Assembly: GCA_008632985.1 (NCBI GenBank)
Contig: QPGO01000078.1
Span: 62,001 to 126,000, forward strand
Length of the DNA: 64,000 bases
Source: Psammoneis japonica
Taxonomy: Eukaryota
Direction: 5' to 3'
The translations under genes were made by a program, and so were the position numbers. The notes below the pieces were generated by a model. It saw nothing but the letters and a program-made list of their open reading frames with translations. It did not search any database and had not been told where the DNA came from. Positions 1 through 64,000 of this stretch are shown here, one piece after another; within the stretch, counting starts at the first letter, position 1, and every line of letters starts with the position of its first letter.

Positions 1-101
1 TTCTCTTCTTTTCTTTTATCGATTAATAGCAATTCATAGCGACTACTTTGGCTGCGGTAAAATTATCTAGATTGAAGAAACTGTAGTCGTTCGTCCGTTT
101 A

Positions 102-190
102 GATCTTTCAAAGGCTCTCAGTCACACGTCATTATTTGATAGCCTTCGATCTTTCAAAGGCTCTCAGTCACACGTCATTATTTGATAGCC
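102..190. repeat. Perfect 43-bp tandem duplication (102-144, 148-190)
   Basis: GATCTTTCAAAGGCTCTCAGTCACACGTCATTATTTGATAGCC occurs twice, separated by TTC. Confidence 0.95.
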
Positions 191-233
191 GTCTACGTAT
201 CGTCTCTGCTCAATGAAACTGAAAACATGGCGA

Positions 234-1502
234 TCAAATGAGTTTCTTGACAATGAGCGTAATGTCATCTCTGTACCAACTCTCATTCTTGGGTGAAACA
301 GCGAGAATCGTGTCAAGGCAAGTCACCAGCGGGTGATGATTCTTTCCCCTGTAGAAGCAATCAGCAAAGCGCTTGGCAAAAAATTGTGGGCGGCGTGCAT
401 CCCATAAACCATCACTGGCGGCCAATACGAAACTTTGTTGTGGCAACAACGTTTCGAGATTCAGTACGTCCACAATCGGTTCAGCCGTCACGCCAACCGC
501 TCCCCACTCCCAATCACCAATGCTACGACTCATTGCCAATCCAATCATCTCATGGTAAGCGACATGAGCCGTGCTATAAACAATCACCCGAGAAAGGGCT
601 GGATTATTTGGTGGAGTATGAATGGTGCCATTCAACGCCTCAATCCTTGCACGTTCGTCTGGCAAATGTGGCTTGTCTCTACGACTCGCATAGGTTACGT
701 TCTCGGCATTGGAAGATACCGTAACCACAAGTGTTCGGCTATCACCAACATTTGCTATAAACAGCTTGTTTCCTCGTCGTAGAGTAACTGACGCTGTGCA
801 GCCACCCAGCATGGCATTTGGAGGTGCGTTGGCGTCAACCTCCACAAATGTATCCTTTAGGGTTTGCGCAATCCATGCATCATCCTGTATCCCTGAAACT
901 TCATTGAACTTTCTTGCCAATGCATATGGAAGCTCCTTGGATGCATAACGAGCTACGAAATGTCCGTGTCGACCATGACCATCAAAAATTCCAATAAAAA
1001 AGTCAGAGGACGAAACCGTCTGCAACGTCGGAAAAGGATCCAACACAATGGCAGCATCCTGGTTGCCGGTCGGCTTTCGATTACTCATACGAGTCAAAGT
1101 TGCCATATCCATTGTTCCAAAGGGGAGAACGGGAGGCGGTTTTCTCGGATATTTGTTTCTAAATGTTCGAATGGATTCAATGTCATCTCGAACGTCGTCC
1201 ATTTCGTGAGGGAAAATTGGGCAACCATAATTTTCGCAGTCACTTTCAATACGACGACCGTTGTTTTCATTCGCTGTAAAATCGGGGATGCTCTTTTCAA
1301 CAGAGGTCGCCAAAATGCTTCTAGAGTACCACCTTGTACACGTCAATGCCAATCCAACTAAAACGCACAACGAAATTCTTTGATATCCAAAGGATCGTGC
1401 TTGGACCACGACTTTTTTCCCGTGAATTTTTTCTTCGTCGCTTTTCACAGAATTTCCAAGGCGTGAGGAGAGCCCTATTGATTGAGATGCTCGTGATCTC
1501 AT
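234..1502 (-). CDS. PP2C (PPM) family protein phosphatase with possible N-terminal membrane anchor; start uncertain (ORF open to 1679)
   Basis: PP2C motifs NQDA, IFDGHG, GCTA, ANVGDSR, LAMSRSIGD, LASDGLWD, DDIT. Confidence 0.9.
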   Translation of the reverse strand: MRSRASQSIGLSSRLGNSVKSDEEKIHGKKVVVQARSFGYQRISLCVLVGLALTCTRWYSRSILATSVEKSIPDFTANENNGRRIESDCENYGCPIFPHEMDDVRDDIESIRTFRNKYPRKPPPVLPFGTMDMATLTRMSNRKPTGNQDAAIVLDPFPTLQTVSSSDFFIGIFDGHGRHGHFVARYASKELPYALARKFNEVSGIQDDAWIAQTLKDTFVEVDANAPPNAMLGGCTASVTLRRGNKLFIANVGDSRTLVVTVSSNAENVTYASRRDKPHLPDERARIEALNGTIHTPPNNPALSRVIVYSTAHVAYHEMIGLAMSRSIGDWEWGAVGVTAEPIVDVLNLETLLPQQSFVLAASDGLWDARRPQFFAKRFADCFYRGKNHHPLVTCLDTILAVSPKNESWYRDDITLIVKKLI

Positions 1503-2022
1503 ACAAGAGTCATCAGCATTTAGGTAGTGCCGCAGCTCTATGCCGCGTTGGCGAAATGAGAAGGAAGGATAGATCGCAAAAATCAAAGATCTGGTCCCGT
1601 AATCCCGCACTGTACCGTACAGAGTGCAGACCTTGATTTGATGGACGACGAGGAAGAGAAGATAGAGCAAACAAAGCATCCTGGTAGTCTAGTTACCCTT
1701 GTGGATTGAGTCTCTGGTTTGACAGACCTGTTTTACTATGTACCGTAAGGTGTGCTAGTGTGCACATTCCTCACATTCAAAAGTTGAAAATTGCTCAAAT
1801 TTTATCGACTAATCTACCGGTTGCCATCATGCTTCACCATGTCTTACCTCGTAACTTCAACCAGTTCGACTTTCGATCTGCTAACTTTTTTCCTACCCTA
1901 CCATCGATTTTATTAGGTACTTCTAGTCATCCAACGAATATTGAAAATGAAGAACTGAGCTACTTTAGCTCTCTTATTCTAAGTACTGTGCATCCTGAAA
2001 ATCCAAGCTGAGCACACAACAT

Positions 2023-2625
2023 CTAAGATGCAAGCTTAGAGGTGATGCCAGCAAAGTGTTTTCCGTGAGACTCGGCAATTTCCAGCTCAAGGTCCGAAGG
2101 CGTGCGTGATCCGTCGGCTCCGGCATAAGTGCCACTTCCATAGGCACTAGCACCGTGAATCTCATCAAAGGTGAAGACCTTTGGCTCCGTGTATCCAAGC
2201 GGAACAAAGACCATACCCAAATGAGTAAAGTAGGGAATGCAGCTGAGGTTGACAGTTTCCTGTCCTCCACCCATGGTTCCGACACTGGTGAAGGTTCCAG
2301 CGCTCTTTCCGACAAGAGCACCGCTCTGCCAAAGGGATCCAGTGGAGTCCATGAATGCTTTCATTTGCGCGGGGAAGGTTCCAAATCGTCCCGAAAGACC
2401 AAACATGAATCCGTCGTACTCCTTCATTTTATCAGGAGTAATAATGGGAAAGTCTGGTTTGGGAGGAGCTCCCATCTTGCCGAGAATCTCGTCGTTGAGG
2501 GTTTCAGGGACTTGGAAAATGTCAACGACTGCACCCGCACTCTCGATTCCCTTCTTTACAGCCTTGGAGAGAGCAGTGATGTGACCGTACATTGAATATT
2601 GGATGATAGCAATCTTAGGAGGCAT
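2023..2625 (-). CDS. wrbA: Flavodoxin-like NAD(P)H:quinone oxidoreductase (WrbA/PST2 family)
   Basis: MPPKIAIIQYSMYGH, FQVPETL, GRFG..PAQMKAFMDSTG.LW, GGGQET, GASAYGSGT..G.DGSR.PS..EL. Confidence 0.93.
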   Translation of the reverse strand: MPPKIAIIQYSMYGHITALSKAVKKGIESAGAVVDIFQVPETLNDEILGKMGAPPKPDFPIITPDKMKEYDGFMFGLSGRFGTFPAQMKAFMDSTGSLWQSGALVGKSAGTFTSVGTMGGGQETVNLSCIPYFTHLGMVFVPLGYTEPKVFTFDEIHGASAYGSGTYAGADGSRTPSDLELEIAESHGKHFAGITSKLAS

Positions 2626-3217
2626 CTTGTTGTCGTTTGGTGCTTCGCGAATGAGAAGAGAACACAGCACATCGATGTGAGAAAACAAGGTACAAGGAAA
2701 TGGAATGATTAGACTCGCACGTAATCGACCAATGGCCAATGGCCTCCGATAAAACTTTAATATCTTTAGGAGAAACTTACCTTGATATATCCTTCTTCGT
2801 TTCTTCCGTGATGTGAAATTCAATTTTGTGTGACGGTCTGACTCCAGACTTCTTTTATTGCTTTCATCATGTTGGTCGGAGAGCTTGTGCAGTTCGCCGA
2901 TCGCCGGCGCCGATCTGGATCGCCGATGCCCTTTTTTCCGAGTGAGTCGTGGAAGGTTGGTCGCGAATTGAGAGTGACGTCACTCAACGTCACCTTTTAC
3001 ATAAACGATTGATGCGTTTTCCGTTTCACTCATCCACATACTGTAAGTCTACATTCGGCAATGAAGGGGTGTGGTTGAGGGCGTAAGTACTACTGAAGAC
3101 TCTAGTAGACGATGCTTTTATATGCTGCATCAAATAAAACAAACTAAAACTTTTTTTTGATAGAAAAGATTTTTTTGATGTGCTGTCCTACAGAGCGCAG
3201 CTTTGAGAGACGTAATT

Positions 3218-4069
3218 TCACTCCCCTTCGTCACTGAAAGTATAAAGCCTTTTCAGTGTCTTCCATCCACGGGGCAAAACGTAATCTCCGTCAGCTTCTG
3301 TTTCCGATGCTTTATCATCGCCATCAAGCTCGGGTTCAGCGCTTTTCTCCTCATTAAGCTCTCCGTCCATCTCCTCCACTGCTGGTGGTGAGACGACATA
3401 TTGAACCTGCCACACATCACAATTGTCAAATAAAAATGAAAGTCCCAGCAAGGCTTTAAAGTATTGCGAATGTCCAACAATGGCGATATCGTCTTCTGGT
3501 TGTTCGCTTAACCATTCTTTAAATGATGCCATTCGATTCGCAAAGGACTTTGAGTTCCCAGGCAGCCACTCTTTTGGTGTCTTTTCAACCAACATATCCA
3601 GCTCTAAAACACGATCAACACCCTCTGCTTTGGTAATCTCCTTATTTCCCTCTGTAGCGCAGTTCAACATGCCTCTACTTGTTTCTCGAGCTCGTTTCAA
3701 CGGAGAATGAGCCACCAGCTTGATTCCTCTCGTTTGAAGGAAATTGTCATTCGCCAGCTGTTTGCCGACTTTTTCAATCTGTGTCTTTCCTACGTGGCTT
3801 ACGTCAGAGTCAATCATGCCATAAATATTTACGAGACCCGCTGAAGACTTTACATCGTCCTTGGAGGGCAGGGACAAACCTCCGAGCGTCTTGACGCAAC
3901 GTTTCAGCGACGCTAATTTTCGGTTTTCTTCAGATTCGGCGTGACGAATCAAATAAATCGTCTTTGTTTCGCTCGCTTTCGGTGCTTCGGTGGAACCCAT
4001 GACTTTAGTGATGGATAATAAGCTTAGCAACAAGGTCAATGCCACACTACCAACAAGGAGTCGTGGCAT
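3218..4069 (-). CDS. Histidine phosphatase / phosphoglycerate mutase-like protein with N-terminal signal or anchor
   Basis: IYLIRHAES, HSPLKRARET, IAIVGHS motifs; hydrophobic N-terminus. Confidence 0.85.
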   Translation of the reverse strand: MPRLLVGSVALTLLLSLLSITKVMGSTEAPKASETKTIYLIRHAESEENRKLASLKRCVKTLGGLSLPSKDDVKSSAGLVNIYGMIDSDVSHVGKTQIEKVGKQLANDNFLQTRGIKLVAHSPLKRARETSRGMLNCATEGNKEITKAEGVDRVLELDMLVEKTPKEWLPGNSKSFANRMASFKEWLSEQPEDDIAIVGHSQYFKALLGLSFLFDNCDVWQVQYVVSPPAVEEMDGELNEEKSAEPELDGDDKASETEADGDYVLPRGWKTLKRLYTFSDEGE

Positions 4070-4399
4070 AAGGAACGAGTGTTACAGTATTGACTCTTTA
4101 GCTGTTGGCTTTTTTGATTTTGTCGTGGTGCGTGGTCGGTGCTCCGGTCGCATAGAGCATATTAATGAATATAGATATATATATATGAGTTAGCCGGGGT
4201 AGGGCTCTAGTAGGCTAGTTCCGTGTATCTGCGCGTTGTGTAGTTACACGGATTGGATAAAAAAGCTTCATCCATTTCATTTTCGCTCCCTATGTATGAC
4301 CGGTGTAGATACTCGTTCATCATAAATTTTTTCATTCCGGACACTGTTCTTTCTATTTATTATATAGAAAATGGATGTTATATAGTTAATGCAGTCATA

Positions 4400-6800
4400 C
4401 TGTACGAGTAAGGGGTGGTTGTCGCGCGCAGTTTTCGCGGGCTGTGCGCGTGAGATCCGAATCGATTCTGGCGCCGTTGTCAGTATGTTGTTAGGTTTTT
4501 GCTGTCATCTTGGCGTGGTATCGATGGTCTCTGTGTGTAGTATGTTAGTAGTCGTTCCGTATGAGTGGTCTGGCGCGAGTGGGGGTCATTTAGTGTTTGT
4601 AAAGGGACAGACCAGCTCCATCCTCCCATTGAGGACGTCTTGAGCTGATCTGGGACGAAGGGATGCGTGATCCCCTGAGGCAACGGTGAGTCGCCCGCAC
4701 CAAAGTGATGCTCGTTCTCGCGTTAACATAGCCGCATACCTCTGAATATGGCTTTTGCCATTTCTCAGCTAGTTTTGCAGAGATTCTGCGCAGCGCTGCT
4801 TTGGCTTCCTTGCCAAACAGTCCGTCGCATGATGCGACGAAGGGAGTGAAGTGACGTCGTTGCTCAAGGCAGGGCTTGAGGTGCTTACGCTTTTTCTCTC
4901 GTTCGTGTTGTTCCAGAACTTCTTCCGGTGTCTTGGACAGGTGTGACTTCGCGTCCGTGTCCGGAGTGGGAACATCCATGATGGTGTCTGTCCTTTTGTC
5001 CCAAAATCCTTTGGACAAAAGATCTCCGCGGTCATCCTTGGACATGTTGGAGTTTGTGTTGCCTTGGGAGTTGTTGGAGGAGCCTGGGCTTCCTGAGATA
5101 TGACCAATGGGGTTAATGAGGGGTTCGTCGCGTACGCAGGAGGGCTTGAAGGCCGTTCCAACTAGGTCACCGAGGTCATCACGCACATCGTCGTGTCGTG
5201 AGATGACTGGGCCACCCTTTTTGCACTGCAGGGCATGGGCGATGAAGAATTTGCAGGCGCATCCATCGCAGTGCTCCGGGAGGTTGGGGGGAGTGCAGCC
5301 ATGTCGCAGATGGAGCGCGTCACGGAATTCTAGACAAGAGAGTTCCGTGCCGTTTATGATCGATGGGCACACCGACAGCCATGCTCCAGTGCTGGTGCCA
5401 TGCTTGACAGCTCTGGCTTTTAGGTCGGTTAGAGTCCGGAGGATTGTCTTGAGTTTCTCCTCGTGCATCTTGGCTTTCCTGTTGGCTGCTTCTTCCTTCA
5501 CTTCGCGCATGGTGTCCTTGTGGACTGCTGAAGAGAAATCTGAGCGGCCGCGGAGTGAGTCCATCACGTGAGAGCACGTGAGAGCACTTGCTTCATAGTT
5601 TTGGGATGCAGACTCCGTTGGACGAGGGATGGACAGTCCTGCAAATTTGATTGGGAGGGCAGATGGGGCCAGTCTCAGATCGTCATCTGCCAAGGTCTCG
5701 CCAATTGGTGCTGGAAGGAATTGGCGCTGGATCGCGCTCTCTGCTTCCGCAAAGGATTTGCCGCAGTCCTTTGCCACCCATTGGACGTGTTGCCACTGGT
5801 GTTGCAGGGACTTTTGAAGACCGGCGTGGGCAGTCTGCAGATGATGAATCACCACATTTGCGAGTCCTTGGACGACCGAGGTCCACGACTCGGCTTTCTC
5901 CGCTGGCCATCGGTCGCGTGCATCCGTCTCTCCGACGAAGCCTCCGAGGCAGCGGCTGCCTGAGCAGATGGTGAAGCCGAGGTCTCCAAAGCACGCCCTG
6001 GCGCTTTCCAGGTTGCGTTCTGGGACTGCCAGGATGTTCTTTTTGTCAGTGGCAGGGCAGCAACCATGCTTGGGTCCTTCGACTCGAAGAGTTAAGAAAA
6101 ATTCCTCAAGGATGTTGAATTTCCCAGCTGCAGCGGAGTCGTCGGCGCACCATGGCGTGAAAGCATCTTGGTGGATGTCATTCAACTTGTGGACTGGTGG
6201 GAGAAGGCCCAGTCCATGGGCTGCCATGCCAAGTGGGTCGCCCTGCGTGACACCTTCCTTGCTGAACAGTGTGAAGGTGGTGCCAAAGTGTCCGCGGACA
6301 ATTGGGATGCTCCAATGCTTGTAGCTGTTGAAAGTGAACCTGGCGCCGGATGGCCAGAGGTGTCTGACGTTGCACAACATCAGTGCTCTGTTCTCTTCGT
6401 TGAATCTGTTGGAGGCGTCAACGAAGAGGAAGCTGCAGTCATCCTCGAACTCATGCTGTTCCCAGAGGAGATTCATCGCATGAATCGCGCCTTCGATGCC
6501 TGCTTCTAGACCTGCACACAGCTGATCCGTTCCACAGGCTTCTTTGGCCTCTGCTCCAGCGACTGGGAGAACGGCTTTGGCCATGGCTTGTTGCCACACC
6601 TCTCCTGTGCCGACCGGGCGCACTCCCGGGTTTTTGTCTAGCGCGATGAGTCGCTTTGCCATGATTGCGCGGCAGGCGGCCCATGGGGGCGATTCATTGG
6701 CCAGCCAGTTTGTGAATGTGCGCAACGCTTCACGAAGCAATCCACTGGCTTCTCCACAGCGGAGCAGCCACTGCGACACTGCATTGGCATCGGATCTGCC
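4400..6800 (-). mobile_element. 5'-truncated CRE-like non-LTR retrotransposon (RT + zinc finger + restriction-like endonuclease), hypermutated; ORF 4590-6851
   Basis: RLIALDKNPGVRPVG, QLCAGLEAGIEGAIH, EGVTQGDPL, WCADD (YADD), CDGC..HALQCKKGG..RHD, RGDL, EKKRKH, FTPFV.S.DG; element ends approximate. Confidence 0.9.
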
Positions 6801-7407
6801 AAGCTTTGTGTGTGTTAAATTTGCCAAACATTTTTCACATGATCTCCTCAAGTGGACACCCCGTGCATAATTCTACGTCCTTTTCACGTGGGATTTCTGA
6901 TCAAATTTTCTGCCCAATTTGTTCCTGCGGGACTTGCTCAATCCTGTTAACCGCCCCCCACAAGACCCAACATGCGTCAATGAGGACACAATGAAAATGT
7001 CTTTCATGACTGCAAATCTACGACCACACGATTCCATGGCCACACAAACATGATGCAAGAACAAATCCATCACCCTGTCATTCCCTGCAACACCCTCTTG
7101 CGATGTGTGAATTGCCGCACCCGGAACCTTCCGCCCAATGCCAGAATGACGCACACATTGTTTTTTGTCTGCATCCCAATGGAAGCCGGTGCAACTGATC
7201 CATGCCTTTTTTGACTGTGTGTTCTTCTTCTCAGAATGCTCTTTGTCGAAAAAAAGGCATGCACCGAATCAGACCATGATGGTCCTTTTTTGTCACTGAA
7301 CAATCTCACCCCGTCCTTGCTGTCGCTGTTTTCGTTCTTGGAGATGAAGGACGGCATTCTTTTTTTATCATGTGTGAGTTAGCCGGGGTGGGGCCAGTTG
7401 GTCGCGC

Positions 7408-8085
7408 ATGTTTGGGTTCGATGTGACCGTCCAACTAGCCACACCCTGCAGAAAAAGCTGTTGGTGGCGCGCGAGCAGAGGCAACAACGCAAAAAAATGG
7501 CGTGGGGCGTGGGTCAAACGTTGTGACATGACACGGCAACAAGCAATGAGAAGAATCCCAACTGGACCCAGAAATGCATTGCACAAACATTGTCCAACAG
7601 GTTTGATCTCATCTGGAAACACCAGCTGGCAGACAAGTGAACGGCGTTCACGTTGCTCGCCATGGTGTTGTTGTGTGTTGTCGTGAGGCTGCTGTTGTTG
7701 CGCACGAAGGACGGACATCTATTTTGCCCACAGTGACTCTGTTTTGGCAACAGTGGAGTTTTAGCCATGTACAATCTTAGGACAATTTGAGAAGCGCTTC
7801 GCGACAACTCTGTTCGGGACGTTAAATAGAAATTTTTTTTATGCAGATTTTAAAACATGTTTTGGGGTGTTCCTCACTTTTTTGAATTTGGGCATGCATC
7901 TTTTCAAGACCGCAGCAATGTCAATGATGTGCAAAACCCCAAGAGACCCACATAAATTTGTCTTTAATGTAGACAACGTAGACTGTGTGCCGGCGGAAAA
8001 TCCACCGCACGTCAACTCACTCAGCAGCAATTCCACATTTGTTCCACTTGCACCTCACACACATGCACACGCCTGCACAGTCTAA
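7408..8085 (+). repeat. ~700-bp dispersed repeat, copy 1 (copy 2 at ~18920-19620)
   Basis: Shared blocks such as TTTGATCTCATCTGGAAACACCAGCTGGCAGA, ATTTTGCCCACAGTGACTCTGTTTTG, GAAAATCCACCGCA.GTCAACTCACTCAGCAGC. Confidence 0.85.
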
Positions 8086-8249
8086 CAACCGCGCACACGT
8101 GCGCGAGACAATCACCGCAGTGGATTGAACCAACGCCACTGTAACAGCAGACGTGGTGCACCACATGGAGGTCGTCGCAGCCACGCAGGGTTTGCTCGTC
8201 GTCACAGTGGTTCTGGTCTTGCTGGTGTTGGCGGTGTCTGGGGTGGTGG

Positions 8250-9190
8250 GCGTGGACATGGCCGTGGTGGTGGCCCTCCTTTTGCATCTCATGGTGGAAC
8301 ATCGCACGACGGCAGTGATGGTGACGGCAACAGTGTTGGTGGCAACATCCTTGCAACCGGTGGCCGTCCCAAGCCCTGCTGATGGATGTCATGGTGGACA
8401 TTTGTGTGACAGCAGTGGGCGTGGACATGGCCGTGGTGGTGGCCCTCCTTTTGTGTCTCATCATGGTGGAACATCGTGTGATGGCAGTGATGGTGACGGC
8501 AACAGTGTTGGTGGCAACAGCCTTGCAACCGGCATCCGTCCCGTGACCAGCCCTCCCTGTGGATGTCCTGGTGGACATTCGGATGACAGCAGTGTGCGTG
8601 GATGCAGCCGTGGTGGTTGCCCTCCTTTTGTGACTCATGGTGGAACATCTTCCAACGGCAGTGATGGTGATGGTGACAGGGTTGGCGGCGACAGCCTTGC
8701 AACTGGTGGCCATCCCGTGATCAGCCCTCCCGATGGACATCGTGGGGACATTCGGATGACAGCATTGGGCATGGTCATGGTCGTGATGGCGGCTCTTCTT
8801 TTGCATCTCATGGGGGAACATCGTCTGACGGCAGTGATGGTGAAGGCGATGGGGTCAGCGGCGATGGCCTTGCAACTGGCAGCCTTCCCGTGATCAGGGG
8901 GGTCATGGTGTGCAACATCGCGGTGGGGGCTGTCTCGGCCGCAGTGGGGGCCGTTGTGGCAGCCGTGGTGTTGGGCGTGGACAAGGCCGCGGCCGTGGCC
9001 GTGGTGGTGGGTGTGGTAGAGGCCGTGGTGGTGGTGGGCATGGATGTGGCTGTGGTGGAGGACGTGGCGGCCGTGGTGGTGGTGGGCGTGGATGTGGCCG
9101 TGGTGTGGGCCCTCCTTTTGCATCTCATGGTGCACCATCGGATGACGGCAGTTTTGGTGGTGGCACGGGCAACAGCCTTGCAACCGGCAG
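8250..9190 (+). repeat. Degenerate tandem array (units of roughly 170-180 bp, ~5 copies) encoding Gly-rich GHGRGGGPPF.SHGGTS.DGSDGDG
   Basis: Recurring GGCCGTGGTGGTGGCCCTCCTTTTG..TCTCATGGTGGAACATC and GGCAGTGATGGTGACGGCAACAG. Confidence 0.8.
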
Positions 9191-9245
9191 CCGTGGTTCT
9201 GACACTTTTGTCAGCCCCAACTCATCTTCTTGATCGGTTCCCGCG

Positions 9246-12200
9246 TTGGTCATGACAGGTGCTCATTGGGACACCACCTCATCACCCGGCGAACCGGTGC
9301 TGAAGAGGAGGAGATGGCTCAAAGAACGGCACAGTGACTCTGAGACAGATGTGCTTGGCAATGAACGGCACAGTGACTCCGAGATGGATGGGCTTGGCCC
9401 GAACAACCAGATTCCAAATGTAGATGAGTTGGCCAGTGAGTCTGATGACGACAGCGATGCCAACACAGAGGTCAGCTGTGACTTCCTTCAAGGTCGGCAT
9501 GTCGACTCGACGTCTGATGATGTCGACGATGATGGTTTCGGTCAAATGCACTGCCCGGACAGGGCCTGTGGGTGTCAGACTCTGTTGGATGACCCCGTTC
9601 AACCTTCCGTGAGTGCGTCAATTGATTGCACAAAATCCGCCAAGCCCACCGATCTAAAGTGTGAAAGCATCAATGTTGCTTGTGCGGACTCGGAGTCTTC
9701 ATGCCGCCACAAAACTCATCTGTTGTTTGAAATGCGCAACGAACCCATTGCCGCTTTCAAGGATGAGGACAGCTCCAATCTCACCTGTCAGCACGCCCGG
9801 CACACATCATGTCTTGGCGTGTGAGAGAGCCGATCATGGATTTGTGATGGCGAACAAGCTTGAGTGCTCACCTCATTTTACTCTGGGGGATTTGATGCTC
9901 GCCAGCTGCAAGTTAAAATGCAATCATTTGAACATCCAACATGCCGAGGCAAAGGCCGGCAAGCACAACACCTTGAAGCATGGGGGGAATGTCGCGTTTG
10001 CATCCATTGGCGAGGAAAGCTTTATGGAGGACATCCTGTCTCTTGACCTTGAATCCGCATGGTACAATGTCATGGTGAAGGATGATGAGTCGGATCCTCG
10101 GAAGAAACATGTGGCGCAATGTGGCCCCAGGGGCAACCGAGGATTTGCCATCGGAATTTGTGGGGACCAGTGTGTTGATTGTGACGAAGATGGGATTGCT
10201 CATCCAGAATTCAAGACCGGGACCACCCGGTGCACTCCTTTGATGTTGGCATTCAACAAACTTTGCAAGAAAGCTCACTCTGCATTCCTTCCCGACGAGC
10301 CGTTCATGGACAAAACCCTGTTTCCCACTGGGAGGAAAGACTTCGCCACAAAAATTCATGAGGAAATGGACCTGGAGTTTGTTTCTTGCAATTTTTTGAT
10401 GCATCTGAACGATGGGTCGTACATTGGACCGGACCGTTTAAAGCGTCACACCGACTCACAGGGGTGCCGCATGTGCAGTGACCTGCATGATGCATGGCAA
10501 ACGTTTGTGTGCAAATGCACCAATGTCAGGGTGACGGCTGCAACAACGGGTGGTTGGAAAAATTCAGTGTCTGACTGTTGTGAAAGGATGGAAATTTTTG
10601 GCAAGGCAAGTGATCACTTGATGCACCAGTGCAACCAACTGCCGGCCGAGCAACGCAAGGTGGTTGCCGCCCTCCACTGTCCAGACACAGTCCCTGTCAA
10701 GACAACACCCGTTCATTGCCAGCCATTGGTCCAAATGGCGTCACTGTTTGACGAGATTCTCAGAGTCTCCAATGCACTGGCCGAGGATGGCCGCACAATG
10801 TCGGGTTTCCTGTTTTTGGAAATGACACATGGTTTTCATGCATTCTCCAACAATGCATGCCGATGTGAATTGTTTCGTCGTTCTTACATGGAGGTGAGTG
10901 AGTGCGATCCTTTGCCTGTTGTCCATTGCATTAATTTCATCGGCTGCTCTCACTCCCGGTTGCTTCTGTCATTTGCCAGGATTGGGGCCACTCGTTTCGC
11001 CCTGGTTGGTCGTGCGCCAAGGAGCGCCGCAGGTTCCTGGGACAGAACTTCCCATCCTTCGATGGTTGCCGTGACTTTGACGGTGAAAAGGTCGGTGGCA
11101 TCCGATTCCAGTCGACACAGTCTCACCCTGTGATGGATGACAGTTCCGACAATGCCTGCCGAGAATTGCACATGATTGTGTCCCCCCACCGCAATGTTTC
11201 CATCTCCCATGTCGCGTGCAAGAAACTCATCAAGAAAATAATTTCAAAAGTGCCCGGTGCACAAGATCTGAAGTCTCAAAAGGTTGTCACCGGTGGTTTT
11301 GCCCTGGCGAAAGAATTTGACATCAATGTCTTGAACATGACGTATCCGGGAAGTGACACAGGAATGAAGAAGCTTTGTTTGGCTGGCTTCGACATTCCAA
11401 ACAAAGAATCTATGACAATGGTTGTCAAGAGTGCATCTACAAAGACGAAATTGCCCGTCATGAATGGTGAAGAAACAACTTGTGTCGTCACGCGGTCGAT
11501 CGGTGACGGCCGCCGTAATGAGGGCGAGGACAGCATTCCTCGCAACGTTCCCACTCCCTTTTCACAACTGAATGACGATGGATTGCCTGAGGTTTGTTTG
11601 TCGGACAAGTCCAATGGCCGACGACCATGATTGCTGCAGCGGATTCATCTAAATTGGAGCTTGGATCCCACGGCAAATCATCATGTGCCGACCTGGGCGC
11701 CGGTGAATTGCAATTCGGCCGACACTGTGAGTCAATGTCTGGCCACGAGAAAGCTGTCTCTCATGGCAAGAATGCCCACACTGAAAAATTGTGAGTGGTC
11801 TCACAAGGCCAGGACTGCCGTTCAGGGGCGGGAGAAGTTGGAATGGATGACACTGTCACTTTAACGGATTTCTCCGACACCGTGGCTGTGTTGCAGAAAT
11901 TGTTGAACAAGGGACAACACCTGGCGCTTCATGATCCATCGGAATTTGTTGCAACCAAATGCTCGGGCATCCAACGCAAATCTCTGGTTGAATCAATCGA
12001 AACCAAGAAGCACTCTGACGGCTCTTTCGAGGCCAGTCTATCCTGTTCCGACATTCCCCGACATGTGAAGACCGCTCAATTCGGGTCGCTTCACAAAGAC
12101 CACTTGCCACCACTTGGACCAGTCGGCCAGGACAAGGGATTGCACAGCACCAGACATGATGCCTTGAGCGCATTGTTGTTGACTCTGATGTTTGAAACCA

Positions 12201-12454
12201 ACTGTGGAAATGGCAGGAGCTGGTTGTGGCACTGTCTTCGAATTGCTCGTGAGTTTCTAGCGCTGTTGCCGTCGTCTAAAAAAAATCCATCTGTGGTGCG
12301 GGTGGTTGCAACCGTGTGCAGAGAATCCAAGAATGCATCACGGGAGCCCCGGGTGCATGCAAGACACTTGTCCGAGAGCGATGGAAAGGCACTGCATCCC
12401 TTGGAGGTGGCAAGAGATGCCCATGGTCAATTGGATGGTTTCTGTTCGTTGTGA
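9246..12454 (+). pseudogene. Large hypermutated gene of unknown function inside the repeat block, with an intron at 10894-10979
   Basis: Collinear ORFs 9246-9824, 9661-10893, 10980-11630 and 11795-12454; removing the GTGAGT...CAG intron joins the frames; Tyr nearly absent, His/Cys in excess. Confidence 0.55.
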
Positions 12455-13837
12455 AGCACTGCTGTGTTTACATTGTTGCATCTGAAACAGAGATGTGAAC
12501 CATCTTTGCACTGTCTCATGTTGGTGAACTGGCCTTGGCAGGGTCAACCATCATTGCACTGTCTCGTGTCGATCGAGCTGGCCTTGGTTGGGTCATGTGC
12601 AATGGTGACATGGGCAAAAGCAACCCGCAAAGCACATTGCATGTTGCACGCACATGCAGCACGGTGGTGGACAGGAGTTCATGTTGGACGCAAATGGGGT
12701 GGAACAGTTGGTTTGTTTGTTTGTCGGCAAGTGCCCGAACCCAACATGAGTTGCTTTGTTGGACACAAACGGGGTGGAATGTTTAGTTTGTTCGTTTGTC
12801 GGCAAGTGCCCGAATGCAACATGAGTTGCTTCGTTTGCAGTTGTTGGCTTCCTTGCCACAACGGCGTCCAGCTTCCTCATTTTCTCATGTCGCTCTGCTT
12901 CCACCTGAACAGCTTTGGTGTCATCTGTTTGACTTTGACGGGATCTTTTCCTCACCGGCAACTTGTTCGTTCTAGACGCAAGGATGTCTTTGTGCTGCAG
13001 TGCAGCTGAATGAGAACACTTGGTTGTCTTGCAGAACTCTTCACAGTCGCCCATGTGAAGGGTGCGGCCACCCGGCAAATGTTTCATTGTCACATGGCAC
13101 AGACCCGTGGTGAGCTTGTACAATGCGTCATGCGAGTGCTTGCAATCGCCGACAAAGTGACCCCTCAGGGCATTCTTGCAGTCGATTGTTCGTGTTGGAT
13201 CGATGGGTGTCCCAAGGGACTCTTGGGTGTTCACCAAGCAGCCACCCTTGTGTGCAACCATGTCCTTCTCCAAATCCATCTTGCCAATTTCCGCAATGAC
13301 GTTTTGGGTGAGGGCCTTGTCCCAGTCGAGAATGCGCCAACCCTTTCCAATGGCAGAACACTCTTGCGTGTGTGTGTGCATCAACCCGGGCAATGCATCG
13401 TTGAGTGCACGATGCATCGAGACACCAGAGGGAAGCAGACCAACGAACTGATTGCTTCCTTGCATTTCAAGATTCATTCTGCAATGCAATGAAAGGCAAA
13501 CCGCGTGAGTGTGGAATTCAGCAACATGCAATGACAACAGAAAGGGCACGGACTCACCTTTCGTGCGAGTTGTTTTGGGGCACGCAGCCCGGCTCCCCGA
13601 ACGTGGAATGATGCCACCAAGAAAAATCTTTGTTCTCGACATTCTGGCAGTCAAACACCTCCGCAAGCTTTGTCTCTCCTGCCATTTTCCATGAATGAAT
13701 GACCACCTTGGCCATTGGGTAAAACAGCTCCCATGTCTTGCATCGATGAAGCTTCCTCACGTCCTTCATGGCCACCCTCATGAGGAAGCTTTGGTCTTTG
13801 ACGCACTTGCGACATTGTCCATTGTGCTTTCTTGTAA

Positions 13838-14659
13838 GAGCATCTTCGCCAGTGAGTCGTAAACATAAACCTATGTCCGTACGTCTTCCGATACGAATGA
13901 GATTCGCAAAAAATCATCATTTTCGGTGGATCGTAAGCATATTTTTTGCGCTAATAACCCTTTTCGAATTTACGATTCATGAAAGTGAATCGCAAATCAG
14001 GCCTTGGATACGATCCACCTCCAAAATCGTAAACGAAAATCGTAAATTTCTGGTACAAAAAGGGTGTAGAAATCCTGTAGAAAGTGCGTGTCACCATGAC
14101 GAAACGACAATCGACGCTTTCTTGATGAGAGGGCCTTACAGAGGCCCAACAATTAAGACTTTGTCGTATCTTATGAACTTACATACGGCCGCATCGAGAT
14201 ATGGGAGGAGAACCGACATATGGGGGGTTTATGGGGTCAGAAGAGAATAAGGCATAAATCGTGTGATAACATTTCGCTTGTTTTCGCGATGTAGAATGAC
14301 TTTCACAACATAGTAACACATAGACATATAATATGAATTATTCTCTATTGATAGACGTCGACATATCTTTGAATAGACGGTGATTTGTGTCGTATATTGC
14401 GTTCAAAGCCGCCATGGCGTCATGTAAAATTCAACAAGTCCGTCCTACCATCAGTTAGTTATTGATATACGTGTATGGAGTTGGTTGTTACCTCAACGTC
14501 TGCCCAACCATCGGCCGAATGTGAATACGATTGTGATCGACTGAAAATGATGGTCGCGTGCAGAATCGTAAACTTATACGGGGCAGTCTGTTCGCTTGTC
14601 CTTTTAGGTTATGTTCCTATGTTTATGTTTATGTTTGCGACTCACTGGCGAAGATGCTC
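13838..14659. mobile_element. PIF/Harbinger (Tourist-like) MITE, 822 bp, TAA target-site duplication
   Basis: 33-bp TIRs GAGCATCTTCGCCAGTGAGTCGTAAACATAAAC (one mismatch); TAA at 13835-13837 and 14660-14662; excision restores the MULE frame (..KFRTDFTRKHNGQ..). Confidence 0.9.
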
Positions 14660-15245
14660 TAAAGTCGGTCCGGAATTTACGTGTGAGGTGTGGGCAGCAA
14701 GTTGCAAAAGGATCTTCGGGAAACAACAGTTTGATTGAACGCGTTCTGGAATGAGTGCGAGTGATCCGAGCACAACCCGCTGCCAAAGTGCAAGTCATCT
14801 GTGCCAAACAAATCGAAAGCCGCCTTCTTCATTGCAAGCAGCAGGTGCAGCGCACCCTCTTCGTGCTCCGCTGTTGCAAGTGCACAACCGACAGGCTTGA
14901 ATGAGGACGAAAAATGTTGCTTGCCCCCCCTTTCTCATTTTGTGTGGTCCGTGACTCCAAAAACAATGGTCACAAAATCATTGCCGACCACACTGTGCAT
15001 GCCGTCTGTCGTTCCAACTGTTTTGAAGTCGAGGTCCTTGCAGTCGCACATGTTTCTGAGCAGCCCAAGGGACGAAAAAACGATTGTGTTGTCCATTGCC
15101 GGCAAGAATGGACCCTTGCTCCCCTTTTTCTTGTTGTGCAATTCCTCGGCATTTCTCTGACACAACAGCATCCTGTCTCGAACCTTTTTGGGAAGGTCGC
15201 CGAGGTCGGGGACCGGAAGACAAAACATGTCTGTGTGGGGCATTC

Positions 15246-16562
15246 GATGTGTTTTCATCCCAGGTGAGAAACGCGCATGCGGAGGTGAGACGTTTCGTCT
15301 GTCCCTTTTCCATCGCCGTGCTTTTTGTGCGAGCAAATCTGACTGGACTTTCCCCCGATTTTTTGTTTCTTCTTTCCACAGACATGTTTATTTTGAAAAG
15401 CCAGCCGTTGTTCTCATTGGTTGAAGGGTGCGTACAAGAAAAGCGCTGTCTCGAAAGCGGCATTTTTTGGAGTGAAGCTGACAGCCATCTGCTCGTTGTT
15501 GTCATTCTGGTGCATTTGAGAGACTGTTCCACTGTTTCTTTCACCAAATCTGACTGCTTTGAAAGAATGCACGCATTGTTCATTGTGTGAAGAGCTCATG
15601 CCAAAAAAGAACGGCGTTCTAACTCCATCATTTGCACAAGAAAAATCGGGGGAACTGACTTTGCACGTGATTTTTTTGCGCGATCGGCCATTTCAAAGAT
15701 CGACTGATTTGTCGACCTGTGTGGGACACTTGAGTGAATAAAACAACAGGATTGAAATGGCAGCGTCAAAGTTCAATGTGTGTCTGGTTATTGTGTGATT
15801 TGATGTGCCCAAGCAGAGTTAAAGATGAAATGTTGACAAAATTTCACCGCTCAAAATGACTGGTTCTATCTTAGAATAAAATAAAATGGCTGCAACGCTA
15901 AGATGTCGCTGATGGTGTTGTTCTACTTTACAACAATGAAACTGTCACACTTGCATCTGAGATTCTTTATCCTCACACACCCTCAAAACCGAACACATGA
16001 CGATTCTCTTGTCGGCAGCGAAATCTGATGTTGTCGCGCGACCCAAAAGCGTCGTCCATGACGACTCAAAGTGCGGACGATACATTGTAAGAATCCCAGC
16101 AACGTGTCATAGAAACATTCTTCATTGTCAGTGTCCGGTGTCAAGCAGATGGAGCAGCGCGTTGATGAGAATCCTACTTCGCAAGCTGAGGAAGAGAGAA
16201 AGAGGTGTCAAAAATGTCATGAGTCAAAAGGCCATCCATGAGGCACAACAAAAAACAAAGATCAAATTTTCAACCACATCATCGCATTGAGCGTTGTCTT
16301 ATTGACCTGTCTTGGCATTCTCACCTTCTCAGTCACAACATCCGTTGGTGCAAGAATGGACGAGTTCATGGCGACGGCATGGTGCCATTTTCGGTTTGCG
16401 CGAATTGTGGTTTGTGGTTCGAGACATGGAAAAATATATTTTTACTGTCATGGAGCTCGTTTTTTACTAAGATTTTTGGTGCTAAATGTACGTCTCATGT
16501 AGAAACACGTAGAAAACCTCGTGATGTGTCCAAAAGTTTCTCACCTAGGATGAAAACACATC
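15246..16562. mobile_element. Non-autonomous TIR DNA transposon, 1317 bp, 4-bp TSD ATTC (superfamily uncertain; Sola is one candidate)
   Basis: 27-bp TIRs GATGTGTTTTCATCC[C/T]AGGTGAGAAAC; ATTC at 15242-15245 and 16563-16566; excision restores the MULE frame (..SKEGMPHTD..). Confidence 0.85.
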
Positions 16563-18919
16563 ATTCCCTCTTTGCTGTGTCGCTTGCCCCGGCATCCGGT
16601 GTCGCACAGATCTTTGGCGAGTTCCATCATGTGAACCTCGGAGGACACCAAATGGGGCTTGCAGGTGGATGGAAGACACAGAGCATGGTTTCAACTGAAT
16701 GCAAGCAAGTCTTGTGTGTGCTTGATCTTGACCTTTTCAGCGGGATTGTCCCCGAGGGATGACTGGGGACGTTGATCGTTGCTTCTGTTGTTGGAATCAA
16801 GCAAGTGACAAATCTTGTTGCTCACCTTGTCCCTCAGTTCTTGGGTGGCAAACAATGGGGCGATGGACGGGTTTTCGGAAACTGACAGTTTGGCAACTGT
16901 GCGGCGGGTGATGTCCTTTGGTTTGAGGGACGGGTCGTCCTGTTTTAGCTTGTCCACGTGATCCTTGACCAGCGGCGGCAAACCTCGGGAACCAGTGGAC
17001 AGCATGTGGTCCACCCACGTCCGGCGCATGTGGGTGGAGTGATCTCGGAGGATGCGACATTTGCAGTGCTCCTTGCCGGGGAGCATCACTGTCTCAGCTT
17101 GAAAGGGACAATCCTTGTCAACCTTGCAGCTGTGTGTTGTCGTGATGGGCTGCAGCGGGTCTTGTCTCCTCAGGAATGTGTTGTTGTTTCTGTCCGTCTT
17201 TGCGTCTGGACCTGGAAAATGTTTTGCCTTGTTTGCGGACTTCATGAGGTCGCCTGGAACGAGGTCAAGGGCACGGCCGGAACCATGATCATGGCGGGGA
17301 ACCGGCTTGGGCAGAGAAAGGCTGCTGGCTGTGTCGGGGCCACACAGCTTGGGTGGAATGGCTCCCAGCCCATGAATTTTGGAATCTCCATTGACAGATT
17401 CTTTGCATTTCATGACGGAGGAAGATTTCTTTTTCAGAAAATCATCACAAATGGCAGCAAGGAGCTCGTTGCCCCTTTTGCCCAAAATGGAGTCTCCAAC
17501 GTGCTGGACCCGCTCAGCAAACGCTTTGGAGTCCGGAGCAAAAATGGAGCGATCCTCAGTGCTGATCTTGCGAGCCACGACCGCAAGACATGAATCTCTG
17601 ACGGGACCGGGACCCACCCCTTCAGCCAGAGATCGGAGGCGGGTGGCGGGAGATGGAAGGTCGCCGTCGCTGAGACAAGACATCAAAAGAGTGGTGAAAA
17701 GGAAAAACGCCATGGCAGATGTGCTGAAACGAAGGAAGCGGAACAAAAAGAGCATCACGGGGTGCCAGATCTCAGTAGTGTGACAAAAAGTTTCCCGCCA
17801 AAACATCAGTCCCACAAGATCCGCAGGTCCCGCAAATGCTGCCAATGACAGGCCTCATTTCCGTTGATGGAATCAGCTTCTTTTGCCATGAACAAGTTGG
17901 GGAAAATTCAAACAAAGTTTGTCAAACAAATGTTGCCAATGCTGCCGAACGAAGGGCAAGATCGGGGGCGGGTCGACTCGATTAATTTCAAAAACAAAGG
18001 GCAGCAGCAACTCGCTTTCACAAACCCAGACACGAGAGCAAGTGAGGCATCTGCAAGATGACGAGAACGAGAGGAAATGCATCGCAGAACAGGTGAGCAA
18101 CAGGCGACGGCGTGGATCAACCAACACAAACAAGAGCTGATCCTGCGTTGTCACGTCTTTCATTGCACAGGCCGAAAAGGAACGGATCGCCGCCTGCAAG
18201 AAGCGTCTCTCGCACACAGCACTTTTTCCACCCGAGGCAGCAACCCAGGATGGCGATGGTGCTGAGACGACTGCGACGTGACTCCGAAGGTCGAAAGCAA
18301 GGCGCGATGAGTGAGATTGTCAGAGGGAGGGGCGGGTCTGTGTCCGCTGAGCCTCAGACTCCTGATGCCGCCACTGGAGGAGCCGATGGAAGGGCGCGGG
18401 TGACCGGAAGATTGACCAGCGGGGTCCGTCGCCAAGCCACTGGGAAATTCCTCAAATGTCCACGACACCAACCAACTGTCCACAAGGAGCTGTGGCACCT
18501 TCCCAGAGAGTCAAGGGGAAGGAAGATGAAGGACCTGTGGGCATGATGGGAGGGCGAAGAGCGAAGCCACCACGAATGGACAGATGATTCTTGTTTGTGC
18601 TGTTTGGCTAAACGGCCATGATCTGGGAAAGGCAGAGCAGGGTGGAACAATCGTGTGATGAAGGCACAACATCGCCGTTTGTCGGGACCGATTGAGGCAA
18701 GACGAGATTGCATTTTGTTGACTTTGTGCCCAAAAAACACCGAAAAATTGCACTCACCATCATGTCTGGTTGCATTGAATCCAATTTTTGAATGTTTCCA
18801 TTGGGGTGTCTTTCGGTCATTTACATCAAATTTTTCTTAAATGTTGTGATGGCCCGCAGACACACGAATGACCACATTGCAGATGCACATGGCAAGCTCC
18901 AGCAGCAGTTGGTCATGCA

Positions 18920-19620
18920 CGTTTGGGTTCGATGTGATGAGCAACTGTCATGCCACCCTGCAGCAGCCATGCCCTGCAGGAAAAGCTGTTCGGTGGTGGG
19001 CGCGCACGCGATCAAGCAGAGAGCAGAAGCAACAAAGCAAAAAACATGGCATGGGGCGAGACGTTGTAAAGTGACACGACAACAAGCAATGAGAAGAAAC
19101 CCAACTTGACCCAGGAACACAGCACACAAATGCATTCCAACAGCTTTGATCTCATCTGGAAACACCAGCTGGCAGATGAGTGAATGGCGTTTGCGTTGCT
19201 TGCCATGGTGTTGTTGTGTGTTGTCGTGCCGCTGTCATTGCGCATGAAGGACGGGGATCCATTTTGCCCACAGTGACTCTGTTTTGCCAACAGCAGACAT
19301 TTTGCTGTGTGCAATCAGAGGACATTTTGAGAAGTGCTTCATGACAACCCTGTTCGGACCGTCAAACAGAGTTTTTTTTATCCAGATTTCAGAGTCCTTG
19401 GGGGTGTTCTGTCAGACTTTTGGGTGGGTGCATCTGTGAATTAAAGGCACAAGAAAATTCAATGACATGCAAAACACCAAGAGACCAACACAAATTTGTC
19501 TTCCATGTGGACCACGTAGATTGTGCACCGGCAGAAAATCCACCGCATGTCAACTCACTCAGCAGCGGTTCTGCACATGTGCTGCTCACACCTCACACGC
19601 GCACACACACCTGCACAGTC
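18920..19620 (+). repeat. ~700-bp dispersed repeat, copy 2
   Basis: Collinear similarity to 7408-8085. Confidence 0.85.
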
Positions 19621-19685
19621 CAGTGACCGCACACACGTGCACAAGATGAAGGACAAATCAGCGATTGTGCAAGCAAGCAAGCAAC

Positions 19686-20180
19686 CCACTCTCCATCGTG
19701 AGTCCATGCGTCGACCGATGCACGCACTTCGCACATGTGCCCAGTCACCACTCTCCATTGTGAGTCCATGCGTCGACCGATGCACGCACTTCGCACACGC
19801 ACCCTGACCACAGATTTTCAAAAAGCACAGATTTCCCATTGTTCAGCTAAACCTGGGGTTGGTTTTTTCCAAAATTTGCCAAATTGTTGCGATCTTTGAA
19901 GAACCCTTCTGCAGGCCCGGCGTGGCAAAAGCAGGCCCGGTGCGGTCTGCGTGCACTTTGCGCACTGCGCACATTTGTGCCACTGAGGGGGGAAGACAGA
20001 AGGGGTCAGATTCCAGATTTTCCATTCTAAAATCTCACTGATTTCATGCGGCCCCCAAAACAATCTTGCAGATTTTCAAATCGACACAGATTTTCCATGA
20101 TGATCAGGGCACCTGGTCACCACTCTCCATCGCGAGTCCATGCGTCGACCAATGCGTGCGCTTTGCACATGTGCCCGGTC
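19686..20180 (+). repeat. Three 62-bp tandem units, the second interrupted by a MITE
   Basis: CCACTCTCCATCGTGAGTCCATGCGTCGACC at 19686, 19748 and ~20120. Confidence 0.85.
19802..20109. mobile_element. Hypermutated Tc1/mariner-type MITE related to 58313-58628; left TIR partly deleted; TSD reads CA/CA
   Basis: Right end CACAGATTTTCCATGATGATCAGGG vs CACAGATTTTCTATGATGATCACGG; shared internal TTTGAAGAACCC, ACATTTGT, CAGATTCCAGATTT. Confidence 0.75.
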
Positions 20181-21153
20181 ACCTGATGCTGCAGACTCTC
20201 AGAGAATTCAGACAGATGATGTGCCAGGGACGTGTGTGGCAAATGTGTTCCGGCGCTCTTGCGGATTTTGAGATTCCGGTGTGTTTCTGCACACGCAAAA
20301 AACTTTCTGCACAAACTTCTGCACAAAACATGCCAGAGGGCACTGGAGCAACCATCTGTCTGCATTCTTGATGGGCTCCAGTCCCAGGTGAGACTCCGTG
20401 TGACATTGGGCCCACAGAATTCTGCGTGCGAGCTCCGCAGCAAATTTGTTGAGCAATGAAAATGCAAATGATCGCCAACAGAAAAAGAGGCAATTTTACG
20501 AACGCATCTCCTCCTCCACACTTGCAGCACATCATCAACAGTTTGCTCGGGTGTGTTCTCCAGACATCAAAGAATGCACCCAGAGCATTTTCATTCTTGT
20601 GAATGTTGAAAATGGAAAGCCTTTGGCTTTGCAAAATGGGGAGCATGAAACAATTTCGTAGAATGTCACACGCAGAAATCTGCATGCGCGACATGCCACG
20701 CGATCCAAAAAACTCTTGATGTCACAGTGCAGCAGTGCTGGGTCCCACCCAGAGCTGGAGCGCATCTCTCTGAGAGTCTGTGACGTGACCGGGTGGGGTG
20801 TGAGAAGCGCGCACTTGTTGGTTGACGCGCGGAATCACGATGGAGAGTGCGAGCAAACCGTGGGACCAACACAGTGCTCACCACAAAAATCGATTGATCG
20901 CAATGATGCCGTCACACTGTTCATGATGCCCATTCCAGGTGATGAACATCGCAGCACACTGGATCTGACAAAGTGAGCAAATGCTGCCATGGCAGCTGAA
21001 AATCGGGTGTGAGACAAGACAGAGTGTTTTGAGCAGCATCAGCAGGTTCTAGAATTGTGAGATGTTGCGCCACTGGGACCGCTGATCAAGCGACAGTGGA
21101 CCAATGGCCAACAGCATGTAAACTGCCCATGTTTGTGACAGCATGTCAGCATT

Positions 21154-21157
<4 letters not shown>

Positions 21158-21223
<66 letters not shown>
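21158..21223. repeat. (CA)33 microsatellite
   Basis: Direct reading. Confidence 0.97.
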
Positions 21224-21225
<2 letters not shown>

Positions 21226-21799
21226 GCAAGAGAAAATGGTTGGGTGCACAGAAACAATGGCTGCTCAAGAAGCCAACCAGTCCCCCCAGAATGACAAAGA
21301 GTCTCTCTTTTTTGTCAAAAGGCATCATGAATGATTCTCTGTTCAAGGGTGGGAAGTCCCTTGTTTTTGGGGGCATTTTGGAAATTTCGCTGGAAAAATG
21401 GACAAAACAAGACAGCATTTTTTGCGAATGCGTGCGATTCATGGAAAAATGCTCAAACGGCTTGAGCGCGAATTCTGAGCATGCAAACAACACGACAATG
21501 GCTGAGGTGCCGTTCGTTGAATGCAGTGGAGGTGGGGAGGCCTCCAACTTTCTTCGTGAGTTTGTCACCCATGTCAAACACGACACACCCTGAAAAAAGT
21601 TGGAGGCTGCCCCACTGAGTTTTCGAGAACGAACGGCATTTCGGCCATTGTCGTGTTGTTTGCGCGGTGAGCGCCGAACGCACTGGGATTTTTTTCCACA
21701 ATTGCATCACAAATGATTAAAACGTTTGTCATTTTTGATGCTTTTTACAAACACATGTCAAAAACACAAGGGAGTTCCCAGCCTCAAAGCTGCAGAAAA

Positions 21800-22480
21800 G
21801 AACACAGTGGCTCAACATTGTTTGTCAATGTGGGGCAATGTTTTTTCTTGTGTTTGCCTTGCTGGGGTCCAGAAAAACCATCACATTGTGGCAAGCACAC
21901 ACTCCTCAGATCCAGCTGGAGCCGTGGTTTCCATTGCTTGATTTTCACAATTTTGAACAGAGCCAAAGGGAGAAGATGGCTTTGAAGGGAAGAAAATGAC
22001 AGAGCTTTGTTGAAGCCAAGAACAGCCAGGTGCAGCTGACCGAACCAACCTTGTGGCACTGCATCAGACTCCAACAAGTCCATGTTTTGCAGCAAAAATG
22101 GCTGGAGAGTCATCAAACTCATCCTGGCTTTGTTTCCACAGAGGCGCTTGGCTCTAAACAAGATTCATCACATCACATTCTTGTTGCCATTTTTGAGAGC
22201 AACTCAGTTGGGAGGCAACTGCGCTGACATTGTCAGAGTGTCCATGTGTCCACACAGCCTGAGCTTGCAGCTGGTTGAGAACAGAGTGGAGGAAAGCACT
22301 TCAATGGCAGCAGCCAAGTCAATCATGCTGGCAGCTGGGTCCAAAGGAGCACCAGCTTTTTTTGCATCACTGGAACAATTTGAGTGTGTGTTGCATCGCC
22401 AAAAAAGCATGTTGTGGGTCTTCCTGCATGGGGCAAGATGATGTTCAAAAGGAGAACAAAGGGATGATGGATGGTCAATG
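21800..22480 (-). repeat. Degenerate coding-like dispersed repeat, copy 1 (copy 2 at ~35060-35730)
   Basis: Shared GCCTTGCTGGGGTCCA, GGTTTCCATTGCTTGAT.TTCACAATTTTGAACAGAGC, GTCATCAAACTCATCC, CAATTTGAG..TGTG.TGCATCGCCAAAAA. Confidence 0.8.
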
Positions 22481-23269
22481 AAAGTTGGCTCCTCCTTTGT
22501 GGTGGGAACTCTGGACATGCAGTGAGGAGGTGTGGAACCTGGGCTGATTTGTGCTGACGTGCACGCAAGTGTCAACTTTGAGCTTTCCCCTCAACTTGCC
22601 ACCAGCCAGTTAAAAAAGATTTCATTGTCAATTGACAAGCTTGCTGCCAGCTGAAGTGCTGTCAAATGCACATGCACAGAATGGCGTGCAACACACCACA
22701 AATGAAAATCTGTGATCTTGTCATTTTGGGCTCTTGCACTGAACAATGTGGAGGCAACATCATGATGATCTGCGCATGACTTTCTGCTGTTGTCACAACA
22801 TGAGACAACTGGGGTCTTGAGTTTGGCTGCATTCTGTGTTCTCAAATCATTGTTTGTCCTGGCTGTTCTTCCCTTGTTGGTGGGTGCTCTCTGTTCAATT
22901 GAGTGACAACACACAAAGCCACAATTTGCAACATGCCAGTTGTGTTGTGATTGCTGCAGCTTGCACCCACAATGTCAGTTGTGTTGCAAGTGCTGCAGCT
23001 TGCAGAGATGATTGTGACATGGGAGCAGATGATGCAGGCACTTGCCTGTCATGTGATGGTGGTGCAGTGGGCAAACAGAAAGAAGTGCCCTTGCAACCAG
23101 GGAAACATTCTAAAAATTGGAGCAAATGCCCAGAAGCACTTTCTCAGCAGTGTTGCACCACTGGCTGGATCCCAACATCTCATTGCATTGCTCCTTGGAG
23201 AAGCACATGGCGCTTTTCTTTCCATCAACTTGAGCAGGGTGTTGCGCCCATCTGACAGCATGCACAAAT

Positions 23270-23850
23270 TTAATCTCTCTTCAGTGGTTGCTGAAGATGC
23301 AGACCATTTCTGGTCTCAACTCTGGAAAGCATGACATTGTGCACCCAGTTCTGGGTGCACACCTGTGGCTCCAGCTGTGCACAAGCACATTGTTTGCACC
23401 ACTTCCTTGCAGCTTGTGCCCGGTTGTTGCATTGTTCATTGCATTGGCAGTTGTGTTTTGCATTGGGTCTTTGATGCAGGCTTTGAACATGGTTGATTTG
23501 GGCTTGAGTGAGAAGGTTGGTGGGCCAGCACTTTTGTTGCTGTGTTTGAGCACCACATGATCCACCTGGGATGCTGTCACACCTGGAGCGAATGCTCCAC
23601 AGTCTAGAACAACCAGTGACGAACTCTCTCCCAGTTTCAGCATGACTTTCACTGCAGTTGCCTGTGCTCCACTTGCAGTGCTGCTGACCACATTGTCATT
23701 GTGTGGTGTCATCACTCTGCACCCCACATGTGTTTGCAATGCTGGGTCAAGTCTTCCTGACTGCACAGCTGCAGCGCTCTCCCCGCAGTTCTTCCAGAAC
23801 ATTTTGCACTCAACAAAAGGTCCACCATGCCTTCAACACTTGACAGCATC
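23270..23850 (-). mobile_element. PIF1-like helicase C-terminal remnant, probably from a Helitron
   Basis: RLDP.L...GCRVM...N, NNATTGHKLQG, and in a shifted frame VMLSRVETRNGL (SF1 helicase motifs T.HK.QG and YV.LSRV). Confidence 0.7.
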
Positions 23851-26800
23851 AATGTGAGTCTGTTTGTCAGCCCCTCATCAGCACTTGCAACTCTGAGACC
23901 CATCATTGTGTGGCAAAAGGTGGCAGCACACAAAAAAATGATGGTGGCTCATCATCTCACATTGGCTGATGCTGCGCCACCAAATCATCATGGACTGCAT
24001 TCCATTCAGCAGCACCAGCAGCAGTGTCATCACCCTGGTGGCAACATTGATGGATTTGAGGATGCATGCGAAGATGCTTGCAGTGCATTTGAAGATGAAG
24101 CTGGTTCTCCAAACATGAGTGCTGCAATTTCATTCAAGGAAAACTCATTTTGTGAACCCCGTGAGCAGATGGAAAACAACTGCATTGACATCTTTCATCA
24201 ACAAGCTGTCTCACCATTGCCAACCTGCTCCTCTTGGTGGAACAAGCTGCCACATGGATTCAAGATCTGGGGACAATTTTTGATGACATGAGCACAGTGC
24301 AGGTGGAAAATGCCACTCTTCTTGACACCTTGACCGTGGCGGGCACAGATGTGCAAGACAATCATTCACAGAGAGGGACAGCAAGGGAGCTTCATTCTGT
24401 GTTTGCAAGAATGAAAATCACTGACATGTGTGCAGCAGCCAAGAGACCCAGCATGTTGGGGAGGCTCCTCTTTGCCATCATCCAAGGCCTTCTTGAGGCT
24501 GCCGCTGCTTGTCATTGTCAATGGATCATTTCAAATCAGCAAACCATGATGCAAAGAGATCCAAGATGAAGACATTTGCATTGTCGTCAAGCAGTGCTTG
24601 TTCCATGTGTGCAGCCGGCAATTTGGAGCCATCAAGACATCCCAGCAGGACAACTTTTGTGCCAGTTTCTGAGTCCACAAATTTGGCTGCCAAGCAACTT
24701 TGTTTGTCAGGGTGGGGATGAAGCTTCTTTTGCCTCATCTCATCACTTTTGGAAAAAGATGAAGAAGCGTGCAGACTTGAAGAAGAAAAGGCACCTCTGC
24801 TGCTGCCATGGCAACATTGAGGTGGATGCACAGGCAACAACACGGTGCAAAAAGGTGCTGTGAGCAGCAAACAGGCCAACAACAACTGAGCCCTTGTTGT
24901 TCATCCATGTGAAAACATTTTTCAATTGCCAAAAAAAGACCTGACACATCATGTTTCTAGCTTTGAAGCTGCTTTGCATGCTTTGCTTGCATTGTGCATG
25001 CGCTGCTGTGAATTTGGAAACAACAACAGTGTGATTTCTCACCCAAAGCTCCAACCAGCACTTTGCACAGATGTCTGTTCCACATGGAATGTGGCATTAA
25101 AAAATCTCATGTTGGCTGTTGTCTGAGTCATCTCTGTCATTTGATCAAATCACACACTCTCATGGTGCTGTGCTGTGGCGCACACTGCAATCTGTGAAAA
25201 TTGGACATTCTTGAAGGCTGCTGCATTTTCTGTGGGATCCATGTGCACAAAGCTCAAATTTCATGCCCAAAGCAACAACTGCCCCTTTGTGCAGGAAATC
25301 GTGCAATGGAGACCAGGACAATTAAAAAATGGGTGACAGCGCATGTGCACAAAAAACAGAGGAAAGATCCCAAACATCAAAAGATCCATGACATCAAGCA
25401 GTTGTGAGAAAGACATGTGGCAAGGTTGTTAGAGACAATGAGATCAAAGCAACTCCTTCACTGTCAGTCTGAAGAAGCAGCTCTTAATGTCACACATTTG
25501 CACTGCAGGCTTGTGCACAAAACCAGCCTTGAACCCAAAGGTGAGCCACAGTCACATGCTTGTTCCACATCTGTGCTTGAGTTGACCTCAACACCATGCT
25601 TGATGCATCCCAACAGGCTCAAGCTTTCAATGTTGCCCATTTTTTTGATGGAGCCACAACAAGGCAGCTGTGGGAAGTGAGCTCACCCCAGATTTCAGGG
25701 ATTGTCTCGTGCTTTTTGGCTTTTGCCAAAAGAGCGCAAAACTTCTCATCATTCTGATGTCTGGGCCAGTTTTGCATTTTCATTGCATTGCACTCCAAGT
25801 TTGCATTTGTTTGCTGCAAGGTTGGCACATCTCTGAAGACAAAGACAGTCAAGCTCCACACACTTTCAGCAGATTTGCAAGAAATTCAATGTGTGGTGTG
25901 GGGACATCCAGAATGAATTTAGCCAGTGGCTTAAAACCTCCTGTGGAATTCCACACATCAGTCCTGGCATGCCAAACATTTGAGCACAATGTCTTTTGAT
26001 GCCACCCCATTGTTTTCTGTTGTGTGCATGTGCGCACATTCAGTCTTTTGTTTTTCAGCATGTTTTTAGAAGCTCAAAAGCTGGAGGTTTCACAGTGACA
26101 AATGTCACAGTTGGCAACAAACCACCACAGATGTGATGTGTTTCCAGTTTCAACAAAGTGTGGAAGGCAAGTTTTTTCTCTGCAGAAAACATGCCATTGT
26201 CCCAACCTGACATGTGCCTGCACAAGATTTCAGCCACTGGCTGGGGCCCCAAAATCATTCCCAACTGGTGCTTGGCCATCAATGCACCCGTCTGCACTGA
26301 GCGGCACCCGAACTTTGGTGTCACAAATTTTGAGATGCCCTTTTCCTGCACCATGGCAAAGAGCCCCCTGACTCACCCCGGGCTCATGATGGGTGCAACT
26401 GTGAGTTCTCCACACAGCACACCCTTCAGTGCAAGAAGGGCGGGCCAGTCATCTCTCAGCACAATGAGAGCGATCCGTGATGAGCTCGGCTGCCTGTGCA
26501 CTTTGGGACTCCCACTGCTTGAGTGTGGGTGGGCCCAAGCAATTCTAAAAACCGTCAACGGCCGTCACTGTGTAATTTGGCAGCATTTTGGCACTCTGTG
26601 TGTGAGGCATTTATGCAGAAATTACACATGTACAAACATTGGGGGAAACGAGCGCAGAGAAGAGACGACGCGAGCGAAGCACGAGCGGAGAGACCGACAA
26701 TGATGCAAGTGCCGGAGAGAGATGCAAGGAGAGCAATCCAACGACATTGCAAGGGCGCAAAAGAGAGGAAAGATCCATTTGAGTGAGCACCACATCTTCA

Positions 26801-28239
26801 ATAAAAAGAACAAAGCAAGAAGACATTGGCATGCACAAAAACTCACACAAAGAAGCACGGCACCAGCGCCTGCAAAATGACCACATCTGCGGTGACATGG
26901 AACAACACAAGGAGGTGAGAACATGCTTTTCTGCAAATGCAATGCAACAACGAGCAAACGACCAACAGAAACTCACCAGCAGGGTCAAAACTTGGGGTGC
27001 CTGGATCGTCAACGGTGGGAGGAACGATGGATGAAAGAGAGTCTGCTGGTTCCACGGAGCAGGACGACAAAAGCAGGCGGCAGATCGGCATGAGCAATGG
27101 CAGAAAGTCGGTGCTTGGGATCGAGTGACTCGTCCAGTCCACAAAAGTTGTGGCAGCAGCTTGGAGAACGGAGGCAGCGCCATGGCAGGACGGCATGGAC
27201 CGGGACAGAAGCAGCGCGCCATGGTGGAATGGCGACGGAGCCAAAAACGGTGACGGCGACGGTGCAGACCCATGGACTTTGATGTCCCCATCTTCAAGTC
27301 CCACACATCAAGATGCGGGACAAGGAGGTTCAAGGTGAGCGCCATTGCGAACGAGAATGGGGGAAAACGAGACTTGGTTCCGTGAGAATCAGAACTCACC
27401 ACATTTTGAGTCATTCTGACCCATTCTAGAGCCGTGGCTCACTCACACAGCACGACCCAATGGCGCACAACACTGTCAAGCAAGGCAGGGGTCGGGAGGC
27501 GGTGTCGCACCGGTCAAATCGGCCAAAAGCGCCATTGTCGGAGGGAGTGGTGGTTGTCAATCGGCCGCTCGGAAAAATTATGAGCCATCAACTCGACCGT
27601 GCACCGTTCGGAGTCGAACAAAATTTCTCGGTACAAAATGTGCACAGATGTGCGTCAGTGTAAAAATCGTGTAGAAGGGTTGTAAGTAGAACCGTTGCTC
27701 TCTCTATGTAGACTGCAAGGATTCTGCCGTTAAACCACACCAACATGCACAATTCTGCGTGGTCGATTTGAATCAATCCCACCAACGTTTTTGAATTTCG
27801 ATCGTAATGACGGCTTTAGGTGCTGAGATGAACACAACATGTGAGTTTGAATTAAACATCATATGAAGCGTTGACAATTTTGAATGATTGCGCGACTGCC
27901 AGTCGGCACCAAAAACCGTCACCTGTGAGCAAACCGCAATGCTTTGGTGCTTCAGTCTTGCACATGAAAGCGCTCCCCAAGCAGTTGACTGTCGAATTAT
28001 ACATGTAAAATCCTCACAGCGGGAGACCCTACACACGCTCCCGTGTGCACTCAATGCGCCTCGGTTATGACCTTCTCGTTGGGTTGCACAATGGTGAGTA
28101 GCCCTCCTCGTCGTCCACCCTCCTCGCTGGGGTCGTTCTCGCCATTGTGCAACCCGCCTCGTCGGTCTCCACCTCATTGCTTGGAACCTTCTCATCGGGT
28201 TCGCGGAGCTGAACCCTCCTCGTCGGGCTCCACAAGTGC

Positions 28240-28950
28240 ACAGGGCGCGTGCCTGCAGCACTCAAGCCCTCCGCAGTGCATGACAAACCTCTTGTCAACC
28301 CTGCTGGTTGCACCTCCAGAAGCCCAACTGTTGGCAACAAGTCCAGAGATGGCGACTGTGGAGATCTTTCAGCCAGAGGCTTGTTTGACAGAAGCACAGA
28401 CCTGGTCATGGATGTTGAAGCAGCTGACATGGATGCGCCGTCTCATGCTTCCAAGACCCCTCCTGAACAAGTCTTGCTGGACCACAAGAAGCAGAAGAAG
28501 CATGAGCATCTCAAGTCATGTCTTGAGTGATGCCATCAATTCTCTCCTGTGGTGGTGCCATGCGATGGCCTCCTGACTGGAAAGGAGGCACAAGCCGTCC
28601 TCCTGCATTGGACATCTGGAAAGACATCGAACAAGTGGCAGAGACCATGCTCCAAAGTGTGTGGCTTTGTCAACACACAATTCAGCACAGCTGTTGTCAG
28701 AGCAACTCATCTTTGTTTGAGATGCTCACGAATTCCCTCTTCTGGGATCAGCTCCAGATGTCCCTGCCATGTGTGCGCTGGGAGGATGGCGTTGGTCTGT
28801 CCTTGTGTCGATGTTGAATCGATGCCAATGCCACAACAGCACCAGGTGAGATGCAGTTCTGTTGAAGTGGCTCAAGACGACATCCATTGTTCATGAGTCA
28901 GCACAGTCACACCCCCGCGAGACGATCGAATCGGCACCAGACACGATTCA
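28240..28950 (+). mobile_element. 3' fragment of a second CRE-like non-LTR element, frameshifted
   Basis: KPSAVHDKPLVNP, GDLSARG, KWQRPCSKVCGFVN, VRATHLCLRCSRIPSS, WEDGVGLSL match the C-terminus of the 4590-6851 ORF. Confidence 0.85.
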
Positions 28951-29223
28951 AATTCCGCACCATAGATTGTGTGGCTTGCAAGTGCCATCAGCTGTGGTCT
29001 CATGTGCTGTCAGCGGGGCCTCAACTCTGCACGCAGCTACTTCCATCTCGCTCGCTCGCTCCAAAGGCACTCTCCCACCCCTGTGGCAGGGGAGAATGTG
29101 GTGATGTCATGGTCATGTGGCAGCCCACATCTCATTCATCACATTTTCACACAAATGTCCTCACATTTGTTCACGCATTTGTGCACAAATGCCAACAGCA
29201 GCAGGAAAAATCCTGAACCATGT

Positions 29224-31319
29224 TCTCCCCTAAAACTCTGACCACCAAAAACCGAGGGGTCGGAAGCGCACTTTTGGGAGCTCTTTTTCTCCGCACAAAA
29301 AACACGCGTTTCGTCGACTCGACCATGACGACCTCCCGTTCTTCATCCCCCACACCACCTGACGTGTCCCTGCCTGCCACATCTGATGCGGCAGTCCCTC
29401 CTGCATTGGCCGGCACCGTTGCACCTGCTGTCGTTACCCAAACACAGCCGATTTGCCATCCGGAGGATTTGGGCTTCTGTTCGCCAGATCCTGTGCCTGA
29501 AACACAAACACAGCGCCGTGATTGGTCTGCTCCTGTCATTGCATCCATGGAGAAACTGGATTCTCGTTCGCATCGCCGTGTTGTGGAAGGCACTGATGAG
29601 CCTTCTCTCAAATGGTCTGGGGTGCAGCTCCGAAACCAGGTCAAAAAACAAAAGCAACAAACCGACGTCAAGGTTCAGTGGGTGTGGCAGAGGAGCATCT
29701 ATGACAGGAGGCATGGTGACAACCTTTCTCAGGATGATCATTCCCAAGCAGAACCTTGTCTGTCTGGAGGTGATTGAGACTCACCCAGAGCCCAGCGGAA
29801 CCAATCGGAGCCAACAACAAGTGTCAAGATGAACCGCTGCAACATGTGAAGGAGGACGCAGCCAATGGAGTGCGGGCAGAGAAGGTGCCGGCATGCAAAG
29901 TGGCAGCATGGCTGTCGACAAGGCACTGGTTTTGAAGGTCTGACAGTGACAAACATGGTGAGCATTTGCCAAAAGCACGTTGCTGCCTGCCTCCATTTTA
30001 GCAACACACAAAAACAGTGTGTTGTGCATCACATGCAGAATTCAAACGGCAAGAGTGGCCTCTTGTGGAATTGCACACAATGACCCAGTCCTGGAAAATG
30101 GAGCAGTGTCCAAGTCACATGCACCATTTGAAACCTTGCCAAGTCGCCTGCAAACAAATGCCAATTCGCTGACCTCTCCAACTTGAAACTAAAAAACTGT
30201 GAAAGCATGCCTGCCATCTGGTTGTTGTCAGGTTTCTAATTTACAGAGAGCTGCACAATGTGTCTGTGTGTTCTAAAGATTAGACCACACTCGAGAGCCA
30301 ACCAAGAGGCACCATTCATGTCCATTGATGTGTCGTCCATCAGCAGGCCGTGGTTGCGTGGGTTTCCTGGTCCACCATCATCCGTCATCCATTGTGTTCC
30401 TTCCAAAGCAAAAACAATGACAGTGTCAACAGTGACTGCAGCAGCAAGGGTGGGATTGACAGTGTCGGGCATGCCAGGGGACCGAAACGCAGGTGCGGCG
30501 TTGGAATTTGTGATGGCATCTGTGGGAGGCGGCGGGGCAAGAATGAAAGAAGTGTGAGTTGCAAGCATTTCGTTGTGGACGTCATTGGCAAAAGACAACA
30601 ACAGCATCAACAGCACCTGCGGCAGCAAGGGCAGGAGCAACAGTGTCGGGCATGCCAGGGGGCCGAAACGCAGGTGCGGCATTGGAATTCGTGACAGCAT
30701 CTGTGGGAGGCGGTGAGGCGAGAATGAAAGAAGTGTGAGTTGTTGGCATTTCATTGTGGACGTCATTGGCAAAAGACAGTGACAGTGTCAACAGCACCTG
30801 CGGCAGTGAGGGCAGGAGCAACAGTGTCGGGCATGCCAGGGGGCCGAAACGCAGGTGCGGCATTGGAATTCGTGATGGTGTCTGTGGGAGGCGGCGGGGC
30901 GAGAATGAAAGAAGTGTGAGTCATTGGCACTTCATTGTGGACGTTGTTGGCAAAACACAACAACAGCGTCAACAGCACCTGCGGCAGCAAGGGCAGGAGC
31001 AACAGCATCGGGCATGCTGGGGGCCCGAAACGCAGGTGCGGCGCTGGAATTTGTGATGGCATCTGTGGGAGGCGGTGGAGCATGCAAACAACAGTGTGAG
31101 TTTGCAGCATCTTGTTTTGTGTGCATCGCACCCACGAGAACCGGAATGATGACATTGCCTGTTGTGTCAGTGTCACCAGTGACGGTGTCAGTGGGATCGG
31201 CATCCTGGGAAGGCGATGGGGAAGAACCACGAGGCATCGTGTTTTTTGTGCAGAGAAAAAGAGCTCCCGAAAGCGCGCTTCCGACCCCTTGGTTTTTGGT
31301 GGTCAGAGTTTCAGGGGAG
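29224..31319. repeat. ~83-bp inverted repeats (29224-29306 / 31238-31319) enclosing 2.1 kb; possible TIR element, no TSD found
   Basis: CTCCCCT.AAACTCTGACCACCAAAAACC.AGGGGTCGGAAGCGC.CTTT.GGGAGCTCTTTTTCTC.GCACAAAAAACACG in both orientations. Confidence 0.75.
30415..31080. repeat. ~181-bp tandem repeat, about 3.6 copies
   Basis: GTCGGGCATGCCAGGGG.CCGAAACGCAGGTGCGGC.TTGGAATT recurs near 30465, 30646, 30826 and 31008. Confidence 0.9.
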
Positions 31320-31384
31320 CTGTGGAGTGGGAATTTTCATTGACCACTCAGTGGTTGGTGATTGCAGACTTTTTCGCGTCGGTC

Positions 31385-31435
31385 CGGCAGTCGGGCAGTC
31401 GGGGGGTCGGGCAGTCGGGCAGTCGGGCAGTCGGG
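31385..31435. repeat. 8-bp (GTCGGGCA)n short tandem repeat, ~6 copies
   Basis: Direct reading. Confidence 0.85.
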
Positions 31436-32185
31436 TTGTCCGTCTGAATTTGAAAGTGTGTCCCTCGGATTTTGGAACGGGATGGGTTGTTTAGTGCAGA
31501 TGAATTCTTCGGATTCGTAGAATGATCATTGAGGACATGAGAGGTCGTGGGGACATCCTAAAAAATCGATAAATTCCCTACGACGGGCACGTGGCACGGT
31601 TTTTCAGGAGAGCTCGAAAGTGCTGTAAAATTGGGATTGCCGGCGTGGCATGTTCAAAAATGTATTCAGTTATAAACAAAGATAATTAATCGTGAATTCT
31701 ACACGAAACAGTCATATTTGGGAAAACATATCGAACAATAAGTGAGTTTGTGCGATGCGCTATTATGGCGATAAATTGGAAAAAAAAGAGTGTCCGTGCA
31801 CCTCGCTACAGCCCCAAAAATGGCATGAGACATCAAATATAACGGTCATCCGCGTCACCGGTGCGGTGGCCACGCCACTCAGCCGCCACAATACCGGCCC
31901 CGGCGGTAGGGCCCTACGTACGTCCAGACAATACAGCATGCAACGGCACACACCCACCCACAAAAGCGAAAGACAAGTGGTCAATGCTCCCCGCAGGCCT
32001 GGTTACTTATGGAATATACACATTCGTGTGAATATTAACATTAAAACTCAACGCACGGCGAAGCCGTGCGCGCACAACCACGCACACACACACAGCTCCC
32101 CTACCACAGGGGTGGCACTCTCCAGACTCACGATGGGAGAGTGCTCCAAAGGCGGGGCCCAAGGGGAAAGGGGAAGGTAGCGACC

Positions 32186-33835
32186 ATGGGAGATACTCCT
32201 GATACTGACATCCAGACCATTGCCAGTTTCTATCGGTTCTTCGTGGAACACAGTAACGATGGAATTGTCCTAACTTTGGATTTATCTCAACGATTGGATT
32301 TTGGAATCCGAAAAGACAATCATGGGGATGTCATCCTTACAGATGACGAGGTCGCTGAGCGTGAGGAATGGAAAATCCAAAAGCAGCGGATCAAATCACA
32401 CTATTATCGTCATCCGTTGTCGTTAGACGAGCTGACGCAGGAGGAAGTTTTGGCTCTCCGTGTTGCCGCTCCATGTCTCCTTGCAGACTCTAGACTCGTT
32501 TCATTTCGCAGCCCCTTTTCTGATTTTCGTGCGAATCGACACTATCCGAAGAGAATCGACTTATGGAATGAGTTCGAGCCGTCCGTCAAGAGTTTTCATG
32601 CTGATAGAGAGCGAAAAATTGTTTCGGTTCTAGATTCCACAATGGTGGATAGTATGGGCGATCTCGGGAGTTGTAGGGAAGAGAAAGATGAGGAGAAATA
32701 TTTGGATGATAAAGTCTTCCAACCCCTCGAAAAAGCTGATCTCATTGGCACCGTAATAAGAGGTTCAAGATTTTGCCAGGGCGACCCCGACTTTTCAGTA
32801 ACGGCACCGGGTAACGAAACGAAAATAGTTGGCGAGACCAAGGCAACGCATGATTTGCCGTTGCCAATTACTGCACAGGAAGTAGCAGCGCAATACAATG
32901 ACGCCAGAGCATCTGTTGATGAATTGGACGACGAGAGTACAAACCACCAGCGACGCCCCCTGGCCTGGTCTCATGTGGGACACCCCATATCACAAATTCT
33001 TGGATACATGATCCTCAATAGTGTTCGCTATGGCGTGCTCACGAGTGGATCAAGAACGTATTTTATACTTTTGAAGAGGGATACCGTGACTGGTGAAGAG
33101 GAAGTCCGTATCAGTGATGCATGGTTCATTGGACAAGAAAGTTACCTCCGTGCGTGGGCCTTCTTCTACTCGATTGCACGCGACGACGTGCAACCATACC
33201 TAAACAAAAACGGGCTTGCTCAGGAATGGCTTAGAGGAACACCAGACAAACTGAAGAAGAGACCCAATTCGGGGTCCGATCAAGGGACGTCTAAAAGAAC
33301 ACTTTGTTTTAAGTTTGGTGGCACCGGTGCGGATGAAAGTCGAGATGGTTCAAAATCTGTGTCTTCTACGAAAGGAATGATCCCTACGGTGACTCTGAAT
33401 GATTTCGAAGTGGCTGAACCAATTGGATATGGTCGTCGTGGAACGGTGTTTAGAGGGGAGTGGAATGGGGAAGTTGTCGCACTTAAACTCTTTGACACTC
33501 ACAAGAATAATGGAAGGGACGCGTTTGAGCGAGAGATAAAGGCTTACGAGCATTTGAAAAAGGCATGGGGTCGACTTGTTCCGACACCAAAATTCGTTGC
33601 CGAAGCTTTTGGCGTGATCTATTTTGGAATGCAAATGGCCATGCAACCCCCGCAATGTGCTCGTCTTGAAGATTGGGATGAGGTGTTGTGGGAGCTAGAG
33701 GAGACTTACGGGTTTCGTCATTTGGATGTCGATGGTGATGACCGTGGCCCGAACTTTCGTAATCACATGATGCTGCCATACAAGTCCATAATGAAACCAA
33801 TTGTTATTGATTTGGAGGAATATGAATTGCTATGA
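32186..33835 (+). CDS. PD-(D/E)xK restriction-endonuclease-like domain fused to a C-terminal protein-kinase-like domain (Crinkler-type architecture)
   Basis: GDPDF...GETK...QILGYM....RYGVLTSG..TYF; IGYGRRGTVF, VALK, EIKAY, FRHLD, VIDLE; intronless, normal Tyr content. Confidence 0.75.
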   Translation: MGDTPDTDIQTIASFYRFFVEHSNDGIVLTLDLSQRLDFGIRKDNHGDVILTDDEVAEREEWKIQKQRIKSHYYRHPLSLDELTQEEVLALRVAAPCLLADSRLVSFRSPFSDFRANRHYPKRIDLWNEFEPSVKSFHADRERKIVSVLDSTMVDSMGDLGSCREEKDEEKYLDDKVFQPLEKADLIGTVIRGSRFCQGDPDFSVTAPGNETKIVGETKATHDLPLPITAQEVAAQYNDARASVDELDDESTNHQRRPLAWSHVGHPISQILGYMILNSVRYGVLTSGSRTYFILLKRDTVTGEEEVRISDAWFIGQESYLRAWAFFYSIARDDVQPYLNKNGLAQEWLRGTPDKLKKRPNSGSDQGTSKRTLCFKFGGTGADESRDGSKSVSSTKGMIPTVTLNDFEVAEPIGYGRRGTVFRGEWNGEVVALKLFDTHKNNGRDAFEREIKAYEHLKKAWGRLVPTPKFVAEAFGVIYFGMQMAMQPPQCARLEDWDEVLWELEETYGFRHLDVDGDDRGPNFRNHMMLPYKSIMKPIVIDLEEYELL

Positions 33836-35059
33836 TTTCCTTGAAATGGACGCTTTTACGCCGATTGAAACACCGTTGGTGATTGGGGCGATTTTCTTTC
33901 AGCAATGAGTATACGATGCCGGCAGTAAGGTGAAACTTGGGATAAATAATTGTTTGGTTTTTTCATTTTGAGTTTCCACAGTTCTACCTCCGTCCCTTCA
34001 GAAACCGTTTTTCAAATTCGTTACAAAGCCATCAAATCAAGTACATGTCAAAAGTGCCGTTCAAACCGGTTCAAGTTTAAGAAGGACACTGCCTTCTCGT
34101 GTCCGTGATTGGACTGTTTGGAACTAATTGCAGTGGACAGAGTGACAGAGGAGTGATGAAAGAGATGACAGAACAGAGTGCAATGGGTCACATGACACAG
34201 ATTGGGCCAGAACCCATTTTAAAGGACTGGGTGTTACCATTTGTTCTTGTCACTGATCTGCTTCATCACGAGATGACTTGTCTCTTTTTTTGTCCAGAAC
34301 CTGTTGATTGCTGAAACATCAGTGGCACATTTCTCTGCCGATCTGGTCATTCGATCAGCTGGTCACCACCACTGACTGAAAAGGTCTGGTCTGAAATGCA
34401 AACTCTGCATGGGCAGATGCAACTGCAGATGAAGGAGCCACAAAATGCATTGGATGCACCACTTGTGTCATGGCCGCACAGCATGTCATTGTCACATTAA
34501 AAAAAAACATGTTGTCTGTGTGAGCCGTGGAGCTGGGGAAACAATGCATGCTTTTTGCAGAAGCATCACACTTTCTTCCTCGGTGAAGGCTGCATCACAA
34601 AGGTCCAAGTTAGCACATGTTTCATGCTTTTGAGTCTGACTTCTGCACCACAGTGTGGCCAAAGTCAGCCAATGAATCTCACTCATTTTCATGCCATCCT
34701 TGGACTTGGATGTTCTCCAAAGTCAGCCACCACATCACAACACAGCTTTGAGCAACAAGCACAGGCCTTGAGTGGCAGCAAACTGTGTGGTTTTCTCTGT
34801 GCTGGGTTGTCAAGGTTCACAAGTTGCAACACAGGCTTGAATTCTCCACTGCTGACCAGCTGTCAGTCAGGTCTCTCTAAGCACATGTTGAACATGTTGC
34901 TTGCTGCTGCTTTTGTGGATTCAGGAATGGTGCCTTTACCAAAATCTCCAGCACAGAGGATTGCTTGATCTTTTGTTCCCTCTTGAGCACCAAAGAGCCT
35001 TCTCTTTTTTGTTCAAAGGTGTCATGAATGATTCTCTGTTCAAAGCTGCAAAAAAATGA

Positions 35060-35730
35060 AAACAGTGGCTCAATGTTGTTTGTTGACACAGGGAGAACAA
35101 TTTTGTTTCTTGTGCTTTGCCTTGCTGGGGTCCACAACAACCATCACATCATGAGCACACACACTCTCCCCAGATCCAACTAGAGCCATGGTTTCCATTG
35201 CTTGATCTTCACAATTTTGAACAGAGCAAGAAGATGGCTTTGCAGGGCAAAAAATGAAAGAGTTCCATTGAAGCCAAGAAAAGTTGAACACAGCTGACTC
35301 AGCCAGTCTTGTGGTGCTGCATCAGAATTGAGCAAATCCATGCTTCAAAGCAAACATGACTGGAGGGTCATCAAACTCATCCAAACTTTGTTTCCATTGA
35401 AGTAAAAAATGGAACTTCAACAAGGATTCATCACTCTGCATTCTTGTTGCCATCTTTGAGAGCAGCTCAGTTGGGATGCAACTGTGTTGTCATCATCAGT
35501 GTCCCCACATCGAGCTTGCAGCTGGCTGAACAGTGGAGTGCATGCAACCAACTTTTGCAAAGGACAGCACTTTAACAGCAGTCAAATTCATTGTGTTGGC
35601 AGCCAGGTTCAAAGGAGCACCTGCATTTCTTGCATCAAAGCAATTTGAGCATGTGCTGCATCGCCAAAAAGCAGTTTTCCAGTCTGGCAGAGTCATCTTC
35701 AGAAGGGACAAGCAGACAATGGATGGTCAA
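35060..35730 (-). repeat. Degenerate coding-like dispersed repeat, copy 2
   Basis: Collinear with 21800-22480. Confidence 0.8.
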
Positions 35731-37142
35731 CAAAGACAGCACCACAGTGAGCAATGGCTGCAGAATGCCTGTGGCTGCAAGGAGTCAAGTGTGGCTTGTC
35801 ATTTGGTCTTGGTGCATGCAAACACCTGGGTGTCACACCTGCACTTCATTTTGCAGCAGCTCTGTTTGACATTGCCAGCACACTTTTGATGTGACATGAT
35901 GCCATGCCATTGCTCTGCGTTAAAGAATGTGCACAAAAGATGCAGCTGTCACACACATGCAGGTGTTGCACCCAGGTTTTTCATTTTGGTGTCTGTCAAA
36001 GAGATTTTGATCTTTGTCACAGCAAAAGCCCACACATGAGGACCAAAATGACTGCGACCAACTGTGTTGACATCATTGTGGATTCAAAGGATGCTTGTGT
36101 CATTTGTCAACGGCTGCAAAAAAGCAATTTCTTGCTCAAATGCACAATTTCTTCATTCAAAAAATGCCGGGTGTGGCACCCAGGTGTTTGGCACAAAGAA
36201 GAAATCCTTGTGTGACAGTGTTGTGGGTCTGTCATGCTCCCAGGCACTGACAAATTTCTCACACATGAAATTTGACACCAAGGTCCACACGTGGGCCTGT
36301 GCATGTGGACCTTTGCACTGGCATCTGAACTCTTTTTCCCACCAGAGCACCGGCTTCAGTCATTCCAATGCTTGCATCATGTTGTCATTGATGTGTGAGA
36401 TTAGACGACATGTCAAAATGTTGTCCAGACAAAATTCGATGTGGCAAGTGCAATCCAGCTGCTTTTTTTGCTCTCACAGTGAAAGTGCAATGTTTTTGCA
36501 AAGTGGCTTGATTTGTGAAAAAGTGTTTTGAAATCTGGGAGGGAGTCAGACGTCAAAGGACATGAGAGAATTGGCGCAGAAATGTGCTGCACATGCGTGT
36601 CACACAGGTTTCCATGCAACACAAAATCGCTGCTGCACACAAACTTGTTTTGAAGTGTGGCCTTTGACTGGGCCATCTTGACAAGACTGCCATGCACAGA
36701 CTTCATGCTGTCACAAATGGAGTTGACAACTGTGGCTGCTGCCACCTCCAAGCATCCACAGCTGTTGTGCTTTTCCACCAAAGTCCTCCCCAACTTGTCA
36801 GTGCACTCGTTTGCCAGCACAACTGTGCCTGTGAAGAGAGCAACCTCTTCTTTCCCCTTGGCTTTGTGACAGCACCCAGCAAGTCCTTCTTGCAGTGGTC
36901 TCTGAGGCAGCACAGAGATTTGCGGTGGTCACTTTCTTATTTGGATCTAGCGGTTAAAGGCCGTTAACTTCAACGGAAAGCACAAGATCCGAAAAAATCT
37001 GTTAAGATCCAGATCCAAGATCTTCATATCCCATCTCCCATCCATCCCCATCCAGCTCAACAAAATGGAGAACAGAGAACAGCCGGCAAAACTCAACACC
37101 GAATCACTCAACATTCGAACACAATAAAGCGAAAACGGCACA

Positions 37143-39196
37143 ATGGGAAACTGCGGCGCAAAGCAGGATACAACGGTGGTCAAGAGTGCTGCACCTACTA
37201 CTAGCGGTAGCGGCACCAAAAAGAAGAGTGTTGCTACCAGTGCCCCAAAGAAAAAGCCGGTCCAGAAAAAAACCTCCAATCTTCTTGAGAATCTCATTGC
37301 GGAGAAGCACTCTGACTTCAACGAAATTTACGAAGTGGTTGAGCGTGTTGGTGAAGGCTCCATTTCCAACATTTCAACAATTCGGAGAAAAGATACAGGC
37401 GATACTGGTGTGCTTTATGCTCTCAAGGAAATCGATTACGAGTTGGTCAAGCCAGAATTTCTGGAGGAAATGCACAATGAAATCGCGCTCATGAAAACGC
37501 TGGACCATCCCAACATTATCAAGGCATATGAAACGTATGATGTTCCGCCCAAAATATTGGCCATTGTGATGGAATTATGCACAGGTGGCGACCTCAATGC
37601 CAGAGGACCGTGAGTCATGTTTTCTTCCGTGTTACAGCCACGATTTGTGGTCGGTTGACTCAAGGATTTAACGTTATTATTGTTTGCTCTTGCTCTCTTG
37701 AAATCGCAGATACACAGAGCTTGAAGTGGCGAAGATTATTGGAAAACTTGTGGCTGCCGTTAACTATCTTCACAAGAACAAAATCATTCACAGAGGTGAG
37801 CCAACCAACGATATTGTCGTTACATGTTAGTGTAGGAAATCCATACCTCACAAAGCATCTCTTCTTGAAAAGATATAAAGTTTGAAAACATCATGTTTGA
37901 AAATGAGACTCCAGAAGCAGAAGTCAAGCTGATTGATTTTGGACTTAGCACTAGGTACACTGGAGAGTCGAACTTGACGGACCGAGTAGGAACTGTTTAT
38001 ACAATGTCTGTGAGTGTTTGACGCGTGCGACGACAAGTGCGGCAGCTGTTCTTTCCCTGTAATCTCATTCTCGTGCTCTTTATCCTTTGTAAGCCGCAAG
38101 TCATGAAGGGCGACTACACAGAGGCTGCCGACTTGTGGAGTATTGGAGTTGTTTGCTACCAACTCCTTGCCGGGGAACCGCCATTCTGGGCAAACTCAAG
38201 GTGAGTTGGTCGATGTACCAAAGCTGCCACCGTTTCTTGGTGACTCACGTGGCTGATTTGATGTAATTTTTGTTTGTAGAAAAGAAATTATTCAAAAAGT
38301 GCGAAAGGCGGAGTACAATTTCAATGCTACAATCTGGAAATTTGTGAGTAAGGAGGCCAAAGATTTCATCCGACACTTGATCGAGGTGGATCCTGTCAAA
38401 CGATGGACCGCCGCGCAAGCGTTAAAATCCAAGTGGCTCAAGAAGCACCAAGAGGTCGTTCACACAAAGACGGATGCTGAGTTAGCAGAAAAGATGAAAC
38501 TGACAATGGATGACTATGCGAAAAGCACTGACGTTAAGAAACTTGCATTGCACATGATCGCAAGAAAGTCCACGACTGATGAAATCTTTCAACTCCGAGC
38601 GGCGTTTGACGAATTTGATGTTAATGATGATGGCATAATCACGTACAAGGAGTTTCAGACTGCGTTGACCGCGCTTGGCTTTGAGAAATCGGATGTTGAC
38701 AAGATGTTTCGCAGTGTCGTGAGTTTATGTTTGTTATCAGATTGTCAAATCATTTTCCGAGTTTGCTTTGCTCATGTTTTGTCTCGTTCTCGAATCGTGT
38801 CAATAGGACGTTGACGGGAGCGGAGAGATCAACTACACCGAATTCCTTGCATCTACTTTGGAGGCTCACGGTCGTGTGACAGAACAGGTACGTCCCTGTA
38901 CAACATGCAATGTCCGTGTGTGCTTGCCTTTATTTACAATATTCTCTCCTTGACTTGCTCATCCCGCACAGCGTATAGCCGAGGCTTTCGAGCAGTTTGA
39001 TGCTGACGGCAGTGGGTTGATTTCCAGAGATGAGGTGGCAAAGATTCTAGGCAAAGACAGCAGTGACGAGTATATTGAGAAGTTAATGGCAGAGGCAGAT
39101 TTAAATGGCGACGGGCAAATTAGCTATGAGGAGTTTCGTCACGCTTTCCAGGGAAAGACGACGGCGGACGTGGAAAGAATGAAAGCTGGAGGATGA
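37143..39196 (+). CDS. Calcium-dependent protein kinase (kinase + four EF-hands), multi-exon, N-myristoylation/palmitoylation-type start MGNCG
   Basis: VGEGS, YALK, IIHR/DIKFEN across intron 37796-37872, IDFGLS, DLWSIGV; EF-hands DVNDDG, DVDGSG, DADGSG, DLNGDG; GT-AG introns e.g. 37610-37709. Confidence 0.93.
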
Positions 39197-39315
39197 GCGC
39201 CCCCTTACAAGTTGTTCTGACTTGGTTCCATGCTTTATTTTATGCATTAGAGACAGACCCATATAAGATACTGGTTGTCTTCTTGTTCTCAAGAAAATTC
39301 GATTTTTGAAAGGGC

Positions 39316-40080
39316 TCAAACTGCAATGATTTGATTCCAAGATATAAGCATTGGTACAACTAGAAGAGGTGCCATTACCATGGGCCAGCGAAAGACTATT
39401 TCATGGGGTACCGATGGATTGTAGAGCTTTGTAGGGGGCATGCCACTCTGGTGGGTGAAAAGTCCAATGGGTACGATGATGGTAAAGCCAACCATGTTCC
39501 ACAAAGCAAGGGCTCTGGATGGTAATTCAATACCCATGACTGCAAAAACCAACGCAGATAAGCCAAACAAACCATCAGGGAGAGCTGTAAACAAAGCAAA
39601 CGCAAACGGAAACACGCCTTCAAAATACTTCTGCACACTCTTGAACGCTAAGACTCGCATGGCCTGTAACAAAAACCACAAGCGCTGAGGATATGATTCG
39701 ACTAGACGAGCCATCGTGTCCCAGTTTACAAACGCGATTCCAAGTGTATATGCAACGGTAAACAACGGAAGCCAAAGTATCGGAGCGTGATTAATGATAG
39801 GCTCCTTCTGAAAGATGTGGCGCTGAGAACCAAAGTAAATCACAACAATCCCAAAAAGAAGATGACTTATAGGAATGAGAAGTAGTGCTTTCTCAACGTC
39901 TGAATTCAAAATTGAAATTGTCATAAAGAAGATTTGGACGAGCCACATCCAAAAGAGCGGCTTGCCTTGGAGGTTTAGCGGCCCCCTATCTGGTGCCGCT
40001 TTTGCTTTGCCGTTGCGGAGCAAAACAGGAAATCGATCCTGATCTTTAGCATTGTCACCATTTTGATGTCTCCGTCTCAT
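39316..40080 (-). CDS. Multi-pass membrane protein of unknown function
   Basis: 254-aa ATG-initiated ORF with several hydrophobic helices, in a TpA-normal island. Confidence 0.7.
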   Translation of the reverse strand: MRRRHQNGDNAKDQDRFPVLLRNGKAKAAPDRGPLNLQGKPLFWMWLVQIFFMTISILNSDVEKALLLIPISHLLFGIVVIYFGSQRHIFQKEPIINHAPILWLPLFTVAYTLGIAFVNWDTMARLVESYPQRLWFLLQAMRVLAFKSVQKYFEGVFPFAFALFTALPDGLFGLSALVFAVMGIELPSRALALWNMVGFTIIVPIGLFTHQSGMPPTKLYNPSVPHEIVFRWPMVMAPLLVVPMLISWNQIIAV

Positions 40081-41856
40081 GATGTATTCTATACTCTTTT
40101 GAAATTATGCTTTGTGTGTTTGTGTTTAGAAGTAACTTCCTCGAAGCTAATAGAACAACAACGTAGGAAATGTACTGGTCTCCACCTGCGCGTTGCGCGT
40201 GGAGCCAACCCGCCCTGCGGTTCTTTCCTCCATCTGCGAATGTCCCTCATTGTGGTGGTCAAGTCATGGCCAAATCTCTCGCAGCAGCTAGCATCAACAC
40301 CACATCAGTCAATGACTCGACCACTTTTGCCATCATGGCCAGGGTGGACAAAGTGTTGAGCTGCTGGTGTTTGCCATCTTTAATCTTGTGGCAAGAGTCA
40401 GTGAACAAAACATTCCCAAGCACTGCGCTTTGTCCGCAGCACTGGAGCCAGCCTCTGCACGCCAACAAGGCAGCCCAACATGAACCTGGCTTGCTCTCCT
40501 TCTTGACAAGCAAATGGTGAAGCAGCTTTAACATGGTGGCTGCAAAGCACCAGGCTCTGTCCCAGCCCCACATCATCACATGAGTGCCACATGGCGGGCT
40601 CCTCAAAAGCACTCAGGGGGTCGCCCTCATTCCTGTGAGTGCAAGATTTAAAAGAGCTCTGCATTTGGAAGTCTCAGGGAAGAGAGAGAGAGAGAGAGAG
40701 ACAGATGTGCAGAGAGCACACAGACCAACAAGAACAATTGCTGGCATCTGCTGCTGGCAGCAAAAACAGCGAGACGGCAGAGGAGCGCCGCACTTGGGGG
40801 GTGAATTGAGCTGAGCCAAAAGCAAGCAGACTGCACCAGTGTGTTTGCAGTCATTTCCCCTCTAACCATCCATCTCCCAGCTCCAGCTGCCATGGTCAAT
40901 GCAACAAACAGCACAATCAAATTTTGCAGTGTTTTGAAAATGAGTGATGGCATGCCGTTTTTGTGGCATGTGTGTTGACTCGTGACCAAAAACCCTCATT
41001 TTGTCCCATGGTTTGAGTGAAAACACAGGTTGGTGACATTTTTGCAGAACAGGCACAACTGGTCAGGATGTTTTTTTGCAAGGCCAAACTGCAACCAAAC
41101 TTCACCACCACCCAAAAAAGACTCCGCTTGTGCTGTCGAAAGCTTCCATTGAGCTGCATGAAATGGCAGCCGCCGGTTCACCCACGCCTGCAAGACATGC
41201 CCTTGAAGCTGGTGTTTGATGTGCACTCCATCCATGAGGGCAGAGCTTCTCTGCCAGTGCTTGTCAACACTTGCAACAAGAGCTCCTTCAGCATTGGCAG
41301 CACGGCAGCAGTTGTCAAGGCTCTGGCAAGACTGTCATTCGAACATGACGTGATGGCAAGTGAGCAGTCAGAGGCACTTGAATGGGTGGAATGTTTGATC
41401 AAGAGGAGTGCAACATCTGGGACACCAATGATCCAGGTGTCGCACTAGCCATCAAGATTTCTTGAAATGAAACCCGACATTTTCTCCCTCCAATCCAAGA
41501 TTGTGCTGATTTGTCAAGTCAGCTTTTCTGAAATGTTCAACAACAAACATCCATGTTCCTCAATTTGACCATTTGCCCCCCCATCCGACAAGCCTCACGT
41601 GCACATTTAATGCCATTTTAATTTCTGGTTTGTGTGTTAATCAACTTTCTGGATCAAAATTGCCACCTGCATCCGTCAGTCTAGATTCTAATTGTTTTCT
41701 CAATTTTCTCTCCCTGCCCATTCCATCCTTCCTTCCCGTCCATCCGCACGTTGCATCTCTGTGTTTCTACCCTCACCACATCCCCAAGTGATTGTTGCTG
41801 CACCCACTGTTTCCTTTCGATTCTCTTCTCAACTCCTTCGTCCATGTACATCGGCC

Positions 41857-42873
41857 ATGTCATCTGATGGTCTTGTTTGTCCATGGTGCAAACGAACCGG
41901 TCTCTTTTCCGAACGTGGCCTCAGCAGGCACATCGCAACCAACTGCCTCCGTTCCGCTGTTTCCACCAAGTCTTTTAGTTGTCCTCATTGTGGACAACGT
42001 GGATTTGACTCTGAAAACAACATGCAGCATCACCTGTCTCGGCACTGCACCGCAGCATCTGGTCTCCATCCCCCATTGACACAGTTGCGCCGCACAACCC
42101 AATTGTCTTCTTCATCCGGCGGAACATCTCTTTCCTCTCATCCTCTGGATTCTGCCTCCGTTGGCTCCCTTGGATCCAACACCAACAAACCCAAATGTCC
42201 CCATTGCCGTGTTCCCTTTTCCAACATCACCCTTCATCTACAGAAGTGCTCACCCTGCCATGAAAAGGAGGAAATGTCCCTTCGCCCACATGCCGCATCT
42301 TCTGCTGCTGCCCGTGCACTTTCCCCTCCAGACGACGACCATGATGGATCACTGGATGACCATGATGATCCTGCTGGGTTTGGTTTCTCTGACAACGAAC
42401 CCCCTCCTCCCCTCCCCGAAGTCCTTTGGAGTCCAGCTCCATCTCCTCCCACACCAATGGACAATTCTTCTCCAGCTTGTCCTCCCTCTGCTGGAAGTGG
42501 ACTGCGCCCACCCTCCGTCAGACGCTCTGGTCGATTGCGTTCAGCCGCCAATGCTGCTGCCGCCAGTGCAGCCTCCCAAAATGTCTGCCGATTTGTTTTG
42601 TTTGCAGATGATGGTGTGTCCGCCCTTGGAGAGGACAGTCCTGTGGATGTTCCTGAGTTCATTGGAGCCGACCGTCGTGATGGCAGCTGTGGCCCCCCCT
42701 CAATTTCCCGTCCGACAGAAGATCCTGTTTCCTCCCTTGATCAATGCAACCCTCTTGGCCCGCCGCGTGATGTCGCACCCGATGAGGATTTCGATGCACC
42801 TCCAGTCTGCTCACCCAGCATTGCACCCATGGTGTTTGCCACATTTGTGTCATCGGTCAGGTGTTGCAATTGA
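41857..42873 (+). pseudogene. Triple CxxC..H..C zinc-finger protein with Pro/Ser-rich tail, probably transposon-borne, hypermutated
   Basis: CPWC..RH...C, CPHC..HH...C, CPHC..LH...C; no Tyr in the ORF. Confidence 0.55.
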
Positions 42874-43026
42874 CTTTGTCAACAAAGCAATGAGAATTTT
42901 GCATGAAGAGCATGCAGAAAAAAGACTGGATTTGTCAAAGCCACCCATCACTGCTGCCGTGGCGGCAGTGATGGTTTTGTCGGTGAGTTCGCCATTGACA
43001 AAAAGGAAAAGGCGGAAGGCATTGGG

Positions 43027-43476
43027 TTGGCAGAAAAAATGTTGGAGTCAATTCCTGGCTTTCCCCTGGCAGGTGATTTAAGCAGAAAGACATCCCGGCA
43101 CACAGCAGCAAATGCTCCTGCTTCAAGTTCAAGATCTAACTTCTGGTCAAACGGGGAAATTCATCGCGATTACGTGGAAACAAAATCATCACCTGGCAAC
43201 AAAATTTTCACCATGTTTCTGTTCCTCGATGACACAACGGAGCACAATGGTGCAGTGGAGATGTGGCCGGATGGTTGTGAGGCAACATTGAATGAGAAGG
43301 AACGCGAAAGACACTTGGTTGGGTTGGGTTTGGAAAAGCAATTGCTGGTTGGAGAAGCAGGCACTGCATTTGTTTTTGATGCAAGAATGTTGCACCGAGC
43401 TTTGCCTGACAAAACAAATTCGGATCGAAGGAACATGGCATGTCCAGTCCACAATTTTGACATGGCAAGCATGTGA
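43027..43476 (+). pseudogene. PhyH-like 2-oxoglutarate/Fe(II) dioxygenase domain
   Basis: IHRD, TMFLFLDDTTEHNGAVEMWP, GEAGTAFVFDARMLHRA, DRR: HxD...H triad with PhyH-type spacing. Confidence 0.7.
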
Positions 43477-45157
43477 ACAAAGTGAGTGTGTGAACAAGCA
43501 TGTGTTGGAACACAAAACTGGCGAAGCAGCAAGTTAACACAGGTGCAAAGTGGGTTTGTGTGAAGGGCCAATTAACAATGCATTGCTTGCACAGACGACA
43601 GTTGCACCACAAACAAAGTGGAGTTGCAAAGTTGCCCACTTTTGGCAGGCTTGAATTTACGTTTGATGTCAGACCCTGGGTCGTTCCCAGTGGAATGCCC
43701 AGTCTCCATGGCATCGTCTCTTTTCTTGGTGTGCTTGTGAAGCAGGTGCCTGTCGACACCGCCTCCCCACGACAGATTGTCTGGATGGGCAGGAACAAAG
43801 AATGCTTCATGCCTCCATTTGTGTGTGTGAACACAAAACATCACGTCCAGTGAAACAACAACAGCACCTTCAGGACACTCGTTGGACAGCATCTCCTCAA
43901 GTTGATTCTGTGTCACGTTGTTGTCAAAAAGCATTTGCCCGTTGCAGTTGTTGAAGAAAATCTTTAAGTTGTTCAGATGGTGCAACCGACACACAGCATC
44001 GTCTTCGGAGAGGAAGTCCTGATTGATCAGGGTCGGAAAGCGACTGGCATTGTTGTGCCATGTGGCATTGCACCAAGATCATGACGGGGATGGTGGAACT
44101 TGATGCTGCAGGCATTGCAGGCAGGAACAAGCAGATGACAGGCAATCGCAAAACCGCCAACACCACCACCAACGTCGAGGAAATTAAAACGGCTTTGAAT
44201 TTGTGCCGCAAAGAGAGTGGGGTTACAAACAACCTCGGCGGAGAAGGCAAAGCTTGCCGCACCACCGTGTGATTCCACACCACCACCAGCAAAACGACCA
44301 GTTTGATCATCAATTGGCAGCATGTGATTGCAACAGAGGGAACACGCGTTCCCACAATGGGAACGACTCACAACAACCATGTCTCAGTGACAATGACACA
44401 CTTCAGTGGACATTAAAGTGGATTGGAAAATTTGGGCAACAGAGAGAGCAGTTGGACAAATGTGGTGTCGGGGAAGCAGAGGGAATGACCTGTTAAGACA
44501 GGGACAACAAACAGGAGGTTTGACATGACTTGACACACCAAATGAAGCAGATGTTGCATCCAGAAGGAAGCGCAATGCATGCGTTAACACAAGGAGATGT
44601 GACACATTGTTTGGCATTGATTTGAATGACATGGCAATCTTCATTGGTGCATTGGATTGGCCAACAAAGGTGCACAATTCAAAACAGTGAAATGTTGATA
44701 GAAGTGCAAACATGGGGTTGGGAATGAGCACTCAAAAATGACACAAAGACCTGTTTGAATCGAGAGAGGACACGCGAGCAACGACAAAACCGAGAAAATC
44801 ACATGCAAAAGTGCGTTCTTTTTGCAACTTGCCTTTCATAAAGCGACAGGAAAGGACGGAAGTTCCAAGTGAGAGGAAGCCACAGGGAAGGTAAAAAAAT
44901 GGAGGATGCAGTTCTCACAGGAGCAACGGAGGGAGGAAGTGTCACTTCCAGCGGCAAGTGAGATTGAGAAAGGACATGACAAAGAGTTGCTGATGAACTG
45001 ACACAATCATTGGATTGATCTGTGTGGTGTCACATGAAGTCACCATGAGTCCTGCGGTGGTGGCCTTGTTGCATGCACAAAGAAACGAACATGGGGAATT
45101 GAACAGATTCCAGCATGCAGGTGGTGATTCAAGTTCGGTGGTGACTCCCACAGAGGG

Positions 45158-46190
45158 ATGTCTTGTGTTGGATCGTGCACCAGTGGGGTGGGCGAGAAAT
45201 TGACAGCATCGATGTTGACTGATGTTGTCAATGAGAGTGTTTGGCCATGTCGCAAGTTCACAATCTTTGATCATGAACTCGCCGTGGGAGGAGATTGCAT
45301 GAAATTGGTTCTGCAGGAGTTGAGGAGCATGGCGTCTTCACCGGAGAAGTTCTGGGAAGAACACAAAGAGGTGTTCAGGACCAAACTCAACCAAAAGAGG
45401 AACAATGTGCAGGACAACATTGGGAGGAGAATGACAGGCAAGCAGATGTGTGCGTGCCGGTGATTGTGTTGGAGGCAATTGTCCAACGGGATGAGTGTCT
45501 CTTCCTTTGCTGTCATCTGTGCAGTTGCTGCTTTAGAGGGATCGCTGGTGGCTTACGAAGACTTGACAAAGGGAAGAAATGACAAGGACACACACGCGTG
45601 GTTCTTGGAAACTGTGGTGCCGACGGTGGTGGGACAAGTGCAGTTTGGCAGAAGCACAACTGACATGCTTCAGGAATGGCTTTTGGTTTCGTCGGAGGCG
45701 CTTGCTCTGCCAGTGCACTTAAACTGCTGCAACAAGGTGAAGGACATGGCAGAGAAATTGGAAAAGGAAGAAAATGTTGCAAGGAGAAGAAAGCCAACTG
45801 TGAAAGATGCTGCTCCTGCAAAGCACACAGTGCAGGCGGCAGGGGAATCGGCAAAGAGGAACCAAGGATGGAGCAAGGAGGGGATCAAGAAGTGCAATGA
45901 TCTGTGTCAGTGGGTGGTGAAAGACAGAAAGAACAACCAGGGATTCGGTGCATGGCTCAAGGAGAGAAGGCGAGAGAAGACAAACTTGTCTCAGGAGGAA
46001 AACAAGAAATGCAAAAGAGAGGAAAAAAGAAAGGAGAGAGAGGAAGGATGGGCGGCGCCAATGGGAGAGGACCCACCATTGCAGGTGGTGGCTGCAGGCA
46101 ACGGAGCGGTGGCAAATGCCGCAATGGCCACAATGCCGCAATGGCCGCCAACCAAACTGGTGTGTGAACGTAATTTGAAACAAACAATAA
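45158..46190 (+). pseudogene. Hypermutated transposon-associated hypothetical gene with putative intron 45438-45536
   Basis: VSSEALAL...N, AKHT, GWSKEGIKKCNDLCQWVVKDR resembles a motif I recall from repeat-associated hypothetical proteins (GWS.EG...YN.L...V..DR); frames join across the intron. Confidence 0.5.
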
Positions 46191-46553
46191 AATCTGGACA
46201 AGTGAAAATTAAAAAAAAACATTCTGCGATGCGGTTTGGATACAATGACGTGTGGCAATTGGGAATTTGGATTTGAAAACGGCACAGCAAAGAGATGAAA
46301 TGCAGGACGAGTTGGCAGAAAAGGAGGGTGGATTGCAAGCAGCAACATTTGTGTTAAAAGAACGAGAAACCCCAAATGCCAATTGGGGTGTAGGTCTGCA
46401 TTATGTGAAAGGAATGATCGTGCTTAAAAGTGAGAAGCGATTTAGGTTTCAGAAGCTTATAAACTTACACAGTTCTCACATAATGTTTAAGGAGAGAATT
46501 GGCTTATAAGTTGAGACAATAATCTGGCATTAAAGTCAAGAAATACCCAGATT

Positions 46554-47230
46554 ATGGCAGACGGTCAGACCCAGATTATTGGCGTCCCAGATGAAACAAC
46601 ACATGCCACAATGCAGCCGAATCCTTGGAGACGTTATCCTGTGGTTCAATTCCGAAAGTTCCACTGTCAGAATCCCCAGGACCACTGTTGCCCACTCCAC
46701 AGTGCGGACGCATCGAAGGCTCTTGTTTTTGGAAAACCACAGTGATGTCAAGTTTGTCTTGTCCAACAGGACTGCTGCACATGCTCACCGCTCACCAGAA
46801 TGTGTTGGGCACCGTGTTGGACTGCTTTGCTTGCTGCTTTGAAGGACATTTTGGTGTGAACAACAAGAAGAAGGCTTTGTCTTTCAAACGCCTCATTCCA
46901 AGTCCACTTTGGAGATGGCACCTACACGGGAGACTTCGATGCATCCAAAATCGAAGACAACCCTGGTGAAATGCTGTCTGCCATCCAAAAGCATGAATTG
47001 CTGGAGCTCCATCACTTGACAGAGCAAATTTGCATCCAGAATCTCTCCATGGCCTTGGTTAAGAGTCTTCTGCAAAAATGTCGGACTTGTACGAAGCCAT
47101 GGCATTGAAACCAGCCTGCTTTGACTTTATTCGCAAGAATCCCAAGGCTCTTGTGAACAAGTCCATCACCGCTCTAGAAGATGAGCAACCTCACCTCTGG
47201 ACGCAGCTTGTAGCGGCCTTGGGCGCCTAA
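46554..47230 (+). pseudogene. Frameshifted BTB/POZ-domain gene
   Basis: HSDVKFVL, AHQNVL...DCF.CCFEG, KHELLEL...EQICIQNL, ALKPACFDFIRKN..LWTQLVAALGA* spread over several frames. Confidence 0.6.
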
Positions 47231-47473
47231 CCAAGAGATTTTCATTTTATGCAAGTACATGTGTTTGTCTACAAGAAAAGTCTAGAGGAATGGCGGTATC
47301 TAACTTACATAAGGAATTATAAAAGCAAGATCGACAGCACGGGCGGTATCTTTTTCTTGAGTGGTGAAGTCTTGGTTGTAGTGGCTTTGCGAAAAAACAT
47401 CCGCTGGGACAAAAAGTGTGTACTCAACTTGTTTTCATTCAGTGCACGAATCGACCATACCGGTACTCTTCTT

Positions 47474-48358
47474 TTAATGATAGTCATAATCATAGTGGTA
47501 GTCTTCGTAGTAGCCGCCGTAGCCGCCGTCCTTGTAACCATGCCCATAACCAGAACCACCCTTCTTGCCACCTGAGCCACCTTTGCCACCCTTCTTGCCC
47601 GACGAACCCTTTCCATTGTATCCATCATCATAACCATAATCAGAGTAGTCGTACCCTTTACCCTTGGCGTAACCATAATCAGAGTAGTCGTACCCTTTAC
47701 CCTTGGCGTACTCGTACCCCTTACCTTCGGCATATTCGTATCCCTTTCCTCCGTAACCTTTTCCCTTGGCGTACTCGTATCCTTTTCCTTCGTAATAACC
47801 TTTGTCTTCATATCCTTTACCCTTGGCGTACTCGTATCCTTTTCCTTCGTAATAGCCTTTGCCTTCATATCCTTTACCCTTTGCGTACTCGTATCCTTTT
47901 CCTTCGTATCCTTTGCCTTCATATCCTTTTCCCTTGGCGTACTCGTATCCTTTTCCTTCGTAATAACCTTCGTCTTCATATCCTTTGCCCTTGGCGTACT
48001 CGTATCCTTTCCCTCCATAGCCTTTGCCTTCATATCCTTTTCCCTTGGCGTACTCGTATCCTTTTCCTTCATAACCTTTGCCCTTGGCATACTCGTAACC
48101 CTTGCCTTCGTAACCTTTGCCCTTGGCATACTCGTAGCCCTTGCCTTTTCTGTCGTAATAACCTTCATCATAACCACCGTAATCGTAATAGTCCTTAGCA
48201 CTAGAGCTGGACCCTTTCTTTCCTCTTAGGGAACGCGGGTCTTGTTTGGGTTCTTCAATTGTGGCTGACTCTGTTACTTTTGCATCGTCCGAGGCCACGC
48301 AGGCTGTGATGCTGGCTACAATAACAGCAGCTTGAGCGAATGTTGAAACAATCTTCAT
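47474..48358 (-). CDS. Secreted Gly/Tyr/Lys/Glu-rich repeat protein, cingulin/silaffin-like (putative biosilica-associated)
   Basis: Signal peptide MKIVSTFAQAAVIVASITACVAS, RSL (RXL) site, many GKGYEYAKGKGYE repeats, KKGGKGG and YDY tail. Confidence 0.8.
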   Translation of the reverse strand: MKIVSTFAQAAVIVASITACVASDDAKVTESATIEEPKQDPRSLRGKKGSSSSAKDYYDYGGYDEGYYDRKGKGYEYAKGKGYEGKGYEYAKGKGYEGKGYEYAKGKGYEGKGYGGKGYEYAKGKGYEDEGYYEGKGYEYAKGKGYEGKGYEGKGYEYAKGKGYEGKGYYEGKGYEYAKGKGYEDKGYYEGKGYEYAKGKGYGGKGYEYAEGKGYEYAKGKGYDYSDYGYAKGKGYDYSDYGYDDGYNGKGSSGKKGGKGGSGGKKGGSGYGHGYKDGGYGGYYEDYHYDYDYH

Positions 48359-50817
48359 GAGCGTACTCTGAAGATAAACAAGCAAGAGAAATAATACGTT
48401 AGATTGAAATTCCTATCAAAAATCAACAATTGTACCGTTTGAAGCCAAATCACAGAAGATACAACACAAACTACGAGAACCATTGAAGATTAAACCAAGG
48501 ATCCATCCACTACTTCGGGCTGAATCGTCTAAAGGCTTCCTGACTTACATGGCTTCCTGTTTGAGAGAGTGTCGTCGGGACCAAAGGATGAATGGGAAGT
48601 GCTTCGTGCGTGCCGATTCGGGAAATGTGAGCGTTGAAATCAGTCGAGCGCACCAGACGTTAGGCAGACGCGTTGGGCGCGGCCGTTGAGGCCGTTGAGC
48701 TTATGATTGTATTCATGAATACGCTTCGCATGGCCAAAAATCTTTTTGATAGTATTCAGTTGTGTAATAAAATATGACACATAATGTCGTGGCACTATGA
48801 CATTGATGTACTACGTGCGACGCGCACCTTTGCACAGAAAGTGCGTGCGTGCACTCTCTAGCTACTGGCAGAGGTGCTCCCATCGCTGTCGGTCGTCACG
48901 GTGGGGCTTTGCAACGCCCTCTGATGGCAAACATGAGTTTCACTGACCACACCGTGGGCAAATGGTTCAAAAGTTTTTGTGTGTGCATGCACGTGTGAGT
49001 GAGTGTGTGCACATGCCACCACCACAAAAAGCCTGCCGTGCAGAGGACGAGCAGAAAAGCCCCCACCCCTGCGCCCAAAGCCTGGGCCAGCGCAGGTCAA
49101 CAGTTTGCACATGGCGTTGCCCGCCAGGGATTGCAGCAGCAGCTTGTTTGAGAATTTGGGTGGGGCCAGGACCTCCTCTCCTCATGCAGCAACAACTTCT
49201 CCTGCATGGAGAACTTTCCTGCATCATGCGAGCCATGACTTCACAATGTGTGCCCTTTTTTCCACGCGAGCATTGCAAGTGACAGCAGCAGCATTGTCAT
49301 GCACACCAACTGCTGCTCACCCACATCAACATTTCTGCACATTTCTCAACTTTCAAGCACTCATGTGTGCCTGATGATGCCAAGTGCTTGCATGGCGGCG
49401 TGCTTTGCAGCAGTCAGTGCATGCCAACTTGACAAGGCTTTTTGCTGCTTCAGCAGCCCCTCTCATTTTCCTGCATGACACACTTTGCAGCCCCCCACAC
49501 TCAATGCAGGCAAGGGCTGGAGGCATGACTGAGCTCTTTGGGCACCACCACAGATTGCAGTTGGTGATGAAAAGATTGGCTTTGTCTCATGTGTCTGTTG
49601 TTCACTGCACTGTGCAGCACAGCTTCTGAAAACTCAAGTTTTCTTTTTGAGGATTTGGAGCCATTTTATTTTCTCTTGGATCATTTTCAGAAATGAGGCA
49701 CAGTTTTGTCTGAGATGTTTGTTCTTCTAAATCCAGGTTTGCATCCAAAACCTCAAGTTTGCAGCAGCACCTTTTTCTGGCACAGAGTGGCCAGGCTGCA
49801 CAGCTGCAACACACAGAACGACACTCCCGTTTGAACACAATTTGTGCGAGCTTTTCATGTGTCAAGGCTGTTTGTCAAAAGTGCTTGTGAGTTCTGTCAT
49901 GAACATTTAAATGGTGTTTTTCATCAGTGTCCAAGTCTTCATGCATGGGGCATGTCAGAATTTTTTTCTGCAGAAACAACACTGACTGCGTGTCAGTGCT
50001 CACATTGCAGAGCATTTTGTGTGAGTGGACCACTGCTGCAAAATGTGCACAGAAACATTTTGTGTCAAAGACAGATCTGCATGCTGCAGCCTGATTCAAA
50101 CAGCTCACATTTCTCCCACACTTCACTGCACTGTTTCAACCTGCCTCAGAGCACAGCTGCTCATGTGTTCATCAAGGCTGTCACACTGGCACAAGAGTTG
50201 CACATTTGAATCCTCAAATGCTGCTTGTTGGCTTGTGCCCCATTGCCAGGTTGAAAAAAAATGCCAGCTTTTGCCAAATTGGGCTTTTTGGTTGTGGGAG
50301 GTGTGCTGCAACTTTCTGGGAATGTCTGACAAGTGGCATTTGGCTGGCTGTGGACACATCTGCAATCAACAAGGCAAAAGTTTCACATGGTCACAACCAT
50401 TGTCCATGCACTCTGTGATGTCTTGGGAGTGGACAAAGTTCAGCCTCTTGCTATTTTTTTGGCAAACACACACATTCAGTGCAGTGAATCCAGGTCATTT
50501 TCATGAGAATCGCAAGGTCCCAAAAAACAAACCACAGCATGTGGATCCATCCTTGACCTCCAAACAGGTCACATGAATCTTCAAAAATTTTGGCAAAAAT
50601 CATCCATTGTGTTGAAACTCATTCGCCGCAATGAAAAAGCATCAATTGCACAAAAACAACGGCATTGCAACACTGCCGCGAGTCTTGCCAGTGTTGCAAA
50701 ACTTTGAAATTTGGGTGAATCTGTGTGCTTTTGGTGGCGAACACTTGTTCACAAGTCAGAGTCCGCACAAAAATCATGCAAATGTTGTTTTTGTGCATGT
50801 GCAACATGCAGCCACTG

Positions 50818-51237
50818 ATGAGAGTTGATGCATCACGGCGACGTGTTACAGCCTTTAAATGTCACAAAGGGCGTGACAAAACAACCTTTTGTCTGCATGC
50901 ACACTGCATTGTGAATTCACAGCGGAGTGGTTCATCGCAACCATTGGGCAGGAGGCCAGGGGTTCGAAACCCTGAGTGGGAGTTGTCTGCAGCAACGTTG
51001 ATCACTGTCGAACGTGCAAAACTCTGTGCAGTTCTGTGTGTTCCTTCGCACGTGCCCACACTGTTCCGCCAAAACCGTGCAGTGTCAGTGCACGTTGGTG
51101 AAGAGCCGTGTGGACGCGTGACACATGGGGAGGAGTGCAATGCACAGCTGCCAATGAGAGCCAATGCATCACGGCGACGTGTTGCAGCCTTTAAATGTCA
51201 CAAAGGGCATGACAAAATGACCTTTTGTCTGCATGCA
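50818..51237 (+). repeat. Pair of 84-bp direct repeats (50818-50901, 51154-51237)
   Basis: ATGCATCACGGCGACGTGTT.CAGCCTTTAAATGTCACAAAGGGC.TGACAAAA..ACCTTTTGTCTGCATGCA twice. Confidence 0.9.
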
Positions 51238-51724
51238 TGCTGCACATGCTTTGATTCATGTGCGGTTGGAGCATGTCATGGGCGCATTGCTGTCCTCCAT
51301 CTTTGTGTCTTGATCAAAGTGCTGCAACACTCTGCTGCACCCATTTTTCCATCAGAGGGGAAAAAACCTGGACACTTCTGCTTTGACTTGGAAAATGCAC
51401 TGGCAAACAAGCCCGAACAACTGCCAGGTGTCTCCGCCACCCCGCTCCCTTCTTCATGACAATTTGTTGTGAAAGGTCCAGCTGACAACTTGCCCCCCAC
51501 CCATGGGAGTTGTGACTGTGGCTTTGGTTGGGCATGTTCCATGGCCCTCTGCCCAAATTGTCCCAGCACATGATTTGACAAACTGCGGTCCCCTCTGGCT
51601 GCTGCTTCTGTTGCAACAGCTGACAATTGATCTTGACAACATCCCCATGACAGCTGTCCATCCAAACCTCTTCCACCCACAGGCTCGCTCTTTTTGATTT
51701 GCTCACATTGTTTTCCTCCATTCT

Positions 51725-53420
51725 CAGACAATGTTGCAGTGGATGATTCGCTGACAATTGTTGATGACATGGCAAATTGACGTTCACAGCTCATGTTGAG
51801 CTGTGGGTCTTGTGCTCACTTTTAGCTTCCGCACCTGGTTGACATGGCAACAATGGCAACAGCAACAGAAATGTGTTTGAAACACATGCAGTGAGTTCAG
51901 GGATTGGTGAGAATGAGTGTGTTGGCAAGCCATGAAATCCCAGCACAGAAGCTAAAAAGGCTGGCTGGGAAGGCATCAAAAGAATCTGACAGTGTGGCTG
52001 ATGTCAGTGGACAGACTCTGGAGGACCTTGCTGTGAGGAAGCTGTCAAGGGTCTGCTGAAAGAGGGTGCACTAAATTTGTGTTTGACTGGGGTGAGCATT
52101 GACATGGGCAACAACAAGGACACAACTGAGTGTGAAAGCATGAAAGATTTAAAGAAGTGCTGGGTGCATCATGCCATTGCAGAGTGGGTTGACAGACAGA
52201 TGGTCACACAGAGACCACAAGAAAGATGAGTGAGCATGTTGGAAAAATGTTGGTGCTGGCATCTGTGAGGCAGGAGAACAAAGAACCAGAGTGGCCAGAA
52301 CATCCATCAGGCACAACCGCATTGGAGAAGGACAAGGCAATCTTGGGAAAGCAATGTGCCCGCTGTGTGAAACAGGGCATGATCTGCAAGATGCAGAAGG
52401 CCAAGGCATTCAACACAACTGTGGGACAGTGCATGAAGGCCATCCATCACAAGGTTCTAGAAGGAGTGACAGAGTTTTTGAGAATTGCGAAGGAGTGGGA
52501 TGTGGCGACACCATTGGGAATTCTCAAGTTAAACTTGCTCAATGCAAGTGGGTCAGTCCACTGCTTGCATGTCCAGGCAGTTGAGGCTTGGAAGCAGCTG
52601 GTGCTCATTTGTCAAGACAAAGGAGAGGCACTCCAAGATCACTGCAATTGGTGGTCCACAAGTGTCATTGAAATGGTGGATGGGTTCAACACAGATGCTG
52701 ATGACACCCAGAAGAAAAAAAGAGAAAGTTGTCAGTGGTGTTGCCACCAATGGAAGGCACCAAGGAATGCTGGCATCATGTCTTAAAAAACTTGCACCAC
52801 CAGTTTGCACTGGGGATTGATGGTCACCCCAATTTGCTTGGCCAGGTGGCGCTGCAGGTGTTGAACACATGTGGGACCAACAAAAAAACCTGAGGGCACA
52901 AGCTTTGCACAGAACAAGAAGAAAGAGCTCAAACACTGGAAATGCAACAAGGTTGGGCATGTCAATGTGAAGAAGGACCGCCCTTTGCTCAATGACAACA
53001 ATGGCCATTCATTGGTGGAGTCGGGTGACATTGGCTGAGGAAATCAATGAGGCAGACAACTTGGTGTTGGGTGGCATGGCACCCAACTGCCATCCTCCTT
53101 TGGTCAACATGCATGAGGCCAGCCAATTGATGGCTCATGCAAAGGAGTGTGCTGGAACATCAGGGTGCAAGGTTGTCTTTGCAGGATGGGCTGACAATGT
53201 TGCAGTGAGTGACACACTGACAACTGCTGATGACATGGCAAATTTGTGTTCACAACAACTCATGTTGAGCTGCGGGTCTTGTGCTTGTGTTTTAGCTTTT
53301 GCACCAGACTGACATGGCAACAGCAGCAACAACAATGGAAACTTGTTTGTGGCCAATGCAGCAAGCCCAGGAATTGGCAAGGCATCAAGCACGTGCCAGC
53401 AGTTGGCAAGCTGTGAAATC
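51725..53420 (+). mobile_element. Copia-like gag remnant (~52150-53000) between ~200-bp direct repeats (~51725-51945, ~53190-53420)
   Basis: KAF...VGQC..A...K, DV...LG.LK, QAVEAWKQL...Q..GE.LQD, degenerate zinc knuckle HWKCNKVGHV..KKD.P; flanking repeat ACAATGTTGCAGTG..CTCATGTTGAGCTG.GGGTCTTGTGCT. Confidence 0.5.
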
Positions 53421-54397
53421 CCAACACCAAAGGTGTCTCTTGTTGGCAATTTGATGGGGGGAAAGAAAGTGGGAGAAAGCTGCCACAAATTGTTTGCTGT
53501 CACTGACCCTCTGCACTTGTCAAATTTCCCTCCAGAGGCATCAGAGAGATTTGGTTTTGTTGCAAGTTGCCAAGGACCTGGAATGTTCAAGAGCATGGTT
53601 TTGTGCTTGTCACATTTTTGGCCGGTCATTCTGCTGGTTTTTCTGGGGGGACACTCTCATCAGCAGCAAATGACAAGATGCAGTCATTTGGGCATTTTCT
53701 CAGCAGCAACAGCACAGCTGCTGCAAGTGTCACTTGGGGTTTGACCCAGCCAAAAGCTTTTTGATGCCATGGGCAGAGGAATGTTGCTCTACACCCAGCT
53801 TCTGCACAGAGCCAGGGGCGCCAGCACACAACAGTGCTCAGCTCATGGCCGCCATGGGGTTTCAAATGGAGCACATGCAGGGCCATTTTGAGTGCAGCCA
53901 TGACACACAAATTGCTGCTGACAAGATGCAAAAGCTCTCAAGGAGCAATGTTCAAGCACGCTCCTCTTGTGATGAGCCATTTCTTGCATCTTGCAGTCTT
54001 GTGGCTGGTCTGGATCTTTGAAAGTGTGAGCACAACTTCACCTGTGTTTGGAAAAGAACAGGACAAAAAGTCAAGCTCACACTGCTCTGTTGTGAATGGG
54101 TCACAACAAGCCAAGCTGCCTTGATGCAGACATCACATGGGTTTTGAATGTGCTGCTCACTCCAAACATCTTTTGAAGAAGCGCGCAGGGGACGTCGCAT
54201 TTTCTTGTGCACTGCACTGCACCCTTTTTTCTGTGTGGTCTTGCGCACAGTGGAGCTGAAATGTGGCACAAGCTCACACACCCTGAGGCCTCAAAAAGAC
54301 AGTGACAAAACCAGCTGGTGACAGCTGAGCTGCTTGCTGCCAAAAAACTTTTCCCAGACAACAGCCAACCTGATGCTGTTGAAAATGAAGCTGTTGC

Positions 54398-54817
<420 letters not shown>

Positions 54818-55180
54818 NAGCTGCTTCGTCGCTTTCTCCAAACTTTTGTTTGCCAGTCCACCCCCCTTGACTTCAACATGATTGTTTGCTGCTGTCTTAG
54901 AGCAACTGGGTGGTCCCCTTGTCAAGCTCCTGTCGAAAACAGAGCTTGAGCTGGCATCACAGGCCGCACCGGAGAGAGGCCTCGCTCCCCCGCCCGCGGC
55001 CCCCAGATCCTTTTTCCGAGTCACGAATGCTTTTCAGTCACGCGCTCGTGCAAAACGCAAAACGAAAATGCAAGCAATCACAGATCACAGCGCATCACAG
55101 CAATCAGCAATCATAACAGCATTGAGCATCAACCATCAACAAAAGACAACACCCATCATCATACCTCCACTCCCACCACC

Positions 55181-56180
55181 ATGTCATGCGAGGCTTGTAT
55201 GAAACCATGCGAGAGAAGTGGGCTTCTCGGTGCAATCAATGAGCCCAGTCTCCACCAGCCTGGCAGCACGCTGGTGCAACCTCGGAAACGAATCATTTCC
55301 TGTTGGTGCATTAGCACCTTGATTTGTGTGGCCGGGATAATCATGCTAATTGTAAAATCGACAAAACCCGCTGTCACTCCTCAGGGACAATTGTCTCTTT
55401 TGAATGCCGAGACGGACGACACTGCCGTGTTGAACAAGGACGATTATTGCCAATCGACACTAGTCTTGATGCGACACTGCGAATACACAGACGAGAATGG
55501 CTTGCCGTTGGAGGATGAAGATGGCAATAAACACTGTTCCAAAATTGGAATGGAGCGTTCGGAATATGTAGCAACCCTGTTTGGGACACGCTGGCCATTG
55601 CCGAAATTACTCTATGCCATGTCACGAGGTAAGTTTCTTTTTGCTTTAACGAGGAACAAGTTCAGCCACACCAGACGTTTCAGTGCCTCTATAACATTCC
55701 AAATTTTTCTTCCATTTACAAACAGGACGACCCGACGAGAGGACACGCCGCAATGATCGCGAAGCCGAAACCTTAGTTCCGTTGCGGCAAAAGGCTGGCA
55801 AGGAAATCAATGTATACTTTTCCGCAGGATCGGAACGTCTCTTGGCGGGCGAGTATTTTCAACATTTAGCCTCGGGACGGCTGTGCGATAAATCCACAGT
55901 GATTTGTTGGAAGGACAGCTTGATTCCGACGCTGGCCATAGCATTGGGGTGTGGTGTACAAGAGGGATGTCCCGAAAAATTCAAAAAGCATTGGTTTGAC
56001 AAGGTGAGGTTTCGTAATGAGTATAGCATTGGGTTTCTAATCAGGGTGTTTGTCAACGGTCTCTTGTTTCGTTTCGTATAGGTGCTGGAGTTGAAATACA
56101 CGTTTCGCACAAGAAAAAGCACGGACGGATGGAAGGTCCGAGGCAAGCTTGTCAAGGAGCATTTTGAATTGTCGGAGTGA
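55181..56180 (+). CDS. Membrane-anchored histidine-phosphatase-fold protein, 3 exons (introns 55629-55725 and ~56004-56081)
   Basis: TM helix, LVLMRHCE, G.ERSEY, REAETLVPL, VICWK..LIP.LA.ALGC; GT-AG introns restore the frame. Confidence 0.75.
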
Positions 56181-56549
56181 GCTGGAAAGTTGTGTTGGAC
56201 ACCATAAGCTATGCAGTGACGAGCATTTTGTGTGTTGCAGGGCTCCTTGACACAAGGTGTTTGTATTTGAATATTTATAGATACATAAACTAGAGAGGGA
56301 ATGCATTTTCTTCTCACCTCATCATGACGATATTATGGATACACCTTGAGAACCCTTCCTGTTGGAGTAGGCCGAGATGAACCTGAACGACAACCGGACA
56401 TTGGATTGAAAGAGGGCTGATGAATATTCGAATTTCGTTCGTTACTTCTAACTTGGAGCGCAGCATGATTTTGAAGCAAGTGGGCAGTGAAACAGAAACA
56501 AATGGAACTTTGCTCTACCATCTATATTGTCTCTCTTTTTTTCTATATG

Positions 56550-58170
56550 CTACTTGTATTTTGGATTCGGCGGGCTGATAAGGAACGGCTGTGGGATTTG
56601 ATGCGTCTCCAAAATGTCTGCTTGCGCCTCCATGGCCGCCTTGACTTCAAAAATGACTTCGTCATCACTTTCAAGCTCAATCCGAGCAAATGAGGGAGGC
56701 CCGTCTGGTTCTTTTGTCACAGCCGCACACGATTCTTCCCACATGTCACGCAAATGCTTCAGCGACAACACGGGTGTCCCATTGTATGCCGTCACACGAC
56801 GCCACGACCGACTGTATGAGAATGTAAGTTCGTGCGCAAAAATGTCAGTCAACACCACGAGACCTTCTCTACCCTCCCACTCGTTGGGCCATCGTTTGCA
56901 CCAATCAATGCACTCGCCAATGAGACGCGTTCCGCACTTTTTATGTGATCGCAAGGACCAACTCATTGGAAGCAATACCAGTGCGCCAAGAATCAAATAG
57001 TCGGGCGGGTAATCCACATTGGCCCATCGCAAACAAATGGACGGAATGTCGCCCAACACATGTGATGGGCAGTCTTGATGCTTGCCATTGCGGTAAATGG
57101 AAAAGGTCGTTGGTTCGTCGACACGCTTGCCTCGCAGCAAGTATCGGTGTTGAATGAGCTCTTCGCCCCGAAGCTTGACTTGGCCATCATCTGCTACGGG
57201 TTTGCCGTCAATCTTGGTCAAGACGTCACCCTTTTGGAGCGCACCATTGAGTGTCGGTGATGCCGACGTGACGAGAATGCCGTGCACGTCATTGGGAACC
57301 TTGTGCGCCAGACGCAAACTCTTGTTTTCCAGCTTGTGCCACCTGTACGGCACGGACGGTGCGAGTGCATAGGTCCCGTCGGCTCCGCACCGTCCGAGAA
57401 AGGTACGAACGACATCGACCGGAATGAGATAGCCAATGTTGTCTGTCAATCGGCTGCCCACCTTGAGAAAGGCTACTCCCGTTACGAGTCCAGAAGCATC
57501 GAATCCTGGACCACCGGAGTTTCCTACGAAACAACAAGACAAACTTGTATTGTTAGCTTGTCGTTTATACCAGTAGAAGCGCGAAGATGATGTAGCCCTA
57601 TATACCTGGATTGATGCTTGCGTCAATCTGGATTGCTAAAATGTTGTTAAAGGAGGAGGCTGACACCAAGTCTATTCGGCTCACGATTCCTTCCGTGATG
57701 CAAATTGTGCTCCCGCCCGTTGGAAAGCCAACCACGTGTACACTCTCTCGTAAGGCTGGTAATTCGTTTGCAAACTCTAGTGCTAAATTCTTTCCAGCAA
57801 AGAATTCTTCCTTTTCCATTTCACCATCAATTTCCAACAAGGCGAGATCGACATCAGGTGCATACACCACGACACGAGCGGGATAGCGAATTGTGGAGCC
57901 GTGTTTGCGCACCCGTATATCCACTGCTGCCCGTACCACGTGAGCATTGGTCAACAACCGCTCGCCCTGAATAACAAATGCCGTTCCATACGACTTGGTT
58001 TGTGCGGAACGCTGCCACGGACGCGTCACGGGGAAATCAACACGAGCCACCTCGACACGGCATACACCCTCTTTGCCCGTCAAGGCCGAAGACGACTTTG
58101 GTGGCAAAACAGGTGGCTGCTGCATCTCTTGAATCGATAATGATTCTTCTTCTTCAGACATGATGCTCAT
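56550..58170 (-). CDS. DegP/HtrA (Deg2-like) serine protease with PDZ domains; intron 57524-57605
   Basis: LTNAHVV, DLALL, VVGFPTGG, QIDASINPG/NSGGP across the intron, NIGYLIP. Confidence 0.92.
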
Positions 58171-58312
58171 TCGACCAAATCACTAAAGACAACAGTCATG
58201 TTGCATCGGAAAGATGTTCTCGTGTCGTTTTGTCATGGTGTCGATCTAGTTTCGTCGATGAAAGATAGGCAGTCAAACTATCTTCTGGAGTAGAGAGGAG
58301 AGTAATACCGTA

Positions 58313-58628
58313 CCGTGATTATCATAGAAAATCTGTGCCACAGATTTTGGTTCAAAATTAGTACAGATTTTCAATGATTCCGGAGAAATAGATACAGATC
58401 CTCAAAAATTATAGATTTGCACTGATTCTGCCAAAACTGGATTTGGGTTTTCTCAGATTTGAAGAACCCCTCCCCAGTTGGGCCTGGCGCGTTCTACGTA
58501 GATCCTACGTACATTTGTACTGGGGTACAGATTCCAGATTTCCGTTCAGAATAGGTACAGATTTTCTGAAGCCCTGAAAAATAGGTACAGATTCTGATTT
58601 TGGCACAGATTTTCTATGATGATCACGG
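58313..58628. mobile_element. Tc1/mariner-type MITE, 316 bp, TA target-site duplication
   Basis: 28-bp TIRs CCGTGAT[T/C]ATCATAGAAAATCTGTGCCA; TA at 58311-58312 and 58629-58630; internal ACAGATT repeats. Confidence 0.88.
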
Positions 58629-59001
58629 TATGGGGTATCTACCGTATCTACTTCTACCTTTCTATCTATCTAACGGTATCTATCTACTGCAGGGGTCTAT
58701 CTATCTACCACATCTGTCAAAAACTACGGTAGCACAATGATGGATCTTTTCTACTTCAGGTCACTGATGATGATCCTTGGGTGCATCGAGGCTTTCGAGT
58801 AAGCGAGCTACGCGTAATGAATGAGAAGTCTATTGGAGATTGTGGACAAGTGTGCCAGTCAAGAGAAAAGTGTTTCGGATAAAACTACAACAATGTCTAA
58901 ATCTGATGTGGGTGACAGATGCTGCCTTGTTTAAACATCAAGCCTGGAAAGAGGCAAGCGATAGCACCACCCACTTTATCATTGTTAAAAATGACTTCTT
59001 C

Positions 59002-60831
59002 TTAACCCCGAAGGCGACCTCTTTTTGACTCGGCACCATTACCCTTTTCGGCTCCACTTCCGACCTCCTTGTCCAAACCTTCATTCATTTCAAAAATCTC
59101 GTGGCCCAACTTCCTGAAACCTGCATCAACGGGATCCAAGTCAATGGAATAGTAAAAAGACATTGGCTTTTCGCCCTCTCGGTCTTTCACTTTTTCGATT
59201 GGGTCGTCAACAACGTAAATTAGAACCTTGTAGTTGCCCGTCATGCCAAGGGCCGCAGCCATTGGAGAATCAGAAACTGTCAATTCGTAGGTACCTGTCT
59301 CCGGTACTGTCACGTCCAACAGAACATTGTCACCCAATGTAGCCTCAAATTCGTTGTCATTACGAAGGTTGAGCAATGTGCCTCCATTTGGCCCTCTCAG
59401 AGTAACAGAAGTATCGACCTTGTCGACATTGGTACTGTCAAACGTCGAAATAACTTCGACATTAAGTATCTTGTGTTGCTTTAACTGGAGGCGAAACGTA
59501 TCGACTTCCTCCGATTCCCGAAGTGATCCAACGATAACCATGGCGTTTGTATTCAGAAATCCTTTTCCTTTATTTTCACCCACCTCAATTGTGTTGGGAA
59601 TGACAAGCCGAGGAATTTCCAGCCCAGTCTTGTCGTGGCTCAATGCAGCGGCTTGCTCTTCAGAAATAATATTCTCCCCATCTCCAAACGCTAGAGTCAA
59701 CTTGATTGCTGATCTCTCGGATAGAAACGCAGTAGGTTTGAAGCTCTCGAAAGTACCTATACCTCCAAAGGGTGTAGTCGCAATGATATGAAAGGCTGTC
59801 TCAGTTGCCTCTTGGGGTCCATTATACGTAGGGTTACTCTGATCACCGCGTGGAAGCGTAAGACCGGTGACGGGCAAGCCGTCACCAATAGCGCCAAGCG
59901 AGTTGCGGTGACGAAGACCTGCTATGTGACCAAATTCATGCGATCCAGTTCTAACTGACGTATTGATAATTGTTTGTGAAACAGCCGCTGCCACATCCCC
60001 ATTCACGATCTGTACTCCGGTAAGGCGTGTGAATTCGCCCCCCGTTGGATCGAATCGGATGAAGTAATCGATAATGTTTACGCCGACGACAACGTTGTCA
60101 GAAGGGTTGAGATTGAGAAAGTCAATGCCATCTGCTATTCCAAATGGAGCTTCAAAAATACCTTGAATGGTTTTGCCATCAGTCCGCACGCGAATCGGTA
60201 GGGCTTCGTTGAACTTGACGGTTGAATAGCTACCCGACGTTGGTTCTTTGTCGACAAAAACAATGTCGAACGCTTGGTAATCCTCTCGAATTCCCCTGAT
60301 TATAGCCTTCTTCTCTTCCACTGTGTATTCACGTACAGGATAGGTCTTAGTGGTAACTGTGTTATCAGTCCCATTAACGGAAACATTGTAGGTGCCGCCG
60401 ACATTTGTGACGAAATCAAGGTATACCACTTGTGTTTCTTTGACAACAGATGAATCCGCATCAGCAGCCGTCTGTTGGAGACTAAATTTCTTCTCTTCTT
60501 CAAAGAATTTCGCCATTGTCTCTGTAGTCATAGGGCGTGGAAGATCCGCAATCCGCTGCTCTAGGGGCGTGTCAGCCCAGAAGATTCTCATTTCCTTGTC
60601 GCTCTTTTGAACACTGCTAGAGAGTGCACGGGATGTGAAGGATTTCCCATGTCCATTTAACATCTTCTCCAAGTGAAGTCCAGGGCTTTGCTGCAACCTC
60701 CTGATCCGCTTCCTGACGAGAGGCTGGCTATGCACTTCGTCGGCGATCGAAGCGGTTGCCAATGCCCTTTCGACTGGCAGGAGCAAAGGCAGCAAAAGCA
60801 GTAACTCGATGAAGCTGTGGCAGAATGACAT
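59002..60831 (-). CDS. Secreted metzincin-type zinc metalloprotease with C-terminal PPC-like domain
   Basis: Signal peptide, VVYLDF, EDYQAFDI, HEFGHIAGLRH (HExxHxxGxxH), EVDTF...NDN...TGTY. Confidence 0.8.
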   Translation of the reverse strand: MSFCHSFIELLLLLPLLLPVERALATASIADEVHSQPLVRKRIRRLQQSPGLHLEKMLNGHGKSFTSRALSSSVQKSDKEMRIFWADTPLEQRIADLPRPMTTETMAKFFEEEKKFSLQQTAADADSSVVKETQVVYLDFVTNVGGTYNVSVNGTDNTVTTKTYPVREYTVEEKKAIIRGIREDYQAFDIVFVDKEPTSGSYSTVKFNEALPIRVRTDGKTIQGIFEAPFGIADGIDFLNLNPSDNVVVGVNIIDYFIRFDPTGGEFTRLTGVQIVNGDVAAAVSQTIINTSVRTGSHEFGHIAGLRHRNSLGAIGDGLPVTGLTLPRGDQSNPTYNGPQEATETAFHIIATTPFGGIGTFESFKPTAFLSERSAIKLTLAFGDGENIISEEQAAALSHDKTGLEIPRLVIPNTIEVGENKGKGFLNTNAMVIVGSLRESEEVDTFRLQLKQHKILNVEVISTFDSTNVDKVDTSVTLRGPNGGTLLNLRNDNEFEATLGDNVLLDVTVPETGTYELTVSDSPMAAALGMTGNYKVLIYVVDDPIEKVKDREGEKPMSFYYSIDLDPVDAGFRKLGHEIFEMNEGLDKEVGSGAEKGNGAESKRGRLRG

Positions 60832-61698
60832 ATTTCATGCAAGAGAGCAGTAAGTCTTTGCAAAGTCTTTGTGTCTTTTGTGCTCGCCCTTTCAGTCTAC
60901 GACGTACGCTGAAAGTGAGCAAAAACGTTGTTCGTTGTTGCGTGCGAACAACAAAAGTGAGGAGCTGCGACGAATTCAAATATTACTTCACGTCCGTACA
61001 GTACATAGTTTGTCAATCTTGCTAAAAAATTCAAAAACCAATACTACGAAGAAAAAGATGAACATTTTCTTTATTGAAAACCAACAGAAATCAATAACTT
61101 TATAAACAAGAGAGTAACGTATAAGGGATCTCTTCGGTACCGAATATCAAAATTAGCAGACAGACATTACAGTATTTATTTGAAATTATGACCGTTGACA
61201 GTAGTGACGACACATCTACATCTGAATTTCAAATTCGTGTTTTTTAATCGTTTGGAGAAGCTCCTCAGCAAGTTTGAAGTTGGCATTGAGAATTAGAATT
61301 CAGAATGACGAAAGAAGAACCACCCAATGTTGGATAGTGGAACGTTTATGTCGTCCAATTAAGAGGGTGTGGATGAGTCTCGCCTGTAGAGGAGAGATGC
61401 CCGCCCTCGACCCACCTTACTTTTTGAGGCACGGCACGTAATCAAGGACAGTGGCAGATGGAAGCAGAAGAAGACTGCGAGATGGAATACGTTTCAGTGG
61501 TTTAGCTAGGTCTTGGCACGATCCCGCAATCCTATCACTCTCTCCCTCTTCAGGTTGAGTAACGGGTCGCAAGACTTTACGTCGCCCCAAGCGACGCCAA
61601 TGTGAAACGATTCGACGACCACAAAACTTATCAAACCTTGACAAAGAAAGATGGCAATTCCAACGGTTAACAAAAGACGAACAGCCATCTTAAAGCGT

Positions 61699-63999
61699 CT
61701 AAGCTTTTGTCGTTTGCCTGGGGAGGAGACGCGCATGAAAGGTTATGACGGAACGCAAACTCTGAGCCAACCAACCGGCAATCAACACCATTGGCACAAT
61801 TGGAGCAACGGCAATCACTTCCAAAACGGCCAAACCTCCCGCAATAGGAGCTAACAAAATTAAAAATGCCCACTGAACGAGCCAATGTGAGTTTGACAAA
61901 GTCTCCACAAGCGGCACTAACCAAGCCAAGCGACTCGAAACTCCGTTCGTGTAAGCTTCTTGCTGGCACCAGTCACTCCTCCAGCGGCAGAAGCACCGAA
62001 GGGGAGCCAAGCAAGCGTGGAAAAATTGCATCTGGAGAACCTCACTCAGGTCCAAGAGGGCCACATAGTTGCTGGATCGTACTCCCGACACGGAAATCTC
62101 ACCGTTTTCCGTCAGAGGTGCGTACAGCCCCCGACTCACAACAGTGTCGACAGATACAACTTGCTGCGTTTGATCCAACCAGTCACCCATCTGAACATTC
62201 TTGGCGAGAGTCAGGGAATCATTCACGTACACCATGTGCCGCCCGGAAATCTCGAGGGTAGTTTGGCGGCTGGTGGTTATCCTCCAAAACTGGTCTAAAC
62301 TCTTCTCGTCCTTGTGGGCAAATGAATAGAGACGCGAGTATGTACCATTGGATGTCTCTACCATGTCTCCGATTTGCACATCTTCAATAGAAACGAGACC
62401 CTTGTTGAATACCCGAACAGTATTTGAGCTGGAGAAGCAAATAGGTGTACCGGTAATAGGTGTAACAGGTGCCGGCGCAGGAGGCAGTCTCTCGGCCGCA
62501 ACACGACAAGCTTCCAATGCATTCACAAACCCGAAACCAGTGCCGAAGTCAAAGCCGGGGTCAGGCCCTGGCGTCCTAGTGTCATCCATATCATCAGAAG
62601 TTTGCTCGAGAATGCCATATATTGCATCTGGGTCCAATCTACCTTTCTCGAGCATCAAGGCTGCCACGGCTGCAACATGGGGTGCGGCGGCAGAAGTGCC
62701 AAAGAACCGGCCAAAGTGAGTAGTTAAGCCTCCATCGGGGCCAGTAAAGCGAGGCTGGTTTCGAATTTCTGGGGTAGCAAGTCGGTTTCCCGTGGTGTTA
62801 AAAAGAATTTGGGTTCCTCCAGCGCTACTGAAATCTTGTGGGACTGCCGGACCTGTTCCAAACCCTGGCGAGCTACCATAAAAAGCTGCACCGACTCCGG
62901 CTCCGTTTGCTGCATTGTGGTGCGCCACAAGCGTGGGAGTGGGTATTTCGTACTCGTTCTCGACGATAGTTCCATCGTAAACGATCCATTTCAGATATGT
63001 TGGGTCCCGGTCACCACTGATCTTTGCGATCAAAATATCAAATGTGATTCTAGGCGGTAGCCCTGTAAGCCACATAATCTCCACTGCGTCACCGCCAATG
63101 TTACTACTTCTACTGGCACCAAGCCTGGTTTTTCCCTCATAAGCGTAAATATTCATATCGATGTCACATCCAAGTCCACCGGCGGAGGCGAAGGGAGCGT
63201 CCCACTGAAATACGATCGAAACTTCGCCGTTTGATTCCAAAGTTACAGTATGTCGAACGTCAACAGTTCCATCAGTGGCAAAGTTAACAACCCGGATGGG
63301 GGGAATGTCGGCTGTATCAACGAATGTAATTGGATCAACATTTGCATCTCTATGCCAGCCATTCTGCCCTCGGTTGCCGGCACAACTAAAGAACGGTATT
63401 CCTTGACTGACAACTTCTTCAACGGCTTGATTGACAAGACCATCTTGGAACCATGGCTCTAGCAAATCGCTTACATCGTCTACAATCACATCACAGCCAG
63501 CTTGAGCAAGAGCACGAATTCCATTAGCAAATACAGATATCCCTCCAAATGCCGTGTGGAACGCAAAGCTAGCACCGGGAGCGACATCAAACGCGAGTTG
63601 CATCATGGCTCGACCTTCATCGGTGCCACTAATACAGCCCTCTTCTTCCTGCAAGACTTGGACTCCACTCGGAAGGTCACCTGAGGCAACGTCGTCGGCA
63701 GCCGAGATTGCAGCGTTTCCACAATCGTACGAATCCGACAAAATACCAATCTTGATACCCGCTCCATTAATGGAAAGTTCCTGCCTGGCATCGTCACTAG
63801 ACATTGCCCGGTCGCCTTCCGTTAGAACGCTTCCACTACTTTTGACCGAAAGAACAGGCTGAATCAATCGTACAAAGCTACTGCTGGCAACCAGAGTCAA
63901 ACTATCCATATGCACCGCAGCAGAGATGACGTGTTTGAAACGAGACCGGACTTCGACTCCAGGAATGGCTTCAACTTGCGCCGTCGTCGTTTCTGGTTC
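61699..63999 (-). CDS. Subtilase-family protease with C-terminal Hedgehog/intein (Hint) domain; 5' end lies beyond the window
   Basis: IGILSDS, TDEGRAM, AGN, FGTSAAAPHVA; PICFS, DVQIGD.V, H in ISGRHM, GLYAPLT..G...V.GV..SNY; C-terminal hydrophobic helices; frame open to the window edge. Confidence 0.88.
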   Translation of the reverse strand, partial: EPETTTAQVEAIPGVEVRSRFKHVISAAVHMDSLTLVASSSFVRLIQPVLSVKSSGSVLTEGDRAMSSDDARQELSINGAGIKIGILSDSYDCGNAAISAADDVASGDLPSGVQVLQEEEGCISGTDEGRAMMQLAFDVAPGASFAFHTAFGGISVFANGIRALAQAGCDVIVDDVSDLLEPWFQDGLVNQAVEEVVSQGIPFFSCAGNRGQNGWHRDANVDPITFVDTADIPPIRVVNFATDGTVDVRHTVTLESNGEVSIVFQWDAPFASAGGLGCDIDMNIYAYEGKTRLGASRSSNIGGDAVEIMWLTGLPPRITFDILIAKISGDRDPTYLKWIVYDGTIVENEYEIPTPTLVAHHNAANGAGVGAAFYGSSPGFGTGPAVPQDFSSAGGTQILFNTTGNRLATPEIRNQPRFTGPDGGLTTHFGRFFGTSAAAPHVAAVAALMLEKGRLDPDAIYGILEQTSDDMDDTRTPGPDPGFDFGTGFGFVNALEACRVAAERLPPAPAPVTPITGTPICFSSSNTVRVFNKGLVSIEDVQIGDMVETSNGTYSRLYSFAHKDEKSLDQFWRITTSRQTTLEISGRHMVYVNDSLTLAKNVQMGDWLDQTQQVVSVDTVVSRGLYAPLTENGEISVSGVRSSNYVALLDLSEVLQMQFFHACLAPLRCFCRWRSDWCQQEAYTNGVSSRLAWLVPLVETLSNSHWLVQWAFLILLAPIAGGLAVLEVIAVAPIVPMVLIAGWLAQSLRSVITFHARLLPRQTTKA

Positions 64000-64000
64000 A

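Follow-up and report, generated by a model that had tools for sequence, protein, structure and literature searches.

The window analysed here, a stretch of 64,000 nucleotides from Psammoneis japonica (assembly GCA_008632985.1, contig QPGO01000078.1, positions 62,001 to 126,000), carries a copy of a non-LTR retrotransposon beside a host gene that has its start codon, near 4069, on the side of the element's 3' end (Table 1). The open frame of the element encodes a reverse transcriptase (RT) and a C-terminal CCHC/endonuclease-like region. Its relatives come for the most part from diatoms and marine metagenomes. Homology to them extends from 6803-6842 down to 4593, starting at residue 357-460 of homologues that are 1094-1191 amino acids long; the copy is 5'-truncated and lacks some 350 N-terminal residues. 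The relatives have an RT domain with the YxDD motif and match the Pfam family RVT_1 (P0002, E 2.6e-7), while the window copy reads CADD and no longer matches, with no Pfam RT match for its frame even at E<=1.

A profile search of solved structures returned R2 and LINE-type RTs. The best matches were R2 proteins (E 1e-7), a distant profile likeness that covers only ~150 residues. Downstream of the RT, residues C535, C538, H546, C550, H560, D617, D633, D640, and K660 were invariant in 26 sequences, which may represent a CCHC motif and a PD-(D/E)xK-type endonuclease. The same order, RT followed by CCHC and a conserved C-terminal domain bearing Asp and Lys, is found in R2-type (restriction-like-endonuclease) non-LTR elements.

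The element is repetitive. The single-copy contig assembled from a public sequencing run ends at 4395, where depth rises from ~55-76 to ~800, and both the RT element and the stretch 4395-8200 are repeated at 2-80 times single-copy depth. The interior fragment of a related element, for which the preliminary description had noted the strings RPCSK and LSLC, indeed reads RPCSKVCGF and LSLCR, and 28200-28860 contains no TA at all. Around the 3' tail of the element, in 4380-4629, 16 TA were counted.

Table 1. Features of the window (rho, observed/expected dinucleotide ratio)
Feature	Position	Strand	Remarks
Neighbouring host gene	3218-4081	-	single-copy, histidine phosphatase family, normal TpA
3' untranslated tail of the element	4395-4592	-	repeated in the genome, TA-rich, not hypermutated
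TAA stop codon of the RT frame	4590-4592	-	
Open frame of the element	4593..6872	-	stop to stop, 760 codons; 5'-truncated non-LTR retrotransposon copy
Transition zone with partial TpA loss	4593-5450	-	Tyr codons 709, 715, and 758 and susceptible ATAT and ATAC survive
Block with the element's interior	5500-13700		rho TA 0.11, CA 1.59, TG 1.56, CG 0.72
Block	14800-27500		rho TA 0.08, CG 0.54
Short CCHC-region fragment of a related element	26310-26468	+	
Block with second RT-family fragment and tandem repeat	28200-31400		rho TA 0.06
C-terminal fragment of a related element	28249-28811	+	52% amino-acid identity; Tyr->Cys (RPCSK, LSLC), no TA
Block, also strongly CpG-depleted	34100-36850		rho TA 0.06, CG 0.15
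Block	40300-47050		rho TA 0.13, CG 0.48
Block	48950-55150		rho TA 0.04, CG 0.25
Short TA-normal islands inside blocks	13750-14750, 27550-28150, 47100-48900		

Tyrosine recoding and the direction of change

The preliminary description had pointed to Cys and His residues at places where this RT family normally has Tyr. All nine strings it quoted were found in the translation of 4593..6872, including WCADD, whose Cys is encoded by TGC at 6147-6149 on the reverse strand and represents a change of the class TA>TG. We tallied the family residues among up to 267 homologues at ten Cys/His places in these strings, and Tyr was the commonest residue at every one: columns 67 (91/182), 219 (214/225), 269 (77/228), 271 (217/230), 308 (172/231), 349 (180/242), 524 (186/251), 644 (132/227), and 664 (214/228), as well as column 242, the YADD position encoded at 6147-6149, where 191 Tyr, 33 Phe, and 1 Cys were counted among 227 homologues. 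At column 272, Phe was commonest (135), with Tyr in 51.

Eleven columns were strongly conserved for Tyr, defined as Tyr in at least 70% of homologues; two of these lay within or before 23 unaligned N-terminal residues and were left out, leaving nine in the homologous part. The window copy has Cys or His at seven of the nine, keeping Tyr at 184 and 709. Among 232 homologues that covered at least five of the Tyr columns, the maximum was three of nine, and 177 had none, so that intact relatives do not carry Cys or His at these places, the circumstance that could have overturned the original observation. The Tyr content of the window protein is 0.68%; in 205 homologues it ranges from 1.38% to 4.11%, with a median of 2.34%. 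The substitutions read as Ile->Thr in GTGE (codon ACA) and as Leu->Pro in LLPP (codon CCA) were likewise borne out, and at conserved columns CCA was the codon in 5/5 cases of Leu->Pro. The Cys and His residues, as had been supposed, derive from Tyr. Each arose by a single transition at TpA, and Ile->Thr and Leu->Pro are changes of this class too.

The window copy showed 32 differences at conserved columns. Thirteen were TA>CA/TG and seven CG>CA/TG, with no change in the reverse direction; the remainder comprised three other transitions, seven transversions, and two multiple changes. Scored alike, 53 unmutated relatives gave only 12 TA-type changes among 1160, against 13/32 here, and rho TA was 0.19 for the window frame compared with 0.30-0.98 (median 0.59) in 79 environmental relatives. 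The direction of change is TA to CA or TG, on both strands. On the sense strand of the window frame, 10 changes were TA>CA and 3 TA>TG. TA>TG is undercounted in the frame because a change xTA>xTG leaves Leu and Val as they are and does not show in the protein; the apparent strand asymmetry was set aside as an effect of ascertainment, with CA and TG balanced block-wide.

The seven CpG-type changes of the 32 belong to a separate second process, CpG->TpG/CpA decay, which is superimposed on the loss of TpA. Decay by deamination of 5-methylcytosine yields identical end products (TpG/CpA) in the same blocks, where rho CG falls to as low as 0.15. The two differ in substrate and can be separated. CpG loss varies five-fold among blocks, whereas TpA loss is uniform.

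TpA loss is confined to blocks and depends on the neighbouring base

The preliminary description had treated the recoding as a feature of a single open frame. While the recoding itself is real, its restriction to one frame did not hold: TpA has been erased block-wide, in six blocks of 2.8-12.7 kb that together take up ~39.8 of the 63.1 kb segmented. In these blocks TpA observed/expected was 0.04-0.13 and that of CA/TG 1.56-2.03, with CA and TG raised about equally. The seven TA-normal stretches, comprising the gene islands together with three short ones that lie within blocks, had values of 0.48-0.92 for TpA and 0.92-1.49 for CA/TG. GC content was 0.46-0.53 in the blocks and 0.43-0.48 between them. 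Biased gene conversion toward GC was ruled out as a cause, given that TpA alone was lost, and not ApT or AA/TT. TpA loss is thus confined to the blocks, and the gene islands are spared. A transposon or repeat origin was shown for 4395-8200 (by depth) and for the RT fragments only; a Pfam search with 123 long block frames left 120 unmatched, and the other three matched a C2H2 finger, a PhyH/2OG oxygenase, and IF-2B. Because TA-normal islands lie inside blocks, neither a simple "all repeats" rule nor a "whole domain" rule suffices. The island at 47100-48900 is itself tandemly repetitive.

Survival of TpA, expressed as the frequency of NTAN in blocks relative to the normal DNA of the window, spanned a 45-fold range: 0.014 for ATAT, 0.016 for ATAC/GTAT, 0.06 for GTAC, 0.22 for CTAG, 0.31 for CTAA/TTAG, and 0.645 for TTAA. 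ApT and the other dinucleotides were near normal. The products rose by 10.9 (TGT), 15.1 (TGC), 5.6 (TGG), and 2.7 (TGA) per 1000. Set against the family's own open frames, the interior of the window frame retained TAT at 0.06, TAC at 0.05, TAG at 0.35, and TAA at 0.17. The A of TpA is struck most before T, then before C, G, and A, with TAY preferred over TAG and TAA, an order that rests on baselines possibly unlike the ancestral composition of the blocks; that of TAG and TAA differs between the two baselines, i.e., the window's normal DNA and the relatives' frames. As the base after the A ranks T > C > G > A, the Tyr codons TAT and TAC are the best targets.

This context dependence bears on the possibility of a passive bias, in which uncorrected T:G or A:C mispairs at TpA in repeat chromatin would cause a slow decay with no dedicated system. 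Confinement to blocks with mostly sharp edges would fit any chromatin-bound effect, and CpG decay, itself passive, affects the same blocks. A 45-fold range among NTAN contexts beside near-normal other dinucleotides, however, amounts to extreme specificity, and ~95% of interior TAY has been lost from an element that is still open and alignable, which suggests a fast process. An environmental relative with the same signature, L036 (described below), moreover has 14 TA-type and 0 CpG-type changes. The same spectrum has also been seen in the chlorarachniophyte Bigelowiella natans at ~1000-fold above background, and in some lines only (bioRxiv 10.64898/2026.01.13.699255). On balance, we consider a passive bias unlikely.

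A consequence of the TpA spectrum is that it cannot make stop codons, so that frames stay open. Over all six frames, TAA and TAG stood at 2.6 and 1.3 per 1000 in the blocks and at 10.7 and 8.8 in normal DNA; for TGA the values were 21.8 and 19.3, respectively. New stops are absent under the TpA process. The element had been described as inactivated by missense change without stops. The missense changes are there, but the open state of the frame is a by-product of the stop-free spectrum, and truncation comes on top of it in this copy. Since stop codons are removed by the process, gene finders will take scrambled transposons and spurious frames for genes, and long open repeat frames in such genomes should not be read as evidence of function.

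A claim that the intensity of mutation depends on position within the block held at the edge next to the host gene. As described, the last 55 codons still encode Tyr at 709, 715, and 758, and TA sites lay nearer to the gene-island edge than CA/TG sites (Mann-Whitney p=0.0048, with only 20 surviving TA). It failed as a general rule: most of the other 11 block edges are sharp, switching within ~100-200 bp, and at three the first bins still contain a small number of scattered TAs. Most other copies in the public run had G/C where the window copy keeps TA at 4485, 4560, and 4592.

Changes arose on DNA, in place

Comparison of copies placed the changes in time. The many other copies in the public run differed from the window copy by 135 transitions and 14 transversions. 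Among the 40 best-supported differences, the window copy had CA/TG where others had TA in 10 cases and TA where others had CA/TG in 4; a further 14 were CA/TG in the window against CG in the others. Within the window, 57 transitions and 5 transversions separate the tandem copy 30408-30900 from the one at 30588-31081, including 18 double differences in which CA in one copy faces TG in the other at one dinucleotide, and other paralogue pairs showed 5-15 such CA<->TG differences. The TpA changes arose on DNA, in place, after duplication.

Two environmental contigs bear the same TpA signature. L036, an independent replicate, contains an open frame of 1178 codons with Cys or His at 7/9 Tyr columns and a catalytic motif that reads HADD; 14 of its 24 changes are TA-type and none CpG-type. 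Its partner L034 is 94.5% identical; between the two lie 73 transitions and 22 transversions, with 20 TA<->CA/TG pairs and 12 CA<->TG pairs.

Modified bases can cause systematic miscalls on some long-read platforms, and a modified base in repeats might have been miscalled throughout the assembly. Contigs built from exact 31-mers of the public run at a depth of ~55 nevertheless reproduced the TA-depleted stretches 7002-7249, 7264-7404, and 7870-8090 with 0-1 differences, although this run is probably from the same sample as the assembly and hence not a fully independent check. (A second public run covered no more than the host gene plus one short stretch of repeat, and a third gave no coverage.) The copies also differ mutually at TA/CA/TG sites, as real paralogues do, and the signature recurs in the two contigs of other assemblies, which together make a sequencing or assembly artefact very improbable.

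Alternatively, the RNA of the element could have been edited from A to I by an ADAR-like enzyme and then reverse-transcribed before integration. ADARs are, to our knowledge, known only from animals. Change of A>G with a preference for a 5' U is the known ADAR signature, as discussed in the B. natans preprint (10.64898/2026.01.13.699255). Editing of this kind would leave A>G on the transcribed strand only, whereas the sense strand here shows both TA>CA and TA>TG. Furthermore, whole blocks are affected, including tandem copies that diverged in place, and the 3' tail is spared in the window copy and struck in other copies. We regard RNA editing before integration as extremely unlikely.

Proposed mechanism and comparison with known systems

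Taken together, these data make it likely that the repeat blocks have undergone TpA-specific hypermutation at the DNA level, probably by adenine deamination. The process acts after integration and converts TpA to CpA or TpG by transition on either strand. Chemically, the adenine in 5'-T-A-3' would be deaminated to hypoxanthine and copied as G; because TpA is self-complementary, the outcome is TG or CA, depending on the strand that is hit. Susceptibility follows the 3' base in the order T > C > G > A, leaving TTAA almost immune. Such a spectrum removes TAA and TAG and creates no stop, so that missense changes (Tyr->Cys/His, Leu->Pro, Ile->Thr, Val->Ala) accumulate and spurious long frames arise in all six frames of the blocks. 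The process is confined to blocks, most likely repeat blocks, and usually ends within 100-200 bp of unique DNA. The edge occupied by the element may be relatively young and short of saturation, which would account for its graded last kilobase and untouched 3' tail.

The same products could also come from the thymine side, if the T of TpA in repeats were enzymatically modified, e.g., hydroxylated in a pathway of the 5-hydroxymethyluracil or base-J kind, and then wrongly copied or repaired as C. At a self-complementary TpA, T>C and A>G are indistinguishable from sequence. In dinoflagellates, 5-hydroxymethyluracil is enriched at TpA, and one block contains a PhyH/2OG-Fe(II) oxygenase-like frame, although this frame falls outside the TET/JBP type and has been mutated as well. 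Modified thymines, however, continue for the most part to pair with A, and we found no evidence of such a base here. The natural target of TadA/ADAT enzymes, A34, follows U33. The requirement for a 5' T fits adenine deaminases of this type, which the B. natans preprint names as the candidate there as well. We therefore consider a thymine-side origin quite improbable and favour adenine deamination, with an enzyme of the TadA/ADAT kind, as proposed for B. natans, as the putative agent. Such an enzyme may be guided to repeats and may serve to defend the genome.

For decades, fungi, with RIP, were the only organisms known to defend their genomes by targeted mutation of repeats. The process described here resembles RIP of ascomycetes in its dinucleotide-specific transitions in repeats, with adjacent genes spared, and in its blocks of skewed composition and inactivated transposons. 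Its direction is the opposite: RIP changes C>T, turns CpA into TpA, lowers GC, and creates stops, whereas here TpA is destroyed, GC raised, and no stop can arise. RIP itself relies on duplication, the sexual cycle, and a RID-type methyltransferase. In line with this, the blocks showed TpA depletion, CpA/TpG enrichment, and higher GC, rather than the TpA excess and lower GC left by RIP. A tentative reading, which we hold to be quite possible though short of likely, is that diatoms possess a RIP-like defence running in the reverse chemical direction, in which a nuclear DNA adenine deaminase that prefers T-A-pyrimidine is guided to repeat chromatin and erases TpA until the genes of transposons are scrambled with no stop codon made. 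With the same signature in a rhizarian alga and in environmental contigs, this system would then be ancient and SAR-wide. If so, it would be a major and so far unrecognised shaper of genome composition in SAR, a group whose diatoms are globally dominant algae.

ADAR hyper-editing and APOBEC3 hypermutation in animals likewise cripple retroelements through clustered, context-dependent transitions of the deaminase type, and ADAR has the 5' U preference in common with the process in the window. The substrate of those enzymes is RNA or the reverse-transcription intermediate, and their changes mark a single strand; in the window, both strands were changed after integration, and non-coding and tandem DNA was struck as well.

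The closest parallel is B. natans. In mutation-accumulation lines of this alga, A>G and T>C accounted for 230/231 new mutations, and these all lay at TpA in integrated viral DNA; reverse transcriptase and DDE domains are over-represented among its TpA-depleted genes (bioRxiv 10.64898/2026.01.13.699255, Mettrop et al.). The two systems agree in that only A>G and T>C occur, only at TpA, giving TpG/CpA; probably in confinement to foreign or selfish DNA with normal flanks; in clusters of TpA-poor, CpA/TpG-rich 1-kb windows; and in the enrichment of TpA-poor genes for RT, an adenine deaminase being proposed as the cause. The window showed TpA-type transitions and TpA-poor, CpA/TpG-rich clusters beside normal DNA. 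A full-text literature search turned up the B. natans preprint of 2026 only, and nothing on TpA hypermutation in diatoms or any other stramenopile; in the accessible part of a paper on diatom DNA methyltransferases, RIP is mentioned only for DNMT4, and TpA is not mentioned (PMC9998398).

The differences lie in host, target, and depth. B. natans is a chlorarachniophyte and thus a rhizarian, while the present host is a pennate diatom, a stramenopile; this near-saturated case would add a second, distant lineage to that one chlorarachniophyte. It also adds evidence of in-place action on DNA, as well as a sequence preference, TAY > TAG/TAA, for which any candidate enzyme must account; no 3'-neighbour hierarchy was found in the available text of the preprint. 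With its natural gradient and mostly sharp borders, the window makes the targeting rule testable. The B. natans targets are inserts of giant viruses or virophages, compared with retrotransposon and repeat blocks here, and its live mutation rate was measured in lines, whereas the present case was read from assembled sequence. Finally, depletion is far deeper in the diatom, with rho of 0.04-0.13 over tens of kb against 0.45 in the viral region of B. natans.

Tyrosine recoding in a truncated retrotransposon copy

A word-indexed search with the window ORF, in which the catalytic YADD reads CADD, returned 146 relatives at E<=0.001, the top match being 53% identical. The few named ones came from diatoms (Attheya, Cyclotella cryptica, and Fragilaria crotonensis), and an exhaustive search retrieved 14,293 relatives. 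Intact relatives are 1090-1190 residues long and weakly match Pfam RVT_1 (E 2.6e-7 for one of them, P0002); for the window copy, no RVT_1 match was found in a Pfam search, even at E<=1. A profile built from 26 family members hit R2 retrotransposon proteins in a search of solved structures (E 1.2e-7), and the family alignment has an invariant C-C-H-C pattern C-terminal to the reverse transcriptase (RT), with invariant His/Asp/Lys residues beyond it. The window copy aligns with its relatives only from 6803-6842 onward, which corresponds to their residue 357-460, so the copy is 5'-truncated; the first 23 codons of the frame lie outside the family sequence.

The preliminary description had reported that conserved tyrosines of this frame are replaced by cysteine or histidine, and this observation is confirmed. 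All peptide strings it quoted are present in the translation, and tyrosine is the commonest family residue at each of the positions concerned. The window copy carries Cys/His at 7 of the 9 strongly conserved Tyr columns in the homologous part, where 177 of 232 relatives have none and the maximum is three. At the catalytic YADD column, 191 of 227 relatives have Y, 33 have F, and one has C. Tyrosine makes up 0.68% of the window protein, under the minimum of 205 relatives (1.38%). The codon routes proposed for Leu to Pro and Ile to Thr hold as well, with CCA in 5/5 such changes at conserved columns and ACA at the changed isoleucine site. The interpretation was right in substance but too narrow, as the recoding is one view of a far larger pattern.

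A public run contains 66% of the sampled words of 3200-8200. One run contig spans the single-copy host gene and ends at 4395, differing from the assembly once; past this point depth climbs from about 55 to several hundred or several thousand. TA-depleted DNA is matched, with 0-1 differences each, by short contigs at 7002-7249, 7264-7404, and 7870-8090. Between the window copy and the run's many other copies there are 135 transitions and 14 transversions; among the 40 best-supported differences, window versus others, 10 are CA/TG versus TA, 4 TA versus CA/TG, and 14 CA/TG versus CG. Because the run probably comes from the same sample as the assembly, and no platform is recorded for it, a small doubt about the reality of the sequence remains.

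Loss of TpA and its sequence rule

Over most of the window, in 1-kb windows, the observed/expected ratio (rho) of TpA is 0.01-0.2, and those of CpA and TpG rise up to 1.3-2.4. Segmentation gave six blocks covering about 39.8 of 63.1 kb (rho TA 0.04-0.13, CA/TG 1.56-2.03), separated by stretches at rho TA 0.48-0.92. Differences from the family consensus at conserved columns were classed by the single nucleotide change explaining each. The 32 in the window copy comprised 13 TA>CA/TG, 7 CG>CA/TG, none in the reverse direction (CA/TG>TA), 3 other transitions, 7 transversions, and 2 multiple changes. Identical scoring of 53 environmental relatives gave 12 TA-type changes in 1160. Rho TA in the DNA of 79 relatives is 0.30-0.98, versus 0.19 for the window ORF, and the RT family is therefore not intrinsically TA-poor.

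TA survival in blocks relative to normal DNA depends strongly on neighbours: 0.014 for ATAT, 0.016 for ATAC/GTAT, 0.06 for GTAC, 0.22 for CTAG, 0.31 for CTAA/TTAG, and 0.645 for TTAA. TpA is self-complementary, and by our own arithmetic these ratios can be fitted by multiplying two terms, one per strand, with an effect of the base 3' of the adenine (T > C > G > A). The products agree with this, with gains per 1000 of +15.1 for TGC, +10.9 for TGT, +5.6 for TGG, and +2.7 for TGA. With the family's own coding sequences as the baseline, 6% of TAT, 5% of TAC, 35% of TAG, and 17% of TAA remain in the interior of the ORF; tyrosine is most visibly rewritten because its codons are exactly TAY.

Among the blocks that have lost TpA, the extent of CpG loss spans a roughly five-fold range (rho CG 0.15 in 34100-36850, 0.25 in 48950-55150, and 0.72 in 5500-13700), while TpA loss is uniform, and the two decay processes are therefore uncoupled. 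One island is repetitive yet TA-normal, so repetitiveness is insufficient for targeting. Two smaller, sharp-edged islands may represent young insertions or else unique DNA that is protected. Elsewhere, two frames with Pfam matches in one depleted block may be cargo of a transposon or a copy of a host gene that was hypermutated. Long microsatellites in depleted blocks may have been seeded by the CA/TG enrichment of hypermutation. The genes neighbouring the element are long single-exon frames, and a second host gene besides the Deg-protease fragment matches Seminavis robusta. None of the matches approaches 100% identity, so the proteins of this genome are absent from the databases, and the genome is not that of Bigelowiella natans. 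A frame at a block edge may be a host-gene fragment that the depleted block cuts or that runs into it.

Features of the window, with coordinates and strand
Feature	Coordinates	Strand	Observation
3' tail of element	4395-4592		repeated; untouched
Stop-to-stop frame of element	4593-6872	-	760 codons; closed by TAA at 4590-4592
Tandem repeat, ~170 bp	8246-8897		in 8020-9252
Island, 1.0 kb	13750-14750		TA-normal within depleted DNA; no Pfam match
Microsatellite, (CA)n/(TG)n	21033-21706		in depleted block
Island, 0.6 kb	27550-28150		TA-normal within depleted DNA; no Pfam match
Fragment related to element	28249-28811		deep in block; no TA
Tandem copies	30408-30900; 30588-31081		180 bp apart
IF-2B family match	40167-40517	+	E 3.8e-5; exactly at block edge ~40275
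C2H2 zinc-finger match	41692-42870	+	in depleted block
PhyH/2OG-Fe(II) oxygenase match	42907-43473	+	E 2e-6; same block
Island	47100-48900		rho TA 0.92, between two depleted blocks; tandem repeat 47645-48169; no Pfam match in long frames
Microsatellite, (CA)n/(TG)n	54277-54946		in depleted block; holds the window's only N (54817)
Deg-protease fragment	56553-57635		best named match Seminavis robusta, 67%; other named matches pennate diatoms
Subtilase (Peptidase_S8) C-terminal part joined to Hint module	61702-63999	-	one host frame; runs past window end

Strands, open frames, and block edges

The two tandem copies differ by 57 transitions and 5 transversions, including 18 sites that are CA in one copy and TG in the other, the pattern expected if an ancestral TA (or CG) had been hit independently on its two strands. 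These opposed changes must be younger than the duplication. Dispersed paralogue pairs have 5-15 CA-versus-TG sites, CA and TG are balanced across the blocks, and both directions are present on the sense strand of the ORF. Editing of an RNA intermediate is excluded by the in-place divergence of the tandem copies, the CA/TG balance, and the presence of both directions on the sense strand.

Under the genetic code, the sole effect that TpA transitions can have on stops is to remove TAA or TAG or to make TAA into TGA; they create none, and frames that are open in such DNA therefore do not point to selection. In six frames, blocks versus normal DNA contain 2.6 versus 10.7 TAA and 1.3 versus 8.8 TAG per 1000 trinucleotides, with TGA unchanged, and long frames are commoner in blocks in step with this loss. 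Of the two processes, CpG decay alone is able to make a stop (CGA>TGA); in the window ORF it yielded Gln twice instead, by chance. The ~170-bp tandem repeat, open in several frames on both strands as His/Cys-rich pseudo-proteins, is an example of spurious long frames from stop-codon loss.

TA counts per 100 bp fall from 4-13 in 4000-4600 to 0-5 in 4600-5450 and 0-1 in 5450-7300. Intensity had been proposed to depend on position in the block, and within the ORF surviving TAs do lie nearer the edge than CA/TG sites (p=0.0048); most of the 11 other edges, however, are sharp, switching within 100-200 bp, and three (34075, 40275, and 47075) have some stray TAs left in the first bins. Survivors near the element's edge include the most susceptible contexts, ATAT and ATAC; in the interior, TTAA and CTAG make up most of what is left. 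In the 3' tail, untouched in the window copy, positions 4485, 4560, and 4592 carry mutations in most of the run's other copies, and the related fragment deep in a block (28249-28811) contains no TA; the sparing is therefore positional rather than intrinsic to the 3' end. CpG decay is mildest in the element's block (rho 0.72), where residual TpA is also among the highest (0.11). We infer that the process weakens toward unique DNA, visibly only before saturation, the element's edge being a kinetic snapshot. The host gene faces the element, with just some 330 bp between its start codon and the element's end. A promoter effect on the gradient is conceivable, although the edge is sharp in a comparable layout at 31.4-32.0 kb.

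Environmental relatives and comparison with known systems

Among 79 environmental loci, one (L036, a 4049-bp contig with an open 1178-codon frame at 177-3710) has Cys/His at 7 of the 9 Tyr columns and HADD at the catalytic motif. Its conserved-column changes are 14 TA-type, 0 CpG-type, and 10 other. Relative to the family baseline TAT is at 0.60 and TAC at 0.45, with TAG and TAA unchanged, and its untranslated ends are TA-rich. A contig from a different assembly (L034), 94.5% identical to L036 over 1761 nt, differs from it by 73 transitions and 22 transversions, with 20 TA<->CA/TG and 12 CA<->TG pairs, and has mutated independently. Both contigs belong to a related element and show the TA>CA/TG signature. 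In nature, therefore, the process also acts on other members of the family, without depending on CpG decay and with an unchanged context preference.

On these sequence patterns, the best explanation is probably a DNA-level, TpA-specific hypermutation of repeats, of adenine-deaminase type, in a pennate diatom. In logic it resembles fungal RIP, but identity with RIP was rejected because the direction of change is opposite. Full-text literature searches found this spectrum reported only once, by Mettrop et al. 2026 (bioRxiv 10.64898/2026.01.13.699255). According to the preprint's text, mutation in two integrated viral regions of B. natans mutation-accumulation lines runs about 1000-fold faster than elsewhere in that genome. 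A>G or T>C changes account for 230 of the 231 new mutations in these regions, and all lie at TpA. Genes poor in TpA are enriched in reverse transcriptase and DDE domains, and the authors propose that an ADAT2-like adenine deaminase is responsible. A term search of the preprint's text turned up neither diatoms nor stramenopiles nor flanking-base context. This kind of process was described only this year (2026), and the pennate-diatom case is a new member of it: it shares the defining spectrum and block structure of the B. natans system, but has another host lineage and target, a different depth of depletion, and the 3'-neighbour rule.

Follow-up and report, generated by a model that had tools for sequence, protein, structure and literature searches.

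The only description to date of TpA-directed hypermutation of mobile DNA is a 2026 preprint on Bigelowiella natans, in which DNA of an integrated giant virus and a virophage is reported to be hypermutated specifically at TpA (Mettrop et al., bioRxiv 10.64898/2026.01.13.699255). In that work, the mutations found in integrated giant virus and virophage in mutation-accumulation lines were almost exclusively TpA to TpG or CpA, TpA-poor coding sequences were enriched in reverse transcriptase, DDE domains and unannotated ORFs, and an ADAT2-like adenine deaminase was put forward as the enzyme (10.64898/2026.01.13.699255). Diatoms are not mentioned in the preprint, and our literature searches, which included a 2025 diatom-transposon preprint, returned no report of TpA hypermutation in diatoms.

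[quoted passage not shown] ADAR-type A-to-I hyperediting acts on double-stranded RNA and prefers a U before the edited A. The CpG decay of methylated transposons ends in CpA/TpG, as does the process considered below.

Within the window (the whole 64-kb stretch of DNA analyzed here) we found 16 blocks, 32.7 kb in total, with a TpA observed/expected ratio (obs/exp) of 0.00-0.10 and CpA/TpG values of about 1.3-2.3. The blocks of host genes (PP2C, flavodoxin-like, histidine phosphatase, CDPK, Deg-type protease and subtilase-Hint) had a TpA obs/exp of 0.5-0.8. The best named relatives of the PP2C ORF were from diatoms, pennate ones among them (Mayamaea, Fragilaria, Phaeodactylum, Fistulifera and Cylindrotheca; 41-58% identity), and no protein identical to it was present in the collection searched. 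As to the origin of the erased blocks, one carries a reverse-transcriptase ORF and one is a transposon-like element bounded by a target-site duplication (element D below), while most were without a Pfam match or homologue. At E≤0.001, 125 of the 133 ORFs scanned gave no Pfam match, and at E≤5 the reverse-transcriptase and zinc-finger ORFs gave only sub-threshold matches. CpG obs/exp was 0.14-0.31 in some of the erased blocks; others had a TpA value of 0.05 yet retained CpG at 0.7, and the old blocks have lost ~90% of their TpA versus only 30-50% of their CpG. The features from which the direction and mode of the mutation process were read, together with the PP2C ORF, are:

237-1688, minus strand: PP2C ORF
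4593-6872, minus strand: reverse-transcriptase ORF of a retroelement, 760 codons, used to set the direction of mutation
30408-31119: 181-bp tandem repeat, the copies of which differ through CA-versus-TG swaps

The reverse-transcriptase ORF had 146 homology matches, many with PF00078, with a best identity of 53% and with Fragilaria, Cyclotella and Attheya among the named organisms. Conserved tyrosines were defined as columns with Tyr in at least 70% of 40 homologues, which gave 10 columns. The window ORF has kept Tyr in only two of these, and has Cys in four (TGC) and His in four (CAY: CAT, CAC), each of these codons being a single transition away from TAY. All five Leu to Pro changes in the ORF have the codon CCA. 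Retention was 67-100% for 18 of the 19 remaining conserved residue types and 47% for Ile (7/15), where four of the changes were Ile to Val. The tyrosine replacements and the CCA prolines together set the direction of the process as TA to TG and TA to CA. Because Cys and His are equally frequent, both DNA strands must have been hit, which speaks against editing of a sense RNA.

Comparison of repeated sequences pointed to the same kind of change. In paralogue alignments of eight pairs in erased blocks there were 71 CA~TG double differences, against nine AC~GT differences in the mirror control. The 181-bp tandem repeat has nine columns in which CA and TG are the only states, and many of its CpG are intact; a tandem repeat in TA-normal DNA (47645-48169) had no CA-versus-TG swaps. 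Such swaps among paralogues and tandem copies indicate that the copies mutated independently, after duplication and in place.

These observations set the locus apart from the better-known processes in different ways. With RIP it shares dinucleotide-specific transitions that ruin repeated or mobile DNA in place and a composition that shifts block by block, but here TpA is destroyed and CpA/TpG is gained. RIP would raise TpA/ApT and lower (CpA+TpG)/(ApC+GpT); here the former is 0.33 over all 64 kb and 0.04-0.2 within the blocks, the latter is 1.5-2.3, and the composite index for RIP takes strongly negative values throughout the window. ADAR-type editing has the same context, an A after T or U. 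However, editing of an RNA copy fixes changes of the sense strand only, whereas Tyr to Cys (A>G on the sense strand) and Tyr to His (A>G on the antisense strand) were each found four times; moreover, CpA and TpG rise together here and a DNA-transposon-like element is affected as well. Finally, CpG decay cannot explain the TpA loss, the replacement of Tyr by Cys or His, or the blocks with TpA at 0.05 but CpG at 0.7.

The closest likeness is to B. natans: in both cases there are TpA-only transitions to TpG or CpA, depending on the strand, and clustered blocks that are depleted in TpA and enriched in CpA/TpG. The hosts differ, since the present one is diatom-like (a stramenopile) and B. natans is a chlorarachniophyte, and so do the targets, those seen here being a retroelement and DNA-transposon-like repeats and those there an integrated giant virus and a virophage. 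Erasure is also near complete here (obs/exp 0.00-0.10), compared with a Rho of 0.45 for the virus region of B. natans. De novo mutations were reported there from B. natans lines, while the material here was the window and the contigs of one sample.

Several transposon-like elements with terminal inverted repeats (TIRs) lie in the window, some of them in or beside erased DNA. These elements, their TIRs and the erased blocks next to the first two are:

11612-13666: TA-erased block left of element A, TpA obs/exp 0.07; low-copy repeat, 5-8 contigs at 13619-13764
13838-14659: element A, an 822-bp non-autonomous DNA transposon, with a TAA duplication at 13835-13837 and 14660-14662
13838-13870, plus strand: left TIR of A, 33 nt, with TpA at 13860-13861 in TCGTAAAC (T at 13860)
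14627-14659, minus strand: right TIR of A, the CpA arm, with G at 14637, which reads TCGCAAAC in the reverse complement
15246-16562: element B, high-copy and 1317 bp long, flanked by a 4-bp ATTC duplication at 15242-15245 and 16563-16566
15246-15272, plus strand: left TIR of B, the CpA arm, CCCAGG, with C at 15261
16536-16562, minus strand: right TIR of B, CCTAGG, with TpA at 16546-16547 (A at 16547)
16690-25285: TA-erased block right of element B, 25 TpA in 8596 bp, obs/exp 0.05; 9-14 contigs at 17677-17866
29075-32115: element D, with 20-nt TIRs and a 7-bp CACTCTC duplication at 29068-29074 and 32116-32122
29225-29306 and 31238-31319: pair E, an 82-nt inverted repeat within D
58313-58628: element C, 316 bp, with a TA duplication on both sides and arms at 58313-58340 and 58601-58628

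The initial annotation of this DNA had claimed that three TIR pairs (those of A, B and C) each differ by a single transition at a TpA, and had suggested that these may be hits of a mutator. The mismatches and the mutator were both borne out: the latter is real in the sense that TpA-specific transitions from TA to CA or TG are seen in the erased blocks, the Tyr codons and the CA~TG swaps, and in all three pairs the mismatch has TpA in one arm and CpA/TpG in the opposite arm. The arms of A are 33 nt long with one mismatch (when stretched to 37 nt, at 95% identity, they gain a second one, which is not of the TA type), those of B 27 nt with one mismatch, and those of C 28 nt with one mismatch, the left arm reading GATTATC (T at 58320) and the right GATCATC in the reverse complement (G at 58621). 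Element D, which was absent from that annotation, adds a fourth case, since its only TIR mismatch is also of the TA type (GGCAGG with C at 29087 on the left, GGTAGG in the reverse complement with TpA at 32102-32103 on the right).

The elements differ in how far their own TpA has been lost. Element A holds 59 TpA (obs/exp 0.84) and is thus TA-normal, and its flanks have values of 0.05 and 0.03. With its TAA (3-bp TAA/TTA) duplication and TIRs it resembles a PIF/Harbinger-derived MITE; we take this duplication to be the mark of the PIF/Harbinger superfamily, of which no autonomous copy was found in the 64-kb window. Element C, which has a TA duplication and TIRs as in a Tc1/mariner-derived MITE, lies with its flanks in TA-normal DNA (0.63-0.67). 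The value for B is 0.28 as a whole, 0.08 for its left 374 bp and 0.35 for its right 943 bp. In D, the left part (29075-31491, 2417 bp) has a TpA obs/exp of 0.07 and holds the CA arm, and the right part (31492-32115, 624 bp) has 0.86, holds the TA arm and adjoins an apparently intact gene; the TA-erased state thus stops sharply at ~31492, inside the element.

When the entire window was scanned without bias for inverted repeats (minimum arm length 18 nt, minimum identity 85%, spacing 30-8000 nt), 13 pairs were returned, and a target-site duplication or long arms back only A, B, C, D and E. Pair E has five mismatches, all of them transitions, one being TA/TG and four CG/CA or CG/TG. Taken over the five pairs, the nine mismatches comprise five of the TA type, four of the CpG type and none of any other type, and all four single-mismatch TIR pairs (A-D) are of the TA type. 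Self-BLAST found no further copies of A, B or C elsewhere in the window, and a metagenome scan with the TIR pattern of B gave a single bacterial chance match (L001).

The erased flanks of A and B also contain long ORFs. A homologue search with the ORF at 12596-13756 found none, and the ORF at 16694-17854 had two weak homology matches. Markov simulation gave ORF maxima of 199-454 aa and, per 32 kb, ~6 ORFs that reached 200 aa, compared with 14 observed, and by this measure the long ORFs in the TA-erased flanks are largely by-products of stop-codon loss. A practical caution follows, as the loss of TAA and TAG stops creates long spurious ORFs in TA-erased DNA. Removal of A and B in silico gave no fusion of the two flank ORFs, both of 387 codons.

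To see A and B in the context of their families, contigs of the public run X1 (from a sample common to X2 and X3) were aligned on 12001-18000 at 80% likeness. X1 holds 78% of the sampled 31-letter words from 10001-20000; it is possibly the source of the assembly itself and is therefore not an independent check. With the same qualification, this share of words makes a base-calling artefact at modified TpA unlikely. Summed contig depth, which is not a copy number, was 1167-1783 for A, 6700-10235 for B and 115-220 for the flanks; A and B are multi-copy, and by contig depth their flanks are low-copy repeats. The ends of B are exact, with loose contig ends at 15246 and 16562. One flank paralogue lacks A (empty-site joint 13823 to 14662) and one lacks B (joint 15245 to 16701, in a record ~79% alike), from which it follows that both elements entered a repeat that had already been duplicated.

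The comparison with the window copy covers 40 listed places out of 991 variable ones, and in every row supported only by X1, 0.79 or more of the depth is unlike the window. Among these places, all aligned contigs differ from the window at three positions in A (13906, 13937 and 14133), none of which is of the TA type. At five of the eight such places in B the window copy has undergone CpG decay, a sixth is a CG/CA difference, and the other two are positions 15900 and 16133. At 16133 the window has TG and 98% of the family depth has TA, which looks like a copy-specific change from TA to TG; position 15900 is TA in the window and TG in 79% of the family depth, so that a majority rule would reverse the polarity. 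Over all 17 variable places listed for B, five are of the TA type, eight of the CpG type and four of other types, and at four of the five TA-type places the window has the CA/TG state. Of the six non-CpG transitions listed, five are of the TA type, versus ~24% expected from the sequence (our binomial probability is ~0.004). This supports an excess of TA-type differences among the few substitutions that the young elements carry. CpG decay is likewise visible here, accounting for most of the window-specific B changes listed as well as for four of the nine inverted-repeat mismatches.

We then asked how far chance could account for the TIR mismatches. The null models extended from uniform substitution up to a strong bias for transitions, with CpG mutability either left as it was or raised tenfold; under them, a single random substitution in the arms had a probability of 0.07-0.25 of being of the TA type. 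The product for three out of three (A, B and C) is 0.0006-0.0095 and that for four out of four (A-D) is 5e-5 to 2e-3. The pattern therefore exceeds chance, in a small sample and as one that was noticed post hoc; the argument rests on four single mismatches, none of them polarised by an outgroup, and the one in C lies in TA-normal DNA, which weighs against the process as its source. Unrelated transitions might still have landed on CA/TG or TA steps by ordinary transition bias, with the erasing process uninvolved. The small sample and post hoc discovery leave room for this, as does the per-mismatch probability of up to 0.25 under strong transition bias, and, with CA and TG the most frequent dinucleotides of this DNA, many transitions make or break a TA. 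We nevertheless consider it unlikely given the low products and the excess of TA-type transitions in family B, which is independent of the TIRs. The mismatches are probably products of the TA-erasing process.

It could also be that methylated cytosines outside CpG (in CAG/CTG or CAH) were deaminated and the change ran the other way, from CpA to TpA, a direction known from RIP in fungi and from CHG methylation in plants. The mismatches of B and D do lie in a CAG/CTG context (CCCAGG and GGCAGG), these elements are subject to cytosine methylation, as their CpG decay shows, and position 15900 is TA in the window against TG in the family majority. However, wherever the change can be polarised it goes from TA to CA/TG, and TpA in the window is erased rather than enriched. 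Element A itself argues in the same sense: its subterminal motif reads TCGTAAA in six of the eight occurrences inside A, and the variant TCGCAAA is found only in the right TIR and one other occurrence (2/8), which favours TA as the older state. In D, moreover, the CA arm is the one within the erased domain. Altogether, we regard the reverse direction as very unlikely, and TA as the ancestral state of the mismatches as the preferred reading.

A separate matter is when the hits occurred. The initial annotation had taken the mismatches for first hits on young elements, and hence the mutator for recent or ongoing; read in this way, they would be private changes that these copies received after insertion. 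The enrichment of TA-type differences in the TIRs and the copy-specific change at 16133 speak for recent activity, and, because the erased state ends inside D, at ~31492, and TA was lost from the arm on the erased side, the erasure must there have come after the insertion of D. The copy-specific part of the claim was not borne out, since 13860, 14637, 15261 and 16547 are all absent from the listed places (40 of 991) at which ~80% or more of the depth is unlike the window. A private change in a family of many copies should be listed, as 16133 is, and we infer that the arm states of A and B are common to a good part of each family, the situation that the initial annotation itself had named as speaking against its reading.

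An ongoing mutator at these loci is also hard to reconcile with the 59 TpA that persist in A within a saturated block and with window-specific changes that are chiefly CpG decay. Since A is TA-normal between flanks at 0.03-0.05 and the changes are dominated by CpG, bulk hypermutation has not been acting at the locus since the insertions. The same follows for this copy of B from a comparison per target: one of 30 TpA versus five of 65 CpG show window-specific changes among the places listed, whereas the ratio of TpA to CpG loss in the old blocks would predict mostly TA changes rather than the observed five CpG to one TA. Private first hits by a mutator still active at these loci are, in our judgment, quite unlikely. 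The data lean instead towards hits at the level of the family or at a low rate, with bulk erasure having ended at this locus before A arrived. Most likely, the process was at work at some time while these families existed; a claim that it still acts today goes beyond the data.

These results can be accommodated in a simple model, which is also the reading we favour. In the transposon-rich DNA of this diatom-like eukaryote, TpA would be converted in place to TpG or CpA on both strands, with ordinary CpG decay running beside it. Old elements would be saturated and almost without TpA, and A, B, C and D would be younger and only lightly touched. The single mismatches in their TIRs would have TA as the ancestral and CA/TG as the derived state, the hits having been gained in the family lineage or slowly rather than freshly on these copies. 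That a TpA-specific process made the mismatches of A-D, with TA older and the hits probably either inherited within the family or slow to accumulate, is in our view somewhat probable. The most economical candidate enzyme would be a DNA adenine deaminase that prefers an A after T and is aimed at silenced chromatin domains. A bolder version, in which an active TpA-specific DNA-editing defence ('reverse RIP') operates in a diatom within sharp-edged chromatin domains (the edge at ~31492 in D being an example), removes TpA from whatever remains in them, and has left the mismatches and 16133 as its first marks on new MITEs, seems doubtful to us. If it were true, the occurrence of 'reverse RIP' both here and in Bigelowiella would suggest an old defence common to SAR lineages.

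In conclusion, a signature of the B. natans type is present in a diatom-like genome; it is of the same kind but stronger in degree, has been carried to saturation, and belongs to a different supergroup lineage. The young, datable insertions A, B and D inside erased domains provide a clock for the process. Hits per TpA, counted across the full genome on copies of known relative age, would distinguish between an episodic, a domain-bound and a continuing process and give direction to the hunt for its enzyme.

Over approximately 32.7 kb of the 64-kb window, TpA was nearly eliminated (observed/expected 0.00-0.10) and CpA/TpG were in excess. This TA-erased DNA was distributed over 16 blocks between 5556 and 54998, and the TpA-poor blocks corresponded to the stretches between recognisable host genes. 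Three long ORFs of 387-491 codons were found in which tyrosine was almost absent and for which there were no useful homologues:

9658-11130, plus strand, long ORF
12596-13756, minus strand, long ORF
16694-17854, minus strand, long ORF

Since TAA and TAG are erased along with TpA, these ORFs are largely chance products, and they are poor evidence for genes; the longest ORFs in a Markov simulation of TA-erased DNA were 199-454 aa. At E<=0.001, Pfam searches of the erased DNA returned nothing beyond the matches of 41692-43473 (plus strand), which sits in a TA-erased block. These were a PhyH / 2OG-Fe(II) oxygenase match (E 2e-6) and C2H2 zinc-finger matches (E 2.6e-4; 21.9 bits, under the Pfam cut-off of 27). 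At the end of the window, ORF 61702-63999 (minus strand), which remains open there, encodes both a Hint module and a subtilase (Peptidase_S8) domain.

We also considered the 1317-bp high-copy element B (15246-16562). At 15897-15900 the window copy carries CG and TA, while the family majority, as judged from the depth of public contigs, is CA (100%) and TG (79%). The window copy may belong to an older subfamily in which both unmutated states were retained.

In the following TA-erased sub-blocks CpG was also nearly absent, with observed/expected values of 0.14-0.31 over the set:

22000-26400
34421-36765
49010-54998

In 500-bp steps the ratio fell to 0.00-0.2 in these sub-blocks, whereas other erased blocks retained CpG at 0.5-0.8. 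TpA loss and CpG loss are thus two processes that differ in reach.

Two tandem arrays were also noted. A perfect microsatellite of ~420 bp (54399-54818) terminates at the sole N of the window (54818), which is probably an assembly gap. The other (47645-48169, unit ~54-57 bp) has unusually high TpA (observed/expected up to 1.46) and lies in TA-normal DNA with an erased block on either side.

Element D (29075-32115), a single element bounded by a 7-bp target-site duplication, is TA-erased from 29075 to 31491 (observed/expected 0.07) and TA-normal from 31492 to 32115 (0.86). The boundary, at 31492, is sharp and internal to the element, and is located just upstream of ORF 32045-33832. Such an edge within one element suggests that the unit of erasure is the domain rather than the element.

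Follow-up and report, generated by a model that had tools for sequence, protein, structure and literature searches.

Probable in-place rewriting of TA dinucleotides in a small DNA transposon within TA-depleted repeat DNA of Psammoneis japonica

Genic stretches and TA-depleted blocks

The window, which is the whole 64-kb stretch of DNA analyzed here, consists of genic stretches alternating with TA-depleted blocks, as determined from 1-kb and 200-bp profiles; all evidence comes from one sample. The genic stretches are at 1–5 kb, 31.3–34 kb, 37–40 kb, 46.5–49 kb, and 55–64 kb (22,200 bp in total), and encode, for example, a PP2C phosphatase, a kinase with EF-hands, and a DegP-like protease, the best named relatives of the latter being from Bacillariaceae sp. 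(57% identity) and Nitzschia inconspicua (55%). TA occurs 42.6 times per kb in genic DNA, at an observed/expected ratio (o/e) of 0.60, with CA/TG at about 1.15 and CG at 0.96. In the depleted DNA, totaling 40,975 bp, TA falls to 6.2 per kb (o/e 0.099), CA and TG rise to an o/e of about 1.7, and the CG o/e is 0.53. The depletion is confined to discrete nongenic tracts, whose sharp boundaries match the ends of elements. One such block spans 14663–31300, with a per-kb TA o/e of 0.01 to 0.27 and edges that are sharp at the 200-bp scale.

Within the depleted DNA, CG o/e ranged from 0.06 to 0.96 and TA o/e stayed at or below 0.33 throughout (Spearman 0.38, 37 one-kb windows). The sub-blocks at 22001–26000, 34001–36000, and 52001–54000 had a CG o/e of 0.06 to 0.25, and equally TA-poor sub-blocks at 5–21 kb still had 0.64 to 0.88. 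These differences among equally TA-poor sub-blocks indicate that CpG loss and TA loss are partly uncoupled.

Pfam searches were run on 174 open frames window-wide (19 + 125 + 30). No transposase domain was found among them, and none of the 122 frames starting in depleted segments carried a transposon domain. Very long open frames, of up to 760 codons and without Pfam match, occur on both strands of the depleted blocks, at 4590–6872 and in many more places; most simply, they are a by-product of lost TAA and TAG stops. Weak Pfam matches in a depleted block, to IF-2B at 40167–40517 (E = 4e-5) and to PhyH/2OG-Fe(II) oxygenase at 42907–43473 (E = 2e-6), may represent rewritten copies of host genes. 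A tandem array with registers of roughly 60 to 180 bp occupies 47600–48200 in TA-normal DNA (TA o/e 0.98); its open frames overlap on both strands and have no Pfam match.

Two related elements and the repeat that hosts one of them

Elements of the Tc1/mariner type insert at TA and leave a 2-bp duplication, and the Stowaway-like MITEs of this superfamily are short and noncoding, with terminal inverted repeats and a TA duplication. Two related copies of such an element were found on the forward strand of the window. Copy A (19802–20109, 308 bp) is TA-depleted and lies inside the depleted block at 14663–31300. Copy B (58313–58628, 316 bp) has a normal TA content and lies between two minus-strand genes, with the start of the protease gene on one side and the end of its neighbor on the other. 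The ends of copy B match at 27 of 28 positions, giving terminal inverted repeats of 27 to 28 nt with one mismatch, and TA stands on its left (58311–58312) and right (58629–58630). Copy A is flanked by CA on the left (19800–19801) and on the right (20110–20111), an exact 2-bp duplication and presumably a former TA target duplication. Its right end is intact, whereas its left inverted repeat is 19 bp short and agrees with the right end over only the first 6 nt; further internal segments are missing as well. The two copies thus resemble Stowaway-like MITEs in their length of about 310 bp, their multicopy nature, their lack of coding capacity, their terminal inverted repeats, and their 2-bp duplication (TA at copy B), but depart from them in the CA/CA flanks and damaged left repeat of copy A, and the window supplies no matching transposase.

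Internally, the element is made of repeated ACAGATTT modules. Blastn and a right-end motif search detected only these two family copies in the window, where the motif occurred three times against 0.01 expected; a metagenome scan with the same motif yielded two loci, which were chance matches to unrelated DNA. The DNA bordering copy B (58289–58312 and 58629–58652) is weakly inverted-repeated, and both flanks contain TACCGTA. This similarity, about 62% over 24 nt by hand count, was judged to be low-complexity target DNA and not part of the element. The empty sites of copies A and B have CG-YA-...GGT in common, a possible extended target preference (n = 2).

The initial annotation had paired copy A with copy B as related elements inside and outside a depleted block, and every sequence and flank that it quoted was found in the DNA: CTACGTA in copy B versus CTGCGTG in copy A, TACGTACATTTGTAC versus TGCGCACATTTGTGC, TTCTATGA versus TTCCATGA, and TA/TA versus CA/CA at the borders. 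The kinship was significant as well. Blastn gave two aligned stretches at 70%, one of 108 bp (E = 5e-11) and one of 67 bp (E = 9e-7), and a global alignment scored 171, compared with 27.8 ± 11.4 and a maximum of 76 for 500 Markov shuffles (z = 12.5). Nevertheless, the pair is a weaker control than had been supposed. Only 176 of 246 aligned columns (71.5%) are identical, 37 of the 70 mismatches are transversions, and the ends differ in concert, being CCCTGA..TCAGGG in copy A and CCGTGA..TCACGG in copy B. The concerted difference shows that the two copies came from different source elements, and they represent different sub-families. Given this distant kinship, many of their differences are older than the insertion, so that copies A and B are not a clean before/after pair and cannot by themselves date the TA changes.

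Copy A interrupts a host repeat of 62-bp units on the forward strand. Unit 1 (19686–19747) reads TG at the insertion site and then CCCAGT; unit 2 runs for 54 bp (19748–19801) up to copy A and resumes behind it at 20112–20119 with CCTGGT; and unit 3 (20120–20181) again reads TG, followed by CCCGGT. Excising copy A together with one CA gives back a unit 2 of exactly 62 bp, which establishes a duplication of 2 bp. An inverted-repeat search also located part of a host unit in inverted orientation, on the minus strand at 20809–20849, suggesting that copy A is nested in a larger element, of which the host units may be the end repeats. Summed contig depth was 2,400 to 7,400 at 19474–19584 and about 6,400 at 19696–19732, compared with about 55 to 70 for single-copy DNA; judged by depth, the host unit family has roughly 100 copies. 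The stretch at 20362–20500 belongs to a very abundant repeat family, with a summed depth of 86,000 to 394,000 and as many as 109 contigs that differ at a single place.

The host repeat had been read as pointing to an ancestral TA at the insertion site and to an ancestral CCTAGT next to it. The three units vary at 12 columns, always by transition, and 10 of these columns are at dinucleotides where some unit reads CG; CG would therefore be an equally good ancestor of the TG/CA/TG insertion site. As for CCTAGT, it must be abandoned: a single CpG transition leads from the CCCGGT of unit 3, which had been overlooked, to CCCAGT and another to CCTGGT, whereas starting from CCTAGT would take four changes, with one TA hit twice. 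What survives of the proposed TA-to-CA conversion is the exactness of the 2-bp duplication at copy A and the TA/TA at copy B, the family being represented in the window by these two copies only. From the TA-target rule and the one TA-flanked copy, it is probable that the CA/CA flanks of copy A were once TA/TA, in which case both TA would have stood in GTAC, a context of the most susceptible class.

Fate of TA sites, direction of change, and flanking bases

Copy B contains 21 TA, including the two flank TA, and 13 of them fall in gap-free columns. None of the 13 was kept in copy A, where 6 read CA, 4 read TG, and the other 3 fall in columns of poor alignment; for the other dinucleotides of copy B, 135 of 220 were kept (Fisher p = 7.9e-6 versus TA). 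The changes thus hit TA and yield CA or TG. CA and TG of copy B were mostly kept in copy A (14 of 17 and 10 of 16, respectively), indicating that the traffic is one-way. Only two TA remain in copy A, both in CTAA, and the YTAR class makes up only 1 of the 21 TA of copy B. Each copy matches its neighborhood in composition: TA o/e is 0.10 in copy A and 0.10 and 0.05 in its 1-kb flanks, versus 0.67 in copy B and 0.64 and 0.67 in the flanks of the latter. CA and TG outcomes were not significantly clustered by strand along copy A (5 runs in 13 events versus about 6.5 expected, hand calculation).

A search for sequencing runs covering the stretch returned one DNA run and no RNA run among those listed. 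Contigs of this DNA run were aligned to 19400–20500 at an 80% likeness threshold. Over copy A, up to eight contigs of at least 80% likeness were present at a time besides the locus's own contig, differing from copy A at single places, and among those listed, three related contigs differed from copy A by 45 letters in 298 positions, 37 in 285, and 23 in 151, being about 85% to 87% alike. At four places where copy A has C, T prevailed in the relatives, with depth shares of 402/553 at 20036, 423/608 at 20045, 360/455 at 20056, and 292/455 at 20061, each based on five to six contigs. All four sites read CA in copy A, which means TA in most relatives. At least four TA-to-CA changes thus appear to be private to copy A when compared with most of its closer relatives, and among the differences listed, the direction of change, read indirectly, is from A:T to G:C with TA ancestral. 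Further majority differences listed were CpG-type at 19923 and 20024, another transition at 19958, and transversions at 19852, 19868, and 20039.

The initial annotation had placed the mutations in situ after insertion. The private changes, and the match between copy A and its flanks, bear this out in general, but not for the timing at the very sites it quoted (19948–19970 and 20096), which had no majority alternative letter among the differences listed. No contig at the locus bridged an empty site at the exact borders of copy A. The contig joints listed, such as the one from 19780 to 20192 with 34 intervening letters, are paralogues of the host repeat that have diverged; at the insertion site one of them reads CA, which decides nothing. 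In-place erasure of TA from copy A is thus well supported in general and demonstrated at a few sites.

Two other elements set limits to the influence of the neighborhood. An inverted-repeat element of 822 bp (13838–14659) has retained 59 TA in surroundings that are almost TA-free, with 2 TA in the 835 bp to its left and 1 TA in the 583 bp to its right. PIF/Harbinger-type (Tourist-like) elements are marked by a 3-bp TAA/TTA duplication and terminal inverted repeats. The 822-bp element likewise has TAA duplications, both intact (13835–13837 and 14660–14662), and arms of 37 nt that are 95% complementary and differ by one TA-against-CA. It is a young or immune insertion: either the rewriting of the block was over when it arrived, or the process works in episodes or requires a trigger that this element does not have. 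A further element with 27-nt arms, at 15246–16562 within the depleted block at 14663–31300, is flanked by ATTC on both sides (15242–16566) and is partly mutated, one arm reading CCCAGG and the other CCTAGG. Its left 555 bp hold 5 TA versus 24 in its right 762 bp, so that the edge of a mutated tract seems to fall inside it; being rewritten at one end only, it suggests that mutated tracts need not respect element borders. Dependence on genomic neighborhood, as originally proposed, is therefore visible in copies A and B, which mirror the TA o/e of their flanks, but the unmutated element with its 59 TA inside a depleted block indicates that neighborhood alone is not sufficient. By the same token, the suggestion that loss of TA and TAA removes target sites is arithmetically true (6.2 versus 42.6 TA per kb), yet the 822-bp element did insert into a depleted block.

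To measure the effect of flanking bases, the share of TA among TA+CA+TG was calculated for each flanking context in depleted versus genic DNA. This share dropped about 100-fold for ATAT, GTAT, and ATAC and about 20-fold for GTAC; relative to its genic value, it was 0.78 for TTAA and 0.007 for ATAT. RTAY occurred 13 times in depleted versus 279 times in genic DNA, and YTAR 113 versus 156 times (chi-square p = 4e-35). TA loss is thus context-dependent, with RTAY nearly erased and TTAA nearly spared, a rule that is new here. Furthermore, the ratio of the products YTGY+RCAR over YCAY+RTGR was 1.31 in depleted and 0.99 in genic DNA (p = 1.6e-6), a skew expected if the changing A precedes a pyrimidine. 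At single sites this TAY strand rule was weak in a hand check, with 3 sites fitting and 4 not: of the four mixed-context sites common with copy B, 2 fit and 2 did not, and of the four sites private to copy A, 1 fit, 2 did not, and 1 lay in a refractory context.

Rewriting in place has to be weighed against other histories. Copy A might have descended from an already TA-poor master, so that most of its CA/TG sites and the sub-family differences predated insertion and few changes were local. Such descent would agree with the ends differing in concert, with the 71.5% identity and 37 transversions, and with the lack of a majority alternative among the differences listed at 19826, 19948, 19952, 19966, 19970, 20067, and 20096, where copy B has TA. 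It is unlikely, however, in view of the at least four changes at CA sites private to copy A and of a TA level equal to that of the flanks, and a CA/CA 2-bp duplication is not inheritable from a master copy. The flanks, for their part, might never have been TA, if the element had inserted at a non-TA dinucleotide of a host site that was CG or, through CpG decay, CA. The CpG-type character of 10 of the 12 variable host-unit columns would fit, as would the remaining two columns, which are the TG/CA/TG flank site itself and are also explained by a CG ancestor, and the retention of CCCGGT in unit 3. We nonetheless hold this origin to be improbable, because copy B has TA/TA, a duplication of 2 bp is characteristic of Tc1/mariner-type elements, which insert at TA, and RTAY in the block around copy A has been almost entirely converted.

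The polarity might also be the reverse. RIP, as known from Neurospora and other ascomycetes, turns CpA into TpA in repeated DNA, which raises TA and ruins mobile elements; a RIP-like C-to-T change at CpA could have made the TA of copy B, copy A being the original, and comparison of two copies alone gives no direction. This reversal is close to refuted. Copy B shows neither a TA excess, its o/e of 0.67 being the level of the neighboring genes, nor a deficit of CA (1.20) or TG (1.03), which disfavors a RIP-like origin of its TA; the anomalous DNA is that of the depleted blocks, and the relatives of copy A carry TA. In addition, the internal modules read TACAGAT in copy B and both CACAGAT and TGCAGAT in copy A, for which an ancestral TA is simplest. 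Finally, a special mutator might be dispensed with if the depleted blocks were low-complexity or foreign DNA, intrinsically rich in CA and TG, and if the likeness of copies A and B came from shared simple modules. There is indeed a (CA)33 run close to copy A, along with CA-rich stretches, and the element is modular. Such an account is nevertheless very hard to credit, as it is met by the alignment z-score of 12.5, by substitutions specific to TA sites, by sharp block edges coinciding with element ends, and by a TA survival that ranges roughly 100-fold with the flanking bases.

Known systems and a candidate mechanism

The pattern shares with RIP its dinucleotide-specific transitions confined to repeats, its sharp contrasts in composition, and the ruin of mobile elements, but runs the other way in chemistry and direction, with TA erased and CA/TG going up. 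RIP itself was rejected, as the repeats show the opposite of TA excess and CA/TG loss (TA o/e 0.099, CA/TG about 1.7). CpG decay, by deamination of 5-methylcytosine, also gives TG and CA and is at work in the same blocks (CG o/e 0.53 versus 0.96 in genic DNA), where it covers 10 of the 12 variable host-repeat columns and the changes private to copy A at 19923 and 20024. It explains the host-repeat variants but was rejected as the sole cause, because it cannot convert into CA or TG the sites that read TA in copy B and in the relatives of copy A.

The closest known case is that of Bigelowiella natans, for which a preprint describes TpA-to-TpG/CpA hypermutation of integrated giant-virus and virophage DNA, measured de novo; only some lines were mutated, and an ADAT2 homologue was proposed (Mettrop et al., bioRxiv 10.64898/2026.01.13.699255). 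The two cases agree in several respects: TA alone is the target and becomes TG or CA depending on the strand, with a bias from A:T to G:C, and the effect is confined to tracts of non-host-like DNA, in which TpA depletion and CpA+TpG enrichment are clustered. Activity in some lines only also fits the unmutated 822-bp element found here, as an episodic process would. The two cases differ in host (a chlorarachniophyte there, a diatom-like stramenopile here) and in target, which is viral inserts in the preprint and repeats and small DNA transposons in the present window. Depletion reaches a Rho of 0.45 in the viral region reported there and is near saturation here (TA o/e 0.099), where TA loss is accompanied by CpG decay. 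The mutations were measured de novo in B. natans, whereas ours are read from sequence comparison. A flanking-base rule, by which RTAY is lost and TTAA spared, is present here, and none was found in the main text of the preprint. Among the titles and abstracts listed by literature searches, none described TA erasure in a diatom.

In the reading that we consider probable, copy A belongs to the small DNA transposons that insert at TA; it entered the host repeat, duplicated TA, and was later rewritten where it stands, as was the DNA around it. The agent would be a process that works on DNA rich in repeats and probably silenced, in tracts with sharp edges and beside ordinary CpG decay. It would have changed 5'-TA-3' to CA or TG by A:T-to-G:C transitions on one strand or the other. 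The two duplication TA of copy A, in GTAC and thus in the most susceptible class of context, would both have become CA, and copy B, between genes, would have escaped. The most likely chemistry would be enzymatic deamination of adenine at T-A in silenced repeat DNA, giving hypoxanthine, which is read as G; a preference for A before a pyrimidine would make RTAY the best site and TTAA the worst. We infer both the enzyme and the link to silencing.

Among adenosine deaminases, TadA/ADAT2 and ADAR normally act on RNA. The natural site of bacterial TadA is U-A-C, and ADAR prefers G as the 3' neighbor. Both kinds are similar in acting on an A preceded by U/T, and the U-A-C site of TadA would fit the TAY preference, whereas the 3' preference of ADAR does not match. 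A bolder reading, which we offer tentatively and would not yet favor, is that diatoms possess a DNA adenine deaminase guided by chromatin, or an equivalent system that modifies thymine, with RTAY as its recognition site and the tract-wise removal of TA from silenced repeats as its effect. It would be a genome defense with the reverse chemistry of RIP, shared with the chlorarachniophyte system or convergent on it.

For annotation, depleted blocks that have lost TAA and TAG stops yield long spurious open frames and are a trap for gene callers, and transposons within such blocks become hard to recognize, no transposon domain having been found in 41 kb here. The loss of RTAY and sparing of TTAA provide a concrete, testable specificity, and a natural DNA adenine editor with a short sequence rule would be of interest for base-editing work. 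If diatoms do have such a deaminase, heterochromatin would as a side effect lose TA and TAA landing sites for mariner- and Harbinger-type elements and be stripped of TAA and TAG stop codons. If a TA-directed A:T-to-G:C mutator also works in diatom repeats, targeted DNA editing as a defense would be wider in eukaryotes than RIP and APOBEC suggest.

Follow-up and report, generated by a model that had tools for sequence, protein, structure and literature searches.

The closest described system is the hypermutation of TpA that integrated viral DNA undergoes in Bigelowiella natans, known from a preprint (bioRxiv 10.64898/2026.01.13.699255) that proposes adenine deamination for the signature. As in the 64-kb stretch of diatom DNA that was analysed here as a whole (the window), the changes in B. 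natans are almost only A:T>G:C and all of them turn TpA into TpG or CpA. They are likewise limited to particular regions, other parts of the genome mutating normally, the long-term outcome is a low TpA and a high CpA plus TpG content, and reverse-transcriptase and DDE domains are overrepresented in the TpA-depleted coding sequences. However, B. natans belongs to the Rhizaria, a different supergroup branch from that of the diatom, and its events were seen live, with 3.3% and 9.2% TpA left in the two viral regions concerned. The window holds the end state only, near saturation (TA odds 0.01-0.1), and its targets are a retroelement, tandem arrays and unidentifiable repeats. Our literature search returned no other account of this signature than the 2026 preprint. 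Diatoms and flanking bases are not mentioned in it: its main text contains none of the words context, flanking, trinucleotide, tetranucleotide, diatom and stramenopile, though its figures and supplements may hold flank data.

Fungal RIP resembles the window as an in-place transition hypermutation that inactivates repeats, with a dinucleotide signature and sharp borders (PMC2621366, PMC7296669). It is nevertheless the mirror image, since RIP changes C to T mainly at CpA and creates TpA, whereas in the window TpA is destroyed and CpA/TpG are created; a dependence on duplication is not shown for the window. The tRNA adenine deaminases TadA/ADAT, with their off-targets in mRNA, share a target A that follows U or T and a favoured pyrimidine on its 3' side, but the TadA motif is UACG in an RNA hairpin loop (PMC10027721), whereas in the window TAT serves no less well than TAC, the two strands of duplex DNA are affected evenly and no such gene was found. 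In dinoflagellates, which belong to a related supergroup, transposable elements are enriched in 5hmU and silenced by it, and according to earlier work it replaces T preferentially in TA and TC (PMC11572971). A base modification placed on repeats, as proposed for the window, and the TA preference would be common to both, and a predicted TET/JBP-like fold encoded in one depleted block would parallel the dinoflagellate TET/JBP enzymes; however, 5hmU is described as silencing and not as mutagenic, and TC is also preferred there (PMC11572971). Editing of retroelements by the deaminases ADAR and APOBEC also leaves clusters of transitions in mobile elements, but these enzymes act on RNA or single-stranded cDNA and mark one strand, ADAR preferring UAG and APOBEC changing C (PMC10661471, PMC4866542), whereas the changes in the window arose in place, affect both strands and fall on TpA, TAY being preferred.

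Distribution of TpA in the window

We can confirm that in the repeats of this diatom window TA has been almost wholly lost to CA or TG and that the leftovers lie mostly between a pyrimidine and a purine (YTAR). This residual pattern suggests that a DNA-editing process with a sequence preference is directed at the repeats. The depleted DNA makes up about 39 kb of the 64 kb and forms nine blocks with sharp borders, listed here with the focal stretch and two inserts:

Focal stretch, 21700..26500, no strand: depleted in TA and CpG, near single copy
Block 1, 4601..7700, minus strand: 27 TA, 14 YTAR; carries the reverse-transcriptase ORF; TA density falls where the ORF ends, at 4600
Block 2, 8100..13830, no strand: 27 TA, 10 YTAR; TA lost, CpG kept; ORF 9658-11130
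Block 3, 14690..15615, no strand: 2 TA; inverted-repeat arm 15246-15272 with CCAG, against CTAG in arm 16536-16562
Block 4, the largest, 16560..27570, no strand: 38 TA, 24 YTAR, 1 RTAY; contains the focal stretch and the 5' piece of a second reverse-transcriptase copy
Block 5, 28110..31485, no strand: 11 TA, 6 YTAR, 0 RTAY; 3' piece of the second reverse-transcriptase copy
Block 6, 34240..36930, no strand: 9 TA, 7 YTAR; TA and CpG lost
Block 7, 40180..41600, no strand: 6 TA, all 6 YTAR
Block 8, 41700..46165, no strand: 22 TA, 12 YTAR; ORFs with weak Pfam zinc-finger and PhyH/2OG-oxygenase matches
Block 9, 48870..55100, no strand: 17 TA, 13 YTAR, 0 RTAY; TA and CpG lost; (TG)209 at its end (54399-54817), then the window's single N (54818)
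TA-normal AT-rich insert in depleted DNA, 13835..14680, no strand: 62 TA in 846 bp; bounded by a 37-bp inverted repeat (arms 13837-13873 and 14624-14660, 94.6%)
TA-normal high-copy island in a ~1.7-kb insert, 27570..28110, no strand: 19 TA between 27579 and 28099; depth 2,659

The TA odds of the depleted blocks compare with 0.45-0.98 in the gene blocks, and CA/TG odds are 1.6-2.1 versus about 1.0-1.3. At the end of the reverse-transcriptase ORF the shift in TA density spans about 100 bp, and the genes nearby and the DNA between them remain unaffected. Tyrosine content is 0-0.8% in all nine ORFs of depleted blocks versus 1.9-3.6% in all eight normal ORFs. A first segmentation (36,545 bp depleted, 23,502 bp normal, 3,953 bp with 96 TA outside both classes) gave 142 TA in depleted DNA, namely 85 YTAR, 51 mixed and 6 RTAY, against 1,021 in normal DNA (171, 549 and 301; chi-square 143, p 8.5e-32). 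With refined borders (38,953 bp depleted, 23,017 bp normal, 2,030 bp with 66 TA outside both), 92 of the 159 depleted TAs are YTAR, 56 mixed and 11 RTAY, compared with 173, 560 and 301 of 1,034 in gene-bearing normal DNA (p about 3e-31). This is not the distribution across NTAN tetramers that base composition expects, in line with a sequence-only reading of the window that had taken the surviving TpAs to be YTAR. The same reading called GTAC, ATAT, GTAT and ATAC essentially absent, and they account for 5, 0, 1 and 0 of the 142 depleted TAs of the first segmentation.

For the focal stretch, base composition predicts 333 TA and 269 CG, and 15 and 42 are observed (odds 0.01-0.08 for TA and 1.85-2.12 for CA/TG). 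All TAs but one are YTAR (14/15: 7 TTAA, 3 TTAG, 2 CTAA, 2 CTAG), as that reading had it, the exception being TTTACA at 21746, and its examples were found within 2-3 bases of where it had placed them (TCTAGA with TA at 23605, TTTAGC at 25920, ATTAAA at 25098 and 25323). The bias that it extended to 49000-54400 and to 4760-6850 is reproduced there, with 12/16 and 10/16 YTAR. A Pfam search of the six frames of the focal stretch (stops as X) gave no family and no recognisable coding remnant; the depth is 100-206, compared with about 60-70 per single contig. Elsewhere in block 4 a high-copy part (18.7-21.4 kb) reaches a depth of 58,726. Targeting does not simply follow copy number: near-single-copy stretches are fully TA-depleted, whereas 27372-28038 (depth 2,659) and 31374-32040 (depth 11,099) are high-copy yet TA-normal. 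As a separate observation, most of the depleted DNA has no origin that Pfam recognises on ORFs or in six frames.

Direction of the change

A mutational loss, from TA to CA or TG and in place, is shown independently of the flank analysis by comparison of copies, a comparison in which ancestral states derive from the 64 kb only and no mutation event is observed. Over 2,307 aligned columns, eight repeat pairs show 65 doublets that read CA in one copy and TG in the other, which amounts to 28 per kb and to 41% of the adjacent double differences. The 187 control pairs show 442 in 245,912 columns (1.8 per kb; 3.2%), a rate 16 times lower than in repeat copies, and a TA-normal tandem array has none in 406 columns. 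Block 6 and its paralogue at 21784-22405 form a 75% identical pair with 17 such doublets. At positions opposite TA, 14 of the 18 differing partners in repeat pairs are CA or TG. CA and TG also alternate between the units of two tandem arrays at 16 columns, seven of them in block 2 (8246-8897) and nine in the 181-bp array of block 5 (30408-31119), and the putative editing is shown to have acted after tandem amplification. The CTAG to CCAG case at 15261, which had been cited as an exception to the preference, is real and constitutes the single mismatch of a 27-nt inverted repeat (15246-15272 / 16536-16562).

The ORF at 4593-6872 (minus strand) encodes a 760-aa reverse transcriptase of a diatom retroelement family with 213 homologues (best 53% identity). 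Tyrosine is its least retained conserved residue: three of ten are kept, four became His (CAY) and three Cys (TGY), compared with a retention of 0.64-1.0 for the other residues. The WYADD of the relatives' consensus reads WCADD, and 14 of the 81 substitutions in conserved columns are single TA>CA/TG steps. TA odds are 0.30-0.98 in 79 metagenome relatives and, judged from these sequences, the TA depletion is not inherited with the retroelement. A second copy is split by the ~1.7-kb insert, with a 5' piece at 26310-26492 (profile match 2.2e-15) and a 3' piece at 28255-28770 (1.6e-46) on either side.

Influence of the flanking bases

The YTAR share of TAs is 0.37-1.0 in eight of the nine depleted blocks (the ninth has just 2 TA) and 0.08-0.20 in all six normal blocks. 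In depleted blocks it exceeds the base-composition null of 0.25, a first-order Markov null inside the same blocks (0.282; binomial p 6.7e-15) and the share in the 79 unmutated retroelement relatives (0.211; p 4.7e-29), and it climbs with depletion, from 0.37-0.55 in CpG-keeping blocks to 0.76-0.93 where CpG is also lost. TA survival amounts to 0.022 for RTAY, 0.059 for mixed and 0.314 for YTAR contexts, ratios that presuppose the gene-block tetramer make-up as the starting state; the class make-up of the 79 relatives is similar, and product gains exceed TA losses with either baseline. Y-TA-R is the slowest to be lost, and therefore the remaining TAs are the refractory class.

A model of tetramer survival without context was rejected (deviance 171, df 9, p 4e-32), as was a multiplicative duplex model (22.2, p 0.001). 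The data are fitted by an additive model that sums a separate rate for each half-site TA-N (deviance 8.6, df 6, p 0.20), with rates of 2.57 for T, 1.79 for C, 0.79 for G and 0.47 for A (TAT > TAC > TAG > TAA). The sequence-only reading had argued for a context-selective process instead of compositional drift, and the rejection of the no-context model together with the additive fit bears this out; that the flank bias is not compositional drift is supported. Its preferred target, TAY, stands insofar as the TAY rate is about 2-5 fold above TAR. The rule is incomplete, however, since one base further out also counts: TARA is the most protected half-site, and TAAA (0.28) and TAGA (0.23) survive best.

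For an action of the flank on the adenine of its own strand the data speak weakly. Among polarisable mixed-context events with both products detectable, six of twelve follow the TAY rule and six run against it; so few followers have a probability of 0.019 under a 4-fold and of 0.18 under a 2-fold preference. The product excess leans modestly to the TAY rule, RCAR exceeding YCAY in seven of eight contrasts (gain ratios 1.2-3.9; the remaining contrast gives 0.88). Outcomes fall symmetrically on the two strands and are interleaved, with a block-level CA/TG bias of at most 0.14. Same-strand runs show no excess in depleted blocks, though the power of the test is low, roughly half of all CA/TG being ancestral; within that power, the absence of strand-coordinated runs is not the expected trace of a deaminase on exposed single strands.

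Possible mechanisms

Taking the readings of adenine deamination and thymine oxidation jointly, a flank-selective enzymatic editing of TpA at the DNA level is probable. The two chemistries fit about equally, and adenine deamination specifically is a tentative choice, held with rather less than even confidence. Transposon-derived DNA would be edited in place at the DNA level, an enzyme deaminating adenine to inosine in 5'-T-A-Y-3' and inosine being read as G at the next replication, so that TpA would become CpA or TpG, on either strand about equally often, until nearly gone. The flanks would set the rate, R-TA-Y being fastest, mixed contexts intermediate, Y-TA-R slow and T-Y-TA-R-A slowest of all, and delivery of the enzyme to silenced repeats would serve genome defence. 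We infer the enzyme as agent, A and not T as target base, and the defence role. The pyrimidine preferred 3' of A in the half-site model, as in the UACG of TadA, counts for adenine deamination, and so does the proposal of this chemistry for B. natans. The link to bacterial TadA that had been drawn from the sequence finds no support in the form given: TACG is not special (survival 0.057 versus 0-0.05 for TATN, hence not depleted more), no deaminase domain was found among 18 long ORFs or 92 depleted-block ORFs of the 64-kb window, and the symmetric, interleaved outcomes single out no single-strand-specific deaminase.

Thymine might instead be the modified base, which we regard as doubtful but well worth considering. 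A TET/JBP-type dioxygenase would oxidise T in R-T-A on silenced repeats to 5-hydroxymethyl- or 5-formyl-uracil, a symmetric mark on palindromic TpA that would at times pair with G and lead to T>C, a decay of TpA likened to that of methylated CpG. Every sequence result fits this equally, because an A>G change reads as T>C in the complementary strand, and the symmetric, interleaved outcomes without same-strand runs would suit a base-flipping enzyme on duplex DNA. However, 5hmU pairs faithfully with A, and only its further oxidation, or long times, would make it a strong mutator. A dinoflagellate TET/JBP homologue does make 5hmU, a mark in which transposable elements are enriched (PMC11572971). 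Moreover, ORF 9658-11130 of depleted block 2 is a member of a 32-protein family without annotation, and its predicted model (pLDDT 60.7, pTM 0.58), compared with 48,161 chains, best matches NgTET1 (Z 8.1, rmsd 3.8, 167 aligned), followed by CcTet (Z 7.0, rmsd 4.2, 196 aligned), TET2 (Z 6.6, rmsd 4.2, 174 aligned) and CMD1 (Z 6.0, rmsd 5.0, 187 aligned), with FTO and AlkB homologues ranking after these four. H264-x-D266 is invariant in 14/14 members of the family. This putative fold match is borderline, however, as a Z under 8 can be due to a common arrangement; the model is of middling quality, with H264 and D266 in a part where pLDDT stays below 50. None of the 14 members has a Pfam match (E up to 1), the family profile has no PDB match by sequence, and the window copy is itself hypermutated (Tyr 0.6%), so that neither its activity nor a part in the process can be taken for granted.

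It is quite unlikely that the residual TAs are simply young, having regrown from CA/TG by ordinary C>T changes or small insertions after an unselective removal of TA. Some of them do cluster, for instance five within 4724-4770, and later TA-normal insertions exist (13835-14680, 27570-28110), but regeneration should mirror its sources, and YCAR is the least abundant CA/TG class in depleted blocks (about 30-51 per kb, versus 50-75 for RCAR and 41-64 for RCAY). Roughly 20% YTAR would be expected where 58% is observed, and the bias is found in 8/9 blocks. Highly unlikely is a foreign or specialised DNA composition, or selection against TA, by which the blocks never had TA. The missing origin of most depleted DNA would suit it, but conserved Tyr codons turned into His and Cys codons, the Tyr of WYADD included, CA-vs-TG doublets distinguish the units of tandem arrays as well as dispersed copies, and relatives elsewhere have ordinary TA content.

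ADAR-like editing of the element's RNA, followed by reverse transcription and reinsertion, is already contradicted and deserves hardly any credence, even though one target is a retroelement and ADARs favour U before the edited A (bioRxiv 10.64898/2026.01.13.699255): RNA editing would affect one strand only, whereas CA and TG are interleaved here (four Tyr to His and three to Cys in one ORF), the tandem-array units diverged in place, and TAGA/TAGC half-sites are among the better survivors although the hot spot of ADAR2 is UAG (PMC10661471). A sequencing or assembly artefact from a modified base at TpA is the least likely of all. The assembly is a draft, as its single N and a microsatellite show, but strand-dependent misreading would produce versions that are wholly CA or wholly TG, each at half the depth, and not interleaved products, and independently assembled contigs of run X1, which may be the window's own source, match depleted and normal pieces of 783-3,159 bp with 0-2 differences at a similar depth of 54-70.

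TpA depletion and the flanks of the surviving sites

A profile in 1-kb steps separates two kinds of DNA. In the gene-bearing stretches the odds are 0.45-0.98 for TA and approximately 1.0-1.3 for CA/TG, and in the remaining stretches 0.01-0.27 and 1.3-2.2. Three of the latter (approximately 21.7-26.5, 34.2-36.9 and 48.9-54.4 kb) have lost CpG too, with CpG odds of 0.06-0.37. With block borders drawn from the list of TA positions, and 2,030 bp with 66 TA kept out of both sets, there are nine depleted, transposon-derived blocks (38,953 bp, 159 TA) and six normal blocks (23,017 bp, 1,034 TA). The borders are sharp to approximately 100 bp: a TA occurs every 10-20 bp up to position 4600 and TAs are sparse past it, and this change of density coincides with the end of the first of two reverse-transcriptase copies:

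4593-6872, minus strand: reverse-transcriptase ORF (copy 1), 213 relatives, best 53% identity

The sequence-only reading had proposed that the TAs surviving in depleted DNA are YTAR, with TAY as the preferred target. Every one of its example sites and TA counts was found again in the window, and its case of CTAG facing CCAG turned out to be the sole mismatch of an inverted repeat:

15246-15272 and 16536-16562: 27-nt inverted repeat, 96% complementary, arms 1,263 nt apart, partly TA-normal between them

Sorted by their flanks into YTAR, mixed (RTAR or YTAY) and RTAY, the TAs number 92, 56 and 11 of 159 in the depleted blocks versus 173, 560 and 301 of 1,034 in the normal blocks (p = 3e-31). YTAR accounts for a share of 0.37-1.0 in eight of the nine depleted blocks (the ninth holds two TAs only) and 0.08-0.20 in all six normal blocks. 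The residual TAs are therefore not a mix given by base composition, since their YTAR share lies above the 0.25 expected; it also exceeds the Markov expectation for the depleted blocks (0.282, p = 6.7e-15) and the share found in 79 unmutated retroelement relatives (0.211, p = 4.7e-29). Within the fourth depleted block, the stretch 21700-26500 holds 15 TA versus 333 expected, and 14 of the 15 are YTAR.

The flank bias of the residual CpG sites runs opposite to that of TA. In the three stretches poor in both dinucleotides (21700-26500, 34240-36930 and 48870-54380), RCGY makes up 49 and YCGR 19 of 143 CpG sites, versus 197 and 221 of 944 in normal DNA (p = 3.6e-4). Survival in these doubly depleted blocks is highest for GCGC (1.20, no loss) and lowest for ACGA/TCGT (0.09) and TCGA (0.11).

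TA is replaced by CA or TG, and in place

The loss of TA proceeded by mutation to CA or TG, on which four lines of evidence concur. Ten columns of the reverse transcriptase are conserved as Tyr (Tyr in at least 70% of 25 relatives); copy 1 keeps three of them and has His (CAY) in four and Cys (TGY) in three. Tyr is its least retained residue, WYADD in the consensus of the relatives has become WCADD, and single TA>CA/TG steps account for 14 of the 81 substitutions at conserved columns. The same tendency is seen in the coding potential of the depleted blocks at large, where nine ORFs contain 0-0.8% Tyr versus 1.9-3.6% in eight normal ORFs, and where His and Cys are elevated. Two ORFs that are nearly Tyr-free lie side by side in a depleted block:

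41692-42870, plus strand: ORF with weak C2H2 zinc-finger matches
42907-43473, plus strand: ORF with a PhyH/2OG-Fe(II) oxygenase match (E = 2e-6)

Repeat alignments give a more direct view. Eight repeat pairs contain 65 doublets of CA opposite TG in 2,307 columns (28 per kb, 41% of adjacent double differences), compared with 442 in 245,912 columns (1.8 per kb, 3.2%) for 187 control pairs of unmutated relatives that are 70-90% identical and none in the 406 columns of a TA-normal tandem array. Such a doublet marks a single ancestral TA that was resolved in two ways. Where a TA in these pairs faces a different dinucleotide, the partner is CA or TG in 14 of 18 cases. In two tandem arrays (8246-8897 and 30408-31119) CA and TG alternate between the units at 16 columns, and the change therefore followed amplification and happened in place. 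The product mass balance is ambiguous, with gains in excess of losses under both baselines and CpG decay feeding the same products in three blocks. Among the 40 listed of 1,824 differences between the window and family members on contigs of the sequencing run X1, most are CpG/TpG.

The depleted state was not inherited with the family, since the metagenome relatives of the reverse transcriptase have ordinary TA odds (0.30-0.98). None of 79 such relatives, drawn from the best 80 of 206 matches, a choice that favours intact copies, is strongly TA-depleted. Low TA tracks high G+C among them (Spearman -0.54), and TA odds correlate with the YTAR share at +0.26, which is the wrong sign for hypermutation. 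There is thus no hypermutation pattern among the 79 relatives from these best 80 of 206 matches, a set in which the process was not seen beyond the window.

Context dependence of the loss

Compared with normal DNA, RTAY sites survive at 0.022, mixed sites at 0.059 and YTAR sites at 0.314, ratios which presume that the blocks were initially composed like the gene blocks; if they sit at back-mutation equilibrium, the implied rate ratios are larger than those given here. The tetramer counts in depleted versus genic blocks, proposed as a check together with the initial reading, fall into ten classes and reject a model without context (deviance 171, p = 4e-32). They also reject a multiplicative model of the duplex (deviance 22.2, p = 0.001). 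What fits is an additive model (deviance 8.6, df 6, p = 0.20), in which the half-sites TA-N, read on either strand, each add a rate of their own: 2.57 for T, 1.79 for C, 0.79 for G and 0.47 for A.

The next position outward matters as well: T at -2 (equivalent to A at +2) accompanies 51% of the surviving TAs versus 28% (p = 1.3e-7). The best-surviving half-sites are TAAA (0.28) and TAGA (0.23), the worst TATA (0), TACT (0.017), TATT (0.021) and TATC (0.023), and sites of the type TTTAAA survive at 0.71 (6 versus 5, unscaled). The half-site rates and these survival values give the flank rule, a loss in the order TAT > TAC > TAG > TAA, with TARA best protected.

Which strand is hit

If the TAY strand itself is modified, RTAR should become RCAR and YTAY should become YTGY, which can be examined in mixed contexts with both products detectable. 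The repeat alignments contain three events that follow this rule and three that oppose it. The Tyr and Ile codons of reverse-transcriptase copy 1 give three for and two against, leaving out two events whose alternative product is silent, and the second copy gives none for and one against, leaving out one weaker case that is likewise against:

26310-26492 and 28255-28770: reverse-transcriptase copy 2, split by an insert of approximately 1.7 kb

The rule is thus followed in 6 of 12 polarised events, which fits a ratio of 1:1, is compatible with 2:1 (p = 0.18) and fits 4:1 poorly (p = 0.019). The CA-versus-TG doublets, assigned to inferred ancestral classes (13 RTAY, 23 mixed, 4 YTAR, 3 unclassifiable), occur near the ancestral proportions and are compatible with anything from 1:1 up to approximately 6:1. 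The family of the ORF 9658-11130, discussed below, has too few conserved Tyr columns to extend the strand test.

Product counts lean towards the rule. The ratio RCAR/YCAY ranges from 0.90 to 2.10 in 11 depleted blocks, with a median of 1.31, and from 0.66 to 1.17 in the six normal blocks; the relatives have 1.10. In the blocks that keep their CpG, the product predicted by the rule was gained more in all four contrasts with the gene baseline and in three of four with the baseline of the relatives. The gain ratios of 0.9-3.9 rest on larger counts than the direct tests, yet they depend on the baseline. Of the TAY proposal, the part on survival stands and the product counts point the same way, but only half of the polarised events agree with the strand that it implies. 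In our reading, an own-strand preference is probably real and about two-fold. This is less than the 2-5-fold effect from the survival model, so that the flank effect may in part concern the whole TpA step.

Targets, copy number and timing

The recognised targets are the retroelement and tandem arrays. A reverse-transcriptase profile found no copies beyond the two in the six-frame translation of the window. Pfam yielded only weak zinc-finger and PhyH/2OG matches for 92 ORFs of the depleted blocks, and no match for the stretch 21700-26500 translated in six frames with X at stops.

High copy number alone does not bring depletion, since the insert that splits copy 2 (26493-28254) contains a TA-normal island (27570-28110) that is present in run X1 at a depth of 2,659. 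Another TA-normal stretch reaches a depth of 11,099 in the same run. Depletion is also found in DNA that is near single copy (depth 100-206 in run X1), a figure that refers to the present-day copy number. A TA-normal insert within depleted DNA looks like a small terminal-inverted-repeat element that arrived later:

13835-14680: AT-rich TA-normal insert, 846 bp, 62 TA, 37-bp inverted repeats at 13837-13873 and 14624-14660, surrounded by depleted DNA

Blocks that lost only TA are mostly of high copy number (depth in the thousands in run X1), and blocks that lost TA and CpG are near single copy. The YTAR share is 0.76-0.78 in blocks 6 and 9 (34240-36930 and 48870-55100) and 0.93 in the stretch 21700-26500 versus 0.37-0.55 in the blocks that lost only TA. 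The simplest reading is an age series, in which young repeats are intact, older ones lack the susceptible TAs and the oldest lack CpG too.

Candidate chemistries

A>G and T>C changes are indistinguishable from sequence, and two chemistries come into question. Deamination of adenine at TpA is quite possible, at somewhat less than an even chance in our estimate. It is an efficient chemistry, and has already been proposed for the same signature in Bigelowiella natans in a preprint. The UACG motif of TadA (PMC10027721) agrees with the preference observed here for T at -1 and a pyrimidine at +1: TadA/ADAT enzymes have a pyrimidine (C in UACG) 3' of the edited A, and T and C have the highest half-site rates in the window, though no more than 6 of 12 polarised events follow this rule. 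However, UACG as the full motif, which the initial reading had brought in from TadA, does not carry over, as TACG survives at 0.057 and thus better than TATA, TACT, TATT and TATC. Moreover, no deaminase domain was found in the window ORFs scanned.

Oxidation of thymine at TpA is a candidate only slightly less likely. It has a precedent on dinoflagellate transposons, together with an old report of TA preference (PMC11572971), and there is a local hint within a depleted block:

9658-11130, plus strand: ORF of 491 aa, unannotated family of 32 proteins; this copy is hypermutated (Tyr 0.6%)

Compared with 48,161 chains, its structural model comes closest to four TET/JBP enzymes, NgTET1 (Z 8.1), CcTet (7.0), TET2 (6.6) and CMD1 (6.0), with FTO and AlkB homologues next in rank; the quality of the model is mediocre (pLDDT 60.7), and a Z near 8 is borderline. 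The family conserves H264-x-D266 in 14 of 14 members, R310 in 13 of 13 and H353 in 12 of 12. The order of these residues and their positions in the model gave no match to the canonical triad, and HxD falls in a stretch of low confidence. Foldseek returned no match at E <=0.001 for the model, no Pfam family matches at E <=1 in any of 14 members, the family profile has no sequence match in the PDB, and the protein atlas gave no lead. Two scans of viral contigs, which reach only close relatives, found no relative of the ORF 12596-13756 or of P0241, the nearest relative of the ORF 9658-11130. A TET/JBP-like dioxygenase is therefore a lead suggested by the predicted fold and not an assignment.

RNA editing and artefacts

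RNA editing followed by reverse transcription is ruled out by the interleaving of CA and TG products and by the tandem arrays that diverged in place. This also concerns editing of the ADAR type, which acts on the transcribed strand only and favours G 3' of the edited A (UAG). The window shows neither: His and Cys replacements both occur within a single ORF, the strand bias of the blocks is at most 0.14, and TAGA (0.23) and TAGC (0.13) are among the top survivors, with TAGG (0.024) as the exception. Within any block, the counts of CA and TG differ by at most 14%, and a test for same-strand runs, which has low power, found no excess over normal blocks.

A strand-dependent misreading of a modified base predicts all-CA and all-TG versions at half depth, whereas the observed products are interleaved. 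Depleted as well as normal pieces, 783-3,159 bp long, recur in contigs of run X1 with 0-2 differences and at a depth of 54-70; as this run may be the source of the window itself, the match argues better against assembly error than against library chemistry.

Comparison with known systems and implications

According to the preprint, 230 of the 231 changes recorded in two viral regions of Bigelowiella are A:T>G:C, and all such changes are at TpA. The likeness to the window extends to the products (transitions at TpA to TpG or CpA) and to the delimitation of the regions, with normal neighbouring genes. There, the targets are integrated viruses or other foreign DNA; the recognised targets here are a retroelement and tandem arrays, and most blocks are unmatched. 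The signature is thus already known; new are the lineage, the targets and the near-saturated state. The flank rule is new relative to the main text of the preprint, which mentions neither flanks nor diatoms nor stramenopiles. In contrast to both, RIP converts C:G to T:A at CpA and produces an excess of TpA, of which the window, with TA depleted (odds 0.01-0.1) and CA/TG raised (odds up to 2.1), is the mirror image. RIP also acts on duplicated sequence only; depletion in the window includes near-single-copy DNA, judged by copy number as of today. Our searches, which covered literature outside subscription journals, turned up nothing published on TpA depletion or on TET/JBP enzymes in diatoms.

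One could speculate that TpA in the repeats of this diatom resembles methylated CpG in vertebrate repeats, as a symmetric, heritable and mutagenic mark, although we consider this reading less likely than not. The mark would be placed on the TpA palindromes of silenced transposons, with R-TA-Y as its best site, by a writer that would work on duplex DNA: a double-strand adenine deaminase, or else a TET/JBP-like thymine dioxygenase associated with transposons. Being mutagenic, it would cause marked DNA to decay to CpA/TpG, and if common to stramenopiles and Rhizaria it would be old within the supergroup. The flank rule would then be a fingerprint for recognising the enzyme.

Within the reach of our searches, A:T>G:C hypermutation of repeats has one prior report, as judged from its main text (2026, one chlorarachniophyte, no enzyme). 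A near-saturated state in a diatom would extend the process to major marine primary producers. The flank rule provides a testable specificity for screening candidate deaminases or dioxygenases, and repeat annotation tools can use it to spot the decay and to reverse it computationally. There is also a consequence for gene prediction. TGA arises solely from TAA, and no CA product is a stop, so that the process cannot close a reading frame but opens many. Because TA>CA/TG removes TAA and TAG, 192 of the 255 stop-to-stop ORFs of at least 90 aa overlap depleted blocks, in all six frames. Long ORFs in hypermutated DNA are thus no evidence of genes, and gene finders over-call there.

Gene content of the window

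The TA-normal parts carry long ORFs for a PP2C, a flavodoxin-like reductase, a histidine phosphatase, part of a PDZ protease and a subtilase with a Hint module. The closest named relatives of the PP2C are diatom proteins (Mayamaea, Fragilaria, Phaeodactylum), and unnamed matches reach 58% identity. These ordinary eukaryotic proteins and the diatom relatives of the PP2C indicate that the window is nuclear diatom DNA. Rfam and tRNA scans of the window gave no match, and a homologue search with the ORF 16694-17854 found none.

The subtilase domain end and the Hint module lie in an ORF of 738 aa (61699-63915, minus strand). At 47631-48169, tandem repeats that have normal TA and recur every 39, 57 and 111 bp fall within overlapping long ORFs on both strands and are perhaps repetitive coding sequence. 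A (CA)33 run lies at 21158-21223, and a perfect (TG)209 run at 54399-54817 adjoins the only N of the window (54818), which is probably an assembly gap.
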